Of a stretch of 64,000 nucleotides of DNA, positions 1-64,000 are shown piece after piece. This DNA comes from Elusimicrobiota bacterium (lineage in GTDB: Bacteria > Elusimicrobiota > Elusimicrobia > Elusimicrobiales > UBA9959): contig JACRER010000017.1 of the NCBI GenBank assembly GCA_016234365.1, positions 8,052 through 72,051 on the forward strand, written 5' to 3'. The notes beneath the pieces were generated by a model. That model was not told the origin of the DNA. It worked only from the letters and a program-made list of their open reading frames with translations, and ran no database searches. A program made the position numbers and the translations under genes. The number at the start of each line of letters is the position of its first letter. Position 1 is the first letter of the stretch.

Positions 1-1060
1 GGCGCCCCAGTTTTTCGGCGCCGCGCAGGCTCTTTTCAAGGCGGGAGCGCAGGCCGCTCTCTATCTCGTAGATCTTTTCCGGTTCGGCCTGCTTCAGCCC
101 CAGCATCTGGGCGCTGACGGCCTGTTTCTTGGCCGGCGAGAGCGCCAGCAGTATCTTGGAGGAAATGTGCGGTTTGCGGTCGGCCAGGTTGGCGATGATT
201 ATGGCGGCGTCCTCTTCGGGCGTCTCGGAGAGGAGTTCGGCGGCCTCGGCCGGGGGCAGTTTCTCCAGGAATTCGAAGGCCGAGCCGGCTTCCAGCATGG
301 CGCCGCCGGATGCGGCGCGGGCTTCCACGTCTATTATGTCGCCCATGCCGTCTTCCTCTGCGCCGCCCGCTCCTCCGCCGAAACCGCCGGCGCCGCCGGG
401 GCCGAGCGCGGGCGACGGGGCGTTGAGGCGGGCGTAATCCACAAAGCCGGATACCAGGCGCGAGGCCAGGATATAGCCGAGCACCAGCAGCGCGGCCAGG
501 GCCAGCGCGCCAAAGGCGGAGGCTATGAGCGCCGGGCGTATCTCCGGGGCTTCCAGGGCGCTGCGCCACCAGGGCTGCATTTCGGAGCGGGCTACGATTA
601 TGCTGTCGCCGCGGGACTCGGTGAGCCTGAGCACGTCGGAGATCATCAGTTTTATGGCGTTAACGCGGGTCTCCGGCACGGTATTGTCGAAAACGAGCGA
701 GACGCTGAGCTTCTTGACGCGGAATTCGCTGGTGCGCTGGGTCTCTTCGCGCTTCTGCTTTAGATACTCGCCGGTTTTTTCCAGGATGTTCACCGCGGCG
801 TAGCCGGGCAGCGTCAGGGTGTCTTCGGAAGGGGCGCCGGACTCCAGCTTGCTCTTGAGGACCATCTCCCCCTCTACCGTCACAAAGGAGCGGGCGCGGC
901 CGCGGCCGACGAGCTGTTCGAGGAGCCGGGAGACGTCTTCCTGCATGCGGGAGCCGAGTACGGCGGCCTGCGCGCTGGGCGAAGGCTCGGGGGCTTCCTG
1001 CGCTATGGCGGCTGCGCCACAAATAAGTATGGACGCGAAAAGGGTGATGAGTTTGTTCAT
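1..1060 (-). CDS. Partial CDS (3' end beyond the left edge). Membrane protein with a signal/lipoprotein-like N-terminus, a FliF/SctJ(YscJ)-like periplasmic ring-building region, one TM helix, a Gly-rich linker and an MgtE_N/FliG-like helical cytoplasmic domain.
   Basis: Not in the ORF track, because there is no stop codon inside the window. I checked every plus-strand triplet in this frame from 1 to 1060 and found no tta/cta/tca, so the frame is open. ATG at 1060-1058. The hand translation starts MNKLITLFASILICGAAAIAQEAPEP. It continues ...RTSEFRVKKLSVSLVFDNT...ESRGDSIIVARSEM, then the TM segment ALIASAFGALALAALLVLGYIL, then ...FLEKLPPAEAAELLSETPEEDAAIIIANLADRKPHISSKILLALSPAKKQAV. Third codon positions are GC-rich, as in neighbouring genes. 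Confidence 0.6.
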   Translation of the reverse strand, partial: MNKLITLFASILICGAAAIAQEAPEPSPSAQAAVLGSRMQEDVSRLLEQLVGRGRARSFVTVEGEMVLKSKLESGAPSEDTLTLPGYAAVNILEKTGEYLKQKREETQRTSEFRVKKLSVSLVFDNTVPETRVNAIKLMISDVLRLTESRGDSIIVARSEMQPWWRSALEAPEIRPALIASAFGALALAALLVLGYILASRLVSGFVDYARLNAPSPALGPGGAGGFGGGAGGAEEDGMGDIIDVEARAASGGAMLEAGSAFEFLEKLPPAEAAELLSETPEEDAAIIIANLADRKPHISSKILLALSPAKKQAVSAQMLGLKQAEPEKIYEIESGLRSRLEKSLRGAEKLGR

Positions 1061-1109
1061 ATCGCTACTATATTCTATATGAGGCAGGTTACAAAGTTAT
1101 TGCGGGGTC

Positions 1110-1239
1110 GGGCCAGCCGGGGGGCTATTCCGCTCGCCAGGACTGCAGGGAACCGTTGCGCGGTTCCCCCCGCCCTTGGGAAATTGTGGGCGGGGCCCCC
1201 CTCCCCAACTGGCGCTCGGAATAGTCCCCCGGCTGGCCC
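1110..1239. repeat. 130-nt structured intergenic element: a 23-bp closing inverted repeat enclosing two GC hairpins and C/G homopolymer runs.
   Basis: 1110-1132 (GGGCCAGCCGGGGGGCTATTCCG) pairs with 1217-1239 (CGGAATAGTCCCCCGGCTGGCCC): 22 Watson-Crick pairs plus 1 G:T. Inner hairpins: 1148-1155/1161-1168 (GGGAACCG/CGGTTCCC) and 1169-1175/1188-1194 (CCCGCCC/GGGCGGG). It lies between the kinase stop (1284) and the next gene start (1060). Confidence 0.7.
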
Positions 1240-1283
1240 TCCGCTTCATGTACGCCAAAGGCAGGCCCATACCCTCTGCCTGC

Positions 1284-2597
1284 CTAAACCGGGAGCTCGA
1301 ACCAGAAGAGGGCGCCGCCGCTAGCTGCGGGGCCGCAGCCGATGCGGCCTTTGTGCAGTTCCACGATGGCTTTGGACAGCGCCAGGCCGAGCCCCGTGCC
1401 GCCGTGCCCCGGGGCGGCCGAGCCCTGGGAATACGGCGTGAACAGCTTTTCGGCCTCGCCCGGTTTAAGGCCGGGGCCGGTATCCTCCACCTCCACGCGG
1501 AACGTCCCGCCGGAGACCCGGGCGTGTACCGTCACCTTCCCTCCCGCCGGAGTGAACTTGATGGCGTTGGAGATAAGGTTCGTCAGCGCATGCATGACCA
1601 GTTCGCGGTCCAGCAGCGCCTCGGCCGGCCCAGGCGGAGTTTGGGCCTCCAGCTCGATATGTTTTTCAACGGACTTGGGCCGCAGGAAGTCCGCCGCGTC
1701 GCGCACCAGCGCCAGCGGGTCCTCGCGGGCGGGGCGCAGGTCCATCTTGCCGCGCTCTATCTTGGCCAGGTCCAGCATGGCGGTGACAAAATTGGCCAGC
1801 CGCCCGGCGTTCTCCCTTATCCGTGTGAAAACCGAGATGTCGTCGGGAGTAAAGCGGTCCCCCTCTTTTATCAGCATGGAGGCGTAGGTCTCTATGACGC
1901 CCAGAGGCGAGCGGAGTTCGTGCGTGACCGAGGCGGTGAAATTCTTTTTCATCGTCTCGAGCTCCAGCAGGTGTTCGGACATGGAGTTGAACGCCGCCGC
2001 CAGTTCCGCTACTTCGTCGGAACCGGCGTCGTCCGTCTTTGTCCCGAATTTGCCTTCCCCTACGGCCGCAGCTTCCGCGGCCAGGCGGCGAAGGCGCCGC
2101 GTCAGGCGGCGGGCCAACCCCAGCGCCAGCAGCGCCGCCACCCCGGTGGCGGCAAGGAAAGCCGCCGTCAGGTCGCGCCAGATACCGGCCAGCGCCTGCC
2201 GCCGTTCACCGGAAAGGGCTTCCTGCGAATACTGCAGCTGCGCGGAGAATCTTTTGCCCTTGAGTTCCCTGAAGGCCGGCGGGGCCGCCCCGCCGGAGAG
2301 GCGCTTGCCGTGGACCTTTACCGGCTGCATGCCCCGGCCGATGTCCAGCCGGCAGGAATTTATTTCAGGCCGGGAATTGCACAGGCCGGTGAGATAGTCC
2401 ACCGCCATCAGCGGGTCGCTGGCCAGCTCGGCTTCCCCCAGCATGGCGGTTACCGACTGCTCCAGCGCCTGCAGCCGGGCTTCCTGGGCCTGTATGATGG
2501 TACGTTTCTGGAAGCTGAAGAAGATGCCGCTCAGCAACAAAGCCGCGGCCATGGCCGCGGCCATGAGGGCCGCGCTGAATTTGTAGAAAAGGTTCAT
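1284..2597 (-). CDS. Sensor histidine kinase (two TM helices, periplasmic loop, HAMP, HisKA, HATPase_c).
   Basis: H-box SVTHELRSPLGVIE. N/G boxes NLISNAIKFTP, EDTGPGL and GTGLGLALSKAIVELHKG. HAMP-like segment after the second TM helix. No response regulator in the window. Confidence 0.93.
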   Translation of the reverse strand: MNLFYKFSAALMAAAMAAALLLSGIFFSFQKRTIIQAQEARLQALEQSVTAMLGEAELASDPLMAVDYLTGLCNSRPEINSCRLDIGRGMQPVKVHGKRLSGGAAPPAFRELKGKRFSAQLQYSQEALSGERRQALAGIWRDLTAAFLAATGVAALLALGLARRLTRRLRRLAAEAAAVGEGKFGTKTDDAGSDEVAELAAAFNSMSEHLLELETMKKNFTASVTHELRSPLGVIETYASMLIKEGDRFTPDDISVFTRIRENAGRLANFVTAMLDLAKIERGKMDLRPAREDPLALVRDAADFLRPKSVEKHIELEAQTPPGPAEALLDRELVMHALTNLISNAIKFTPAGGKVTVHARVSGGTFRVEVEDTGPGLKPGEAEKLFTPYSQGSAAPGHGGTGLGLALSKAIVELHKGRIGCGPAASGGALFWFELPV

Positions 2598-2626
2598 ACC
2601 GGCCGTTGTCGCCCGCCCCTCCCGGT

Positions 2627-4597
2627 TTACCGCGACAGCCTGATGATGCGTTCCAGCGCCTTCTTGGCCTGGCTGTTCTGCGGGTCCAGCGTAAGTATCT
2701 TGCGGAAGGAGTCCGCCGCCTTGCCGTACTCGCCCTTGGCGTAGTAGTCCGCGCCCTGCTGATAGAGCTTTTCTATCTCGCGGGCGTCCTTTTCGGCCTT
2801 GGTCTCCTCTTTTTCTTCCACGCCGGGGATGGCCGCGCCGTTGACCGGCGGCTGCCAGGTGGAAGCCTTACCCTGCTTCAGGCGGGCCTCGTCTATCATC
2901 TTGCCCAGCTTGGCCTTCTCCAGGGGGTCGCTCTCCAGTTTTGAGGCGCGCTCCCAGTCATAGGCGGCGCGCGCGTAGCTGCCCAGCATGTAGTTGCAGG
3001 AGCCGCTCTTCTTGAGGCCCAGCAGTTCGGTGGGCTCCAGCTCCAGCATTTCGTCGAGCTTGCGCAGCGCCTCGGAATAGCGTTTCTTGGTATAGAGGTC
3101 GTCGGATTCGGTCAGCTTGAACTCGGCCCAGCCGCGGCTGAAATCGGCCGGTACGCGGTCGGGCGTGACCCGGGTGATCTCGCCTACGCGGTCGAGAAAG
3201 CCCGAGAGCGCGGAATCCTGCTGGTTGAGGCTCTGCGCGTAAGCCAGCTGCTTCATGGCGCGCAGGTCCGAGCCGTTGAGGAAGTCGCGCACGCCGCCGC
3301 TGAGCAGCTGCTCCCAGCGGTTCTTCTGGCGGCCCTCGACGGCCAGGGACGGCCAGAAGGCCGCTACCGTGGAGAGGCGTTTGGTCAGCCCGACCACCGT
3401 GGCGTCGGGCAGCAGTTCGTTGGCGCGCTCCAGGAGCAGTTTGTTGGCCGCGTAGAAGTTCTCAACCTTTATCAGTTCCTTGATGTCGGCCAGGCGCGGG
3501 TCGTTGAGGCTGGCGGTCTCGCGCGGGCTCTTGTAGTCTTTGGCGTCCTGGAGGCGCTTGTACTGTTCAAGGAGCTCGGCCTCGGCTATCTCGGTCTTCG
3601 TGGCCGAGCCAAAATGGTAGGTAAGCGCGACCTTGTGGTTGCCGGCCGTTTCTTTTACGGTGCCGATGGGCAGCGAGAAGCCGTAGTCGAGCTGGATCTT
3701 CTGGATCTTGTAGGAGAGGCCGGCGGTGGCCTGCTTGAATTCCCGGTCCCCGGCGCCCAGCGAGGCCCGCACGCCTACGTCGCCTTTGTCCAGGCTCGGG
3801 AATGTTTTTTCCGCCGCGAAAATGAACTGTTTATCCGACTTGCCGTCGGGGCCTTTCTGCAGGCGCGCCTCGCCCGAGAGTACCAGCCAGAGGGCTTTGT
3901 AGGAGGCGCCAAGGCGCGTCTTCATGGGGACCTTGTCCTTGTCGCCGCTGCTGAACGCCACATTGGCCTGCATGGCGTTGAGGATGGCCAGGCCGAAGGT
4001 CCAGCGTTTGGTGAAACGGTAGAGGGCGCCCAGGTCCGCGTCCAGGGCCGCGCGTGAGTTGGCGCCGGCCAGCACGGGGTCCGTATTGCCGTTCTGCATC
4101 AGGTTGTTCTCTACGGAGTTGTAGGTCTCGTCCAGGCGCATAAAGCCGTGCGTCAGATACTTCAGCGAACCGCCCACGGAGAATTTTTCATACCGCGAGC
4201 GCGGCTCGAAGCGGTAGCCCCAGCCCACCTGCGCCGTTTTCTCGTAATAGACCCCGGAGAGAGAGAACTGCTGGTAGAGCCCCGAGAGGGTGCCGCCGCG
4301 CCCGTTCGACAAGGGCGCCGCGAAGGCGGCGGCGCTGAGGCCCAGGTTGGAGCCGTCGCTGAGGCCGCTGTAGAATATCGCGTGGGAGGCCATGGCCTTG
4401 GGGCGTTCCACGTTGGAGAGGCCCGCGGGGTTGTAATAGGCGGAAGAGATATCGTCGGCGACGGCGGTAAAGGCGTCGCCCATGCCGGGCCCCCTGGCCC
4501 CGAAGCCGAGGTCCTCGAAAGCCGCCCGCGCGGGCGCCGCCGCCAGCAGCAGGGTTGCGGCGGCAAGGGTTTTGCGGGTCCGGGCGTAGGCGTTCAT
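2627..4597 (-). CDS. Outer-membrane beta-barrel (PorV/PorP/FadL-like) fused to a C-terminal TPR-rich domain of about 320 aa.
   Basis: Signal peptide ...LLLAAAPARA. N-terminal motif GMGDAFTAVADDISSAYYNPAGL, typical of PorV/PorQ/PorP-type barrels. Alternating beta-strand pattern ending ...NHKVALTYHFG. The rest is helical TPR-like repeats (YQQGADYYAKGEYGKAADSFRKILTLDPQN). Confidence 0.75.
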   Translation of the reverse strand: MNAYARTRKTLAAATLLLAAAPARAAFEDLGFGARGPGMGDAFTAVADDISSAYYNPAGLSNVERPKAMASHAIFYSGLSDGSNLGLSAAAFAAPLSNGRGGTLSGLYQQFSLSGVYYEKTAQVGWGYRFEPRSRYEKFSVGGSLKYLTHGFMRLDETYNSVENNLMQNGNTDPVLAGANSRAALDADLGALYRFTKRWTFGLAILNAMQANVAFSSGDKDKVPMKTRLGASYKALWLVLSGEARLQKGPDGKSDKQFIFAAEKTFPSLDKGDVGVRASLGAGDREFKQATAGLSYKIQKIQLDYGFSLPIGTVKETAGNHKVALTYHFGSATKTEIAEAELLEQYKRLQDAKDYKSPRETASLNDPRLADIKELIKVENFYAANKLLLERANELLPDATVVGLTKRLSTVAAFWPSLAVEGRQKNRWEQLLSGGVRDFLNGSDLRAMKQLAYAQSLNQQDSALSGFLDRVGEITRVTPDRVPADFSRGWAEFKLTESDDLYTKKRYSEALRKLDEMLELEPTELLGLKKSGSCNYMLGSYARAAYDWERASKLESDPLEKAKLGKMIDEARLKQGKASTWQPPVNGAAIPGVEEKEETKAEKDAREIEKLYQQGADYYAKGEYGKAADSFRKILTLDPQNSQAKKALERIIRLSR

Positions 4598-4599
4598 AA

Positions 4600-4998
4600 T
4601 TATCTTATTACTGTAATCGTTCCCTTATAGACCTTGGTCTCAACGCGTACCTGGTAGAGGTACACGCCCCCGGCCGCGCGTCCGCCGGAATTGGGGTTCC
4701 ACTCGAGATCGTAATAAGCCCCGGATACGTTATCCGTTACCGGCGGCGCCCCGTTGGAGCGCTGCTTAAGGCGCATATTGGAGACCTCGCGGCCGGAGAC
4801 GTCGAAGATCTTTGCTTCTATGGCCGCGTCGCGAGGGTTATAGCAGCGGAAGATGAAAATGTCGTTGCGCCCGTCACCGTTGGGCGTGACCATGCGCGTC
4901 ATGGCCACGGACTGGCCCAGCGCCGACGGGGATGACGCGGCCCTGATCGGCGCCAGGAGCGCCGCGGCCGCCAGCAAAATGGCAAATGCCCGGTTCAT
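4600..4998 (-). CDS. Small secreted protein consisting essentially of a CHU_C / gliding-motility-associated (T9SS type-B-like) C-terminal domain.
   Basis: Start trimmed from TTG 5022 to ATG 4998, giving signal peptide MNRAFAILLAAAALLAPIRAAS. Motifs VTPNGDGRNDIF ... EWNPNSGG ... GGVYLYQVRVETKVYKGTITVIR match the TPNGDGxND / WDG / GxYxY / LiR pattern I recall for PF13585/TIGR04131. Confidence 0.75.
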   Translation of the reverse strand: MNRAFAILLAAAALLAPIRAASSPSALGQSVAMTRMVTPNGDGRNDIFIFRCYNPRDAAIEAKIFDVSGREVSNMRLKQRSNGAPPVTDNVSGAYYDLEWNPNSGGRAAGGVYLYQVRVETKVYKGTITVIR

Positions 4999-5066
4999 AT
5001 ACAGGGTAATTCTACTTTTCAATTGTGACTATTTTATTGCGTAAATGTGGATTTTACGGCGGGAAA

Positions 5067-6737
5067 ATGCAACCTGTCCGTAATAATTCTGTCGCACGCC
5101 GCGGTTATAATTATATCGTGACCATAAAGAGCGAAGCGCGGTGCCTTTTACTGCTCGCGGCGGCCCTGTTGCCCGCGGCGCCGCTTTTTGCCGCCCGGAT
5201 GGAGTCCGCCAGTTTCCGGGACGCCAACGGCATCTACGGCTTCGGCGGAGCTTCCTCCCTCTCCTCCAACTTCGCGCAGAACGGCAACGTGCAGGAACTG
5301 GCCGTCTCCACTCAGACCTCCGCCAGCTTTTCTCACCGGACGGCCAAACTCGCTTTTTTCCCCCAGCCCGCTCCGGTCGGGGACATGCAGGTGGTGGCGG
5401 TATCGAGCCACTCCATAAAGGTGACCTGGAAGGCCCCCGCGGCGGACGTTTCGCGCGGCGCGGGCGCCGCGGAATTTTACATCCTGCGCTACACCACCGC
5501 CGGCTTCCTCTCTTCCGACGGGGCGTTTTACGCCGCCTCCACTTACCCCCAAGACTGGACCCCGCTTGCCGCAGGTTCCGAGGAGACGCAGATAATAGAG
5601 GGCTTTAACCCCGGCACCACCTACTACTTCAACCTTCAATCCATGAACCTGCACCGCCTCTACTCGGAGCTTTCCAACCCGGCCGCGGCTTTCGCGCTGG
5701 TGCCGCTCCCCCCCATGAATTTTAAGATAGTCCGCGCCCCGGGAGCCGCCACCATGACCTGGATCCCGCCGGCCGGCTACCAGAACCGCATCGCTTTCAA
5801 CGACCGCTTCGCCCCCTCCTACCCGTATGAGGTCAAGACCTACCAGGTCTACCGCGCCACGGCCCCTGCCGACGCCGAGTGGCAGTTCATCGCCGAAGTC
5901 TCCTCCAGCGTCTTCACCTGGACCGACAGCGTCGCCGACGACGAGAATTATTACTACCACGCCCGCGCGGTGAACCAGGCAGGTATTTCGCTGCCCTCCT
6001 ACGCCCGCAACAGCCTCTCCGGCGACCTCTACTTCCTGGCTCCTGACAACCAGAGCATCCTCCAGGTGCCGGCCGACGGCATCGGCGATTTCTTCTCGGA
6101 GACGGCGGACCCGATGGATTCCTACAACGTGGAGATCACCACTTACCCCGAGGACCTGGCCGGGCGCGTGGTGAAATCCGTAGGCTTCCGCGCCTACAAG
6201 GGCGGGCTCCAGGCCGACGACAGCTTCCGCCTTACCAAGAACGGCGTGCTCAAACTCTTCTACCGCAAGTCGGGGTCGCAGATACTCCCCTCCGCGCAGA
6301 CCGACTCCAAGGCGGTCAGCATGTACTTCCATAACGGGTCGCGCTGGCTGCAGATGTACGGCCGCGTGAACGACTCGGAACGCAGCGTGCAGCTGGAGAC
6401 CACCCTGCTGGGCCGCTACCAGCTGCGCACCACCGAGCGCAGCGGCGGCTTTGCGGCCGATCGCGCCGGCCTTACCAACAGGCTGATAACCCCGAACGGG
6501 GATAACAAAAATGATACGATGGTCTTTATTTTCGACAATCCGCAGGATAAGGACGTGAAGGGCAAGATCTACGACCTGCGCGGAGCGCTGGTAGCGCAGA
6601 TGGTTGCGGGCCCCGTAGGCAACTCGCTGCTGTGGGACGCCAAGTCCGGCGGGCAGGTGGTGCCGGGCGGCGTCTATATCTACCAGATCGAGGCGCAGGG
6701 TACGGTTTATAACGGCACCGTGGCGGTGATCCGCTAG
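5067..6737 (+). CDS. Secreted protein with two fibronectin type III domains, a central beta-rich region and a CHU_C / T9SS type-B-like C-terminal domain.
   Basis: The track ORF starts at GTG 5025 inside an AT-rich divergent spacer. ATG 5067 or GTG 5118 is more plausible; the latter gives MTIKSEARCLLLLAAALLPAAPLFAA. FN3-like segment SIKVTWKAPAAD...YILRYTT...PGTTYYFNLQS. C-terminus LITPNGDNKNDTMVFIF...LLWDAKSGGQVVPGGVYIYQIEAQGTVYNGTVAVIR. Confidence 0.8.
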   Translation: MQPVRNNSVARRGYNYIVTIKSEARCLLLLAAALLPAAPLFAARMESASFRDANGIYGFGGASSLSSNFAQNGNVQELAVSTQTSASFSHRTAKLAFFPQPAPVGDMQVVAVSSHSIKVTWKAPAADVSRGAGAAEFYILRYTTAGFLSSDGAFYAASTYPQDWTPLAAGSEETQIIEGFNPGTTYYFNLQSMNLHRLYSELSNPAAAFALVPLPPMNFKIVRAPGAATMTWIPPAGYQNRIAFNDRFAPSYPYEVKTYQVYRATAPADAEWQFIAEVSSSVFTWTDSVADDENYYYHARAVNQAGISLPSYARNSLSGDLYFLAPDNQSILQVPADGIGDFFSETADPMDSYNVEITTYPEDLAGRVVKSVGFRAYKGGLQADDSFRLTKNGVLKLFYRKSGSQILPSAQTDSKAVSMYFHNGSRWLQMYGRVNDSERSVQLETTLLGRYQLRTTERSGGFAADRAGLTNRLITPNGDNKNDTMVFIFDNPQDKDVKGKIYDLRGALVAQMVAGPVGNSLLWDAKSGGQVVPGGVYIYQIEAQGTVYNGTVAVIR

Positions 6738-6752
6738 TTTTCCGGAGGAACT

Positions 6753-9700
6753 ATGACGAAGGCATCCAAAGAAAAATCCCCTTTCAGGTCGGCCGCGCTC
6801 CTGGCGTGGCTGCTGCTGCTCTGCCAGGCACCGGCCTGGGCCGTTATAAAGCAGACCATCAATTACCAGGGATTTTTGCTGAGCAAGGTCTCCAACCTCC
6901 CCGTGGAGGTCCCGCAGGACATAACCTTCATAATCTATTCCGCGGCCTCCGGCGGCAGCGTCCAGTTCTCGGAGGCCCGCTGCAACGTGCCGGTCACCAA
7001 GGGGCGCTACGACGTGGAAATAGGTTCCATGACGGCCGGCGGCATCCCCGGGGACGTGTTCATGAACAGCCAGAACCTCTGGCTGGAGATCCAGATAGAC
7101 CCGGACAACGATTGTACCGGCACCTATGAGGCCCTTACCCCGCGTATCCGCCTGCAGGCTTCCCCGTACGCATTCAGCTCGCTCTACGCTTCCACCGCGT
7201 CCGCGGCCACTCCGGTCTTCAACGCCGACACCATAGGCGCACTGCCTACCACGGGGAACGGCGCCATCACTATTTCCACCAACCTGTTCGTGCAGGGCGG
7301 CATCTCGGTGGGTAGCATCTCGCCCGGGCAGAAGCTGTCCGTGGCCGGCATGGTGGAAAGCAAAGGCGTTTTCCCGGCCTGTACCCTGGACGGCACCTGC
7401 GGCTTTAAATTCCCCGACGGCTCCATCCAGACCGAGGCCGCCGCCAACACGATGTGGAAGCCCAGCGGCCCCCACATCTATTCCATAAATCCAGGCAACG
7501 TCGGCATAGGCGAGAACCTTACCAACCCGCTGGCGCGCCTGCATATCTCGACGGCGGCCGGCGACACCGGCGACGTGCTGCTGGTAACTACCGGCACCGC
7601 CAGGCTTTTCAGCGTAAATGGCATCGGCCAGGTGCATGGCGGGGTTTTTTACGGGGACGGCTCCGCCCTGGCCGGAGTGGTGGTTTCCAGCGGCGGTTCT
7701 ATGACCGGCCCGCTGTCCCTGATGAACGGCTCTTCGCTTACCGTCACCTCCCCGCTCGGCGTAAGCGCTTATAAGGTTAAATTCCGCGACAATGTGGAGA
7801 TGAGTTCCGCCTCGGCGGCTAACAACGGCGGTATCTACATCAGCACCCATGTGCGCTTGATGCCGGGGGCCGTGCTTTACGGCGACGGCGCGGGCCTTTC
7901 CAACGTGGTGACGCTGGACGGTACCAAGGTGTCTACCAGCGGCGCCACCATGTCCGGGCCCCTGACGCTCGGTTTCAACGTCGCCACGCTGGCGGGCAGT
8001 TCGCTTACCGTCACCGGCGAAACCTGGCTTAAAGGCAACACCGTCCTCGGGACAGGCAACCTGGCCAGGCTGAGCGTGGGGACCAGCATAATAGCGGCCT
8101 CCAGCGTGACCGCCTCCCTGATAAGCGGCACCCAGGGTAATTTCACGTCAAACGTCACCGCGTCCACAGGCACCTTCTGGGGCTACGCCGGGCCCGACGC
8201 GGCTAATAGCTACAGCGTCAACACCGCCAGCGGCATCTTTGTCGCGCTCGGCAAGGTGAAGGCGCCGTACTTCGAAGGCAACGGCGCCGGGCTGAGCAAC
8301 GTTTCCGGCACGGACGCCACCAGGGTACTGAAAGCCGGCGACACCATGACCGGCAACCTTACCATTACCCCGTCCAGCGTCACCATAGTCGGCATGGGCG
8401 CGGAGGCTTACGCGCTGACCGTCTCCTCGGCGCTGAGCGTGAACAAGTACGGGTTGTCCGTAAGCACCATGGGCCGGGTGGGCATACAGGTAAGCGCCCT
8501 TGTGGCCCCGCTGACGGTCTACAAGCAGATGGTCCTTACCAACGACAATGAATCCGTCTCTACCAGCCTGCGCCTGCAGTCCGGAGGTCTTTCCGGTTAC
8601 GTTTCCTGGGACGACACCGCCCTTGGAGCGAGCCTCGGGGCCATGGGCTACCGGGCCGGCACGCGGGATTTCGTCTTTAACGCGGCCGGGGCCGATACGG
8701 CCAGCGGCACGGAGGTGTTGCGTATCAGCAACTCCTTATTCGACGCTACCGGCGCCACCTGGAAGTTCGGTATAGGTATAACACCTACGGAGAAGTTCCA
8801 TGTGGGGTCCAATATGCTGGTGAGCACTGCGGCTGTCAGCCCTATACTGTATATAAGCACCACTACGGGGCTTATAGGGGTGGGGTCCGCCGCTCCCGAC
8901 CATAAACTCCACGTTGCCGGCGGGATAATGGCGACTTCCTCCATAACCGCGCAGGGCGGCTTCTTTGGAGACGGTTCCAACATTACCAATATTTCCGCCG
9001 GCGGCCTGCCCGGGCAGATAGTGATCTCTTCCATAACCGCCAGGCTGGACAGCACTTACGCGGGCGTAGTGATAACTTCCGATACCTATGTGATCGGTAA
9101 ACTGGCGGTTGGAGAGATCTTCAACGCCGCCACCCCCACCCACCTGCGCGGCGAAGTGACGCTGGACCAGAAGGACGCCGAGGGTTTCACTAACCTGAAC
9201 TTTACGCTGCACAATGGCGGCCCTGCCTACATAAAGTGGGGCGAGGGCGCCATGGCCAACAAGGTTTCCCTGGGGTCTCCCGCCAACCTGCGCGACCTGG
9301 TAATGAACATCAATACCACTAACGACGAGGTATTCCGTATAAAGGGCAACTCTTCCGGAGGCGGCGGCGCCGGCTGGAAATTCGGCATAGGTACGGCCTC
9401 TCCCCTGCTGTCGTTCCATGTCGCATCGGATGTTTTTATCGGCACCGCGGCCAACCGGCCGGTGCTTACCGTTTCCACCTCTACCGCCTACCTGGGCATC
9501 AGCACCGGCAGCGCCAAGGAAGGTCTGCACGTGGCCTCCAGCCTGCTGGTGGGCGGCACGCGCGCCTCCTCGGCGCTTTACGTCAGTACCACCAGCGGTT
9601 ACACCGGCGTAGGCACCGGCAATCCCCGCGCGCTGCTTGAGGTAGGCGACGGCAATATACTGGCCGCCGGCACCTACAGCGGCGCGGCGTCGCTGCCCAT

Positions 9701-10442
9701 GGCCGGCGCCGGGACCCGGTTCATGTGGATGCCGACAGCCGGCGCGATCCGGGCCGGCAGCGTTATCGCCGCGGAATGGGACGTGATAGGCAACTATTCC
9801 ACGGCGTTCGGTTACCGCAACAGCGCTACTAACGACGCGGGCGTGGTGAGCGGCGGCTATAATAACGCCAATGACGGGCGCTACGCGGTTATCGCCGGCG
9901 GCATAAATAACGTCAACCAGGGCTTCCGTTCCTCTATAGGCGGCGGTGACAATAATTACGTCTATGGCGGTAACTCTGTGGTCCCGAACGGTGGCTGGAA
10001 CACCGTTTTCAGCTCTTATTCCTTTGTTGGCGGGTTTAATACTTACCTGACCAGCGACGCGAAAGGCACTTTTGCGTGGGGCTACGACGATGTGAACCCC
10101 TCAGGTACGTTCAACACCTTCCAGGTGACGGAGCCGCACGTGTTCCTTGTGGACCCGGCTAATATCAAGCAGTACAAGGTCGGTGTCCGTACCGCTTCCC
10201 CTAAAGCGGCGCTGGACATCAACGGCGACGCCCAGTTCGGGGCTGGAGTTACCAAGTCCACGGCCACGGCGGAAGGTTACTTCGTGCCGCGCGCCATGAC
10301 CATAGCCGAACTGCAGGCCGCCACGCCCTCGCACCTGGGAGCCGTGGTCTACAACTCCGACATCGCCAATATCTGCTTCTCTACCGGCACCGCGAAGCCG
10401 GGGCAGTGGGCGATAGCGGGGACCAAGGCCAACTGCTATTGA
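6753..10442 (+). CDS. 1229-aa secreted tail-fibre-like / adhesin-like repeat protein with a YadA-head-like beta-roll segment.
   Basis: GGAGG Shine-Dalgarno sequence upstream. Signal peptide ...LLLCQAPAWA. N-terminal INYQGFLL...LWLEIQI...LTPRIRLQASPYAF module. Seven copies of a G[IV]G-x4-6-[LF]H[VI] motif (GNVGIGENLTNPLARLHIS, WKFGIGITPTEKFHVGS, GLIGVGSAAPDHKLHVAG, WKFGIGTASPLLSFHVAS and others). Four [YF]xG[DN]G(S/A)xL(S/T)N[VI] motifs. Gly/Asn-rich repeats NYSTAFGYRNSATNDAGVVSGGYNNANDGRYAVIAGGINNVN. Confidence 0.85.
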   Translation: MTKASKEKSPFRSAALLAWLLLLCQAPAWAVIKQTINYQGFLLSKVSNLPVEVPQDITFIIYSAASGGSVQFSEARCNVPVTKGRYDVEIGSMTAGGIPGDVFMNSQNLWLEIQIDPDNDCTGTYEALTPRIRLQASPYAFSSLYASTASAATPVFNADTIGALPTTGNGAITISTNLFVQGGISVGSISPGQKLSVAGMVESKGVFPACTLDGTCGFKFPDGSIQTEAAANTMWKPSGPHIYSINPGNVGIGENLTNPLARLHISTAAGDTGDVLLVTTGTARLFSVNGIGQVHGGVFYGDGSALAGVVVSSGGSMTGPLSLMNGSSLTVTSPLGVSAYKVKFRDNVEMSSASAANNGGIYISTHVRLMPGAVLYGDGAGLSNVVTLDGTKVSTSGATMSGPLTLGFNVATLAGSSLTVTGETWLKGNTVLGTGNLARLSVGTSIIAASSVTASLISGTQGNFTSNVTASTGTFWGYAGPDAANSYSVNTASGIFVALGKVKAPYFEGNGAGLSNVSGTDATRVLKAGDTMTGNLTITPSSVTIVGMGAEAYALTVSSALSVNKYGLSVSTMGRVGIQVSALVAPLTVYKQMVLTNDNESVSTSLRLQSGGLSGYVSWDDTALGASLGAMGYRAGTRDFVFNAAGADTASGTEVLRISNSLFDATGATWKFGIGITPTEKFHVGSNMLVSTAAVSPILYISTTTGLIGVGSAAPDHKLHVAGGIMATSSITAQGGFFGDGSNITNISAGGLPGQIVISSITARLDSTYAGVVITSDTYVIGKLAVGEIFNAATPTHLRGEVTLDQKDAEGFTNLNFTLHNGGPAYIKWGEGAMANKVSLGSPANLRDLVMNINTTNDEVFRIKGNSSGGGGAGWKFGIGTASPLLSFHVASDVFIGTAANRPVLTVSTSTAYLGISTGSAKEGLHVASSLLVGGTRASSALYVSTTSGYTGVGTGNPRALLEVGDGNILAAGTYSGAASLPMAGAGTRFMWMPTAGAIRAGSVIAAEWDVIGNYSTAFGYRNSATNDAGVVSGGYNNANDGRYAVIAGGINNVNQGFRSSIGGGDNNYVYGGNSVVPNGGWNTVFSSYSFVGGFNTYLTSDAKGTFAWGYDDVNPSGTFNTFQVTEPHVFLVDPANIKQYKVGVRTASPKAALDINGDAQFGAGVTKSTATAEGYFVPRAMTIAELQAATPSHLGAVVYNSDIANICFSTGTAKPGQWAIAGTKANCY

Positions 10443-10461
10443 TGTAGTATAATATCCCTGT

Positions 10462-10573
10462 AGTTCTTCAGGGCGGGGCGTAATTCCCCACCGGCGGTAA
10501 AGCCCGCAAGCTCTCACGAGCAGATCCGGTGAAACTCCGGGGCCGACGGTAAAGTCCGGATGAAAGAAGAACT
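10462..10573 (+). promoter_or_regulatory. FMN riboswitch (RFN element) aptamer.
   Basis: AGTTCTTCAGGGCGGGGCGTAATTCCCCACCGGCGGTAAAGCCCGCAAGC...GATCCGGTGAAACTCCGGGGCCGACGGTAAAGTCCGGATGAAAGAAGAACT matches the conserved RFN core. P1 is AGTTCTTC/GAAGAACT. It lies directly upstream of ribBA. Confidence 0.93.
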
Positions 10574-10612
10574 TGCATAACGGCAAAGGCGCACGCCTTA
10601 AGCCTTTATATC

Positions 10613-10643
10613 AAAGCCCTGAAGGAAACTTCGGGGCTTTTTT
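10613..10643 (+). terminator. Riboswitch expression-platform terminator hairpin.
   Basis: AAAGCCC (10613-10619) pairs with GGGGCTTT (10633-10640), followed by a T-run that ends immediately before the ribBA ATG at 10644. Confidence 0.6.
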
Positions 10644-11849
10644 ATGGCTAAAAAAATATTCTCGCCGGTTGAAGAGATAATCGCGGACATAAAGCGCGGG
10701 CGCATGGTAGTGATAACCGACGACGCCGGCCGCGAGAACGAGGGCGACCTGCTGATGGCGGGGCGCGCCGTCACCGCGGAAAAGATCAACTTCATGGCCC
10801 GCCACGGCCGCGGCCTCATCTGCGCCCCGCTTACGGCGGAGCGCGCCGCCGCGCTGGACCTGGGCCAGATGGAACGCGAGAACAAAGACCCGTTCCGTAC
10901 CAACTGGCTTATCTCCGTGGACGCGGCCAAAGGCGTGTCCACCGGGATCTCCGCCTTGGACAGGGCGAAGACCATAAAGGTTCTTTCCTCCCCCGGCTCC
11001 CTTCCGCATAACCTGACCCGGCCCGGGCACATCTTCCCGCTGAAAGCCCGCCCCGGCGGCGTGCTGGCGCGCGCGGGGCACACCGAGGCCTGCACGGACC
11101 TGGTGCGCCTGGCGGGCGCGGGGGCCGCCGGCGTGATCTGCGAGATCATGAACCCTGACGGCACTATGGCCCGCCTCCCCCAGCTTGCGCGCTTCGCGGC
11201 CAAGTATAAACTTAAGATGGGAACCATCGCGGACCTTATAGCCTACCGCCGCCGCAAGGAGTCCCTGGTGGAGCGCGCGTCCTCCTCCGTGCTGCCTACG
11301 GAATTCGGACTTTTCAACATCGCAATTTATAAGGAAAGGCTGACCGGCCTTGAGCACGCGGCGCTGACGCTGGGCAAAGTAGGCGATCCGGCGTTGGTGC
11401 GCGTTCATTCGGAGTGCCTTACCGGCGACGTCTTCGGCTCCTGCCGGTGCGACTGCGGCCCGCAGCTGCATGCCGCGATGCGGCTGATAGCCAAAGAAGG
11501 AGCCGGCGCCATCCTCTACATGCGCCAGGAGGGCCGCGGCATCGGCCTGGCCAATAAGATCAAAGCCTACAGTTTGCAGGACAAGGGCTACGATACTGTT
11601 ACCGCCAACGAGGCGCTGGGCTTTCCGGCGGACCTGCGGGACTACGGCATAGGCGCGCAGATCCTCTGCGACCTGGGCCTGCGCCGTCTGCGCCTGATCA
11701 CCAACAACCCCAAAAAACTGGCCGGCCTGAGCGGTTACGGCCTGGAGATCGCCGGCCGCGTACCGCTGCTGATAAAGCCTAACACCCACAACGAGCGTTA
11801 TTTGCGGACCAAGAAAAGAAAATTAGGGCATTTGCTCAAGAGCGTATAG
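10644..11849 (+). CDS. ribBA: Bifunctional 3,4-dihydroxy-2-butanone-4-phosphate synthase / GTP cyclohydrolase II.
   Basis: 401 aa. DHBP synthase motifs ([18 protein letters not shown]) followed by GCH-II motifs ([32 protein letters not shown]). Confidence 0.96.
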
Positions 11850-11857
11850 GAGGAAGC

Positions 11858-12316
11858 ATGAAAACCATAGAAGGCGGCCTGAAAGCCGATAAGCTGAAGT
11901 TCGCGATAGTAGTTTCCCGGTTCAATGATTTTATCACCGGGCGCCTGCTCGACGGAGCCGTGGACGCGCTGAAGCGCCACGGGGCCGACGAGAAGGACCT
12001 GACCGTGGTGAAGACCCCCGGGGCCTACGAGATCCCGGTGGTGTGCGAGAAGCTGGCCGCGGGCAAGTACGACGCCATCATCTGCCTGGGCGCGGTAATA
12101 AAGGGTGAAACGCCCCATTTCGACTTCGTAGCGCAGGAAACTGCCAAGGGCATAGCCTCGGTCTCGATGAAACATAAGGTGCCGGTGGCCTTTGGCGTGA
12201 TCACGGCCGAGAATTTGGAGCAGGCCATAGAGCGCGCCGGCGTAAAGCACGGCAACAAGGGCGCGGAAGCCGCCGTATCCGCCATAGAGATGGCGAACCT
12301 GTTCAAGAACCTGTAA
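11858..12316 (+). CDS. ribH: 6,7-dimethyl-8-ribityllumazine synthase.
   Basis: 152 aa. [13 protein letters not shown]...[11 protein letters not shown]...[15 protein letters not shown], a typical RibH sequence. Confidence 0.95.
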
Positions 12317-13404
12317 TGGACAGGCACGCGGGGTTCATGGCGCGCGCCATAGAAGCGGCGCGGCGCGGGCGCTTCGGGGCGCATCCTAACCCTATGGTCG
12401 GGGCCGTAATTGTAAAGAATGGCCGGGTCATAGGAGAGGGCGCGCATCTGCGCTGGGGCGGCCCGCATGCCGAGATAAACGCCCTGCGTTCCTGCCGCGC
12501 CAGTCCAGCCGGGGCGGACCTCTATGTAACCCTGGAGCCCTGTTCCACCTGGGGCAAGACCCCGCCCTGCACCGAAGCTGTTATAGGGGCTCACATAAGG
12601 AATATATATATAGGGGCCCTGGACCCGAACCCGGCCAATGCCAGCAAAGCATTGCCTATACTGCGCAAAGCCGGGATAACGGTAAAGACCGGAGTGCTGA
12701 AGAAAGAGTGCGAAGCGCTGAACCCTGCCTTCAATAAGTTCATACGCACCGGCAACCCTTATGTGACGGTAAAAATAGCGCAGAGCCTGGACGGGCGCAT
12801 AGCGGACGCCGCCGGCCGCTCGCGCTGGATCTCCTCCCCCCAATCCCGCAAGGAAACCCATAAGTTGAGGGCAGAGGCGGACGCGGTGCTTGCCGGCATA
12901 GGCACCGTGCTGGCCGACGACCCGCTCTTGAACGTGCGCGGTGTTAAAGTGTCGCGCCAGCCCTGGGTGGTGGCGCTGGATTCTTCCTTCCGGGTTCCAA
13001 GGCGCGCGCAGATATTTAAGAACGAACGCGTGGTGATAGCCACTACGCGCAAGGCTTCCGTTACGGCCATGAAGCGCTTTCCTCACGGCGCAAAAATACT
13101 GGTCCTCCCGTCGGAGAAAGGCCGGGTCTCGCTGAAAGCGCTCCTCAAGGCGCTGGGCAAGCTCGGCATAGGGCATGTGCTGGTGGAAGGCGGCGGGCGG
13201 GTGGCCGGCTCGTTCATCAGCGAGGGCCTGGCGGACAGGTTCGTCTGTTTTGTGGCGCCCATGCTGATAGGCGGCACGAAGTCTAAAAATTCGCTGGTCT
13301 GGCCGGACGCGGTTAATGCCGCCCGCAAAGATTTGGGCCTGAGGCCGCGGCTGGCCGACGTTACTAAAGTCGGGCCCGACCTGATGCTGGATATGAGGTT
13401 CTGA
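12316..13404 (+). CDS. ribD: Bifunctional diaminohydroxyphosphoribosylaminopyrimidine deaminase / 5-amino-6-(5-phosphoribosylamino)uracil reductase.
   Basis: CMP/dCMP deaminase Zn motif HAEINAL...PCSTWGKTPPC, then the reductase domain (VTVKIAQSLDGRIA). TAATG overlap with ribH. Confidence 0.94.
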   Translation: MDRHAGFMARAIEAARRGRFGAHPNPMVGAVIVKNGRVIGEGAHLRWGGPHAEINALRSCRASPAGADLYVTLEPCSTWGKTPPCTEAVIGAHIRNIYIGALDPNPANASKALPILRKAGITVKTGVLKKECEALNPAFNKFIRTGNPYVTVKIAQSLDGRIADAAGRSRWISSPQSRKETHKLRAEADAVLAGIGTVLADDPLLNVRGVKVSRQPWVVALDSSFRVPRRAQIFKNERVVIATTRKASVTAMKRFPHGAKILVLPSEKGRVSLKALLKALGKLGIGHVLVEGGGRVAGSFISEGLADRFVCFVAPMLIGGTKSKNSLVWPDAVNAARKDLGLRPRLADVTKVGPDLMLDMRF

Positions 13405-14006
13405 TGTTTACCGGGATAATCGAAACGGTTGAAAAGGTGCGCTCGGTGTCCGGCAAGGCGCTGGAGGTCTTTGTCCCCGGGGATTGGGCTTTGTCCGACG
13501 GGGAAAGCGTGGCCGTGAACGGGGCCTGCCTGACGGTGACGGCGCATAAGCCGGGCCTCGCGGTCTTTGCCGTGAGCCCCGAGACTTTTTCCCGGACCAC
13601 GCTGGGCCGGCTGAAGGCCGGCGCGGCGGTCAATCTGGAGCGGGCGCTTGCCGTGGGCGCGCGCCTGGGCGGCCACTTTGTGACCGGCCATATAGACGGC
13701 ACTGCCCGCTTGATCTCTGTCAGGGACGACGGGAACAGCAAAATACTAGAGGTGGCTAATTCGGCCGGCGCGGTTATGGTGGAGAAAGGTTCCGTCGCTC
13801 TAGACGGGATAAGCCTAACCGTTTATGACGTCGGGCCCTCTTCCTTCAAGGCCGCCGTGATCCCCCACACCTGGGCCAATACCGCGCTTAAGCATCTTAA
13901 GCCCGGCGGCCTCCTTAACATCGAATACGACATACTCGGCAAATACGCCGCGGCCAAAACCCCGGGCCTCACCCGGGACTTCCTCAAAGACAATGGTTTT
14001 CTGTAA
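13404..14006 (+). CDS. ribE: Riboflavin synthase alpha chain.
   Basis: MFTGIIE start. Duplicated lumazine-binding repeats (GESVAVNGACLTV / GSVALDGISLTV). TGATG overlap with ribD. Confidence 0.95.
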   Translation: MFTGIIETVEKVRSVSGKALEVFVPGDWALSDGESVAVNGACLTVTAHKPGLAVFAVSPETFSRTTLGRLKAGAAVNLERALAVGARLGGHFVTGHIDGTARLISVRDDGNSKILEVANSAGAVMVEKGSVALDGISLTVYDVGPSSFKAAVIPHTWANTALKHLKPGGLLNIEYDILGKYAAAKTPGLTRDFLKDNGFL

Positions 14007-14203
14007 GTAGCCCTGGCGATGCCCCTCCGACGCCGTTAGGGCGCAGGGCCAAGTGCCGGAGCGGACGGCCTATCATTATGGCCGCGGCGGCGCTGTCTGA
14101 GCCGAGCACTGTGTGCGAGGCGAGTTCGACGCCGGCGGAGGCACTTAGGCCCTCTTCCCCATGCGCCCGCTTAGGCGGCGGAGGGACATTGGCAGGGCTA
14201 CTT
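14005..14203. other. Imperfect long hairpin / multi-stem structured element of about 200 nt that fills the convergent ribE-nuoN spacer.
   Basis: 11-bp perfect closing stem 14005-14015 (AAGTAGCCCTG) with 14193-14203 (CAGGGCTACTT). Further paired blocks: 14023-29/14179-85, 14031-34/14174-77, 14039-45/14162-68 and 14046-57/14140-52. Inner hairpins at 14066-14084 and 14102-14120. Confidence 0.6.
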
Positions 14204-14214
14204 TATCGGGTGTA

Positions 14215-15624
14215 TCAGAAGAACCTTGCGGCTTGGGCGGCCAGGGCCAGGAGCGGCCGGGAGAAGACGCCGGCGAGCAGCACGCCCGCGGCCATGAGGA
14301 AGATGACGCCTTCGGCGAGGCCGGGCGCTTCATAGACGTGTTCGCCGGCGGCGGGCTTCATGTACATAGCCACGGTAACCTTCAGATAGTAGTACATGCT
14401 CACCGCGCTCATCAGCACGCCTATTACTACCAGCCCGGTATTGCCGGAGTTCACCGCCCCGGCGAAAGCGTAAAATTTGGCGAAGAACCCCGCCAGCGGC
14501 GGCACGCCCGCCAGCGAGAACATGAAAGCCGCCATCGCGCCGGCGAGCCATGGTCGCGCTTTCGCCAGCCCCGCCAGGTCCTCTATCTGCGGCCCCTTCT
14601 CCCCCTTCTCAAGCACCGCCGCCACGGAGAACGCTCCAATGGTGGCCATAGCGTAGACGGGCAGGTAATAGAGCACCGCCTGCGCCCCTTGCTGCCCTCC
14701 GAAGAAGGCTATGGCCATGTAGCCGGCGTGCGCTACGCTGGAATAGGCCAGCAGGCGCTTAAGCCCGCTCTGCCCCAGCGCCATCAGGTTGGCGGTTATG
14801 GCGGTAATAGCGGCCAGCCACCAGAAGATGCGGTGCACGGGCCCGCCGTCGAAAATATCGAACAGGCGCCACAGCACTATCACGCCGCCGGCCTTTACCG
14901 CCGCGCCCATGAAGGCCGCCACCGGCGTGGGGGCGCCCTCGTAGGCGTCCGGCACCCACATATGGAACGGCACCAGCGCCGTCTTGAAAGCGAAGCCGGA
15001 GATGACCAGCAGGAAGCCGGCCAGCGCCAGGGGCGTGGCCGTTCCGCCCTTAAGGGCCGCGAACGTCAGGGCCGGGTACAGGGCGTTGAGTATGGCGACG
15101 CCCATTATGGTCATGCCGGAGCCGAAAGCGCCCAGCATGAAATACTTGTAGGCGGCTTCCAGCCCGGGCTTGGACCGTTTAACCCCGGCCAGCGCGTAGA
15201 CAGGCAGGCTCAGCAGTTCCAGCGCGATGAAGGCCGTGAACAGGTCTCCCGCCGCTACCAGCGTCATCAGGCCGATGGAAGCCATGAAGAGCAGGAAATA
15301 ATATTCGCCCGTGCTCTCTTCGGGCGCGGCCGGCCTGGCTATGGAGATCAGCGCGGTCAGGCCCAGCACGGCCAGGACGAACGCCCACAGGTAGACGGAC
15401 AGCGGGCTAAGCAGCAGCGCGCCGTTGAAAAGCGAGAGCTGTACTTCGGGCGCGCGCCGCAGGAAGGTGAGCGCCACCAGCACCGCGCCCACCGCTATCA
15501 GGCCGGGCGTGCCGCGCAGGGAGCGCAAGAATAGAGGCAGCAGCAGGCAGGCCGCGGCGGCCAGCAGCAGCAGCAGCGGGCCCGCCAGGGCGCCGGCGGC
15601 AAAGCTTATCGGGTCCGGCGTCAT
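14215..15624 (-). CDS. nuoN: NADH-quinone oxidoreductase subunit N.
   Basis: 469-aa polytopic antiporter-like subunit. Last gene in the nuoA-N order. 4-nt overlap with nuoM. Confidence 0.93.
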   Translation of the reverse strand: MTPDPISFAAGALAGPLLLLLAAAACLLLPLFLRSLRGTPGLIAVGAVLVALTFLRRAPEVQLSLFNGALLLSPLSVYLWAFVLAVLGLTALISIARPAAPEESTGEYYFLLFMASIGLMTLVAAGDLFTAFIALELLSLPVYALAGVKRSKPGLEAAYKYFMLGAFGSGMTIMGVAILNALYPALTFAALKGGTATPLALAGFLLVISGFAFKTALVPFHMWVPDAYEGAPTPVAAFMGAAVKAGGVIVLWRLFDIFDGGPVHRIFWWLAAITAITANLMALGQSGLKRLLAYSSVAHAGYMAIAFFGGQQGAQAVLYYLPVYAMATIGAFSVAAVLEKGEKGPQIEDLAGLAKARPWLAGAMAAFMFSLAGVPPLAGFFAKFYAFAGAVNSGNTGLVVIGVLMSAVSMYYYLKVTVAMYMKPAAGEHVYEAPGLAEGVIFLMAAGVLLAGVFSRPLLALAAQAARFF

Positions 15625-17165
15625 TTGCGAATCCCTCCCAGGGAAATTTTAACGTCGGCCGGCGGCGGGGCCGCCTGGCGCTGTGAAAGCTGTATGTAGT
15701 TGCCAACCGCGGGCATGGCGCGCCTGAGGAAAGGGTTGGGATACACTCCTATGAGGAGTATGAAAACCAAAATAGGCAGCAGGTACGCCCACTCCCGGAA
15801 GCTCAGGTCCGGCAGTATCTTGTTCTCCGTGTGGCGCAGCGGGCCGAAGACGGCCTGCTGGTACATGCCCAGCATATAGACCGCGGAAAGGATCACGCCC
15901 GCCACCGCGAAGCCGGTAAGCCACGGATACACGCGGAAAGCGCCGAACAGCACCAGCACCTCGCCGATAAAGCCGTTGAGGCCCGGCATGCCCACGGAAG
16001 AAAGCGTCACTATCATGAAGACCGCGGCAAAGCCCGGCATCACTTTGGCCAGGCCGCCGTAATCCTCGGTAATGCGCGTGTGGCGGCGCTCGTAGAGCAC
16101 GCCCACCAGGAGGAACAGCGCGCCCGTGGACAGCCCGTGGTTCACCATCTGCAGCACCGCGCCGGCCACGGCGGCAGGTTCGAAAGCCATGATGCCCAGC
16201 ATTACGGTGCCAAGGTGCGCCACCGAAGAGTAGGCCACCAACTTCTTCATGTCGCGCTGGGTCCAGGCTACCAGCGAGCCGTAAATTATGCCCACCACGC
16301 CCAGTCCCGCCAGCCACGGCGCGAACGTATGCGCCGCCTGCGGGAACAGCGGCACCGCCAGCCGCAGGTAGCCGTACACGCCCATCTTCAGCAGCACGCC
16401 GGCCAGCAGCACGGAGCCCGCCGTCGGGGCTTCCACATGCGCGTCCGGCAGCCAGGTATGGAACGGGAACAGCGGCACCTTCACCGCGAAGGCCAGGCCG
16501 AAGGCCGCGAACAGCCAGAACTGCGCCTGTTCGGTAAGGGCCCCGCCGTAAAGCGCCGGGATGGAGAAGGTCCAGACTCCGGTAGCGGCGTGCTGCGCGG
16601 CCACCACCCAGAGTATGGCGGCCAGCATCAGTACGGAGCCGGCCATGGTGTAGAGGAAGAACTTGAGCGCGGCGTAAACGCGGCGCGGGCCGCCCCAGAT
16701 GCCGATGAGGAAATACATCGGGATCAGCATGGCTTCCCAGAAGAGGTAGAACACGAACAGGTCCAGCGCCGCGAAGACGCCTATCATCGCCGCTTCCAGG
16801 AAAAGCAGGCAGGCGTAGTACGCGCGCTCGCTTTCCTTTATGTAGTTGAACGAGGCCAGTACGGAAATTGGCATCAGGAAAGCCGTCAGCGCTATCATCA
16901 GCAGGCTGATGCCGTCTATGCCCAGCTGGTAGTGTATCCCGTAGACTGGCAGCCACGAGAGGTCCAGCGAAAACTGCATGGCGGCATTGGCGGCGTCGAA
17001 GCCGGTCCAGAGGCGGATGGCGGCCAGCAGCGTGAGCAGCGTGCCGGCGAGCGCGTAGTGCTTGGTCCTGCCGCGCGGGCAGAGAAATACGCCAAGCCCC
17101 CATACGGCGGGCAGCAGTATGGCCTGGGAGAGGGGCGTTCCTAACAGGGTGGTAAGCAGTTCCAT
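15621..17165 (-). CDS. nuoM: NADH-quinone oxidoreductase subunit M.
   Basis: 514 aa, ND4-like (FPFHTWLPDAHVEAPTAGSVLLAGVLLKMG). Confidence 0.95.
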   Translation of the reverse strand: MELLTTLLGTPLSQAILLPAVWGLGVFLCPRGRTKHYALAGTLLTLLAAIRLWTGFDAANAAMQFSLDLSWLPVYGIHYQLGIDGISLLMIALTAFLMPISVLASFNYIKESERAYYACLLFLEAAMIGVFAALDLFVFYLFWEAMLIPMYFLIGIWGGPRRVYAALKFFLYTMAGSVLMLAAILWVVAAQHAATGVWTFSIPALYGGALTEQAQFWLFAAFGLAFAVKVPLFPFHTWLPDAHVEAPTAGSVLLAGVLLKMGVYGYLRLAVPLFPQAAHTFAPWLAGLGVVGIIYGSLVAWTQRDMKKLVAYSSVAHLGTVMLGIMAFEPAAVAGAVLQMVNHGLSTGALFLLVGVLYERRHTRITEDYGGLAKVMPGFAAVFMIVTLSSVGMPGLNGFIGEVLVLFGAFRVYPWLTGFAVAGVILSAVYMLGMYQQAVFGPLRHTENKILPDLSFREWAYLLPILVFILLIGVYPNPFLRRAMPAVGNYIQLSQRQAAPPPADVKISLGGIRK

Positions 17166-19057
<1,892 letters not shown>

Positions 19058-19058
<1 letters not shown>

Positions 19059-19348
19059 CAGCCTTTCAGCTCCTTGATATTGCCCGGGTCCAGCGTACGG
19101 AACGCCGAGGCGAGCGAAAGTATCAGCGCCAGGCCCACGCCGGCCTCGGCGGCGGCTATGGCGAAGAGCATTACCGCGTAGCCTTGAGAAACCGCGCCGG
19201 GGCCCAGCGCCACCAGCGCCAGGTTGGCCGCGTTAAGCATCAGCTCCAAAAACATCAGCATACGCACCAGACTGCCGCAGGTCAGAAAGCCCGCCGCGGC
19301 GGCGGCGAACAGGATAAAGCTGATACCGGCCAGATCGAAGTGCGTCAT
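19058..19348 (-). CDS. nuoK: NADH-quinone oxidoreductase subunit K.
   Basis: Trimmed to ATG 19348 (96 aa, MTHFDLAGISFILF...); the upstream part of the track ORF is Arg/Pro junk. ATGA overlap with the nuoJ stop. Conserved Glu in LELMLNAANL and AAAEAGVGLA. Confidence 0.9.
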
Positions 19349-19839
19349 GCGCGCCTCCTGGCGGTCAGGGTGACCGCGGCCACTATGGAGGCCAGGATGA
19401 CCAGCGACAGCAGTTCGAACTGGAAAACAAAAGGCCCGAACAGCAGGCGGGCCAGCCCCAGGGTGCCGGTTTCGGCGAATTCTTTGGAAGCGCACACGGC
19501 GCGCAGCGGCCCGGCCACCTTCAGCAACTCCGCCAGCAGCACGGCGGCCGCGGCCAGGCCCAGCACGCCCCTGAAACTGGCCGGCGCAGGCTTGTCGCGC
19601 CAGGCCGCGGGCAGGGCGGTCAGGGCTACTATGAAAAGCGTCATTATCGCCCCGGCGTACAGGATCACCTGCAGGATGGCCAGCAGCTGCGCGCTGAGCG
19701 CCAGGTAGACTACGGCGGTGCAGAGCAGGACGGCCAGCATCAGCAGCGCCGCCTTCACGGCGTCCCGCTGGAAGATCATCAGGACGGTGGCCGCGATGGC
19801 CAATCCGCCAAAAAGGTAAATTGCCAGGTCGAGTATCAC
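19345..19839 (-). CDS. nuoJ: NADH-quinone oxidoreductase subunit J.
   Basis: 164-aa membrane protein between nuoI and nuoK, ND6-like (ILYAGAIMTLFIV). Confidence 0.9.
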   Translation of the reverse strand: MILDLAIYLFGGLAIAATVLMIFQRDAVKAALLMLAVLLCTAVVYLALSAQLLAILQVILYAGAIMTLFIVALTALPAAWRDKPAPASFRGVLGLAAAAVLLAELLKVAGPLRAVCASKEFAETGTLGLARLLFGPFVFQFELLSLVILASIVAAVTLTARRRA

Positions 19840-20396
19840 GCTTCCCCCCTGGACTTCATGTGTTCGTTGGCGAGCCGGTTCGCGGCCCCTTTATCCGACG
19901 GGTCGCCGGGCAGGGTCATTAAAAGGTCTTCCTTGGTCAGCTTCAGCTGGGCGCGGCTCAGCGCGCCGCCGGGTATCTCCAGAGTGTCCATGGCTATGGC
20001 GTCCTCAGGGCAGGCCTCCACGCACATGCCGCACATCACGCAACGCGACAGGTCTATATCGAAAACGGCGGGGGACTTCTCCACCGGGTTGTCGGGATAC
20101 TCCGCGGCCTCTATCCTGATGCAGTAGGCGGGGCAGGCGGTCTGGCACATGAAGCAGGCCACGCATTTTGGCGTGCCGTCGGCGCGCAGTTTCAGGCGGT
20201 GGCGCGTGCGCTCTTTGGCGGCGTGCGGCAGGGGCAGTTTTTGCTCCGGGTACTGCACGGTGGGCATACCTTTGGGATTAAAAAGATTCACGAAGAAATG
20301 GCGCGACGTGACCAGCAGGCCGCGAACTATCTCCGGGAGGTAGATCCTCTCCAGGAAATTAAGCGGCCGGTTGTCGACTTTTTTTACGCTTATCAT
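19836..20396 (-). CDS. nuoI: NADH-quinone oxidoreductase subunit I (2x[4Fe-4S]).
   Basis: CVACFMCQTACP and CVMCGMCVEACP ferredoxin motifs. Confidence 0.94.
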   Translation of the reverse strand: MISVKKVDNRPLNFLERIYLPEIVRGLLVTSRHFFVNLFNPKGMPTVQYPEQKLPLPHAAKERTRHRLKLRADGTPKCVACFMCQTACPAYCIRIEAAEYPDNPVEKSPAVFDIDLSRCVMCGMCVEACPEDAIAMDTLEIPGGALSRAQLKLTKEDLLMTLPGDPSDKGAANRLANEHMKSRGEA

Positions 20397-21511
20397 ATCT
20401 TTCCTAAGAACAGCAGCACCGCGCCGGTCAGCAGGATGTTAAGCAGCGCCAGCGGCAGCAGCCGCTTCCAGCACAGGCCCATCAGCTGGTCGAAGCGGAA
20501 GCGGGGCAGCGACCAACGGATGACCAGCAGCAGCCACGAGAAAGCGACTGTCTTGGCCGCGAAGGCCCCGGTCTGCAGCGCCGCGATAAGGTAATGGTTC
20601 AGCGGGAACTGCGCGCCGCCGGGCAGGATAAAGCCGCTTTCATAGAGGTAGGGCACCTGCCAGCCGCCGAAGAAAAGCGTGGCTGACAGCATGGAGACCA
20701 GGATGATCTCCACGAACTCGGAGAACATGAAGGCCGCGAAGCGCATGGAACTGTATTCCATGAAGTAACCGATGATCTCGGATTCCCCCTCTACCAGGTC
20801 GAAGGGCGTGCGCTTGTTCTCGGCTATCGCCGCTACGAAAAAAAGGATGAAGGCGAACGGCTGCACTACCACGCCCCAGGCCGGCAGCCAGCCGAACAGC
20901 AGGCGGCCCTGCGCGCGCACCAGGTCCTGCAGGCTGGCCGTGCCGAAGATCATTAAAAGCCCGACGAGGGTGAGGCCCAGCACCACTTCGTAGGACACCA
21001 TCTGCGCGGCGCCGCGCAGGGCGCCCAGCAGCGCGAAGTTGCTCCGGGAGGCCCAGCCGCCCAGGAACACGCCGTAGATGGCTATGCCCGACAGCGCCAG
21101 CACCAGGAACAGGCTCAGCGGTATTTCCGCTATCACCAGGTCCAGCTGGTAACCGAAGACCATTACGTAGTCGCCGAAAGGGATCACCGCGAACAGCGCC
21201 AGCACCGGCACCAGCGCGAAGAACGGCGCCAGCGTGAACAGCAGCTTGTCTGCCCGGCCCGGCACGAAGTCTTCCTTAAGGATCATTTTGATGCCGTCGG
21301 CCGCCGGGTGGAAGAGGCCGTTGAAGGCGAAGCCGAAGACGGAGGCCCGGTTGGGGCCGATGCGGTCCTGCATCAGGGCGCTGACCTTGCGCTCGGCCAG
21401 CGTCAGCAGGCCCGCGAAGCCCATAATGGCGTTAAGGAAAACGCCGATCTTGAGCACGGCGGCGCCGGTAAAGAGCAGCATGTCCTTGTTGGCTTCCAAT
21501 AATTCCATCAT
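20393..21511 (-). CDS. nuoH: NADH-quinone oxidoreductase subunit H.
   Basis: 372 aa, ND1-like (RKVSALMQDRIGPN, AENKRTPFDLVEGESE). Confidence 0.95.
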   Translation of the reverse strand: MMELLEANKDMLLFTGAAVLKIGVFLNAIMGFAGLLTLAERKVSALMQDRIGPNRASVFGFAFNGLFHPAADGIKMILKEDFVPGRADKLLFTLAPFFALVPVLALFAVIPFGDYVMVFGYQLDLVIAEIPLSLFLVLALSGIAIYGVFLGGWASRSNFALLGALRGAAQMVSYEVVLGLTLVGLLMIFGTASLQDLVRAQGRLLFGWLPAWGVVVQPFAFILFFVAAIAENKRTPFDLVEGESEIIGYFMEYSSMRFAAFMFSEFVEIILVSMLSATLFFGGWQVPYLYESGFILPGGAQFPLNHYLIAALQTGAFAAKTVAFSWLLLVIRWSLPRFRFDQLMGLCWKRLLPLALLNILLTGAVLLFLGKI

Positions 21512-21515
21512 CTCG

Positions 21516-22982
21516 TTAAATACCTTTCAAAGCGTCTTGCGCCGATTCAAGCCGCAGCGAACCGCCGCTGTAGGCCGAAAGTTTGCCGATCACGGCCCAG
21601 AGCGGCTTCACGCCCTCTGCGGCGGCCGCCGTCGGCTCCGTCCGGCGTTCCAGTCCCTGGAAGTTGATGAAAGTGCCGGGCGTTTCGAAATAGGAAGCGT
21701 AGGGCAGCGTGGCGTAGGCGCCGGCCGGGATCTCGGAACGGTTCATGGCGAAAACTATCAGCCGCGCCCCTCCCGCTTTAAGTTCTTCTTTCAGCAGGCC
21801 GGCGGCACGGGCTTCAGCTACCAGCACCTTTATCTCTCCCGAGGCCACCTTGGCGGAGAGTTCCTTGAACGAGAGCCCGCCCGCGGCGGCTTTTACTTTG
21901 CGCGCGCCGGCGGCGTTAGGGGCAGGGTCCTTATTGATGAGGATGCCGTCCTTTATGCCCTGTTCGGGGTCGAAATCGAAAGAGTAGTTCTTTGTCTTAA
22001 GGCCGTCCTTGGCGAAGCGGGCAAGGGCGGCGTTGTCTTCCACGGAAAGCCAGGGCGAGCCCAGCACGGCCGCCGCTTCGTGGTGCTCGTCTATGCGGCT
22101 GGCGGCCTCGCGCAGGGCCGGCTCCAGGTCGATCAGGCCGTTCTTTATGACGCCCTTCTTAAGGCGGTCCCCCGCCTGGGCCGCCTTGTAAGCCATGCGG
22201 CCCGGATCGCAGAGCCAGGTGTTGGTGTCGGCGTTGGGGCGCGGCATGATGCGGTAAATGACGCCTTCGTTGTGGTGGATCTCCGTCAGGCAGCCGGTGG
22301 CGCAGCCCAGGCAGACGCCCGGAGTCTTTTTGAGGAACCAGACCCTTTGTTTAAAGCGGAAATCGCGGGAGGTCCAGGCTCCTACGGGGCAGATGTCCGC
22401 TATGTTGAGCGAATAATCGTTATCCAGCGCCCGGCCTTCCTTGGCGTCTATGAAGGAGTGGTCGGCGCGCTCCATCACTTCCAGCTCGCTGGTCTTGGTG
22501 ACCTCGGAGCAGAAACGCACGCAGCGGGTGCAGAGGATGCAGCGCTCGTTGTCCAGCACCAGGTGCGGGCCCATGACGCGGCGCTTCTCCCGGCGTACCT
22601 TGTCGGCCTGCGCAAAGCGGCTTTTGGCGCGGCTGTAGTCCATGTAGTAGTCCTGCAGGCCGCATTCCCCCGCCTGGTCGCAGATGGGGCAGTCCAGCGG
22701 GTGGTTTATGAGCAGGAACTCCAGCACGTCGCGGCGCGCGGCTTTCACCTTGTCGGTGGCGGTGTGCACCACCATGCCGTCGGCGGCTTCGGTGGAGCAG
22801 GCGGTCATCAGTTTGGGGGCTTTCTCCACTTCCACCAGGCACATGCGGCAGTTGCCGGAAATGGAAAGTTTAGGATGGTAGCAGTAGCGCGGGATATGGA
22901 CGCCCAGCTGCTGCGCCGCCGTAAGTACCGTGGTCCCTTTGGCGACTTCCAGCGTTTTGCCGTCTATGGTTATTTTCGGCAT
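21516..22982 (-). CDS. nuoG: NADH-quinone oxidoreductase subunit G (short, 488 aa).
   Basis: Trimmed to ATG 22982 ([13 protein letters not shown]), with a TGATG overlap on the nuoF stop. 2Fe-2S and 4Fe-4S motifs: CYHPKLSISGNCRMCLV, HPLDCPICDQAGEC, CILCTRCVRFC, CPVGA. Confidence 0.92.
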   Translation of the reverse strand: MPKITIDGKTLEVAKGTTVLTAAQQLGVHIPRYCYHPKLSISGNCRMCLVEVEKAPKLMTACSTEAADGMVVHTATDKVKAARRDVLEFLLINHPLDCPICDQAGECGLQDYYMDYSRAKSRFAQADKVRREKRRVMGPHLVLDNERCILCTRCVRFCSEVTKTSELEVMERADHSFIDAKEGRALDNDYSLNIADICPVGAWTSRDFRFKQRVWFLKKTPGVCLGCATGCLTEIHHNEGVIYRIMPRPNADTNTWLCDPGRMAYKAAQAGDRLKKGVIKNGLIDLEPALREAASRIDEHHEAAAVLGSPWLSVEDNAALARFAKDGLKTKNYSFDFDPEQGIKDGILINKDPAPNAAGARKVKAAAGGLSFKELSAKVASGEIKVLVAEARAAGLLKEELKAGGARLIVFAMNRSEIPAGAYATLPYASYFETPGTFINFQGLERRTEPTAAAAEGVKPLWAVIGKLSAYSGGSLRLESAQDALKGI

Positions 22983-24247
22983 CAGTGTTTCCCCGCGGGT
23001 TCCGGCGGGCAGCAGCGCCCGGCCGCGTGCGCCTCGAATTCGGCGCGGAATTTTTTCACAAAGCTCAGGACCGGCATCGCCATCGCGTCGGCCAGCGGGC
23101 AGATGGTGCGGCCCTTCATGCCGTCGGCCACGGAGCATAGGAGGTCTATGTCGGCCGCGCTGCCCCGGCCTTCTTCCAGCCGGTCCAGGATCTTCTCTAT
23201 CCAACCGCAGCCCTCGCGGCAGGGCGTGCACTGGCCGCAGGATTCGTGGTGGTAGAAGCGGGCCAGCACCTGCAGCAGTTTTACCATGCACTGCGTCTCG
23301 TCGATGATTATCACGGCGCCCGAGCCCAGCATGGAACCGGCTGCGGCGAGCGCCTCGTAGTCCAGCGCCACAGCCATGGCTTCGGCGGCGGTCAGCACGG
23401 GCACGGAGGAACCGCCCGGGATGACGGCTTTCAGCTTTTTCCCCTCTTTAAGGCCGCCGCAATGTTTCTCGAGCAGTTCGCGGAAGGCAACGCCGAGGGG
23501 CAGTTCGTAGACCCCCGGCTTGTTTACGGGGCCGCTGACGCAGAAAAGTTTTGTGCCGGCGCTCTTGGGCGTGCCGATGGCGGCGTACCAGGCGCCGCCT
23601 TTCTCTATTATCGTCGGGACCGCGGCCAGGGTCTCCACGTTGTTGATGACCGTGGGAGAGGCGAACAGGCCCTTTACCGCCGGGAAAGGCGGTTTCAGGC
23701 GCGGCTGGCCTTTGAAGCCTTCCAGGGATTCCAGCAGGGCGGTCTCTTCGCCGCAGATGTAGGCGCCGGCCCCGCGGTGTACCGAGAGTTCGAAATCGAA
23801 GCCGGAGCCCAGGAGGTTCGCGCCTATCAGGCCGCGGCCCCGCGCGTCGGCGATGGCTTCTTCCAGCAGTCTGGCCTCGGCCGCGAACTCGCCGCGGATG
23901 TAGATGTAGCCGCGGGAGGCGCCGATGGCGTAGCCCGCTATGGCCATGCCTTCTATCAGCGCATGCGGGTTCTTAAGGATGACTTCACGGTCCTTGAAAG
24001 TGCCGGGTTCGCCTTCGTCGGCGTTGCAGACTATGTAGCGCGGTCCCTGCCCGTCCTTGGGAATGAAAGACCACTTCAGGCCGGTGGGAAAGCCTGCCCC
24101 GCCGCGCCCCCGCAGGCCGGACTTCTTCACTTCCTCTATCAGGTCGGCCGGCGTCATGCCGAGCGCCTTCTTAAGCGGTTTGTAGCCGCCGGCGGCGAAG
24201 TAGCCGTCCAGTCCGGCCACCTTATCTTTGAGAAGGATATTTTCCAT
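22982..24247 (-). CDS. nuoF: NADH-quinone oxidoreductase subunit F.
   Basis: 421 aa. FMN/NADH site [18 protein letters not shown]; N3 cluster [12 protein letters not shown]. Confidence 0.96.
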
Positions 24248-24265
24248 TGCTATGCAGGTGCCGTA

Positions 24266-24765
24266 TCAACGGGCCATGCCCCTCAGACGGCCATGCCTCA
24301 TATCTTCCAGCAAATCGTCCAGTTTCTTTTCATCCAGCTTTTCAAAATAGTCTTCGTTCACCTGCATCACCGGGGCGGCGCCGCAGGCGCCCAGGCATTC
24401 CACGGAGGACAGGGTGAACAGGCCGTCCTTGGTGGTCTCCCCTTCCTCGATGGCGAGTTTTTCGCGCAGGCGGGCCAGCAGGCCCGGCGCGCCGGCCATG
24501 TGGCAGGAGATATTGCGGCAGACCTGCAGGTGGTACTTGCCGACGGGGGCGCGGTTGAACATGGTGTAGAACGTGACCACCGCTTTGACCCGGGCGTACG
24601 GCAGGCCCAGGTAGGCGGCCAGCGCGTCCATGGCTTCTTCCGCCATGAAACCGCGGTCCTTCTGCAGTTCCTGAAGCAGCGGGATCAGCGCCGCGTCCGG
24701 GCGCGGGTAGCCGGCGCGGAGCTTGTCCGCCTTGGCCTTGAATTCGTTGGTGAGCGTGAAAGCCA

Positions 24766-24766
<1 letters not shown>
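24266..24766 (-). CDS. nuoE: NADH-quinone oxidoreductase subunit E.
   Basis: Trimmed to ATG 24766 (MAFTLTNEF..., 166 aa), with a TGATG overlap on nuoD. 2Fe-2S ligands CRNISCHM ... ECLGACGAAP. Confidence 0.92.
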
Positions 24767-25975
<1,209 letters not shown>

Positions 25976-25983
<8 letters not shown>

Positions 25984-26449
25984 GGTGCTGGATCCTCGGC
26001 TGGCGCTTTTTGAGCGGGTAGTCCTTGCGCAGCGGGTGGCCCTCGAAGCCGTCGTACATCAGGATGCGGCGCAGGTCCGGGTGGCCTTCGAACTTTATGC
26101 CGAACATGTCCCAGACTTCGCGCTCGAACCAGTTGGCGCCGGCCCACAGCGGCGTCAGGGAGGCTACTGACGGGGCGTTCCCCTCCACCGGGCATTTCAG
26201 GCGCAGGCGGTAATTGTGTCTGGAGGAGTAAAAATGGCAGACCAGCTCGAAGCGAGGCTCGCGCGGCAGATAGTCCACGGCGGTCAGGTCCATCAGGAAA
26301 TCGAACCCGAGGCTGTCGCGCAGGAAGGCCGCTACTTCCGGCAGGGCCTCCTTCTTTACCATTACGGTCTCGTCCCCGCGGAAAGCGTGGGTTTCCAGCA
26401 CGTGCTGCGGGAATTTGGACTTAACCGTTTCCAGGAGGTAGCTGGTCAT
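25976..26449 (-). CDS. nuoC: NADH-quinone oxidoreductase subunit C.
   Basis: Trimmed to ATG 26449 (MTSYLLETVK..., 157 aa), with an ATGA overlap on the nuoB stop. ANWFEREVWDMFGIKFEGHPDLRRIL. Confidence 0.92.
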
Positions 26450-26931
26450 TTGTACTTCCTGTCCAGCACCGATTCCCTGTCCACTTTCTGCTGCAGCTTT
26501 ACCAGCGCGTCCAGCACGGCTTCCGGCCGCGGCGGGCAGCCGGGGATGTAGATGTCCACGGGGATGATCTTGTCTATGCCCTGTACGGTGGCGTAATTGT
26601 CGTAGAAGCCGCCGGAGGTGGCGCAGACGCCGAAGGAAACCACCCACTTGGGCTCGCACATCTGGTCGTAGACCCGGCGCAGCACCGGCGCCAGCTTCTC
26701 GTTGACGGTCCCCACCACGAACAGCACGTCGGCCTGGCGCGGCGAGAAGCGCGGGTATTCCGCGCCGAAGCGCGCGATGTCGTAGGTGGAGGCGAACGCC
26801 GACATGAATTCCATGCCGCAGCAGGCCGTGACGAAGGGATAATTAAAGAAGGAATACTTGCGGGCCCAGTTGACGGCCGCGTCGAGGCGCGTGGTCAGGT
26901 AGGAATGGCCGAAGGAGGTTTCTAGTCCCAT
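26446..26931 (-). CDS. nuoB: NADH-quinone oxidoreductase subunit B.
   Basis: Trimmed to ATG 26931 (MGLETSFGH..., 161 aa). N2 cluster ligands ACCGMEF, GVCATSGG, IPGCPPRPE. Overlaps the nuoA stop by 10 nt. Confidence 0.93.
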   Translation of the reverse strand: MGLETSFGHSYLTTRLDAAVNWARKYSFFNYPFVTACCGMEFMSAFASTYDIARFGAEYPRFSPRQADVLFVVGTVNEKLAPVLRRVYDQMCEPKWVVSFGVCATSGGFYDNYATVQGIDKIIPVDIYIPGCPPRPEAVLDALVKLQQKVDRESVLDRKYK

Positions 26932-27275
26932 TCTAGGGCTCCTTTCTTCACGGCGTAGACCAGCGCCGTGAAAAGGACCGCGAGAAAGACGGTCATGGCG
27001 TAGAACGCCCCCCGCCCGAGCTCGCCGAAAGAGACCGCCCAGGGGTAGAGGAAGACTATCTCTATGTCGAACATCACGAACAGCACCGCGACCAGGTAGA
27101 AATTCACGCGCGCCATGCCGCGGGAGTCCATGGCCGGCGGCATACCGCACTCGAAAGGTTCCTGCTTGACCGGGGATCTCTTCTTGGGCCCGAAGAGCAC
27201 GGAGAAAAGGGTCATCCCGGCGGCCACGGAAAGGCCGAAACCGGCGGTGAGTATGATAGCCAGGTATTGACGCAT
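26922..27275 (-). CDS. nuoA: NADH-quinone oxidoreductase subunit A.
   Basis: 117 aa, 3 TM helices. EPFECGMPP and FDIEIVFLYPWAV motifs. Confidence 0.93.
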   Translation of the reverse strand: MRQYLAIILTAGFGLSVAAGMTLFSVLFGPKKRSPVKQEPFECGMPPAMDSRGMARVNFYLVAVLFVMFDIEIVFLYPWAVSFGELGRGAFYAMTVFLAVLFTALVYAVKKGALEWD

Positions 27276-27346
27276 CTAAGGGGAATTCTACAAAATAATT
27301 TCCGGCGGGGTAAGCGCTAAAGCCCCGGGTCTTTCCGGGGCGGTTC

Positions 27347-27688
27347 TTAATGTGGGTTTTTCCCGGCCGCCAGACCGCACTTCCCGGCGAAGGCCGCGAG
27401 CTGTCCGGCGGTAAGTCCCAGGCCGAGCACGCCGTCAAGGCGGGCGGAAAGCTTGCCGCCTTTAAAGTAGAGAACGGTCGGGACCACCTCTATGGAAAAA
27501 AGGTCTTCCAGTTCAGGCAGGTCATCGGTACAGACCTTCAAGAAGGCCGCCGGCGCCGCCGCGGCCAGCTTCTCGAAGTCAGGCAGGAACGAAAGGCAGA
27601 AAGGGCAATAGCCGGAGTAGAAGAGCGCGAACCTCCCTCCCTCGGCTATTTCCGCGTTGAAGGTTTTCCGGTCTGAGATCTGGTTCAT
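27347..27688 (-). CDS. Thioredoxin-fold protein (CPFC active-site-like motif).
   Basis: 113 aa. FALFYSGYCPFCLSFLPDFEKL followed by EVVPTVLYFKGGK, a Trx-like pattern. Confidence 0.7.
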   Translation of the reverse strand: MNQISDRKTFNAEIAEGGRFALFYSGYCPFCLSFLPDFEKLAAAAPAAFLKVCTDDLPELEDLFSIEVVPTVLYFKGGKLSARLDGVLGLGLTAGQLAAFAGKCGLAAGKNPH

Positions 27689-27715
27689 TTATATTAATCC
27701 CTTTAATTTCCCGGT

Positions 27716-28366
27716 TCACCGCACCGGGATCAATACGGTAACGCCCGCTTTACCCTCGGGAGTTTTAAGGAAATCCCCGCGGCCGCCAAGTTCCCAGCAG
27801 CCGTCGCTGCACCCGTAGCGGGCGCCGCCTACGTCGGTAACTATTTCTATGTGGCCGTGCACGTCGTTGGCGGTGCCGTAGGCGAACTGGCGCCCAGGTC
27901 CGTAGACAAGGATAGCCCCCGCAGGAAGTTCCTCGTAGCTGTCGGGGGTCGGGATTATCTTCACGCCGAAGGCGCGGGCCCTGGCGGCGTCCTCTTTGGC
28001 CCAGACCGCGAACTGGAAAGCGCTGGGGTCGGGTACGCTGGCTTCGTAAGGAAAGCCGGCGGCCATCAGGTCCTTCCAGACCCAGGCGTAGCACTTGCCT
28101 TTAAGGCCGTAGTCGAGCCGCTCCGCGGCGATGGCCGCCAGGCGGGCGGCCTTTTCAGCGTCCAGGTCGGCCATAGCCGCCGCGTCTTTAAAGCCTGCCT
28201 CTAGGCCGCCGGGCAGGCGGTTGACCGGCACCGGTGCGGCCTGGGCGAGCGCTATGTCCCCGGAATCTATGACGGCAGAACCGGAAAGGAGTTCTTTGAA
28301 AGCGGACTGGGCGTGGGCGCCGGAGGCGGCGAAAGAAAGGATAAGCAGTGCGGTCAGAGTTTTCAT
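27716..28366 (-). CDS. Secreted hypothetical protein, possibly a papain-fold (CHAP / NlpC-P60-like) hydrolase.
   Basis: Trimmed to ATG 28366 (MKTLTALLILSFAASGAHAQ signal peptide). Candidate nucleophile GKCYAWVWKDL and candidate His in NDVHGHIEIVTD, in the Cys-then-His order of CHAP/NlpC-P60 enzymes. The functional call is inference only. Confidence 0.45.
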   Translation of the reverse strand: MKTLTALLILSFAASGAHAQSAFKELLSGSAVIDSGDIALAQAAPVPVNRLPGGLEAGFKDAAAMADLDAEKAARLAAIAAERLDYGLKGKCYAWVWKDLMAAGFPYEASVPDPSAFQFAVWAKEDAARARAFGVKIIPTPDSYEELPAGAILVYGPGRQFAYGTANDVHGHIEIVTDVGGARYGCSDGCWELGGRGDFLKTPEGKAGVTVLIPVR

Positions 28367-28466
28367 GGCGGCTCCCGTGGTCATGATAGGTTGTACCATG
28401 CCGGTTGACGGAAATCAACTTACTTTGGGCCCAGGCCGGAGTAGGCCTAATGGCCCCGGGGAGCGT

Positions 28467-29057
28467 TCAGGAAAGCTTTATGTCCAGGCAGTAGAGAAGC
28501 GCCATAGCCTCTGGCAGGGAGAACTTCGCGCCTTTGAGCTTGTTGTCCGCGGGGCGGATGGCATAGTCGTGAGCGCGCGTCAGGTCCGCGCCGGAGAGGT
28601 TGGTTCCCCCGAACTGGGCCCCGGAGAGATCAGTGCCGGTAAGGTCCGCCTTCTCCAGGTCCGTTTCCCGCAGGTCGATCCCCCTGGCCACGCAGCGCGT
28701 CAGCTTGGTGCCGCGCAGCGAAAGTCCCAGGAAGGACGAATCGTTGAGCATGCAGTTCGTAAATTCTATCGGGCAGGCCAGGCGTATCTTCGGCCAGTGA
28801 GCCTCGGTCCAATTGACCCCGACTAATTTTGAATTGGTGAAAGTAGTTCCCGAAAAGACGGAGGCGTTCAGCTTGGCCAGGCTGAGGTTGCAGCTTTCAA
28901 AAACGCAGTCCGTGAATTTGCAGAAAGAGAATTCGGCCTTGGTGAAGTCGCAGTTCTTGAAGGTGCAATTGCGGAATTCCTTGTCAGCGAATTTCTCCCC
29001 CCGCAGGAAAAGACCGGAAAAAACCTCCTCCGAATATTCCCGCCTGTCTTTGTTCAT
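28467..29057 (-). CDS. Pentapeptide-repeat protein (Qnr/MfpA-like right-handed beta-helix).
   Basis: 196 aa of A(D/N)LxX-type repeats: FRNCTFKNCDFTKAEFSFCKFTDCVFESCNLSLAKLNASVFSGTTF...ADLTGTDLSGAQFGGTNLSGADLT. Confidence 0.9.
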   Translation of the reverse strand: MNKDRREYSEEVFSGLFLRGEKFADKEFRNCTFKNCDFTKAEFSFCKFTDCVFESCNLSLAKLNASVFSGTTFTNSKLVGVNWTEAHWPKIRLACPIEFTNCMLNDSSFLGLSLRGTKLTRCVARGIDLRETDLEKADLTGTDLSGAQFGGTNLSGADLTRAHDYAIRPADNKLKGAKFSLPEAMALLYCLDIKLS

Positions 29058-29692
29058 GCCGCCCCGTGCCCTTTGCGCCGCAGCGCTCGGCGGGAGGCCG
29101 CATACGAGGTGCCGGCCACGGCCGCCAGGAGTTTTTCGAAAGCGGTCAGGGCCGTAGCCGCCGACAGGCAGGCGGCGTGGTCTTCCATGGCCAGGGTTTG
29201 GGCCCGGGCCGCGCTCAGTTCTTCCCGGAGGCCGAGTTCGCAGGCACGGAATTTCTCGCGGTAGGTCCTGACCCCTTGCAGGGAGGCCGCTCCCAGCTCC
29301 AGTTCCAGGCAGTACAGGGCCGCGGACGCTCCCCGCAGGAGCTCGGCCAGCAGGCCCGCGGCCTGGGAAGAGCGGCGCAGCGTATGGGAGGCCAGGATCA
29401 CTTCCTTGGTGTGAATGAAGATCTCCGCGGCCAGCGGCAGTAGGGAGTTCCTTGATAACCTGGTCCGGCCCTTAAGCGCGCGCTGCAGCTGCGTATAAAC
29501 GGAGGCTTCGGCGGCGGCCATGGCCCTGCGGTTGGAGCCAGAGGCGAGCAGCGCCGCTATCCGGCCGGCCTCCCGCACCGCCACTATGGTCCCGTGGCGT
29601 TCCGGGTCGGTAAGCCTGAGCGCGGCCACGCGGGCCGAGCGCAGCAGCTTGAAGGGCAGCGATTCGGTATTGCAGCAGATACGTTCCGGCAT
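29054..29692 (-). CDS. Hypothetical Ala/Leu/Arg-rich all-helical protein.
   Basis: Trimmed to ATG 29692 (MPERICCNTESLPF...), because the upstream part of the track ORF overlaps rnc in another frame. GC-rich third positions. ATGA-type 4-nt overlap with the pentapeptide gene start. I recognise no motif. Confidence 0.55.
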   Translation of the reverse strand: MPERICCNTESLPFKLLRSARVAALRLTDPERHGTIVAVREAGRIAALLASGSNRRAMAAAEASVYTQLQRALKGRTRLSRNSLLPLAAEIFIHTKEVILASHTLRRSSQAAGLLAELLRGASAALYCLELELGAASLQGVRTYREKFRACELGLREELSAARAQTLAMEDHAACLSAATALTAFEKLLAAVAGTSYAASRRALRRKGHGAA

Positions 29693-29714
29693 GGGGGGTG
29701 GTTGCGCGGCGGGG

Positions 29715-30389
29715 TTAATCGGCGGCGTGCGTGCGCAGGTAATCCAGCGCGTTCTTTGCCGCGGCCTGCTGGGCTTCTTTCTTGTTCTTGCCAGCCCCCA
29801 GGCCCAGCGTCGTTTTCCCGACGTGGACGCGCACGGTGAAGACCTTGTTGTGCTCGGGGCCGGTTTCCCCGGTAAGTTCATAATCCGGCGGGCGCTTGTG
29901 CTTCTTCTGGATCAGCTCCTGCAGGATGCTTTTGTGGTCGGCGTCCAGGCTTTCCGGCACCTGCCCTTCCAGCCACGGGATCACTATCTTCTCCACGCAG
30001 GCCGGCCCGCCGTCCAGGTAGACGGCGCCAAGTACCGCTTCTATGGCGTTGGCCAGGATGCTGTGGCGCCGGGCGCCGCCGCTGAGGTGCTCGCCGGCGC
30101 CGAGGTTGAGGTGGAGCCCCAGCCGCAGCGCCTCCGCCCAGCGGGCCAGGTTGGCCCTGGAAACTATGGCCGACCTGGTCTTTGAGAGGAACCCCTCGTC
30201 CTTCGAAGGGTGTTTAAGGAAAAGATAATAGGATACGATCAGGCCCAGCACGCTGTCGCCCAGAAATTCCAGGCGTTCGTTATGCCGGGGAGAGCCGGAC
30301 TCGGCGGCGTGCGACTTATGAGTAAGCGCCTCCGCCAGCAGCTCCCGGTCCCTGAACTCGTATCCTATTACTTCTTCAAGTGAAGACAT
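29715..30389 (-). CDS. rnc: Ribonuclease III.
   Basis: Signature NERLEFLGDSVL; C-terminal dsRBD (GPEHNKVFTV...GKNKKEAQQAAAKNAL). Confidence 0.96.
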   Translation of the reverse strand: MSSLEEVIGYEFRDRELLAEALTHKSHAAESGSPRHNERLEFLGDSVLGLIVSYYLFLKHPSKDEGFLSKTRSAIVSRANLARWAEALRLGLHLNLGAGEHLSGGARRHSILANAIEAVLGAVYLDGGPACVEKIVIPWLEGQVPESLDADHKSILQELIQKKHKRPPDYELTGETGPEHNKVFTVRVHVGKTTLGLGAGKNKKEAQQAAAKNALDYLRTHAAD

Positions 30390-30407
30390 GGTCCCTTGGC
30401 CGGGAGC

Positions 30408-30662
30408 TCAGTCTTTCTTGCCGGACTTTTCCTTGATGTATTCGATGGCCATGCCGACGGTCTTTATCTTCTCGGCGTCCTCGTCGGGGATCTCGATATC
30501 GAATTCCTCTTCGAGCGCCATGACCAGTTCGACGGTGTCGAGCGAGTCCGCGCCGAGGTCCTGAACGAACTGGGCCTGCGGGGTGACTTCGGCCGCGTCC
30601 ACGGCCAGCTGCTCGACTATGATCTTCTTCACTCTTTCTTCCAGGTTTTCGGTTACTGCCAT
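30408..30662 (-). CDS. acpP: Acyl carrier protein.
   Basis: 84 aa. [20 protein letters not shown] phosphopantetheine site. Confidence 0.96.
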
Positions 30663-30698
30663 TGCGTTACCCTCCTGCTTAGTTTGAATCCGCTTAAA

Positions 30699-31445
30699 TC
30701 ACATGTAGAGCCCGCCGTTCACGGCCAGCACCTGGCCCGTGATATAGGCGGAATCTTCCCCGGCCAGGAACAGCGCCGCCCTGGCCACTTCCCCGGGCTC
30801 GCCCATGCGGCCCAGCGGTATCATCTCGGAGATCTTGGCCTTCGCCTCGTCTTTGAGGCCCTCGGTCATGCGCGTGCGGATGAACCCGGGGGCTACCGCG
30901 TTCACCAGCACCTGCCGGGGCGCGAACTCGCGCGCGAGCGACTTGGTGAGGCCTATAAGGCCGGCCTTGGAGGCTGAATAGTTCGCCTGCCCGGCCTGGC
31001 CGCTCTGGCCCACCACGGAAGAGATATTTATAATGCGGCCGGCGCGGGCCTTGAGCATCTGTTTAGCGGCCGCTTTCGCCATCAGGAAGGAGCCTTTCAG
31101 GTTCACGTCCATCACCGCGGAGAAATCCGCTTCCTTCATCCTCAGGACCAGATTGTCCTTGGTTATGCCGGCGTTGTTCACCAGGATGTCCAGTTTCCCG
31201 AAAGCCTTTTCGGTTTCCGCTACCGCGTTCTCGCAGTCGGCCTCGGCGGCCACGTTCAGCGCCAGCCCCAGGGTCCTGGCCCCGGTCCGGGCCGCGATAT
31301 CCCTGGCGGCCGCGGAGGCTTCTTCCGCGGAAAGGTCCGCTACCGCTACCGAAGCGCCTTCCGCCGCGAAAACGAGGGCGATCTCAAGCCCGATGCCGCG
31401 GGCGGCGCCGGTAATGAGCGCGGTCTTCCCGTCCAGTCGCTTCAC
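30699..31445 (-). CDS. fabG: 3-oxoacyl-[ACP] reductase.
   Basis: 248-aa SDR. TGAARGIGL, NNAG, YSASKAGLIGLTKSLA. Sits directly upstream of acpP. Confidence 0.9.
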   Translation of the reverse strand: MKRLDGKTALITGAARGIGLEIALVFAAEGASVAVADLSAEEASAAARDIAARTGARTLGLALNVAAEADCENAVAETEKAFGKLDILVNNAGITKDNLVLRMKEADFSAVMDVNLKGSFLMAKAAAKQMLKARAGRIINISSVVGQSGQAGQANYSASKAGLIGLTKSLAREFAPRQVLVNAVAPGFIRTRMTEGLKDEAKAKISEMIPLGRMGEPGEVARAALFLAGEDSAYITGQVLAVNGGLYM

Positions 31446-32470
31446 GCCTGGGCCTCCTTGGCTTCGGCTATTCGGTCCTTGACCTGCTCCATCCGTTTGC
31501 GGATGTGCTCCACCATGCCGGCCGCGGCGAGTTCGCCGCTTACGCGCAGGGCGTTGAAAATTGCGTTGGCCGTAACGCGGCCGTGGCAGACTATGACCAC
31601 GCCGTTCACGCCCAGCAGCGGCGCGCCGCCGTACACGTCCACGCTCATCTTGAGCTTCATGTCCCTGAAAAGTTTGCGCATGAGCAGCGCGCCTATCTTG
31701 TAGGTGAACTTGCGCATGATCTGCTCTTTGAGCATCTTGAAGACGACCTTGGCCGTGCCTTCGTAAAGCTTAAGCGCCACGTTGCCCGTAAAGCCGTCGG
31801 TCACCACCACGTCGGCCAGGCCTTCGGGGATGTCGCGGCCTTCCACCGGGCCGATAAAATTAACGCCCATGTTCTTTATGAGCGGGATCGTCTCCTGCAC
31901 CAGCGCGTTGCCCTTGGTTTCCTCTTCGCCGATGGAGAGCAGGCCCACGGTGGGGTTCTCCGTCGCGAAGAGCGAGCTGATATAGACGGAGCCCATCACG
32001 GCGAACTGGGCCAGGTGCCAGGGTTTGGAGTCCATGTTGGCGCCCGCGTCCAGCAGCAGGGACGTGCCCTTGTACGTGGGCAGCGGGGCCGCTATCGCCG
32101 GCCGGATCACGCCGGGGATGCGCTTGATCTTGAGCAGGCTCGCCACCATGATGGCGCCGGAGTTGCCGGCCGAGACGAAAGCGTCGGCCTTCCCCTCGTG
32201 CACCAGCCCGGCGGCCACCATCAGCGAGGAGTCCGGCTTGGAGCGGCACTCCTCCACCGGTTCGGCGGACATCTCCACCAACTGCGGGGCGTGGACGATG
32301 CTGATCCGGGCGGGAGCGTCTTCCCCGAGGCGGCGCAGTTCCTCCCGGATCTCCGGATCGCGGCCCACGAGGATGACCTCGTGGCCGAGTTTTTTGGCGG
32401 CGAGCAGGGCCCCCTCGATGTTGGGTTTGAGGCCGAAGTCACCGCCGTGGGCGTCAAGCGCTATTCGCAT
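31442..32470 (-). CDS. plsX: Phosphate acyltransferase PlsX.
   Basis: MRIALDAHGGD..., SAGNSGA, VVTDGFTGNVALK. Confidence 0.94.
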   Translation of the reverse strand: MRIALDAHGGDFGLKPNIEGALLAAKKLGHEVILVGRDPEIREELRRLGEDAPARISIVHAPQLVEMSAEPVEECRSKPDSSLMVAAGLVHEGKADAFVSAGNSGAIMVASLLKIKRIPGVIRPAIAAPLPTYKGTSLLLDAGANMDSKPWHLAQFAVMGSVYISSLFATENPTVGLLSIGEEETKGNALVQETIPLIKNMGVNFIGPVEGRDIPEGLADVVVTDGFTGNVALKLYEGTAKVVFKMLKEQIMRKFTYKIGALLMRKLFRDMKLKMSVDVYGGAPLLGVNGVVIVCHGRVTANAIFNALRVSGELAAAGMVEHIRKRMEQVKDRIAEAKEAQA

Positions 32471-32479
32471 GCGCGGCGG

Positions 32480-32692
32480 TTATTTCTGATCCTTTCCTTC
32501 TTCGCCCTTGGCGACCTTCTGGGCGACCTCGATCTTGCCGTTGTAGGAACCGCAGGACGGGCAGACGCGGTGGGGCAGGCGGAGGCCTCCGCACTGGCTG
32601 CAGGCGGAGAGCGATTTCACTTCCAGTTTCCAGTTCTGCGCCCGGCGTTTGTCGCGGCGCATCGGTGTGTGTTTACGTTTAGGGTTCGGCAT
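32480..32692 (-). CDS. rpmF: 50S ribosomal protein L32.
   Basis: MPNPKRKHTPMRRDKRRA..., Zn-ribbon CSQCG...CPSCG. Confidence 0.94.
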   Translation of the reverse strand: MPNPKRKHTPMRRDKRRAQNWKLEVKSLSACSQCGGLRLPHRVCPSCGSYNGKIEVAQKVAKGEEGKDQK

Positions 32693-32710
32693 GGTAGCAC
32701 CTCGTTAGTA

Positions 32711-33214
32711 TTACTTGGAATCCTTCCGGCCGGGCTTGTCCGGCTTTATCAGCTTCAGGTCCTTCAGGGCCCCGAACTGGCTGCCCATGTCCGGCCTGCA
32801 GCCGCAGACTTTACTGTTGCGGTTGGCGCCGCAGACCAGGCAGCGCCCCTTGCAGGCTTCGGAACATAAAACCTTCATCGGCGCGAGCAGGGCCACGGTT
32901 TCCCTTATTACTTCGCGCGTATCTATATATTCTAGCGAATCCGGGTAGACCTCGTCAAAAGAGTCTTCGAAAGCGCGGGCCAGCGGATCGGCGCAGCGCG
33001 AGCAGACCAGTTCCAGTTCCGCGTAGACCTTGCCCTCCAGCAGTATCGATTCCCCCCCGACGGAGAAATCCAGTTCCAGCCGGAGTTTCTTCAGGGTTTC
33101 CGGGCTGTCAAAAGCGTCCGCGAAAGCTGCCGGGGGCGGCGCTAATTTTACGTTAAGGCCGCCGCTCTCGCGGATGTCGGCGTAGCGGAAGACGAACTGG
33201 CTGGTTTCCGTCAT
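32711..33214 (-). CDS. yceD: DUF177 / YceD family protein.
   Basis: 167 aa upstream of rpmF-plsX. C-terminal Cys cluster CSEACKGRCLVCGANRN...CGC, typical of YceD. Confidence 0.8.
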   Translation of the reverse strand: MTETSQFVFRYADIRESGGLNVKLAPPPAAFADAFDSPETLKKLRLELDFSVGGESILLEGKVYAELELVCSRCADPLARAFEDSFDEVYPDSLEYIDTREVIRETVALLAPMKVLCSEACKGRCLVCGANRNSKVCGCRPDMGSQFGALKDLKLIKPDKPGRKDSK

Positions 33215-33261
33215 AGGATAGATAAGATATCAACTATGCGGCGGTTAGTCAACGGCGCGGC

Positions 33262-34215
33262 TCAGGCGGCCGGCCCGCCGGCCTTCTGGGCCACGGCCCA
33301 GGGCGGCCTGCGGTTGGCGCTATGGTAGGTGCGGATCAGTACTTCCGTCATCAGGCCCATGAAGGCGAACTGGACGGCCACGATGGAGAAGAAGATGGCC
33401 ACCAGGAACAGCGGCTGGTCCTTGACGAAGATATGGTTGAAGAACTTGTTGTACAGCGTCCAGGCGGCCATGGCGGCGGAGGCCGCCAGCAGCCCCAGGC
33501 TGATGCCGCCGAACAGGTAGATGGGCGTGGTGATGAAGTCGCCCATGAATTTGACCGTCAGGAGGTCCAGCACCACCTTGAGCGTGCGGCCGATGCCGTA
33601 CTTCGAAGTGCCTTTCGTGCGCGGGCGGTGGTTCACCTCCATCTCCGTCACCGAGGCCCCGGCGTAGCCGAGGATGGCAGGCAGGAAACGGTGCATCTCG
33701 CCGTAAAGATCTGCGGATTTCAGCAGCGCCGCGCGGTAGACCTTCAGCGTGCAGCCGAAGTCGTGCAATTTGACCCCGGTAGCGAAAGAGATCACGGCGT
33801 TCGCCGCCTTCGAGGGCAGTATCCTCGAGAAAAAAGCGTCGCGCCGGTTCCTGCGCCAGCCGCTTACCACGTCCGCCCCCCCGGCGGCCGCCGCGAAAAG
33901 GCGCGGGATATCTTCCGGGTCGTTCTGGCCGTCCGCGTCCAGCGTTACGATCCATTCCCCGCGGGCTTCGGCGATACCGGCGGCCAGCGCCGCCGTCTGC
34001 CCGTAATTCTTCGCGAGCCGCAGCGCGCGGTGCGGCGCCTTTTCCGCGAAGCGGGCCAGTTCAGCGAAGGAGCCGTCGGAACTGCCGTCGTCGGCCCAGA
34101 TCACTTCGAAGGGGACGCCGGTCCTGGCGAGGGCGCTCTCCAGCTCCCGGCGCAGGTCCTCCAGGTTCTCGCGTTCGTTGAAGACGGGGATCACGACGGA
34201 TATAACCGGTTTCAT
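33262..34215 (-). CDS. Family 2 glycosyltransferase (polyprenyl-phosphate glycosyltransferase-like, with C-terminal TM helices).
   Basis: VVIPVFNERENL, ADDGSSDGS, TLDADGQNDPEDI. Two C-terminal TM segments. Confidence 0.88.
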   Translation of the reverse strand: MKPVISVVIPVFNERENLEDLRRELESALARTGVPFEVIWADDGSSDGSFAELARFAEKAPHRALRLAKNYGQTAALAAGIAEARGEWIVTLDADGQNDPEDIPRLFAAAAGGADVVSGWRRNRRDAFFSRILPSKAANAVISFATGVKLHDFGCTLKVYRAALLKSADLYGEMHRFLPAILGYAGASVTEMEVNHRPRTKGTSKYGIGRTLKVVLDLLTVKFMGDFITTPIYLFGGISLGLLAASAAMAAWTLYNKFFNHIFVKDQPLFLVAIFFSIVAVQFAFMGLMTEVLIRTYHSANRRPPWAVAQKAGGPAA

Positions 34216-35357
34216 TTCGCCAGTCCTTTCCCTTCGAGGAGTTCGGTGTAGAGCGCTTCCTGCTGTCTGACCATGAAATCTATATCGAACTCCGCGAGGT
34301 CGGTGGCCGCGGCCCCGGCGGCCAGCCTGGCGCGCAGCTCGGCGTCGCCCGCCAGGCGGCCCAGCGCGGCGCAGAACCCGGGCAGGTCGCCCTGTTCCAC
34401 GGGGAGGCCGTTGACGCCGTCCTTCAGGAGGTCCGTCACGCCGTCGGTGCGGTAGCAGACCGCGGGCAGGCCGGTCTTGAGGGCTTCTACCAGGCTGCGC
34501 GGCAGGCCTTCCCAGAGCGAGGTCAGCGCAAAAATATCAGCCGCCGCCAGCAGTTCCGGCGTGTCTTCGCGCCAGCCGGTGAATTGGCAGACCTTGGCCA
34601 GGCCGCGGGCCGCGGTTTGGGCGCGCAGGGCTTCCACGTCGTCCCCCCCGCCCACGAATACGAAGCGGGCGGCTGGGTACTCCGGCGACAGGCGCGCGGC
34701 GGCCTCTATGAAATGGCGCGGGTTCTTCTGCGGTTTGGCGTTGCCGATGCTGAGCACCACCAGGTCCGCCGGGCCGAGCCCCAGGCGCGCGCGGACCGCG
34801 TTGCGGTCGGTTTTCGCCGGATAGCCGGAAAGTTTTACGCCGCTGCGTATCAGGCGGTAGCGGGCAGGGTCGCCTATGCCCGCCTCGCGGGCCGTCTCCA
34901 TATTGGACCGGGAGACGAAAACGAGGGCGTCGCTGAACCTGGCGCAGAGTTTTTCCAGCAGGATGAAGAGCGAACGCTTGAAGAAGTTCTGACGCGGATG
35001 GAAGCCGAAGCCGTGGAAGGTGTGCACCACTACGGGGATCCCGGCCGCGGCCGCGGCCAGCCGTCCCAGGATGCCGGCTTTCGAGGAGTGCGTATGCGCC
35101 ACGTCGGGGCGCAGGCGCCGCAGTATGCCGCGCAGTTCGAGCAGCGCGCCGAAGTCCCGCAGGGGGCTGATCTCGCGGCCAAGCCTCGCGGCGTGCAGCA
35201 GGCGGCTTTTATCGGTCTTTTCCTCTAGGATGCCTCCCGGTCCCGTTACCAGGACCGCGTCGAAACGGGCCTTGTCCAGCCCGGCTACCGTGTAGATGGT
35301 GTTTCCCTGCGCCCCTCCGAAATCCAGGCGCGTGATGAGGTGCGCGACTTTTATCAT
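34212..35357 (-). CDS. Family 4 (GT-B) glycosyltransferase.
   Basis: 381 aa. N-terminal FGGAQ; C-terminal SLWEGLPRSLVEALKTGLPAV (E-x7-E-type motif). Confidence 0.85.
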   Translation of the reverse strand: MIKVAHLITRLDFGGAQGNTIYTVAGLDKARFDAVLVTGPGGILEEKTDKSRLLHAARLGREISPLRDFGALLELRGILRRLRPDVAHTHSSKAGILGRLAAAAAGIPVVVHTFHGFGFHPRQNFFKRSLFILLEKLCARFSDALVFVSRSNMETAREAGIGDPARYRLIRSGVKLSGYPAKTDRNAVRARLGLGPADLVVLSIGNAKPQKNPRHFIEAAARLSPEYPAARFVFVGGGDDVEALRAQTAARGLAKVCQFTGWREDTPELLAAADIFALTSLWEGLPRSLVEALKTGLPAVCYRTDGVTDLLKDGVNGLPVEQGDLPGFCAALGRLAGDAELRARLAAGAAATDLAEFDIDFMVRQQEALYTELLEGKGLAK

Positions 35358-37399
35358 CGGCCCGGGGCCCTGCCTACCTTATATAAGGGGAAGTAGTGCA
35401 GCAGGATGTCCTTGTATTTGGCGCCGCGGGTTTTTGCCAGCCCCTGGGCTCCCAGCACGCAGAGGCCCTGCCCGGAGCCCGTGCCAATGCCCCGTACGAT
35501 GAAGAAATCGGGGTACTTCCCTTTGAAGATGGGGCGTATGCTGAAGAGGTTGGAGCGGAGCGCCCCGGAGCCGAGCGCGTCGGCTATGTCCTGAGCGCCC
35601 TGCAGGGTGGCGCTGCCCGCCGAGCCTTCCACGCGCAGCGATCTTATGCGGCCGCCTGGTTCGCGCGCCAGCGGGACTATGGAGCGGATATAGCCGACTT
35701 TGAAAGAGCGGTTCAGGCGGGATTCGATCCAGCGGGGTTTCAGCAGCAGCGTCCAATATACGTCGGAGGCGGTGGTCTTGTCTTCGGCCAGGCAGAGCAG
35801 GCCGTCGGGCGGGCCTTTGAGCGTGTACGCGTAGAAATTGAAGGGCGTCATCCTGGGCAGCGGGCGGGCCCCGTCGTTGGCGCCGGTCTGCGTAACGCCG
35901 CCGCAGGCCTTGTGCAGGTCCGCCTGCGGCAGCACGGAGCCGGCGGCCAGCAGCACCTCGCCACGGGTGTCCTTGGCGGCGGCCGCGGAGGCGGCGCTCT
36001 CGGCCTGCAGCCCGGCGAAGGGCAGGCAGTGCGAAGAATCGCAGAGATCGTATTCCCGGCTTTCGTGCGTGGTCATCCTGGCCAGGCGCGTAAGCCGCGT
36101 GCGCACCGTTACGGCCATGGCCTTAAGGTGTTCGGCCAGCCTGGAGCCGCCGGCCAGCTGGGCCGTTACCGGAGCGACCATGTTTTCCAGGGACGTCTCG
36201 TTTATCAGCCAGAAACCGGTGCCGCGGCTCAGGGCCAGCAGTTCGCCGGAAATTTCCTTGTCGCCCCGGTTCACCCCGTGCGCGTCCGGCAGCTCCGGGT
36301 TCTTTATAAGGATCACGCCCCCGGCGTTCTTGGGGACGATGCGCAGGCTGTTGTTGGTGGTATGTGCCGTGGCGCCCATGCTGTCGCGGACCTCGTAAAT
36401 GCGGTTGCGCTCGTCGTAGGAAACGGTCCACTGCATGCCGCCCTTGCCGGCCACCACCTTGCCCAGGCGCGAATCGACCAGGTCGAAATCCGAGGCGGCT
36501 ATGAAGTTGAAGCTTTTGATGAGGGACAGCGTGCCGTCTTTGCCGGCGTAGAGCCCGACCTTCACCCTGGGCGAGCCGTCCGTGGGCAGCGGGGCTTTGT
36601 GTTCCGGCCAGGCCATGCGGGCCCAGTAAAGGAGGTTGTCTATCTTGCCCTTCACGTACTTGCGCAGTTTCTGCTCCTTGTCGGAGAAGAACTCTTCTTT
36701 AGGGTCCATGTCCGAGAGCGTGTAATAGGTCTGCCAGGCCGGCACGTAGAAGTCGGAGTTCTCGTAGAGCTGGGCCAGGTCTATCTCGGCCTGGATGTTG
36801 CGCGGGTCGTAGGTGAGCGCTTCCTTTATGAAGTTGACGGCGTGCGGGCGTTTGTGGATGCGTTCCAGGTTGTAGCTGATCAGCTCCGCCGTCGGAGAGA
36901 GCAGGTACGGGTAGCGGGTATAGATGGAGCGCAGCCCGTCTATCGCGGCCGCGGGGCCGGCGAGTTCCGCCTCTGCGAGCGACTGGCCCAGCCGGGCCTG
37001 GCTGGCCAGGTCCTGGTCGGCCGTCAGCGTGGCGGCCTTCTCGAAAGAGGCGCGGGCGTCCTGGAACTTTTCCAGGCTGAGCAGGTTCCAGCCTTTCTCG
37101 AGGTGGATCAGGAAATCCTCGGGGGCCATCATCTCCCCCTTGGCCAGGTAGGCGAGCGCCTCGGCGTTCTTGCCCGCTTCGGCCAGGAGCGCCGCGAGGT
37201 CCTTCAGGGCCGCCGCGGTAAGGTCCATATCAGAGGAGCGGTAGACCACGTACTTGAGCGCGCCGGCGGCGTCCTCGGGCCGGCCGTCCATCCATTGGGC
37301 CGCCGCGTCATAGTAGAGTTTGCGCAGGTCCTCCTGCGCGCGCAGGGGCGCCGCGCAGAACAGGGCGGCAAGGCAGAGTAACGCGGTCTTGCATTTCAT
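35354..37399 (-). CDS. TPR-repeat plus SpoIID/LytB-domain protein.
   Basis: Trimmed from TTG 37417 to ATG 37399 (MKCKTALLCLAALFCAAPLRAQ signal peptide). N-terminal TPRs. C-terminal SpoIID-like CDSSHCLPFAG and GIGTGSGQGLCVLGAQGLAKTRGAKYKDILLHYFP. Confidence 0.85.
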   Translation of the reverse strand: MKCKTALLCLAALFCAAPLRAQEDLRKLYYDAAAQWMDGRPEDAAGALKYVVYRSSDMDLTAAALKDLAALLAEAGKNAEALAYLAKGEMMAPEDFLIHLEKGWNLLSLEKFQDARASFEKAATLTADQDLASQARLGQSLAEAELAGPAAAIDGLRSIYTRYPYLLSPTAELISYNLERIHKRPHAVNFIKEALTYDPRNIQAEIDLAQLYENSDFYVPAWQTYYTLSDMDPKEEFFSDKEQKLRKYVKGKIDNLLYWARMAWPEHKAPLPTDGSPRVKVGLYAGKDGTLSLIKSFNFIAASDFDLVDSRLGKVVAGKGGMQWTVSYDERNRIYEVRDSMGATAHTTNNSLRIVPKNAGGVILIKNPELPDAHGVNRGDKEISGELLALSRGTGFWLINETSLENMVAPVTAQLAGGSRLAEHLKAMAVTVRTRLTRLARMTTHESREYDLCDSSHCLPFAGLQAESAASAAAAKDTRGEVLLAAGSVLPQADLHKACGGVTQTGANDGARPLPRMTPFNFYAYTLKGPPDGLLCLAEDKTTASDVYWTLLLKPRWIESRLNRSFKVGYIRSIVPLAREPGGRIRSLRVEGSAGSATLQGAQDIADALGSGALRSNLFSIRPIFKGKYPDFFIVRGIGTGSGQGLCVLGAQGLAKTRGAKYKDILLHYFPLYKVGRAPGR

Positions 37400-37465
37400 G
37401 TTAGGACAAAATAGCAATTATCCGGGGGAAAAGGGAATAGTAAGGAATATACGTTCCCGAAAATA

Positions 37466-37494
37466 TTTTCAAAAAAATATTTTTTATGTATAAT
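37466..37494 (+). promoter_or_regulatory. Putative sigma70-type promoter for tRNA-Lys.
   Basis: TGTATAAT at 37487-37494 inside a strongly AT-rich island. A weak -35-like TTTTCA lies about 17 nt upstream. The tRNA starts 11 nt downstream of the -10 element. Confidence 0.45.
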
Positions 37495-37504
37495 AGATAC
37501 TCGC

Positions 37505-37576
37505 GGGCCATTAGCTCAACGGTAGAGCAGGCGCCTCTTAAGCGCAAGGTTACAGGTTCGAATCCCGTATGGCCCA
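37505..37576 (+). tRNA. tRNA-Lys (anticodon CTT).
   Basis: Manual cloverleaf. Acceptor GGGCCAT/ATGGCCC; D-arm GCTC-AACGGTA-GAGC; anticodon loop CTCTTAA; T-loop TTCGAAT. One A:C mismatch in the T-stem and one G:A at 27:43. CCA is not encoded. Confidence 0.88.
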
Positions 37577-37594
37577 CATAAATTTAGACGCAGC

Positions 37595-37675
37595 GGAGTA
37601 ATGAGCAATTCGGTGAGTAAATGGGCGAAGGCGCGACCTCCCCGGAAACTCAGAACTCATTACTCCTTTTTATTT
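37595..37675 (+). terminator. Hairpin plus T-tract between the two tRNA genes (terminator-like or a small RNA 3' end).
   Basis: 11-bp perfect stem GGAGTAATGAG (37595-37605) / CTCATTACTCC (37656-37666), followed by TTTTTATTT. The 50-nt interior has a further 5-bp stem (37614-18/37648-52). Confidence 0.45.
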
Positions 37676-37696
37676 GGGACGGCTGCGGTCCGGCGG

Positions 37697-37780
37697 GTCG
37701 GGATGGCGGAATTGGCAGACGCGCATGGCTTAGGACCATGTGGGGTAACTCCCGTCGGGGTTCAAGTCCCCGTCCCGGCA
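37697..37780 (+). tRNA. tRNA-Leu (anticodon TAG), class II with a long variable arm.
   Basis: Acceptor GTCGGGA/TCCCGGC; D-loop GAATTGGCAGA; anticodon stem CATGG/CCATG with loop CTTAGGA; variable arm; T-arm CGGGG-TTCAAGT-CCCCG. Confidence 0.92.
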
Positions 37781-37811
37781 TCCCGGTTTTAACTTCTGTG
37801 TGGAGGACTCA

Positions 37812-39077
37812 ATGAACATCACCCTCGGCTTCAACGATAAGATAAAAAAGATCAAGCAGGAAGGCTGCGTACACGTGTACGCCGTGAACGTGGACCAGAA
37901 ATCCCTCGAGGAGGCTTCCCAGGAGGCCCTCGTGCGGCTGCAGAGCGTGGTAAGCCTCCCCGGCTTCCGCGTCGGCAAGGTCCCGCTCGCCATGATCAAG
38001 GCGCAGTTCCCCTCCATGGTCAAGGACGAGGTCCTCGATATCGCGGCGAAGTCCGCGCTGCCGGAGATCCTGAAGGAGTCCAAGCTGAACCCGGTGGTCT
38101 CCCCGCTGCTCAAGAACGTCAGCTACGAGCCCGCCAAGGCCCTTTACTTCGAGATCCAGTTCGAATGCTCCCCCACCCTGGAGCCCAAAGGCTACGAGAA
38201 GATAGCCGCGACCCGCAAGGTGCACAAGATCACCGACGCCGAAGTCGATAAGTACATAACCCAGGTCCGGGAGTATAACGCGTACCTTAAGCCCGCCGAC
38301 GAGAGCGAGGCCGCGACCAAGGACCACTTCGCTATCGTGGACTACGATATGCTGGAGAACGGGGTCCCGGTGGCCGACGCCGCCGTGAAGGGCGAGATAG
38401 TGGACCTTTCCAGCCCGCAGACCGTAGCCGGCCTGGCCGAGGCCGTGACCGGAGCCAAAAAGGGCGAGAGCCGCGAGTTCGACGCCCCGTTCGGCGACAA
38501 GAAGATGCACTTTAAGGTCACGGTCATGGAGCTTAAGCGCAAGGTCGTGCCGGAACTGGACGAGAATTTCCTCAAGGAAGCCGGCGTGAAGACCGTGGAG
38601 GAACTGAAGGGTAACGTCCGCAAGCTCCTGGAGCAGGGCTCCTCGGAGAAGACCGAGAAGGACATGCTCGGCCAGATAGAGGACGCGCTGATAAAGAGCA
38701 ACCCGCTTACGCTGCCCCCCACCCTCGTTAAAGAGGAGGCCCAGGAACTGCTGGAGCTGTTCAAGAAGCGCGCCCCGGTGGAGCAGCACCTGCCGGACGA
38801 GTCGCTGCTGGAGCGCCTCAAGCCCGTGGCCGAACGCAACCTCTCGCTGACCTACATCCTGCACCATATCGCCAAAAAAGAGAAGATAGAGGCGACCGAC
38901 GCCGAGCTGGACGCCGAACTGGAGAAGGTGATGGCCCGGCTGAACACCGAGGAAGAGAAGAAAAAGGGCCGCGAACTTTTCGAGAAGCGCAAGGAATACA
39001 TCCGTGCGTCGATGGTGGAGAGCAAGACCATGACGCTCGTGAAGGACCGTGCCGTTATCAAGGAAGAGCAGAACTAA
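37812..39077 (+). CDS. tig: Trigger factor.
   Basis: Trimmed from GTG 37800 to ATG 37812, with GGAGG 6 nt upstream. Ribosome-binding region LPGFRVGKVP, a central PPIase-like region and a C-terminal helical arm domain. Confidence 0.93.
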   Translation: MNITLGFNDKIKKIKQEGCVHVYAVNVDQKSLEEASQEALVRLQSVVSLPGFRVGKVPLAMIKAQFPSMVKDEVLDIAAKSALPEILKESKLNPVVSPLLKNVSYEPAKALYFEIQFECSPTLEPKGYEKIAATRKVHKITDAEVDKYITQVREYNAYLKPADESEAATKDHFAIVDYDMLENGVPVADAAVKGEIVDLSSPQTVAGLAEAVTGAKKGESREFDAPFGDKKMHFKVTVMELKRKVVPELDENFLKEAGVKTVEELKGNVRKLLEQGSSEKTEKDMLGQIEDALIKSNPLTLPPTLVKEEAQELLELFKKRAPVEQHLPDESLLERLKPVAERNLSLTYILHHIAKKEKIEATDAELDAELEKVMARLNTEEEKKKGRELFEKRKEYIRASMVESKTMTLVKDRAVIKEEQN

Positions 39078-39095
39078 GACTAGCCCGGAGGATAA

Positions 39096-39704
39096 ATGCT
39101 GATACCGACTATCATTGAAACCTGGAAAGGCGCCGGCGCCATGGTGGGTTATGACATCTACTCCCGCCTGCTGCGCGACCGCATTGTTTTCATAACCGAC
39201 CCCGAGGGCGCGGTTTCCACCGCTTCCGCCAATACGGTCATCGCCCAGTTGCTGTACCTCGACGCCGAGGACCCGGAAAAGGAGATCAACCTCTACATCA
39301 ACTCCCCCGGCGGCATGGTGACCGCGGGCCTGGCCGTCTACGACACGATGCAGTTCATCAAGGCCCCCATCTCCACCATCTGCATGGGCATGGCCATGAG
39401 CTTCGGCGCGGTGCTGCTGGCCGCCGGCTCCAAGGGTAAGCGCTACGCGCTGCCCAATTCCCGCATCATGATCCACCAGCCCCTCATCTGGGGCGGCGGC
39501 ATCTCCGGGCAGGCCACCGATATCGAGATCGAGAGCAAGGAAATGCAGGAAAGCAAGACCAGGCTTATCGAGATCATGGCCAAGCATACCGGCAAGTCCG
39601 CAGATAAGGTCCGCGCGGACATGGAGCGCAACTTCTACCTCTCCGCGGCCGAGGCCAAGGAATACGGCATAATCGACGCGGTGCTCGAGCACCGCAAAAA
39701 GTAA
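39096..39704 (+). CDS. clpP: ATP-dependent Clp protease proteolytic subunit.
   Basis: 202 aa. [21 protein letters not shown] (Ser), MIHQP (His). Confidence 0.96.
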
Positions 39705-39711
39705 AAAGCCC

Positions 39712-39743
39712 GCCGGGGCCCCCCGCGGGGCCCCGGCCGTTTT
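39712..39743 (+). terminator. All-GC 11-bp hairpin with a short T-tract between clpP and lon (attenuator/terminator).
   Basis: GCCGGGGCCCC (39712-39722) pairs with GGGGCCCCGGC (39727-39737), loop CCGC, followed by CGTTTT. Confidence 0.55.
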
Positions 39744-39775
39744 CAGGGGGGCAGCTTCACATCAGGAACACACGC

Positions 39776-42157
39776 ATGGAAGAAAAGAAAACTCCCGAAC
39801 AGGCCTACCCGGCGGCGCTGCCGGCGATAGCCATCCGCGACGTCGTCATGTTTCCCCACATGGCGCTCCCCCTTTCGGTCGATCGCCCCAAATCCGTGGC
39901 CGCCATCGAGGCGGGACTGGCCGCCGGCCGCCACCTGCTGGCGCTGGCCCAGAAGAAGCCCGCGGTCAACGACCCCGCCCCCGAGGACCTCTACAGCTAC
40001 GGCGTGGTCAGCGTGATCTCCCAGTCCCTTAAAATGCCCGACGGCACGATGCGCGTCTTCCTGGAAGGCCGCCGCCGGGTCCGCGTTAAAAAGCTCGCCC
40101 TGGCCGCCGGCGGGACGTATCTTTACGCCGAGGTTGAGTACCCGGAAGAGCCCGTGGAAAAAACCCCGGAAGTCATAGCGCTGATGCGCCACGCGGTGGA
40201 GATCTTCGAGGCCTACGTCAAACTGGGCACCCGCATCACCCTGGATTCCACCTCCTTCCTGCAGCAGATGGACGACCCGGCCAAGCTGTCCGATACCATC
40301 GCGGCCAATTCCATGTTCGCGCTGCCGGACAAGCAGGACGTGCTGGAAACGGAATCCCCCCGCGAGCGCCTCGAGAAACTTATCCGGTTCTTGGCCAAGG
40401 AAGTCGAGATCCTGGACGTGGAGCAGAAGATCCACGCCCGCGTTAAGACCCAGATCGAGAAGTCCCAGAAAGAGTATTACCTCAACGAGCAGATGAAGGC
40501 CATCCAGAAGGAACTCCACCAGAAGGACGACTTCTCCAAGGAAATAGACGAGCTGAAGAAGCGCGTCAAGGCCGCCAAAATGCCCAAAGAGGCGGAGGCC
40601 GCGGCCGAAAAAGAACTGGCCCGCCTCGCCAAGATGATGCCGTTCTCCCCCGAGACCACCGTCAGCCGCACCTACCTGGACTGGCTGGTCTCGCTGCCGT
40701 GGGCCGTGGAGACCAAGGACGAGATAGACCTGGGCAAAGCCAAGAAGATCCTGGACGAGGACCACTTCGGGCTGAAGCGCCCGAAGGACCGGGTGCTGGA
40801 GTACCTGGCCGTCTGCAAACTCACCGAGAAGCTCAAGGGCCCTATCCTCTGCTTCGTAGGCCCCCCCGGCGTGGGCAAGACCTCCATCGCCCGCTCCATC
40901 GCCCGTTCCATGGGCCGCAATTTCGTGCGGATGTCCCTGGGCGGAGTGCGCGACGAGAGCGAGATCCGCGGCCACCGCCGCACTTACGTGGCCTCCATGC
41001 CCGGCCGCATCATCCAGAGCATGAAGAAGGCGCGTAGCCGCAACCCCGTCTTCCTGATGGACGAGATCGACAAGATGGGCACCGACTGGCGCGGCGATCC
41101 CGCCGCGGCGCTGCTGGAGGTGCTGGACCCGGAGCAGAACAGCGAGTTCAACGACCATTTCCTGGACGTGCCTTTCGACATCTCCAAGGTGATGTTCGTG
41201 GCGACCGCCAACACGCTCTACGGCATCCCCGTCAGCCTGCGCGACCGCATGGAGATCATAGACTTCAGCGGCTACACGCACGACGAGAAGATAGAAATAG
41301 CCAAGAAATTCCTGATCCCCCGGCAGCTTAAGGACCACGGGCTTAAGGAAGGCTCGCTCAAGCTCGACGACAAAGGCATAGACGCCGTCATCCGCGGCTA
41401 TACCCGGGAGGCCGGCGTGCGCAACCTCAACCGCGAGCTGGCCTCGATGTGCCGCCGCGCGGCGCGCCGGATAGTGGAGACCAAAGCCGCTTCCGTGAAG
41501 GTGACCCCGGAGAACCTCGGGGATTTTCTGGGCGTTCCCAAGTTCCTCGACACAAAGGCCTCCTATAACGCGATGGGCATAGCCACCGGGCTCGCCTGGA
41601 CCGAGAACGGCGGCGAAGTGCTGGCCGTGGAGGCCGTAGCCGTGCCCGGCAAAGGTGGGCTGACGCTGACCGGCAAGCTCGGCGACGTTATGAAGGAGTC
41701 CGCGCAGGCCGCGTTCTCCTACGTGCGTTCAAGGGAACTGGCCCCGGCTTCGTACGTGAATTCTCACAATTTCCACGTGCACATCCCGGAGGGCGCCATT
41801 CCCAAGGACGGCCCTTCCGCCGGCGTAACGCTGGCCACCGCGCTGGCCAGCCTCTTCTCCGGCCGCGCCGTTAAGAAGAACCTTTCCATGACCGGCGAGC
41901 TGACACTTACCGGCCGGGTACTGCCCATCGGCGGCCTGAAGGAAAAGGTCATCGCTTCGTTCCGCGATGAGATAAATACCGTGGTGTTCCCGCGGGCCAA
42001 CCTGAAGGAACTCGAGGAGATCCCCTCCGGGATCCGCTCGAAGATGCGCCTGCACCCGGTGGACAGGATGGATGAAGTGCTTGAACTGGCCCTGGAGCCG
42101 GCCGCCGCCCGCGGCAGGAAGTCCGCCGGGGCCAGGAAGACCGTAAAGAGCAGGTGA
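39776..42157 (+). CDS. lon: ATP-dependent protease Lon (LonA).
   Basis: 793 aa. LON N-domain; Walker [10 protein letters not shown]; proteolytic PKDGPSAG (Ser) and downstream Lys. Confidence 0.97.
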
Positions 42158-42215
42158 GCCGCGCGGCCCCCAGGGCCGCCCCCCGCCCGTCCTTTAACGC
42201 AAAGTGAGGCATACG

Positions 42216-43991
42216 ATGTCCCTCTTATCACTGCGCCTGGCGCTACTCTGCCTTTTCGCCGCCGTCCCCGCGCGCGCCTACGAAGACACCCTTACCACGG
42301 AGGAGATCCAGGGGGCGCTTGAGAACACCAAGCTCAACGAGGTCTTCTCCCAGTATCTCGCCACCATCCAGATGTACGACCCCGAGCGGGCCACCCGCCT
42401 GGGCCTGCACGGCGCGGACGCGTCGCTGACGCCGCGCGCCCCCGACCAGCTGGCCAGGGAGCTGGAGGCCGTAAAGCGCCTTCGCGCCAAGCTCTCCGAG
42501 GTCAAGAAAGACACCATGCACCCGGACCTGAAGGTGGACTACGAAACGCTGGACCACATGCTGGAGGTCGACATCTACGAGATGGAGAACCTCAATGTGC
42601 TGGCCAGGCGCCCGCAGTACTACCTGGAGCCGCTGTTCCTCGTGTACCAGATGATGAGCAAGGACTACGAGGACTACAATACCCGCTCCTCCAACGCCAT
42701 CTCCCGCCTTAAACAGTTCCCCGCCGTGCTGGAACAGGCCGAGCGCAACCTTTCCCATCCCCCGGCGGCCTGGACGCGCCAGGCGATACGCCAGACCAAC
42801 GACGCCCTGAACTATGTCTCCGACTTCGTGCCGGTCTTCCGCGGCTACACGCGCTATGACCCCGTGCTTAAAACCTCGGTGGACGAGACGATGGGCAAGG
42901 TGAAGGCCGCGCTGGCCAGGTACTCGGCTTTCCTGGAGAAGGAGATCCTGCCTTCTTCCGACGGGGACCTGCAAGCCGGCGGCTATGCCTACGGCTTCTA
43001 CCTGGAGCGGCTGCACGGCCTGGACATCACTCCCGGCTCCGCGCTGAGCTACTCCAAGAAGGCTTTCAAGAAGGCGATGAAGGACCTGGACAAAGAGGCC
43101 TACAGCGTGGACAGCATCCTGGCCTCCGAGAAGGGCTGGAAGGGCGTAATGGACAAACTGCCCAAAGAGCATCCGCCCGCCGGCGAAGTCCTTAAGGTCT
43201 TCCAGGACGAGATGGACCGCGCCTACCAGCATTTCGACGAACACAAGGTGGTGGAGTTCCCCCGGCAGCGCCTGCTCATAAAGCGCATGCCCGGTTTCAT
43301 GTCCGCCGTGCTGCCTTACGTCTACTACGCGCCGTCTTTCTCCCTGGACGACACGCGCATCTCCGAACTTTTTGTGCTGCTGCCCCCGGACGCCGCCGCC
43401 GAGGCCGCAAGGGAGAAGGCGCTGGCGTCCGGCTTTAATTACGCGCAGATGGAGCTGCTGACCGCCTATTCCATCATGCCGGGCATGCACCTGCGCGGTT
43501 ACGAGGCCTCCACGAACAGGTCCCGCATCCGCCGCATTTCGCGCCAGCCCGCGGTGGCCAACGGCTGGGCCTGTTACTCCGAGCTGCTGGCCGAGGAGAT
43601 GGGCTTTTATACTTCTTACTGGTCGCGCTTCCTGCGCTGCTACGTCCGCGCGCTGCGCGCCGCCCGCGCCTACGCCGACGCGGCCATGCACACCAAGAAA
43701 TGGACCCCGGAGGAAGCTTCCCGGTTCTTCCAGGAACAGCTTTACCTGCCCAAAGCCGCCGCCGACGCCGAGGTGCTGAAACTTTCCCTGGCCCCTACGG
43801 AAGGTTTCAGCTATATCATCGGGATGGACCGCATCCTTGAGATGCGCCGCTACTACGAGCGCACCGAAGCCAAGTATTTCGACCTGCGCAGGTTCCACAC
43901 GCTGTTCCTGCGCATGGGAGAGATCCCGATAGACCGCATCGCCGACGAGATGCGCCGGCAGAAACGCGAGGAGAAGAAGATAATAAGATGA
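42216..43991 (+). CDS. DUF885-family secreted protein.
   Basis: Trimmed from GTG 42204 to ATG 42216 (MSLLSLRLALLCLFAAVPARA). Overall layout and segments such as DPERATRLGLHG and ...MPGMHLRGYEA resemble DUF885 (PF05960) as I remember it. Confidence 0.6.
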   Translation: MSLLSLRLALLCLFAAVPARAYEDTLTTEEIQGALENTKLNEVFSQYLATIQMYDPERATRLGLHGADASLTPRAPDQLARELEAVKRLRAKLSEVKKDTMHPDLKVDYETLDHMLEVDIYEMENLNVLARRPQYYLEPLFLVYQMMSKDYEDYNTRSSNAISRLKQFPAVLEQAERNLSHPPAAWTRQAIRQTNDALNYVSDFVPVFRGYTRYDPVLKTSVDETMGKVKAALARYSAFLEKEILPSSDGDLQAGGYAYGFYLERLHGLDITPGSALSYSKKAFKKAMKDLDKEAYSVDSILASEKGWKGVMDKLPKEHPPAGEVLKVFQDEMDRAYQHFDEHKVVEFPRQRLLIKRMPGFMSAVLPYVYYAPSFSLDDTRISELFVLLPPDAAAEAAREKALASGFNYAQMELLTAYSIMPGMHLRGYEASTNRSRIRRISRQPAVANGWACYSELLAEEMGFYTSYWSRFLRCYVRALRAARAYADAAMHTKKWTPEEASRFFQEQLYLPKAAADAEVLKLSLAPTEGFSYIIGMDRILEMRRYYERTEAKYFDLRRFHTLFLRMGEIPIDRIADEMRRQKREEKKIIR

Positions 43992-44725
43992 GCGCGCACG
44001 CCGTTTCCTTCGCGAACGTGGAAAAGACCTACCGGCGGCCCGGGCTGCTGGGCTCCGCTTATACCACCGCCGTCAAAGACCTCTCTTTCGAGATCCCCGC
44101 CGGCGAGGTTACCGGCCTGCTGGGGCTTAACGGCGCCGGCAAGACCACCATCATGAAGCTGCTGACCGGCCTGCTGTTCCCTACCGCGGGGAAGGTAAAG
44201 GTTTTCGGCCACGCCCCGTCGGACGCGGCAGCCAAGGCGCGGGTGGGGTTCCTGCCCGAGCTTCCTTATTTTCCCCCGCACTTGCGGCCGGGAGAGGCCC
44301 TGCTTTACTATGGCCGCCTTTCCGGCCTCTCCGGGCCCGAGCTGGACTCGGCCGTCCGCGCCGCCATGGACCGGACCGGCCTTGACCGGTACGCTGACAA
44401 GCGCGCTTCCGAGTTCTCTAAAGGCATGCTCCAGCGGCTCGGCCTGGCGCAGGCCCTGCTTCACGGCCCCGACCTGCTGGTCCTCGACGAGCCTGTGAGC
44501 GGGCTGGACCCGCTGGCCATCCGCGACATACGCGGCCTGCTGGCCGGCCTTAACGCCGAAGGCCGGGCCATCTTCCTTTCTTCCCACAGCATCTCCGAAG
44601 TGGAGAAGCTCTGCTCCAGGGTCCTGATAATGGTGAAAGGCCGCCTTGCGGCCACCGTCAAGCGCTCTCAGTGGGAGGCCGCCCCCGGCGGGCTCGAGAG
44701 CATTTTTGTGGAGGCCGTGTCATGA
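43988..44725 (+). CDS. ABC transporter ATP-binding protein.
   Basis: Walker A GLNGAGKTT, signature FSKGMLQRLG, Walker B LLVLDEP. ATGA overlap with the upstream gene. Confidence 0.93.
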   Translation: MSAHAVSFANVEKTYRRPGLLGSAYTTAVKDLSFEIPAGEVTGLLGLNGAGKTTIMKLLTGLLFPTAGKVKVFGHAPSDAAAKARVGFLPELPYFPPHLRPGEALLYYGRLSGLSGPELDSAVRAAMDRTGLDRYADKRASEFSKGMLQRLGLAQALLHGPDLLVLDEPVSGLDPLAIRDIRGLLAGLNAEGRAIFLSSHSISEVEKLCSRVLIMVKGRLAATVKRSQWEAAPGGLESIFVEAVS

Positions 44726-45483
44726 GGCAGCTGCGCATGTTCAGGGCCGTGGCGTTCTCGGCTTTCCAGGACGGCGTGCGCCAGCGCCTCTTCCTGCTTT
44801 TCGGGGTTTTTGCGTTCACCGCCATCTACTCGTCGGTCCTGGCCGGAGTCATGGCCGTGGACCAGGAGGGCCGGGTGCTGGCCGATTTCGGCCTGGCGCT
44901 GATGGAGTTGACCGCGCTGGTCTACGCCCTCTTTGCGGCCTCGTCGGTGCTTATCAGGGAAGCCGAAACCAAGACCATCTATCTGGTCTTCTCCCGCCCG
45001 GTGCCGCGCTGGGCCTACCTGGGCGGCAAACTGGGCGGGACGCTGATGACGGCCGCCCTGATGCTCCTGGTCATGGCCGCGATGCACCTGACGCTGCTGG
45101 CGGTGCGCGGTTACGGCATCCCCGCGTGCTATGGTTGGGCGCTGGCCGGGTCCTTCCTTAAACTTTCCGTGATAACCTCGCTGGCGTTCTTCGTATCGCT
45201 GTTCTCCACGTCCGCGGTTTCCACGCTGGTCATCTCGGGCATACTCTGGACCGCCGGACATTTCGTTTCCGAGGTCCGGTTCCTGGCCGGCCAGGCCCAC
45301 GGCGCGGCAGCGCTGGCGCTGAAAACCGGCCTGTGGCTGCTCCCCAATCTGCAGCTCTTTAACGCGCGTGACGCCGCGGGCGCGGCCTGCGCGCTGGGGC
45401 CCGCGGCTTTCGGCGCGGCCGCGGCCTGGACGCTGGGCGCTTTTCTCGGAGCGCTCTGGCTGCTTTCCGGGAAGGAATTCTGA
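44722..45483 (+). CDS. ABC-2 type transporter permease.
   Basis: Trimmed to ATG 44722 (ATGA overlap with the ATPase stop). About 6 TM helices; NosY/GldF-like small permease architecture. Confidence 0.8.
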   Translation: MRQLRMFRAVAFSAFQDGVRQRLFLLFGVFAFTAIYSSVLAGVMAVDQEGRVLADFGLALMELTALVYALFAASSVLIREAETKTIYLVFSRPVPRWAYLGGKLGGTLMTAALMLLVMAAMHLTLLAVRGYGIPACYGWALAGSFLKLSVITSLAFFVSLFSTSAVSTLVISGILWTAGHFVSEVRFLAGQAHGAAALALKTGLWLLPNLQLFNARDAAGAACALGPAAFGAAAAWTLGAFLGALWLLSGKEF

Positions 45484-45485
45484 CC

Positions 45486-46220
45486 ATGGGCCGCGCCTTT
45501 CTCGGTCTGGTAGCGGCGCTGGCCTGGTGTGCCGGCAGCCTGGCCGCGGACAGCGCTTACTCCCCCATTTATCCCCCGCCCAGTGATATCCGAGTTCCCG
45601 CCGACGGCGCTGCCGGCGACATGTTCGCCCTGGCGCTGGGCGCCCGGCGCCTGGCCGCGGACGTCTGGTTCGTGCGCCTGCTGCAGTATTACGGCACGGA
45701 AGAGCTGGAGCCGGGCGAGGCGCCGGAGCCGCCGGACGCGCACGGCCATCAGCATCACCGCGGCGAGAACGGCGAAGGCCGCTACCCCGAGTTCCTGGCC
45801 CGGTCCCTGCACATAATGGCGCTGGACCCTCATTTCGCGGCGGCTGGCCTGTACGCCGCCGGATCGCTGGCGTTCAATATGGGGCGCCCGGCCGAGGCGC
45901 AGCGGGTGCTGGACTTCGGGCTGAAGTATTCCCCCCGCGAATGGAAGTATCTCACGCTGCTGGCCGCCATCGGTTATAGCAAGGCCACCGAGCCGATGAA
46001 GATAGCGGACGCGATACGCCCCGTGCTGGCGGACCCGGACTGCCCGGTCATGCTCAAACAGCTTTCCGCCTTCCTTAATAAGAAGGCCGGTAACTACGCG
46101 GCGGCCGCGGCCATCTACGCCGACATCGCCGCCACCTCCCGCGACACGGCCTACGTGCGCCGCGCGCGCAGGGAACTTGAGCTCCTGTCCAAAGAACGCC
46201 ACATCCATGAACATACTTAA
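45486..46220 (+). CDS. Hypothetical exported protein with a His-rich insert and TPR-like helices.
   Basis: Signal-like MGRAFLGLVAALAWCAGSLAA. PDAHGHQHHRGENGEG segment. Helical repeats (GRPAEAQRVLDFGLKYSP, GNYAAAAAIYADIA). Confidence 0.6.
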   Translation: MGRAFLGLVAALAWCAGSLAADSAYSPIYPPPSDIRVPADGAAGDMFALALGARRLAADVWFVRLLQYYGTEELEPGEAPEPPDAHGHQHHRGENGEGRYPEFLARSLHIMALDPHFAAAGLYAAGSLAFNMGRPAEAQRVLDFGLKYSPREWKYLTLLAAIGYSKATEPMKIADAIRPVLADPDCPVMLKQLSAFLNKKAGNYAAAAAIYADIAATSRDTAYVRRARRELELLSKERHIHEHT

Positions 46221-47247
46221 CGTCTGCGACTCCTCCGATTGGGACATTGCCGCCTATCAGGCGCTGAACACGGCCGTGCAGTTCTCGCGCACCGGGCACA
46301 ATGCCGCCGTAATGTGCCCGTCCGGCTCCCGCCTTTACGCCGACTGCCGCAAACTGAAAATGGACGTCAGGCCGCTTACCCTCGGGGCCAAGTTCGGTTT
46401 TTTCATGGCCAGCAGCCGGGACGTGGTCCATTTCTACAATCCCACGTCACTTACCCCCATGTTCCTGAAGAAGGCGCGCGCTTCGTCCAAGGTCTTCGTC
46501 ACGCAGATCAGGCTGGGCGGGCAGAAGCCGTACGAGAAGCTGGCCGCGCTGGACCCGTACGTGGACAACTTCATCGCGGCCTGCGACTCGGTGCGCGAGG
46601 ACCTGCTGCGCGCCGGCGCCGGCCAGCATAAGATCTTCATGGTGCCTCCCGGCATCAACATCGGGCGCTGGGAAAGCGCCATGCTGATAAAGCCCGCGAT
46701 GTTCCAGAAGCGGCCGTACCGCGTAGGGACCGTAAGCATGGACAAGTCCCTTAAGGAACAGGAGCTGTTCCTTATGATGGCCAAGGAAGTGCTGGAGGCG
46801 CTGCCGGATACCAATTTCATGGTGGTGGGCCTCAAGGACGAGCGCATCCGCGAGTTCGCTCGCTCTCTAGGGATAAGCCACAAGGTGGACGTACTGTGGG
46901 AGCGCAACGACATGCCCGAGGTGATGGCGATGATGCATATTTACGCCAAGACCTCCCGCCACGAGGGGATGTCGCTGTCGCTGATAGAGGCCCAGGCCTC
47001 CGGAGTGGCCTGTGTGGTGCCGCGTCTTCGCGGTCTCAGCGATTTTACCGTGCACGATTGCAACGGTCTCATCGTGGAGCCGGATAACGTGGCTTCCTTC
47101 GCGGAAGCCGTGGTGCGGCTTATCAATAACCCCGGAATGGGGCACAGTATGGCCAAGATGGCCTTCGATTACGTGAATAACAACATGTCCATGCCGGTGG
47201 TCTGTAACCTGCTGCTGCGCCTTTACGAGGACTCGCTGCAGAGCTGA
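46207..47247 (+). CDS. Family 4 (GT-B) glycosyltransferase.
   Basis: Trimmed to ATG 46207 (MNILNVCDSSDW). C-terminal TSRHEGMSLSLIEAQASGVACV motif. Confidence 0.82.
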   Translation: MNILNVCDSSDWDIAAYQALNTAVQFSRTGHNAAVMCPSGSRLYADCRKLKMDVRPLTLGAKFGFFMASSRDVVHFYNPTSLTPMFLKKARASSKVFVTQIRLGGQKPYEKLAALDPYVDNFIAACDSVREDLLRAGAGQHKIFMVPPGINIGRWESAMLIKPAMFQKRPYRVGTVSMDKSLKEQELFLMMAKEVLEALPDTNFMVVGLKDERIREFARSLGISHKVDVLWERNDMPEVMAMMHIYAKTSRHEGMSLSLIEAQASGVACVVPRLRGLSDFTVHDCNGLIVEPDNVASFAEAVVRLINNPGMGHSMAKMAFDYVNNNMSMPVVCNLLLRLYEDSLQS

Positions 47248-47262
47248 CCGGGCCGCCGGATG

Positions 47263-47298
47263 AAAAAAGCCCGGAGTCTCTCCGGGCTTTTTCGTTTT
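47263..47298. terminator. Bidirectional intrinsic terminator.
   Basis: AAAAAA-GCCCGGAG-TCT-CTCCGGGC-TTTTTCGTTTTT between convergent genes. Confidence 0.85.
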
Positions 47299-47312
47299 TC
47301 ACGGCGCCGCGG

Positions 47313-47699
47313 CTAGAATTCGCTCCAGAACCGCCCTTTCTCGTCCATGTGGGAGCAGTCTATGAAGACCAGCCCGAAATCTGGGCTGCCGGGAACGTTT
47401 ACGTAGGCCCAGCCGCCGGTGTCACGCACTTGCCTGGAGGGAACGTCCTTTACCGACGAGGCGCCCCTGTGGCGGCGCAGTTTGAGAAGAGGAGCCTCCT
47501 CCAGTTTTCCGTAGCGGATCACCTCGGCGTAGGAGGCCGGCGGCCCCTTGTGTTCTTGCGCGTAAAGCGCCAGCGCCATCCGCAGGCCGGACAGCCCGCG
47601 GATCACGTCCGTCGCGCCCATTCCCCGGTACAGGTAGAAGAGGCCCCACGCGCCCCCGAGGAGAGCCGCGGCGGCCGCCGCAAAAGTGAATTTTCTCAT
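47313..47699 (-). CDS. Hypothetical membrane-anchored protein with a pilin/pseudopilin-like globular pattern but no prepilin cleavage motif.
   Basis: The N-terminal hydrophobic helix MRKFTFAAAAAALLGGAWGLFYLY lacks G-F-T-L-I-E. LRMALALYAQEHKGPPASYAEV and GGWAYVNVPGSPDFGLVFIDC resemble type IV pilin headgroups. Confidence 0.5.
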   Translation of the reverse strand: MRKFTFAAAAAALLGGAWGLFYLYRGMGATDVIRGLSGLRMALALYAQEHKGPPASYAEVIRYGKLEEAPLLKLRRHRGASSVKDVPSRQVRDTGGWAYVNVPGSPDFGLVFIDCSHMDEKGRFWSEF

Positions 47700-47791
47700 A
47701 AAAAAAGTGAATTGCCTGAAAAACGGGCGTCCGTTTATTTTAGTAGAATAATATAAAGTTTTCCGACCATCTTACAAAGGGGACCCTGAAA

Positions 47792-49144
47792 ATGAAAATA
47801 CTGTGCCTTAACTGCGGAAGCTCTTCAGTGAAGTACCTGCTTTTCGACTGGCAGGCCAAAATGACCCTCGCCTCCGGAGTAGTGGAGCGCGTGGGGATCG
47901 GCTCCTCCTTCATCAACCTCGAGGCCCCCGGGCGCGAGAAGGTGACCGTCAATCAGGATTGTCCCACTCATAAGGACGCCATCCAGCTGGTAATTACCAC
48001 CCTGACCCACAAGGAACACGGCGTTATAGACGGCCTTTCCGGCATCACCGCCGTGGGGCACCGCGTGGTGCACGGCGGCGAGAAGTTCGTTAAATCCGTG
48101 ATCATCGACGATAAGATAGTGGAGACCTTCCGCGAACTTTCCTCGCTGGCCCCGCTGCACAACCCGCCCAACATCCAGGGCATAGAGGCCGCGCGCTCGC
48201 TGATGCCCAAGATCCCGCATATGGCCATCATGGACACCGCCTGGCACCAGACCATGCCGGAGGCATCCTATATGTACGCCCTGCCCCGCGCCTGGTACGA
48301 TAAGTACGCCATCCGCCGCTACGGCTTTCACGGCACCTCCTTCCTGTACAACGCCAAACGCGCCGCCGTACTGCTGAAGAAAGATCCCTTCAAGACCAAC
48401 CTTGTCATCTGCCACATCGGCAACGGGGCCTCGGTCAACGCCGTGCGCAACGGCCTTTCCTACGATACCAGCATGGGCTTCACCCCCCTGGAAGGCCTGG
48501 TGATGGGCACCCGCGCCGGAGACCACGACCCGGCCATCCCGCTGTACGTGATGGCGCGCGAGAGCATGAACCCCGGCGAGATGGACGCCATCCTCAATAA
48601 AAAATCCGGCAAGCTGGGCATCACCGGTAAATACAGCGACGCCCGCGACGTGGAAGTGGCCGCCGAACAGGGCGACGCCCGCTGCCAGCTGACGCTGAAC
48701 ATGGAAGCCAACCGCATCCGCAAGTACATAGGCGCCTACGCGGCGGCCGTGGGCGGCATAGACGCGGTGGTCTTCACCGCCGGCGTCGGCGAGATGGGCC
48801 CGCTCACCCGGGCGGGCGCCCTGAAGGAACTGGAGTTCATGGGCATAAAGATGGATTCCGAAAAGAACGACGCGTCCAAAACCCGCAACGCCGAGACCGA
48901 GATCTCCTGCAAGACCTCCAAGGTGAAAGTGTTCGTGATCCCCACCGACGAGGAACGGGTGTTCGTGGAGGACGTGGTGGGCCTGATGAACGGCACCTAC
49001 GACATCCATACCCGTTTCGACTATACCTTCCAGCATCCCGGCTACCGCAACAAACTGCGCGACGGCGAGTTCGCCAAGCAGTGCCTGAAGAAACCGGCGC
49101 TGCTGAAGGTCGCCGCCGACCCCCTGGACGCCGCCAGGGCCTGA
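47792..49144 (+). CDS. ackA: Acetate kinase (with a C-terminal extension of about 45 aa).
   Basis: MKILCLNCGSSSVKY, GHRVVHGG, RYGFHGTS, FTAGVGE. Confidence 0.94.
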   Translation: MKILCLNCGSSSVKYLLFDWQAKMTLASGVVERVGIGSSFINLEAPGREKVTVNQDCPTHKDAIQLVITTLTHKEHGVIDGLSGITAVGHRVVHGGEKFVKSVIIDDKIVETFRELSSLAPLHNPPNIQGIEAARSLMPKIPHMAIMDTAWHQTMPEASYMYALPRAWYDKYAIRRYGFHGTSFLYNAKRAAVLLKKDPFKTNLVICHIGNGASVNAVRNGLSYDTSMGFTPLEGLVMGTRAGDHDPAIPLYVMARESMNPGEMDAILNKKSGKLGITGKYSDARDVEVAAEQGDARCQLTLNMEANRIRKYIGAYAAAVGGIDAVVFTAGVGEMGPLTRAGALKELEFMGIKMDSEKNDASKTRNAETEISCKTSKVKVFVIPTDEERVFVEDVVGLMNGTYDIHTRFDYTFQHPGYRNKLRDGEFAKQCLKKPALLKVAADPLDAARA

Positions 49145-49153
49145 GGCGGGGAT

Positions 49154-50155
49154 ATGAAGGATATCCGCCGCCGGTTCCTCGCGGCCCTGACCGCGCTGGC
49201 GGTGCTTTTCGCGGCCGGCGTGGGAGGGTATTCCCTGATTGAAGGCTGGAGTTTTCTCGACAGCCTTTACATGACGGTAATTACCCTCGCCACCATCGGC
49301 TACGGCGAGACCCACCCCCTGTCCGATCCGGGCAGGGTCTTCACCATAATACTTATACTGGGCGGGATAGGCGTGATGACCTACATCTTCACGTCCATCA
49401 CCGAGCTCCTGATGGAGGGAGGCCTCCGAGAGGCCTACCGGAGGTTCAGAATGCAGGATAAGATAGAGAATATGTCCGGCCATTTCATAGTCTGCGGGGC
49501 TTCCCGCTCGGGCCTTAGCGTCTGCGAGGAACTGCGCAAGACGGGGCGCCCGTTCACGCTGGTGGTCCTGGCCGAGGACGAACTGAAGAAGTACATGGCG
49601 CTGGGCTGGTGCGTAGTGACCGGCGACGCCTCGTCCTGCTCCACGCTGGAGGCCGCCGGGGTAGCCCGCGCGTCCGGCATCTTCTGCGCCCTCCCCAACG
49701 ACAAGGACAACGCTTTTATAGCTATCACCGCGCGCGGCATGAACCAGGCCGTCCGGATAATCACGGTGCAGAACGAGCACAACCCCGAGATGACCGGCAA
49801 ATTGGTGCGGGCCGGCGCGGATATCGTGGTAAACCCCTCCCATATCGGCGGCCTGCGCATGGCGTCCGAAATGGTGCGCCCCGCCACCGTGCAGTTCCTG
49901 GACTCCATGCTGCGCGGCCAGAAGGGCGGTATAAGGTTCGAGGATATTTCCACCGGCGCCGGTGCCGAGGGGCGCTCCCTGGGCGAATTCAAGGGCGCCG
50001 ACCGCAAAGGCGCCCTCATCGTGGCCATGAAGAACAAGGCGGACAACACCTACGAGGTGAACCCCCTGCCAGGAGTGAAGCTGAAGTCCGGGGACGTGCT
50101 GGTGGCGCTTGGCACCCCGGAAGAGCTGAAGGCTCTTTCCTCGGCCCTGGCCTGA
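49154..50155 (+). CDS. Potassium channel with RCK/TrkA-N and TrkA-C domains (MthK-like).
   Basis: Two TM helices plus a pore with filter TLATIGYGE. Rossmann-like HFIVCGASRSGLSV. C-terminal TrkA-C (GDVLVALGTPEEL). Confidence 0.88.
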   Translation: MKDIRRRFLAALTALAVLFAAGVGGYSLIEGWSFLDSLYMTVITLATIGYGETHPLSDPGRVFTIILILGGIGVMTYIFTSITELLMEGGLREAYRRFRMQDKIENMSGHFIVCGASRSGLSVCEELRKTGRPFTLVVLAEDELKKYMALGWCVVTGDASSCSTLEAAGVARASGIFCALPNDKDNAFIAITARGMNQAVRIITVQNEHNPEMTGKLVRAGADIVVNPSHIGGLRMASEMVRPATVQFLDSMLRGQKGGIRFEDISTGAGAEGRSLGEFKGADRKGALIVAMKNKADNTYEVNPLPGVKLKSGDVLVALGTPEELKALSSALA

Positions 50156-50194
50156 CCCCCTGCGCGGGGCCTAAAATTTGTTAAAATTCCAGTA

Positions 50195-50431
50195 ATGAAG
50201 TTCCGCGACATAATTTTCCTCGGCCTCCCCGCCATAGTCCTGTGGGTCGCGGGCATCTTCGTGCTGGGCATCTTCCTTATAAAGTGGTTCTGGATGTGGA
50301 CCATCCCCGCGCTTTTTCCAAAAGCCGTGGAGGCCGGCTACGTGGCCGGCGTCATCTCGTGGTGGACGGCGCTCAAGCTTTCCGTGCTGGTGGCCCTGCT
50401 GGCCGCCATAACTAATATTTCCAAACGATAG
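50195..50431 (+). CDS. Small hypothetical membrane protein (2-3 TM helices).
   Basis: 78 aa, hydrophobic, with GC-rich third positions. No homology recognised. Confidence 0.45.
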   Translation: MKFRDIIFLGLPAIVLWVAGIFVLGIFLIKWFWMWTIPALFPKAVEAGYVAGVISWWTALKLSVLVALLAAITNISKR

Positions 50432-50446
50432 TTAAAAGGGGCAGGG

Positions 50447-51664
50447 GTGAAAAAACTCAGTCTGATTCCGGTGCTGCTGGCGGCCTTTGCCGCCTGCTCC
50501 CGGCCCGCCGCCGATAACTCCAGGACCATAGTTGTCTGGGAACAGGAAGACGCCCAGGTCGCCCCTTACATAGATTCCGTCTTCGCGGCTTTTGAGAAAC
50601 TCCCCGAGAACGCCGGGGTGGAGATAGTCCGCACCCATTACCAGCCCGAGGACCTGCGCTCTCAGTTCCAGGCGGCTTCGCTCGCCGGCGTCCCCCCCGA
50701 CCTGCTGCTGGGCCCTTCCGATACCGCCGGCCTCTACGCCGTCTCCGGCTTCATCGTCCCGGTGGACGGGATGTTCGATTTCTCGAAGTTCAACGAGCCG
50801 GTGGTGGAGGCTATAACCCTCTACGGCCATACCTGGGGCGTGCCGGTCTCCAACGGCAACCACCTGCTGATGTTCTACAATAAGAAATTCGTGAAGGCGG
50901 CGCCCAAGACCACCGACGAACTTTTTTCCTTCTGCGCGGGTGACGCCAAAAAGTACAAACTGGACCGCTGCATCGCTTTCGACATGGGCGAGCCGTTCTG
51001 GCTGATGCCGTGGCTGGGCGCCTTTGGCGGCTGGCCCATGGACGGCAAGACCCCCACGCTGGACACCAAGCCCATGCGCGACACGCTGGCTTTCTACCTG
51101 GACCTGAAGTACGATAAGAAATACGTGCCGATGGAATGCGACTATAACTGCATGGACTCCCTGTTCAAGGAGAACAAGGCCGCGTTCATCATCAACGGCG
51201 ACTGGGCCATCTCCGGCTACCAGAAGCACCTGGGCCCTGATTTCGGCCTTTGCGTCATCCCCAAGCTTTCCAGCACGGGCCGCTGGCCTTCACCGATGGT
51301 GAGCGGCAAGTATTTCACCTTCAGTTCCGGCCTGAAGCCTGAGAAGCTGGCGCTGGCCAAGCGCCTGGTGGAGTTCTACGTTTCCCGCGAGAACCAGGTG
51401 AGGCAATACCAGACGCTTACCCGCCTGCCCGCCCTTAAGGCCGCCGGTTCCGCCAAAGAGATAACTTCCGACGAGGTTTCCCGCATTTCCCTGGACCAGA
51501 TCATCAAAGGCCGCCCCATGCCCATGGCCACCGAGATGCGCGCCGTCTGGGACTCCGCCCGCAACTACATGGGCCTGGCCACCACGAAGAAACTGGATAT
51601 CGACACCGCGGTGAAGAAGATGCAGGAGAATACCGACCGCAAGATAGCGGAGATGAACAGGTAA
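50447..51664 (+). CDS. Sugar ABC transporter substrate-binding lipoprotein (MalE-like, family 1).
   Basis: GTG start. Lipobox LLAAFAAC. Family-1 SBP length and pattern, upstream of the MalF/G/K-like genes. Confidence 0.88.
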   Translation: MKKLSLIPVLLAAFAACSRPAADNSRTIVVWEQEDAQVAPYIDSVFAAFEKLPENAGVEIVRTHYQPEDLRSQFQAASLAGVPPDLLLGPSDTAGLYAVSGFIVPVDGMFDFSKFNEPVVEAITLYGHTWGVPVSNGNHLLMFYNKKFVKAAPKTTDELFSFCAGDAKKYKLDRCIAFDMGEPFWLMPWLGAFGGWPMDGKTPTLDTKPMRDTLAFYLDLKYDKKYVPMECDYNCMDSLFKENKAAFIINGDWAISGYQKHLGPDFGLCVIPKLSSTGRWPSPMVSGKYFTFSSGLKPEKLALAKRLVEFYVSRENQVRQYQTLTRLPALKAAGSAKEITSDEVSRISLDQIIKGRPMPMATEMRAVWDSARNYMGLATTKKLDIDTAVKKMQENTDRKIAEMNR

Positions 51665-51666
51665 AC

Positions 51667-52851
51667 ATGGAAATTATTAGGTCCATCCTGGAAGTGACGG
51701 GGTTCATCGTCCTTATAGCCGCCGGCGTCGCGGCCCTGGTAGGCTATCTCTACACCCATTTCAAGTATTACGACCGCGGCTGGTTCGCCTGGGTCGCGCT
51801 GGGCGTTTATCCTCTTCTGGCCCTGGCCGCCCTCGGGGCCGCCGGTCTCCATCCGCATTCGGCCCTGCGGTCGCTGTTCTTCGCCTCGGTGATCATCTAT
51901 GCTTTTTTCCGCTACGTAGTGAAGGGGCGGCATACTGTCCCCTACCTGCTGCTGGCCCCGGCCTTCGTCGGGCTCGCGCTGCTGCTTGTCTACCCTTTCG
52001 TGTTCGAAGTTTACCTCTCCTTCCATGACCTGAAGCTGACCACCATCATGATGTGGAAGAACACGGGGTCCATCCCCTTCGTCTGGTTCGAGCAGTACGT
52101 GAAGGTCTTCACCACCTCCCCCCTTTCCGAGGTCTCGTTCTGGGCGCTGCTAGGCCGGACGCTGCTGTGGACCTTCTCCAACGTCTTCTTCCACGTCGCG
52201 GGCGGCTTCGCGCTGGCGCTGCTGCTCAATAACGCCATCCGGTTCAAGGGCTTCTACCGCACGCTGCTCGTTATCCCGTGGGCCATGCCGCAGGTGGTAG
52301 CGGTGCTCGCCATGCGCGGCGAGTTCCATTCCCAGAACGGTTTCGTGAACATAGTGCTCACAAAGCTCGCCGCGGCCTTCCCCTTCCTGGCCTCGCTGGG
52401 AGTGGGCCCGGTGCAGTGGTTGAGCGACTACCCGCTGCTGACCTGCACCATCATCAACGTCTGGCTTGGCATCCCTTTCATGATGGTGGTGATCCTGGGC
52501 GGGCTGCAGAGCATCTCCTCCTCGTATTACGACGCCGCCGACATAGACGGCGCCTCCTATTTCCAGAAACTGCGCTTCATTACCCTGCCGCTGATAAAGC
52601 CGGTGCTGATGCCGGCCGTCACGCTGGGCACGGTGTGGACCTTCAACAATATCAACGTTATCTACCTGGTGACCGGTCAGGCCGGCGGCACCGAGCAGGC
52701 CGACATCCTTGTGTCCGCGCTCTATAAGGCGGCCTTCACATATAACCGCTACAGTTATTCTGCCGCTTTCGCTATCGTCGTATTCGCGCTGCTGTTTTTC
52801 ATCTCGGTCACCTACCTGCACGGCTTCGACGCCGCAAAGGAAGAGCGGTAA
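51667..52851 (+). CDS. Sugar ABC transporter permease (MalF-like).
   Basis: 394 aa. EAA-type loop SYYDAADIDGASYFQKLRFITLPLIKP. Confidence 0.9.
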   Translation: MEIIRSILEVTGFIVLIAAGVAALVGYLYTHFKYYDRGWFAWVALGVYPLLALAALGAAGLHPHSALRSLFFASVIIYAFFRYVVKGRHTVPYLLLAPAFVGLALLLVYPFVFEVYLSFHDLKLTTIMMWKNTGSIPFVWFEQYVKVFTTSPLSEVSFWALLGRTLLWTFSNVFFHVAGGFALALLLNNAIRFKGFYRTLLVIPWAMPQVVAVLAMRGEFHSQNGFVNIVLTKLAAAFPFLASLGVGPVQWLSDYPLLTCTIINVWLGIPFMMVVILGGLQSISSSYYDAADIDGASYFQKLRFITLPLIKPVLMPAVTLGTVWTFNNINVIYLVTGQAGGTEQADILVSALYKAAFTYNRYSYSAAFAIVVFALLFFISVTYLHGFDAAKEER

Positions 52852-52852
52852 T

Positions 52853-53704
52853 ATGAGCCAACAAGACGCCATCCGCAGACGCAAGCGCATAAAGTACTTC
52901 CTGATACACGCCGTCCTCCTCGCCACGGCCGCGCTCTTCGTCTACCCGCTGTTGCGCATCTTCTCGGTCTCGCTGCGCCCCGGCGACAAGCTGTTCTCCA
53001 CGGACCTGTCCCTCATTCCGGCCGGCGCCACGTTCATCGCCTACGCGAGCCTCCTGCGTGACACCATGTTCCTGCGCTGGCTGTGGAACTCGCTCTTGAT
53101 CACGCTCGCTACGTCGTTCATCGGCGTGTCGCTGGCCTCCACCGCCGCCTACGCTTTCTCCCGCTTCCGCTTCCCCGGCAAGAAGGCCGGACTCATCCTG
53201 CTCCTGTCGAGCCAGATGATCCCCGCCGGCATGCTCATCCTGCCGCTGTTTTTGATGATCATGAAACTGAAGCTCATGAACACCTACCTGGGCATGATCA
53301 TCGCCTACTCGGTCTCGTCGCTGCCGTTCAGCATCTGGATCCTCAAAGGCTACTACGACACCATCCCCCGCTCGCTGGAAGAGGCCGCCCTGGTGGACGG
53401 TACCAGCCAGGTGGGCGCGTTCTGGCGCATCATCCTGCCCCTTTCCACGCCGGCGCTCAGTATCGCCTTCCTGTTCAATTTCACCACCGCCTGGAACGAA
53501 TACCTGGTGGCGCGCGTGGTGCTGTTCAGCGCCAAGCAGTATACCTGGACGCTCGGCCTGTTCGAACTGCAGGGGCAGTACATCACCCAGTGGGGCATGT
53601 TCGCGGCGGGTTCCATGCTGGTGACCATCCCCGTGCTCTGCGTTTTCCTGTATTCTTCCAAGTGGCTTATCTCCGGCCTCACCCTGGGCAGCGTGAAAGG
53701 ATAA
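52853..53704 (+). CDS. Sugar ABC transporter permease (MalG-like).
   Basis: Trimmed to ATG 52853 (MSQQDAIRRRK), 2 nt after the upstream stop. EAA loop SLEEAALVDGTSQVGAFWRIILPLSTP. Confidence 0.9.
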   Translation: MSQQDAIRRRKRIKYFLIHAVLLATAALFVYPLLRIFSVSLRPGDKLFSTDLSLIPAGATFIAYASLLRDTMFLRWLWNSLLITLATSFIGVSLASTAAYAFSRFRFPGKKAGLILLLSSQMIPAGMLILPLFLMIMKLKLMNTYLGMIIAYSVSSLPFSIWILKGYYDTIPRSLEEAALVDGTSQVGAFWRIILPLSTPALSIAFLFNFTTAWNEYLVARVVLFSAKQYTWTLGLFELQGQYITQWGMFAAGSMLVTIPVLCVFLYSSKWLISGLTLGSVKG

Positions 53705-53707
53705 CTT

Positions 53708-54805
53708 ATGGCTTCCGTGCAATTTAAAGGCATAGTAAAGAAATTCAAGGACAACCTGGTCCTCAACGGCGTCGACGTGGATATCAAGGACCACGAATTC
53801 GTGGTCATAGTCGGCCCCTCCGGCTGCGGCAAGACCACCCTGCTGCGCATGCTCGCCGGGCTCGAGGATATAACCGACGGCGAGATCCTGATAGACGGCC
53901 TGCGCGTGAACGAACTGCACCCCTCCAAGCGCCAGATAGCCATGGTGTTCCAGGACTACGCCCTTTATCCCCACATGACCGTGGAAGAGAACATGAGCTT
54001 CGCCCTGCGCCTGCGCAAGACCGACAAGGGCGAGATAAATTCCCGCGTGGACGAGGCCGCCACTATCCTCCAGCTTAAGAAGTTCCTCAAGCGCATGCCG
54101 CGTCAGCTCTCGGGCGGCCAGCGCCAGCGCGTGGCCATAGGCCGCGCCATCGTGCGCAAGCCCAAGGTCTTCCTCTTCGACGAGCCGCTATCCAACCTGG
54201 ACGCCAAGCTGCGCGAGGAAATGCGCGTGGAGATAGCCAAGCTCTACCAGCGCCTCAACGCCACCATAATCTACGTCACGCACGACCAGGTGGAGGCCAT
54301 GACGCTGGCCGGCCGCATAGTCATCATGAACCACGGCATTATCCAGCAGGTCGGTTCGCCCATAGAGGTCTACCGCAAGCCTGGCAACCTGTTCGTGGCC
54401 GGCTTTATAGGCAGCCCTACCATGAACTTCATGACCGGCAAACTTTCGCTGCAGGGCGAGACGCTGCTGTTCACCGGCGGCGACCTGAAGTTCACCATCC
54501 CCTCCTTCGTGCTGCACGACGCGAAAAAGCACGACGGGCGCGAGGTGACGGTGGGTGTACGCCCCGACGACGTGCTGGTGGGCCGTACCAGCGATAAATG
54601 TTCGGACAAGGTGGAGGGCGTGCTGGAGGTCTGCGAACTGCTGGGCCACCGCGAGAACCTATATATCAAGGTCGGCGAGACGCGCCTCCTGGCCACGGTG
54701 GAGGCCTTCTTCGACCGCAGCCCCGGCAGCGCGGTCTCCCTGTGCTTTAATTACGCCAATATGCACGTGTTCGACAAGGCCACCGAGAAACGTATAAGCG
54801 AGTAG
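53708..54805 (+). CDS. Sugar ABC transporter ATP-binding protein (MalK/UgpC-like).
   Basis: Walker [36 protein letters not shown]-terminal TOBE-like regulatory domain. Confidence 0.94.
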
Positions 54806-54832
54806 GCAAGATATTCCGGGCTTTTGTATAAT
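54804..54832 (+). promoter_or_regulatory. Putative promoter for the ferredoxin gene.
   Basis: TGTATAAT at 54825-54832, the same octamer as upstream of tRNA-Lys. A TAGGCA -35-like element lies about 18 nt upstream. GGAGG Shine-Dalgarno sequence before ATG 54873. Confidence 0.4.
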
Positions 54833-54872
54833 TATCAGGTAAGATTTTTGGAAAAATTACGGAGGTACTAAA

Positions 54873-55055
54873 ATGAAAGCTGCCATAGACACCCCTTCCT
54901 GCATCGGCTGCGGTCTCTGCGCCAATGATTGCCCCGAAGTTTTCGAGATGAACGCCGACAAGGCCATCGTTAAGGGCGCCGTGCCCGCCGGCAAAGAGGA
55001 CGCCTGCAAGAACGCGGCGGCCAACTGCCCCGTGCAGTGCATAAAGTGCGAGTAA
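54873..55055 (+). CDS. Small single-cluster ferredoxin.
   Basis: 60 aa. CIGCGLCANDCP ... CPVQC. Confidence 0.88.
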   Translation: MKAAIDTPSCIGCGLCANDCPEVFEMNADKAIVKGAVPAGKEDACKNAAANCPVQCIKCE

Positions 55056-55137
55056 ACTAGTTTAAAGCCGTCCCCCCGTGGACGCACAGGCCCGCCTGGG
55101 TTTCTCAAAGGAAGAACAGGCGGGCCGCTATATTTAT

Positions 55138-56088
55138 ATGAAAGAAGAAACCGATATACACGGCAAAAAGATGGGCGTGGTCAGGCTTTCGATAATCTCG
55201 AACAGCGCCCTGGTGGTATTCAAGCTGATCGTCGGCTTCGCGATCGGCTCGGTTTCCGTCCTGTCCGAGGCCATCCATTCCGGCATAGACCTGGTGGCCG
55301 CTATGATAGCCTATTTCGCCGTGCGCTCCGCCGCCCAGCCCGCGGATAAAGACCACCATTACGGCCACGGCAAGTTCGAGAACATCTCCGGCTTCGTGGA
55401 GGCCCTTCTTATCTTCCTGGCCGCCGCCTGGATCATTTTCGAAGCCGTGGATAAGCTGATACACCCCCGCTCCATAGACATGATAGGCTGGGGTATACTG
55501 GTGATGGGCCTGTCCTCTTTCGTGAACATGGCGGTCTCACAGATGTTGTTCAAGATCGGCAACGAGACCGATTCCATAGCCATAAAGGCCGACGCCTGGC
55601 ACCTGCGCACCGACGTCTACACCTCCATGGGCGTCATGGGCGGCCTGGGGCTGATATGGATCATAGAACTGCTCTGGACCGGCCACCACGTGCATTGGAT
55701 AGACCCCCTGGCGGCCATTGCCGTGGCCCTGCTCATCATAAAGGCGGCTTACGACCTGACCGTGCAGTCGTTAGGGGACCTGCTCGACGTTTCACTGCCC
55801 AAGGCGGAGAATGTAAGGATAGGCGAACTTATAAAGGCCCAGGCCGGGGTCATCAGCTTCAAGAACCTGCGCACCCGCAAGGCCGGCGCGCACCGCTTCA
55901 TAGAATTCGACATGCTGGTGGACGCCGCCATGTCCGTGGAAACGGCGCATGAACTGGCCGATTCTGTTACCGGCGCGGTCAAAGCGGAACTGCGCAACGC
56001 CGAAATCACCATTCACATAGAGCCATGCAAGCCCTGCGTCCCGGAGGCTTGCGGCGCCAACTGTTCCTCCGCTGCTAAAAAGGCTTGA
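55138..56088 (+). CDS. Cation diffusion facilitator (CDF) family metal efflux transporter.
   Basis: Trimmed from GTG 55078 to ATG 55138. TM2/TM5 metal-site motifs LSEAIHSGIDL and HLRTDVYTS. C-terminal cytoplasmic domain. Confidence 0.88.
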   Translation: MKEETDIHGKKMGVVRLSIISNSALVVFKLIVGFAIGSVSVLSEAIHSGIDLVAAMIAYFAVRSAAQPADKDHHYGHGKFENISGFVEALLIFLAAAWIIFEAVDKLIHPRSIDMIGWGILVMGLSSFVNMAVSQMLFKIGNETDSIAIKADAWHLRTDVYTSMGVMGGLGLIWIIELLWTGHHVHWIDPLAAIAVALLIIKAAYDLTVQSLGDLLDVSLPKAENVRIGELIKAQAGVISFKNLRTRKAGAHRFIEFDMLVDAAMSVETAHELADSVTGAVKAELRNAEITIHIEPCKPCVPEACGANCSSAAKKA

Positions 56089-56096
56089 ATGGGCAA

Positions 56097-56127
56097 TAAA
56101 AAAGGCCGGCACCCGCCGGCCTTTTTC
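56097..56127. terminator. Bidirectional intrinsic terminator.
   Basis: AAAAAAA-GGCCGGC-ACCC-GCCGGCC-TTTTT between convergent genes. Confidence 0.85.
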
Positions 56128-56142
56128 ACGCCCTGACGTTCC

Positions 56143-57615
56143 TTAGCGAGTCGTTGTCTCTTCCTGCACCGGCAGTTTGAAGATCACCAGTATCCCCGGC
56201 ACGGTCAGGATGCAGACCCACAGGAAAAAGTGCCGGTAACCTACGGCCTGCTGCAGCATGCCGCTGATCATGCCCGGCACCATCATGCCGAGCGCCATGA
56301 TGCCCGTGGAGATGGCGAAGTGCGCCGTCTTGTATTTGCCCTTGGCTATCATCATCAGATAGACCGTGAACGCCGTGAGGCCCACGCCGTAGCCCAGCTG
56401 TTCCGCCGCTACCAATAGCGGCACCGTGCCGAAGGGTATTTCCCGGCCCAGCAGGGTTATGTGCTGCAGGGCAGGCATGGCGTAGGACATATAGAGGTAG
56501 AACACGTCGGGGATATGGAGCACCAGCACCATGGGCCACAGGCAGCGCCGGAAGCCGTACCTGGAGATAAGCCAGCCGCCCATGAGGCCGCCAACTATGA
56601 GCGCTATCATGCCGATAGTGCCGTAGATTATTCCCACTTCCGCAGTGGGAATGGCCAGCCCGCCCTTCTCCACGGCGTCCAGCAGGAAGGGCTGCGTCAT
56701 CTTCAGGAGCATCGCCTCCGCCAGGCGGTAGAAGAGGATGAACGCCACGATATAGCCTATGCCGTCCATCGTGAAGTAGGACACGAAAGCCTCGTTGAAG
56801 GAGTTCCCCTCCTCCGCGAGCTTGCTCTTCAACTTCGGGAAGATGTAGACCCTGCAGGCGTAGAACAGCGCCGCGATGAGGGCCGCGGCCGTGCCCAGCT
56901 TGGCCCAGACCCCGTGCAGGTTGGTGAACAGGGCTATCACCGCGCCTGCGGCGGCCAGGTAGCCCAGCAGCGGCAGTATCCCGGCTATTTTGAACTCCGC
57001 CTTGGGTTTATCCTCTTCGGGGCGCGGCAGGACGAACTTGTGGTAAAGGAAGAGCGCCAGGAACATTACCGCCGAGATCCCGAGCATCGCCGACCAGCTG
57101 GCCGCGGCGCTGAGGCCGCCTTCCTGCAGCTTGCCGGCGCGGAACACCAGAAAGCCCGTGCCGAAGATCATGGCGAAGCGGTAGAACATGGACCGTATGC
57201 CCACGAAGAAGGCCTGGTCCTCCTTGGTGAGCGCCAGCATGTAGAAGCCGTCCACGGCGATATCGTGCGTGGCGGAGACGAAGGCGCCGACCGCGAAGGA
57301 TAGCAGCGAAATGGCGAAGAAATTCTGCCCGGAGAGCGACAGCGCCGAGGCGCCGAGGCAGGCCGCCAGGATGAGCTGCGTCCACACTACCCAGCCGCGC
57401 CGGGTGCCGTACATGTCCACCATCGGGCCCCAGAGCATCTTTATGACCCAGGGCAGGTAAAGCCAGCTGGTCCAGAAAGCCATTTCGGCGTTGGACACGC
57501 CCATGTTCTTGTAGAGGATCACCGAGACCGAATTGATTATTATGTAGGGCAGACCTTCCGCGAAATAGGTGGTGGGCACGAACAGCCAAGGGTTGCGTTT
57601 TTCAGGTGTGGGCAT
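56143..57615 (-). CDS. MFS transporter, AmpG-like.
   Basis: 490 aa, about 12-14 TM helices. N-terminal FAEGLPYIII...WVIKMLWGPMVDMYGTRRGW resembles the AmpG FLWSPLMD...RRRGW motif. Confidence 0.8.
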   Translation of the reverse strand: MPTPEKRNPWLFVPTTYFAEGLPYIIINSVSVILYKNMGVSNAEMAFWTSWLYLPWVIKMLWGPMVDMYGTRRGWVVWTQLILAACLGASALSLSGQNFFAISLLSFAVGAFVSATHDIAVDGFYMLALTKEDQAFFVGIRSMFYRFAMIFGTGFLVFRAGKLQEGGLSAAASWSAMLGISAVMFLALFLYHKFVLPRPEEDKPKAEFKIAGILPLLGYLAAAGAVIALFTNLHGVWAKLGTAAALIAALFYACRVYIFPKLKSKLAEEGNSFNEAFVSYFTMDGIGYIVAFILFYRLAEAMLLKMTQPFLLDAVEKGGLAIPTAEVGIIYGTIGMIALIVGGLMGGWLISRYGFRRCLWPMVLVLHIPDVFYLYMSYAMPALQHITLLGREIPFGTVPLLVAAEQLGYGVGLTAFTVYLMMIAKGKYKTAHFAISTGIMALGMMVPGMISGMLQQAVGYRHFFLWVCILTVPGILVIFKLPVQEETTTR

Positions 57616-57710
57616 CTATCGTCTCCTGCGGCATTGGGCCGCAACTAGATAATATTAAATATCGCCGGAGAATGGAACCTCGGGCGGTCCGGATTTGATA
57701 AAATTAGCGT

Positions 57711-59366
57711 ATGGAACTCCTCACCGCGCTTTTCTCCTCCCAGCCCGTGGCCTGGTCCGTTTTCGTCATCATGCTGGTCGCGGCCGGCGGCCTGGCCATA
57801 GGCAACCTTAAGCTTTTCGGCATCAACCTCGGCATCGCGGGCGTGCTGTTCTCCGGCATCCTCCTGGGCCATTTCGGCCTGGAGATAGACCACGGCACGC
57901 TGGAGTTTTTGCGGGATTTCGGCCTTATCCTCTTCGTGTACTCCATCGGCACGCAGGTCGGCCCCGGGTTCTTCTCCTCTTTCAGGAAGCAGGGCATCCG
58001 CCTTAACCTGCTGGCCGCGGCCGTAGTGCTGGGCGGCGTGGGTGTGACGCTCGCGGTGGCCCGACTGGCGGGTTTCGATATCGCCACCGCCGTGGGCATG
58101 TATTCCGGCGCGGTCACTAATACCCCGTCGCTCGCCGCCGCGCAGCAGACGCTGGGGGCCATTAATCCCGAGGCGGCCAATGCCGCCTCCGTGGGCTACG
58201 CCCTGGCCTATCCTGGGGCTATCCTGGGCATCATCCTCACTATGGTGCTGATACGCCGGCTCTTCCGCGGGCAGGCGGCGCAGGACCTGGCGGCGGCCGA
58301 GACCGATAAGGCCGGTTCGGGCCTGAGCAATTTCAACATCCGGGTGGATAACCGCAACCTGGAAGGCCTGAAGATCTGCGAGATCCCCGCCCTCAACGAA
58401 CTGGGCGTGGTGGTTTCCCGGTATTCCCATGAAGGCTCCATAGCCGTGGCGCACGACGATACCGTGCTTCACGCCGGCGACGTGCTGCTGGCGGTAGGCC
58501 GCGAGGAGAGCCTTAAGAAGTTCATGCTGGTGGTGGGGTCCAAGAGCGAAATGGACCTTAAGAAACTGCCCAGCCGCATCATCCACTCCCGCGTTATCGT
58601 TACCCGCAAAGACGTTATAGGCCGGACGCTCGACGAGATAAAACTGGAGTCCCAGTACGACGTGGTGGCCACGCGCGTGGCGCGTGCCGACGTGGAATTC
58701 CTGGTCTCCGATTCCTACGTGCTGCAATTCGCCGATAACCTGGTCATCGTGGGCGACGAGGCCGCCGTGGCCAAGGCGGGCGCGCTGCTGGGCAATTCCC
58801 CCAAGGACCTCAACCACCCGCAGCTTATCCCCGCCTTCATCGGCATCGCCGCCGGCGTGCTGCTGGGCTCCATCCCTATCGCCATTCCCGGCCTGGGCGC
58901 GCCGGTGAAGCTGGGCCTGGCGGGCGGCCCGCTCATAATGGCCATACTCCTCAGTTACATCCAGCACATCGGGCCGCTGGACTGGTACCTGCCGCCCGCC
59001 GGCAACCTGATGCTGCGTGAGCTCGGTATAACGCTCTTCCTTTCCTGCGTCGGGCTCAAAGCCGGCGGCAAGTTCTTCGAGACGCTGCTCAACGGCAACG
59101 GGATGTATATAGTCCTGTTCTCGTTCCTTATAACGGTGCTGCCTATCGTCGTAGTCGGTATTTTCGCGAAGGCTAAGTTCAAACTGAATTATATGTCGCT
59201 CTGCGGGGCGTTGGCCGGCTCCATGACCGATCCTCCCGCGCTGGCTTTCTCCAACGCCATGAGCCCGTCCAACCTTTCCGCCATGTCCTACGCCACGGTG
59301 TACCCGCTGGTAATGATCCTGCGCGTCATCTCCGCGCAGGTGCTGGTGCTGCTTTTCATGAAATGA
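57711..59366 (+). CDS. YidE/YbjL-family (AAE) transporter with two central TrkA-C domains.
   Basis: 551 aa. Duplicated membrane halves flank two RCK_C-like segments (HAGDVLLAVGREESL; FADNLVIVGDEAAV). Confidence 0.88.
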   Translation: MELLTALFSSQPVAWSVFVIMLVAAGGLAIGNLKLFGINLGIAGVLFSGILLGHFGLEIDHGTLEFLRDFGLILFVYSIGTQVGPGFFSSFRKQGIRLNLLAAAVVLGGVGVTLAVARLAGFDIATAVGMYSGAVTNTPSLAAAQQTLGAINPEAANAASVGYALAYPGAILGIILTMVLIRRLFRGQAAQDLAAAETDKAGSGLSNFNIRVDNRNLEGLKICEIPALNELGVVVSRYSHEGSIAVAHDDTVLHAGDVLLAVGREESLKKFMLVVGSKSEMDLKKLPSRIIHSRVIVTRKDVIGRTLDEIKLESQYDVVATRVARADVEFLVSDSYVLQFADNLVIVGDEAAVAKAGALLGNSPKDLNHPQLIPAFIGIAAGVLLGSIPIAIPGLGAPVKLGLAGGPLIMAILLSYIQHIGPLDWYLPPAGNLMLRELGITLFLSCVGLKAGGKFFETLLNGNGMYIVLFSFLITVLPIVVVGIFAKAKFKLNYMSLCGALAGSMTDPPALAFSNAMSPSNLSAMSYATVYPLVMILRVISAQVLVLLFMK

Positions 59367-60274
59367 CCATCATCATCGCCAACCTCGTCCTCGTTCTCGC
59401 CGCCGGCTGGCTGTTCCGCCGGTTCGGCGTGGTGCAGGAAGGCGCGGAGAAGGCTTTCAACCAGTACCTCTATTATCTGGCTCTGCCGGCGCTCATAATC
59501 CTCAAGATCGCGGACACCCCCCTTGGCGGGCTGGGCTGGCGCTTCTTCGCCGTGAACACGCTGCCGCTGGCGGCCGTGATGGCGGCTGCCTGGGGCCTCT
59601 GGAAGGCCGGCAAGATAGACTGGCGCCTGGGGCGCCTGCTCATCATAGTTTCGGTGCTGGGCAACACCGTCTACCTGGGGTTCCCGGTGGCCGCTATGCG
59701 CCTGGGAGGCGAGGCCATAGGCTACGCGGCCATCGCCTCTTCCGTGCACAACGTTTTCATCTTTACCTTCGGCTTCCTGCTGATGAGCGTGGTCTGCGAG
59801 CGGGACTGCCCCCCGGCCCGCTTCGCGCGCCTGATCGGGCGCAGCGTGGTGCTGTGGGCTTCGGTCGCCGGCTTGCTGATAGCCGGCTTCGGCCTGCGCA
59901 TCCCGGACCTGGCGCACCGGGTCCTTTCCGATATCGGCGGTACTACCCTGCCGTTGTCGCTGTTCACGCTGGGCGTAGGGCTTTACGGTAAAAAGCTGGC
60001 CCACAACCTGCCGCGCATCGCGCTGGTAAGCGGCCTGAAGCTGCTGCTGCTGCCCGCCCTTTTCCTGCTGGCGGCCAGGGCTTTCGGTTATACCGGGTTC
60101 ATCCCGCGGGTGGTTTTTATAGAGATGGTAATGCCTGTAGCGGTTATGAACTATATCGTGGCGCGCGAATTCGATTTCGACGAAGACCTCGTCGGACAAA
60201 GCATCCTTTTTTCCACGCTCGCCTTCTTCCCCCTGCTCTACCTTTACGACTGGGCCATGATGGTCTTCCTTTAA
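59363..60274 (+). CDS. AEC (auxin efflux carrier) family permease.
   Basis: 303 aa, 10-TM pattern. ATGA-type overlap with the upstream transporter. Confidence 0.85.
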   Translation: MTIIIANLVLVLAAGWLFRRFGVVQEGAEKAFNQYLYYLALPALIILKIADTPLGGLGWRFFAVNTLPLAAVMAAAWGLWKAGKIDWRLGRLLIIVSVLGNTVYLGFPVAAMRLGGEAIGYAAIASSVHNVFIFTFGFLLMSVVCERDCPPARFARLIGRSVVLWASVAGLLIAGFGLRIPDLAHRVLSDIGGTTLPLSLFTLGVGLYGKKLAHNLPRIALVSGLKLLLLPALFLLAARAFGYTGFIPRVVFIEMVMPVAVMNYIVAREFDFDEDLVGQSILFSTLAFFPLLYLYDWAMMVFL

Positions 60275-60348
60275 TATAGGCCCTTTACCGCTGTTTTAAC
60301 GGCCCTTCGGCCCTTCTGCCCGGGGCCGGGTTGGGCTATCATATAGTT

Positions 60349-61554
60349 ATGTTAAAACGCCTCCTCGCGCTGCTTTGCGCGATTGCCGCCGTTCCTGCCG
60401 CCGCCCAGCCCGACGCTCTGCACCAACTGCATTCAGCAGCTCCCGCCGCATATACAGAGACCGGCTTTACTGCCCCCGAGGTCCAGCCCTCCCTTCCGGC
60501 CGGGCGCTGGCCCACGGCCTCGCACGGCTACTTCGATACGGCGCTCATCCTCGGCATAAAGAGCGACGACGCCTCCAACGACTATTACCCTTTCGCTGGC
60601 GAGGTGAAAGTCCCCGTGGCCGACCCGGACGGTAACCAGCAGCAGGACGAGGTGCTTGGCCTGAAGGGTGGAATGACCACCGAAGCCGGCCATCCCGGCT
60701 TTTTCGCCAACGGCGGGGACGTGAAGCATTACTGGGAGCGGGCGCTTAAAGATTACCGGAACCTGGATTTCGTCCGTGCTTATTACGATATCGGGATTGT
60801 GGCGCATCTTACGCAGGACCAGGCCGTGCCGGCCCACGCCGCCAACATCAACCATGTTATAACCTTCGGCGACAAATTCGAGAAAGCCATCAAGAAGAAC
60901 CTCAGCCTGTTCGCCAAACTGCAGGGCAAGGTGCAGGCCATGATGCTCCCGGATCTGGAGCCGTACGCCTACTATCAGCCGCTGCAGGACGATACCCGCG
61001 CGCACCTGGCGCAGTGGGTGAACCCCTCCACCAAGGTCCCTTATTGGCCGGCCGCCGGCGACGCTCCCCCTCCGGGGCAGGACGCCACCAAGGGCTCCTG
61101 GAGCCACTATCCCGCCGCCGGGGACACTTACGACCTGGGCGTCAGCCCGGAGATCATGGACCGACAGATGCTGCAGGCCGCCATTTATACCTACGGCGTG
61201 CTCAAGGCCGCCGCCAAGCGCCTGCCGCCGGTGACCGGCGGCCTTTCCGCCGAGAGGATCTCTTCCGATAAGCAGGCCGAAGTGGACCTGAACTTTACCG
61301 CTTACGACAATCGCTCCGGCCTCCTGGCCGCCACCGTTTCCCGGCCGCTCTACGGCTATTCCAAGACCCTGGCCCTGAAGAACTCCTCCGACGGCAGGAC
61401 CATCCCTTCCTCCCAGGTCTCGCTGCGGCTGCCCAGGCCGGAGGCTTATCAGAAGGGGGACGATTATGTAGTGGTGACCCTGCGCGACCTGGACGGCAAT
61501 GTCTCGGAGACCAGGACCAAGGTCCGCTACGAGGAGCCCGAGCCGGCTTATTAA
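60349..61554 (+). CDS. Secreted protein with a zinc-dependent phospholipase C-like N-terminal domain and a beta-rich C-terminal domain.
   Basis: Trimmed from TTG 60331 to ATG 60349 (MLKRLLALLCAIAAVPAAAQ). IVAHLTQDQAVPAHAANINH resembles the H-x3-D-x3-P-x-H Zn-ligand motif of PLC/alpha-toxin family proteins, and there is an upstream W-x5-H. The call is tentative. Confidence 0.4.
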   Translation: MLKRLLALLCAIAAVPAAAQPDALHQLHSAAPAAYTETGFTAPEVQPSLPAGRWPTASHGYFDTALILGIKSDDASNDYYPFAGEVKVPVADPDGNQQQDEVLGLKGGMTTEAGHPGFFANGGDVKHYWERALKDYRNLDFVRAYYDIGIVAHLTQDQAVPAHAANINHVITFGDKFEKAIKKNLSLFAKLQGKVQAMMLPDLEPYAYYQPLQDDTRAHLAQWVNPSTKVPYWPAAGDAPPPGQDATKGSWSHYPAAGDTYDLGVSPEIMDRQMLQAAIYTYGVLKAAAKRLPPVTGGLSAERISSDKQAEVDLNFTAYDNRSGLLAATVSRPLYGYSKTLALKNSSDGRTIPSSQVSLRLPRPEAYQKGDDYVVVTLRDLDGNVSETRTKVRYEEPEPAY

Positions 61555-61574
61555 GCCTGCCCGGTCCAAAAAGG

Positions 61575-61606
61575 AAAGAGCCGCTTAGAGCGGCTCTTTT
61601 CTTTTG
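61575..61606. terminator. Bidirectional intrinsic terminator.
   Basis: AGAGCCGCT-TAG-AGCGGCTCT flanked by AAAAAGGAAA and TTTTCTTTT. Confidence 0.85.
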
Positions 61607-61617
61607 CGGCGTACCGG

Positions 61618-63375
61618 CTATACGGTCTCTTTGGGGCCCAGTTCTTCCTCGAGCTTGCGGCGCTCGTAGATCTGGCGGTAGAGGCCGCCCAGCGCCAGGA
61701 GTTGCGGATGCGTGCCTTTCTCCGCCAGTTTCCCCTCGTCCAGCGTAAGTATAAGGTCCGCGTGCTCGATGGTTTTTACCCGGTGCGTCACTATCAGGCA
61801 GATGGCGTCCGGCAGTTCTTTGCGCAGGTCCTTCCAGAAATTCTCCTCGGTCTGCGCGTCCATGGCGCTTGTGGCGTCGTCGAACAGCAGCAGATCGGGC
61901 TTTGCCAGCAGGGCGCGGGCTATGGCCACGCGCTGTTTCTGGCCTCCGGAAAGCGATACGCCGCGGGTGCCCACCTGGGTATCGAGCCCTTTGGGGAGCT
62001 TTGCCAGGTCGTGCCTGAGCTGGGAGACGCGCAGGGCCCTTTCCATGGCCGCCTCGTCAAAACCTTCGCGGCCCAGCGTGATGTTATTCTTCACGGTGTC
62101 CGTCATGATGAACGGCTCCTGCGTGACCAGGCCCAGGCGGGAGCGCAGTTCCACGGGGTCGAAGGACCTGATGTCCTGCCCGTTTACGCGCAATTCGCCC
62201 GAGGCGAACTCGGAAAGGCGGGTCAGCAGCGAGATCAGGCTGGTCTTGCCAGAGCCGATCTTGCCTACGATGGCCACCAACTGGCCGCGACCGGCTTCGA
62301 AGGTTATCTTCTTCAGGAGCGGCTCTTCCTTTGCCGTCAGCACGCAGATCTCCGAGGCTTCCACCCTTTCTATGCGCTCCGGCGGCGGGGCCGGGTTTAC
62401 GGGCTCCTTTATGGCGCTTCTCCCCTGCAGCAGTTCGTCCACGCGCTTTATGGAGGCCCCGGCGCGCATGCCCGCCACAAAGAATTCGCTGATATCCATC
62501 AGCGGCCCCATGATCATCCCTGAATAGAAATAGAAGGCTATCAGGTCGCCCAGCGTGGCGCGCCCGGCCATCACCATCAGGCCGCCGGCCATGTACAGGA
62601 TGGCCACGGAGAAGAAATTGGCCGAATGGTAGAAGTAGGAGAAGAGTATGTGCAGGCGTTCGGAAGCTATCTCCGCGTCCCTCTGCCCGTCGGTCTTGGC
62701 GGCGAAGAAGGCGCATTGCGCGGTTTCCTTGGCGTTGGCCTTGATGAGCTTTATGCCGGTAAAGCAGGTTTCGAGGAAGTCGTAGATGAGCGTGATGGTC
62801 TTCTGCACCGCGTCGTAGCGCTCGTGCAGCCGGCGGCCGAGCAGCAGGGAGGCGGTAAGCAGGAACGGGGTGGGCAGCAGCACCCAGAAGGCCAGGCGCT
62901 TGTTGAGCACCAGCATCATGGTGACCGCGCCCACCAGGGTGAAAATGGCCTGGATGAAGCGGAAAACCCCCGAGCAGGCGAACCAGGCTATTTTGTCGCC
63001 GGAGATGTCGTCCACCATGCGGGTGACCAGGTCTCCGGTAGTGAATTTATGGAAGAACGGCTGGTCCATCCCCAACACGTGGCCGAAGACCTCCTTGCGG
63101 AAGTCCCATTCCAGCTTCATGTTCATGTAGGCGCGGTTGCGCTGCGCCGCAAGGCTCACCACGCTGCTGGTCACGCCGACGCCGAGGATGAGCCAGATGC
63201 TTTGCAGCAGGTAGCCGCGGGTAATGCCGGCGCTGAGCCCGTTGACTATCTGCTTGATGAGGTAGGGGTAGGCCGCGCTCAGTGCGGCGCTGGACATGCC
63301 CAGCAGCACTATGGCTGTCATGCGCCATTTGTAGCGGCGCCAGTGGGGAAGAAGCCACTTCAGCGTGAAGATCAC
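61618..63375 (-). CDS. ABC exporter, fused permease/ATP-binding subunit (MsbA/MdlB-like).
   Basis: 585 aa. 6-TM domain, then Walker A GKIGSGKTS, LSGGQKQRVAIARA, LLLFDDATSAMD. Confidence 0.93.
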   Translation of the reverse strand: MIFTLKWLLPHWRRYKWRMTAIVLLGMSSAALSAAYPYLIKQIVNGLSAGITRGYLLQSIWLILGVGVTSSVVSLAAQRNRAYMNMKLEWDFRKEVFGHVLGMDQPFFHKFTTGDLVTRMVDDISGDKIAWFACSGVFRFIQAIFTLVGAVTMMLVLNKRLAFWVLLPTPFLLTASLLLGRRLHERYDAVQKTITLIYDFLETCFTGIKLIKANAKETAQCAFFAAKTDGQRDAEIASERLHILFSYFYHSANFFSVAILYMAGGLMVMAGRATLGDLIAFYFYSGMIMGPLMDISEFFVAGMRAGASIKRVDELLQGRSAIKEPVNPAPPPERIERVEASEICVLTAKEEPLLKKITFEAGRGQLVAIVGKIGSGKTSLISLLTRLSEFASGELRVNGQDIRSFDPVELRSRLGLVTQEPFIMTDTVKNNITLGREGFDEAAMERALRVSQLRHDLAKLPKGLDTQVGTRGVSLSGGQKQRVAIARALLAKPDLLLFDDATSAMDAQTEENFWKDLRKELPDAICLIVTHRVKTIEHADLILTLDEGKLAEKGTHPQLLALGGLYRQIYERRKLEEELGPKETV

Positions 63376-64000
63376 CGGGGTTCCTCCCCGAACTGCAGTT
63401 TGTAGAACTTTGAATAGACGCCGCCGCGGGCCAGCAGTTCTGCGTGGGTGCCGCTTTCCTTTATCTCCCCCTCGGAGACCAGCAGGATATTGTCCGCGTT
63501 GCGGATGGTGGAGAGGCGGTGGGCGATGACTATCATCGTCCTGCGGCTCAGCAGGCGCGCCATGGCGGCGTTGATCAGCCGCTCGGTATAGGGGTCGATG
63601 TGGGAGGTAGCCTCGTCGAAGACCAGCACTTCCTGGTTGAGCACCATGGCGCGGGCCAGGGCTATCACCTGCTTCTCCCCGGCGGAGAGGTTGGCGCCTT
63701 TTTCCGTGATGTGCTTGTTGAGGCCGTGCTTTTTGAAGAAGTGTTCCAGACCCACGGTCTTTATGGCGTCGTGCACCATCGCGTCCGGTATGGCGTCGTC
63801 CATCAGCTTGAGGTTCTGCATGATGGTGCCGGGGAAGAGGTAGATGTCCTGCTGCACCAGGCCTATGGAGGTGCGCAGGGACTTCAGGCTTATGGCGGAA
63901 AGGTCCGCGCCGTCTATCAGGATCTTGCCCTTGTCCGGAGAGTAGAACTTGAAGAGCAGGTTGGTCACGGTGGTTTTGCCGCCGCCGGTCTCCCCCACTA
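63372..64000 (-). CDS. ABC exporter, fused permease/ATP-binding subunit; partner of the downstream gene. Partial: the N-terminus lies beyond the right edge.
   Basis: Only the NBD is visible: GETGGGKTT, LSAGEKQVIALARA, VLVFDEATSHID. 4-nt overlap with the downstream gene. The track start at 63998 is an internal GTG. Confidence 0.9.
   Translation of the reverse strand, partial: VGETGGGKTTVTNLLFKFYSPDKGKILIDGADLSAISLKSLRTSIGLVQQDIYLFPGTIMQNLKLMDDAIPDAMVHDAIKTVGLEHFFKKHGLNKHITEKGANLSAGEKQVIALARAMVLNQEVLVFDEATSHIDPYTERLINAAMARLLSRRTMIVIAHRLSTIRNADNILLVSEGEIKESGTHAELLARGGVYSKFYKLQFGEEPR

Follow-up and report, generated by a model that had tools for sequence, protein, structure and literature searches.

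A putative carrier/cargo module for a MAT-like surface fibre in Elusimicrobiota

What function could be served, in a phylum without a described type IX secretion system (T9SS), by a divergent locus that encodes T9SS-type C-terminal domains (CTDs), an outer-membrane barrel, a sensor kinase and a giant fibre? The question arises from a window of 64,000 nt, which is the whole stretch of DNA analysed here (contig JACRER010000017.1, positions 8,052-72,051 of the forward strand; assembly GCA_016234365.1, Elusimicrobiota MAG lineage, UBA9959). Two reviews place the T9SS only in Bacteroidota or the FCB superphylum (PMC7463736, PMC11205867), and the literature searched contained no paper linking Elusimicrobia with a T9SS. 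An earlier note on this DNA took the Bacteroidota SprB/SprF pair as its precedent. The arrangement does correspond, with cargo encoded beside a barrel as for SprB/SprF, but the host belongs to the Elusimicrobiota, so the precedent serves as analogy and not as context. We consider it somewhat probable that the locus is a dedicated Elusimicrobiota carrier/cargo module, which would present a long adhesive fibre of the MAT-like kind at the cell surface and report on that fibre.

Two divergent gene sets encode CTD-bearing proteins and a fibre

Re-checking the sequence reproduced all five ORFs of the earlier note and the gaps between them, as well as its GGAGG site and the AT-rich spacer between the divergent genes. 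On the minus strand lie the ORFs of a histidine kinase (HK, 1284-2597), a barrel-TPR protein (2627-4597) and a CTD-only protein (4600-5022), with gaps of 29 and 2 nt; on the plus strand an FN3-containing CTD protein (5025-6737) is followed after 15 nt by the fibre protein (6753-10442), whose ATG at 6753 has GGAGG 8 nt upstream. The probable true starts of the two divergent genes are ATG 4998 and ATG 5067, giving 132 and 556 aa, and both agree with public gene calls. The spacer between them (4999-5066, no strand) is AT-rich by eye, against 63% GC for the window, and is the presumed promoter region of both transcription units; a promoter-like site was found at the spacer on the minus strand (5080-5051). 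GC3 lies at 0.74-0.87 in all five genes and resembles that of the window's housekeeping genes.

A T9SS-type, type-B-like CTD forms the end of two proteins predicted to be Sec-exported: each has a signal-peptide-like hydrophobic N-terminus and a CTD that runs to the stop codon. The CTD-only protein (132 aa, 4600-4998, minus strand) consists of a signal peptide and a single C-terminal beta-sandwich, and its gene, 2 nt upstream of the barrel gene here, is directly upstream of it in close and distant relatives as well. In the FN3 protein (556 aa, 5067-6737, plus strand), the CTD occupies nt 6477-6734. Of the two FN3 domains that had been proposed, one passes Pfam (fn3, 33 bits), whereas the second is visible by eye only. 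Profile searches upheld the assignment of both CTDs to the CHU_C, type-B-like kind, as each C-terminus scored 30.4 bits against CHU_C (Pfam PF13585, gathering score 27); against TIGR04131, they remained below the NCBI curated cut-off of 35 bits (20.5 in the CTD-only and 27.9 in the FN3-CTD protein). All 24 orthologous CTDs match TIGR04131 (best E=8e-10), and 23 of the 24 also match the type-A model TIGR04183. Invariant positions of the CTD alignment (A4) are TPN.D..ND, W, G.Y.Y and G, and when all six frames of the 64 kb were considered, the motifs TPNGDxxND and GGVYxYQ occurred just twice, both times in this locus.

The second plus-strand gene (6753-10442) encodes a secreted fibre protein of 1229 aa, with a MAT-like N-terminal domain (~aa 21-150, nt 6813-7202), a long, repetitive, Gly/Ser/Thr-rich body, YadA/UspA1-head-like repeats (aa 1021-1095, nt 9813-10037; UspA1 head 3pr7, E=2e-4) and a conserved C-terminal tip bearing two Cys. 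The window N-terminus matches Bdello_MAT_N (NF053851) at 26.3 bits (E=5.5e-6) against an NCBIfam cut-off of 60; this model is the sole NCBIfam match for 12 of 12 orthologue and paralogue N-termini, again below that cut-off (26-32 bits, best E=9.8e-10). Fibre orthologues (833-1249 aa) are mosaic, with both termini kept and the middle and distal parts variable, and a paralogous fibre carries a fibrinogen-like tip. The fibre itself lacks a CTD; gene order is therefore the basis for any guess at how it is exported and how it is tied to the FN3 protein.

A TPR-fused barrel encoded with a sensor kinase

The barrel-TPR protein combines a signal peptide, an N-terminal plug-like segment and a 14-strand outer-membrane beta-barrel (aa 1-330, nt 3608-4597, minus strand) with a putatively periplasmic C-terminal TPR arm (aa 334-655, nt 2627-3598, minus strand). 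The plug-like segment is conserved (GMGDAF..DD..YYNPAGL). The arm is all-helical in the AF2 model, matches TPR_2 at 37.7 bits and TPR proteins in a PDB profile search, and contains a disordered linker (aa 578-600). Membership of the barrel in the PorP/PorV/FadL superfamily and its fusion to ~320 aa of TPR, both proposed earlier, were supported: the 656-aa protein scores 37.2 bits against PorP_SprF (Pfam PF11751), above the gathering score of 22.3, and is modelled by AF2 with 14 strands (mean pLDDT 82.8 over the whole 656 aa). Foldseek with the barrel model returned FadL (E=1e-7) and also OmpG, which supports a 14-strand barrel of the FadL/PorV type. Such a 14-strand barrel is not known to pass folded proteins by itself. 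Scores against other family models were 31 bits against TIGR03519 (PorP/SprF, cut-off 90.55), 53.6 against PorV_fam (NF033709, cut-off 90) and 39.5 against PorVQ2, and PorV (6h3i_F) was the sole barrel matched in the PDB profile search (E=3e-4). Altogether, the HMM matches of the window proteins to T9SS families are marginal, those to TIGR04131, TIGR03519 and PorV_fam lying below curated cut-offs. The short C-terminal tail with Cys-x-Cys typical of SprF is replaced by the 320-aa TPR domain, and no Cys occupies an invariant or near-invariant column of the barrel alignment (A1). In line with the earlier view, we found no description of such a module in the literature searched, yet several orthologous barrels are already named 'PorP/SprF' by NCBI's pipeline.

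The kinase (1284-2597, minus strand) has the make-up of a two-component sensor HK, with a membrane sensor part formed by two TM segments (hydrophobic aa 7-30 and 142-163) around a ~115-aa periplasmic domain, followed by HAMP (50 bits), HisKA (44.7 bits) and HATPase_c (94.3 bits). In every locus whose contig runs beyond the barrel gene, an HK gene follows it, commonly with a 4-nt overlap. The kinase had been taken for an orphan; relatives 88% identical, however, carry three response-regulator genes 4-6 kb beyond the window's left edge, and its orphan look arises because that edge cuts the cluster.

The locus is part of a larger cluster with motor-like genes

At the window start, a gene on the minus strand (1-1060) encodes the first 353 of ~478 aa of a FliF/FliG-like fusion, read by translation of the frame and cut by the window edge. 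A 36-569 ORF on the same strand in the mechanical list is spurious, being an alternative frame of this gene. The part within the window begins with a signal peptide and a periplasmic FliF-RBM3-like domain; a TM helix (aa 174-208) and a Gly-rich linker then lead into the FliG middle domain, of which the window includes the start. A complete orthologue (L009:13775-15211) scores 53.1 bits against FliG_C (PF01706, cut-off 23.3) and 30.5 against FliG_M (PF14841, cut-off 25). P0121 matches T. maritima FliG (1lkv, E=7e-14), and Foldseek of the fusion returned the FliG middle and C-terminal part (MC, E ~4e-8) and FliF RBM3/S-ring (E=5e-4). FliG_N was not found in the fusion, whose N-terminal half is made of the signal peptide, RBM3-like domain and TM helix; its torque-helix charged residues are kept only in part. 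Homologues number 116, and all those with an organism named in the source are from Elusimicrobia.

In relatives, the genes that follow the fusion encode a HATPase protein with a coiled coil, then three response regulators, and finally a Cache-PAS kinase and MotAB. The full cluster has up to three kinases and three regulators. MotA and MotB are encoded within ~9 kb; MotB has a plug and an OmpA-like domain and keeps the proton-binding Asp in YGDMMS. Flagellar structural genes were absent from all flanks of the loci examined, and free-living Elusimicrobiota are reported to be mostly without them (bioRxiv 10.1101/2022.07.08.499144). The unit is not self-contained, as the earlier note had suggested it could be: the window shows half of a cluster of 13 genes, among them those for the FliF/FliG-like fusion and MotAB.

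The gene order, whose co-occurrence in relatives had been left to be checked, is kept in each of 22 related loci with contigs long enough to reach the flanking genes. The triad of CTD protein, barrel-TPR and HAMP kinase is kept across Elusimicrobiota, where it spans two paralogous families and loci of 27 to 70% GC, and in distant relatives the CTD-only, barrel and HK genes overlap by 4 nt. The cluster has a fixed chromosomal place among species-level relatives. Its flanks vary between loci: in the window a rib operon adjoins the fibre gene, whereas L027 has RNase III/Mut7-C there and purB/purA at the opposite end. Two further loci (L029 and L030) carry a paralogous module of FN3..CHU_C, barrel-TPR, HAMP-HK and MAT-like fibre. 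The FN3-CTD protein, barrel-TPR, kinase and MAT-like fibre recur jointly in two paralogous families, and the recurrence of cargo, barrel-TPR and kinase supports the proposed cargo/shuttle/sensor unit. The triad of L023 and L026, two distant relatives, is not adjoined by the genes for the FN3-CTD protein and the fibre, so the fibre may be accessory rather than core.

Proposed function and relation to known systems

In the carrier/cargo reading that we favour, the CTD of the FN3 protein would dock on its own barrel and remain bound, by analogy with SprB/SprF and PG1035/PorP/PorE, and the FN3 protein would hold the cell-proximal N-terminal domain of a putatively trimeric fibre. The fused TPR arm may play in cis the role that falls in trans to the PorE TPR or the SprF C-tail, connecting the barrel to periplasmic partners, the nearest of which would be the periplasmic domain of the putatively co-transcribed kinase. 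The kinase might then signal to the regulators encoded farther left, and the CTD-only protein could either cap barrels that carry no cargo or, like PorA, serve the kinase as a periplasmic ligand. Weighing against the carrier/cargo reading are the marginal T9SS-family scores, a barrel type not known to pass folded proteins by itself, the lack of a translocon in the genes and flanks scanned, the CTD-less fibre and the two distant relatives in which the fibre gene is away from the triad. The module may also be coupled mechanically to a non-flagellar motor of the MotAB/FliG type. Extending this further, MotAB could turn or push an inner-membrane ring built of the FliF-RBM3/TM/FliG fusion, this ring would engage the TPR arm through its periplasmic face, and the CTD-anchored MAT-like fibre would be moved or tensioned under the control of single-domain CheY-like regulators and three kinases. 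Such a previously undescribed trans-envelope machine, of which the window would show one end, would give free-living Elusimicrobiota a gliding-like or grappling motor independent of flagella. We regard this tentative proposal as unlikely; if true, it would join flagellar rotor/stator parts with T9SS/gliding carrier parts and reveal the surface anchor that has long been sought for MAT fibres.

The CTD and PorP_SprF matches would also suit an ordinary type-B cargo operon with an unusual TPR fusion, served by a canonical T9SS (SprA/Sov, PorK/L/M/N) elsewhere in the genome. Such a reading gains from a related genome, in which a bona fide PorV/PorQ-family barrel (150 bits, cut-off 90) adjoins proteins with Por_Secre_tail or PorU-CTD-like ends, and which makes CTD and barrel pairs a general theme in the lineage. 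We nonetheless find it doubtful, since the reviews confine the T9SS to Bacteroidota/FCB (PMC7463736, PMC11205867), the literature searched gave no link to Elusimicrobia, and core T9SS genes were absent both from the 20 other window genes scanned, as the earlier note had stated for the window, and from the ~20-kb flanks of 30 loci. Signalling could instead be purely periplasmic, with the CTD proteins acting as PorA-like kinase ligands and the barrel-TPR sensing envelope stress or serving as a scaffold; the fibre gene would then be a target of regulation. In favour of this, PorY is activated by the PorA CTD acting in the periplasm (PMC12152298), the kinase gene is always present and the full cluster is rich in kinases and regulators; yet signalling alone does not account for the presence, in two independent paralogous modules, of a MAT-like fibre whose cell-proximal domain is conserved, and known type-B CTDs finish on the surface, barrel-bound (PMC9143113), which makes it distinctly improbable.

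Import of a hydrophobic substrate through a FadL-type channel, with the CTD and FN3 proteins as substrate-binding accessories, is hardly plausible. While FadL and TodX are the best structural matches of the barrel and a weak Toluene_X match exists, PorV too has the FadL fold, the PorV_fam and PorP_SprF scores exceed that of FadL (18.8 bits), and the cluster is without catabolic or transport genes, its neighbours being CTD proteins, fibre, kinases and motor parts. Least plausible, and very unlikely, is that the locus is what remains of a tail-fibre cassette from a prophage or tailocin: against the phage-fibre-like repeats of the fibre, its weak Chlorovi_GP_rpt match and a weak match of the FN3 protein to a minor-tail PHROG (E=9e-4) stand the lack of any PHROG match for the fibre, the absence of other phage genes, a GC3 that matches the host's, and the cluster's fixed place in species-level relatives and retention from 27 to 70% GC.

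Compared with SprB/SprF of Flavobacterium johnsoniae, the carrier/cargo module shares a cargo with a TIGR04131/CHU_C-type CTD whose gene adjoins that of a dedicated PorP/SprF-like barrel, a fibre or adhesin of great length at the surface, a periplasmic C-terminal barrel extension that would link to an inner partner, as the SprF tail does (PMC12635249), and a pmf motor of the MotAB/ExbBD superfamily, which adjacent genes would contribute here. Besides the phylum, it differs in that the extension is a 320-aa TPR without conserved Cys instead of a short CxC tail, that a separate FN3 protein and not the fibre bears the CTD, that a sensor kinase is always co-encoded, and that the neighbours are MotAB and a FliF/FliG-like protein rather than GldLM/GldKN, with no SprA in the genes and flanks scanned. 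The same kinds of parts are found in Porphyromonas gingivalis, where type-B CTD proteins such as PG1035 remain outside on the PorP barrel and PorP binds the TPR-containing PorE in the periplasm (PMC9143113), and where PorA, little beyond a CTD, is the ligand that binds the kinase PorY in the periplasm (PMC12152298), comparable to the CTD-only protein and kinase here. In the Elusimicrobiota, however, barrel and TPR form one protein, the kinase gene belongs to the same putative operon, and neither a PorK/N ring nor an OmpA-like PorE domain was seen in the genes and flanks scanned; the PorA CTD, moreover, is type-A. The logic of a type-B CTD with a dedicated PorP-like carrier would thus extend to a phylum without a described T9SS, in a new architecture, a TPR-fused barrel always accompanied by a sensor kinase, that bears on how the carriers and CTD signals of the T9SS arose.

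The N-terminal domain of Bdellovibrio MAT fibres is presumed to bind a surface element, and their anchor was left open by the authors (PMC10769870). The fibres share with those described here a putatively homologous N-terminal domain, a length of ~1000 aa or more and mosaic, variable distal parts; they differ in phylum, the Elusimicrobiota scores (26-32 bits) fall below the NCBIfam cut-off of 60, and no anchor or linked barrel is reported in Bdellovibrio. The module offers a concrete, testable candidate for the cell anchor of MAT-type adhesive fibres.

The orphan motAB and fliG of non-flagellated free-living Elusimicrobiota also gain a context, as they lie in a single conserved gene cluster that also encodes an outer-membrane carrier and a surface fibre, and a non-flagellar use of FliG/MotAB becomes directly testable. 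The resemblance to flagellar FliF/FliG and MotAB covers the FliF RBM3-like periplasmic domain, one TM helix, the FliG middle and C-terminal domains and MotAB within ~9 kb. In contrast to the flagellar proteins, FliF RBM1/2 and FliG_N are missing and no other flagellar genes are nearby; the Elusimicrobiota protein is a single 478-aa fusion in which the torque-helix charges are partly kept.

Layout and domains of the divergent locus

Five genes diverge from an AT-rich spacer at 4999-5066. On the minus strand these encode a CTD-only protein (4600-5022, 132 aa, likely starting at ATG 4998), a barrel-TPR protein (2627-4597, 656 aa) and a histidine kinase (1284-2597, 437 aa); on the plus strand, an FN3-CTD protein (5025-6737, 556 aa, likely starting at ATG 5067) and a fibre protein (6753-10442, 1229 aa). 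Public gene calls place both starts at the same positions in a contig of 99% identity. The intergenic gaps are 29, 2 and 15 nt and the fibre ATG is preceded by GGAGG, so that the five ORFs, gaps, GGAGG and AT-rich spacer claimed in the earlier note were all borne out when the sequence was rechecked. GC3 is 0.74-0.87 for all five genes, resembling that of the surrounding housekeeping genes (window GC, 61-67%). A six-frame translation of the whole window contains TPNGDxxND together with GGVYxYQ exactly twice, both times at the locus. Long alternative-frame or antisense ORFs lie over real genes at 36-569(-), 5148-7850(-) and 1176-2744(+), one of them 900 aa, as is typical for high-GC DNA. The ORF at 36-569(-) was considered as a conserved small gene and rejected as a spurious frame within the FliF/FliG-like gene; its tblastn matches in relatives arise because the DNA beneath is conserved.

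Pfam profiles agreed with the domains named in the earlier note, with passes for CHU_C, PorP_SprF, fn3 (33 bits in the FN3 protein) and the kinase domains HAMP, HisKA and HATPase_c. CHU_C scored 30.4 bits at the C-termini of both the CTD-only and the FN3-CTD proteins (cut-off 27), and the type-B model TIGR04131 scored 20.5 and 27.9 bits for the two CTDs, under its cut-off of 35; for these families, NCBIfam cut-offs are stricter than the Pfam ones. TIGR04131 was matched by 24/24 orthologous CTDs of our alignment A4 (best E=8e-10), 23/24 of which also matched the type-A model. The two CTDs fall within the T9SS CTD superfamily, nearest to type B.

In the barrel-TPR protein (656 aa), the PorP_SprF match spans aa 54-327 and scores 37.2 bits (cut-off 22.3). 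The NCBIfam models TIGR03519 (PorP family, 31 bits) and PorV_fam (53.6 bits) stayed under their cut-offs of 90.55 and 90, and the 'PorV2' model matched the N-terminal segment with 39.5 bits; TPR_2 scored 37.7 bits in the same protein. When the PDB was searched with a profile of 43 barrel-TPR orthologues, the sole barrel matched was PorV (6h3i_F, E=3e-4). The AF2 model (mean pLDDT 82.8) shows a conserved N-terminal segment, 14 strands at aa 67-328 and an all-helical TPR arm at aa 334-655. Foldseek matched the modelled barrel to FadL, TodX and OmpG, all barrels of 14 strands, and to porins, with PorV and PorP absent from the top 50 matches; this speaks to fold class only and has no power to tell PorP from PorV. 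Altogether, the profile, PDB, AF2 and Foldseek results therefore make the barrel a member of the FadL/PorV/PorQ/PorP superfamily, and we assign it to no single subfamily.

The fibre protein carries no CTD. Its orthologues are 833-1249 aa long; both ends are conserved and the middle varies. Full-length scans returned a weak chlorovirus glycoprotein repeat and a UspA1-head match at aa 1021-1095. When 12 fibre N-termini were scanned alone, Bdello_MAT_N, the N-terminal family of the mosaic adhesive trimer (MAT) fibres of Bdellovibrio, was the sole match for all 12; the window's own N-terminus reached E=5.5e-6 and 26.3 bits (cut-off 60). The invariant MAT N-terminal domain is expected at the cell surface, binding an as yet unidentified surface element (PMC10769870).

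Conservation and a paralogous module

A scan with one genome per species yielded 22 loci, with barrel-TPR identities of 52-88%. Taxon-named records among these are Elusimicrobia, Elusimicrobiales or Elusimicrobiaceae MAGs, and 5 are labelled 'bacterium' only. Contigs that are long enough share a common order: rib operon, fibre, FN3-CTD, then the divergent CTD-only, barrel-TPR and kinase genes. Full-length relatives of the barrel-TPR protein number 225 in the protein database (identity down to 35%), all taxon-named ones from Elusimicrobiota, and some bear the NCBI pipeline name 'type IX secretion system membrane protein PorP/SprF'. At 36-38% identity (L023, L025, L026 and L028), a small CHU_C protein, the barrel-TPR protein and a HAMP kinase are kept together, with frequent 4-nt overlaps between their genes and varying flanking genes. 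The distant locus L027 has the complete set, FN3 protein and 1092-aa fibre included, and there it lies between RNase III and purB/purA. GC is 27% in L027, 63% in the window and 70% in L023. That linkage is kept with differing flanks and across so wide a GC range indicates that it is functional, not merely inherited synteny. In L028, an inserted gene for a 98-aa GIY-YIG nuclease (3229-3525) separates the barrel-TPR gene from the kinase gene, which suggests a small mobile element within the operon.

A barrel-only query revealed a second barrel-TPR family in Elusimicrobiota (535-575 aa, 41-47% identical), and in one case both families share a 269-kb contig. Its gene set (L029 10001-17336; L030 7618-15905) comprises two response regulators directly upstream (an OmpR-type regulator and a receiver), an FN3..CHU_C protein of 765-791 aa, the barrel-TPR protein, a HAMP kinase and a 960-1407-aa protein. 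This large protein combines Bdello_MAT_N (31.6 bits) with a fibrinogen-like (GGGWT) tip, and its N-terminus can be aligned with that of the window's fibre (INYQGFL...PR.RLQASPYAF). No FliF/FliG or MotAB genes were found near the module in L029 or L030. Because it repeats cargo, barrel-TPR, kinase and fibre without motor-like genes, these four form the recurrent core, to which the window's family adds the CTD-only protein and the motor-like genes.

A true PorV/PorQ-family barrel (NF033709, 150 bits) lies at L031 3745-20927 (JAQTOU010000001.1, same genome as L010). Its neighbours are a 1198-aa FN3 protein with a PorU-CTD-like end, a FecR-like protein, a 3240-aa protein without family match and a 1531-aa Kelch protein with Por_Secre_tail. 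Giant CTD-bearing proteins beside PorV/PorP-type barrels thus seem to be a general theme of the lineage.

A FliF/FliG-like fusion at the left edge, and MotAB beyond it in relatives

The FliF/FliG-like gene starts at 1060(-) and reads off the window's left end; near-identical contigs (L032, L033) stop short of this edge, and everything left of position 1 is taken from relatives 74-88% identical. Full-length orthologues (~478 aa) consist of a signal peptide, a ~150-aa periplasmic domain, one TM helix, a Gly-rich linker, FliG_M (30.5 bits) and FliG_C (53 bits), and match T. maritima FliG with E=7e-14. In the AF2 model (pLDDT 67.8), the cytoplasmic half matches the FliG middle and C-terminal domains (E about 4e-8) and the periplasmic half the FliF RBM3/S-ring (7bk0_B, E=5e-4; 6sd1_A, TMt 0.56). 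All 116 homologues found have this architecture or are fragments of it, and the organism-named ones are all Elusimicrobia. The charged residues of the FliG-like torque helix are kept only in part, which we counted neither for nor against motor function.

In 88%-identical relatives and in L027, the fusion is followed by a coiled-coil protein with a C-terminal HATPase_c, then, on the opposite strand, an OmpR-type regulator and two single-domain receivers, then a dCache-PAS kinase, and then MotB (plug and OmpA-like domain; proton-binding Asp conserved) and MotA. The coiled-coil protein (L009 15250-17190; L027 11416-13377) is 650-880 aa long, overlaps the fusion by 4 nt in L027 and has its HATPase_c end in some lineages, without a recognisable HisKA. 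By tblastn, the FliF/FliG-like gene follows the kinase in 17 loci reaching past the latter (L025 giving a partial match only), and MotAB lies no more than about 9 kb away in the 15 loci with DNA that far downstream. Kinase and fusion are 20-43 nt apart in L023 and L026 and 223 nt apart in the window, where the gap contains a promoter-like site. The cluster thus continues leftward in relatives, and the 'orphan kinase' and 'self-contained' unit of the earlier note were window-edge artefacts; its domains and its idea of cargo, carrier and sensor stand.

According to a preprint on magnetotactic members, most free-living Elusimicrobiota are without flagellar structural genes yet possess motAB and fliG homologues, which it does not link to this cluster (bioRxiv 10.1101/2022.07.08.499144). 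Our literature search for FliF-FliG fusions of non-flagellar role found none.

A proposed function and its alternatives

A type-B CTD protein stays attached to its cognate PorP-like barrel, and the TPR-containing PorE is a further binding partner of PorP (PMC9143113); SprF couples to an internal partner via a periplasmic tail (PMC12635249), and the kinase PorY is bound in the periplasm by the CTD of the small protein PorA (PMC12152298). We lean, by a modest measure, towards the locus being a display-and-sense module for the fibre. The FN3 protein would dock on the barrel by its CTD and hold the fibre N-terminal domain. The fused TPR arm would connect the barrel with the kinase's periplasmic domain, and perhaps with the RBM3-like ring protein too. 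The CTD-only protein could cap free barrels or report barrel occupancy to the kinase. The stronger claim, with MotAB and the FliF/FliG-like ring as a mechanical drive for barrel and fibre, is doubtful.

A canonical T9SS encoded elsewhere in the genome would find support in a related genome's true PorV/PorQ-family barrel beside giant proteins with type-A-like CTDs, yet core T9SS genes were found neither in the locus flanks nor among 20 other window genes scanned (including the rib genes, as in the public calls on L032, the nuo operon, plsX, tig, lon and ackA), and we hold it unlikely. Purely periplasmic signalling is still less probable, and FadL-like uptake highly improbable. A phage remnant is scarcely credible: PHROGs gave it no support, with nothing useful matched by the fibre, FN3-CTD or CTD-only protein, and phage origin was therefore dropped.

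The individual parts are of known kinds; their combination, the fusion, the phylum and the ties to MAT fibres and FliG/MotAB are undescribed in the literature searched. No relevant paper joining Elusimicrobia and T9SS was found there, and a groundwater Elusimicrobia paper leaves motility and secretion unmentioned.

Elsewhere in the window, an FMN riboswitch (10460-10575(+), 119.8 bits) begins 18 nt past the fibre stop codon, with no terminator-like site found in between, and precedes a rib operon (10644-14006: ribBA-like, DMRL synthase, ribD-like and riboflavin synthase with Lum_binding). An ordinary housekeeping complex I (nuo) operon follows (14215-26659(-): three Proton_antipo_M subunits, NuoJ/I/H-like, NuoG-like, and 49-kDa and 30-kDa subunits). 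A 196-aa pentapeptide-repeat protein (28467-29057(-), 83 bits) adjoins a weak CHAP-domain protein (27716-28399), and tRNA-Lys(CTT) and tRNA-Leu(TAG) at 37505-37780(+) are followed by trigger factor, a 202-aa gene and Lon protease within 37800-42157.
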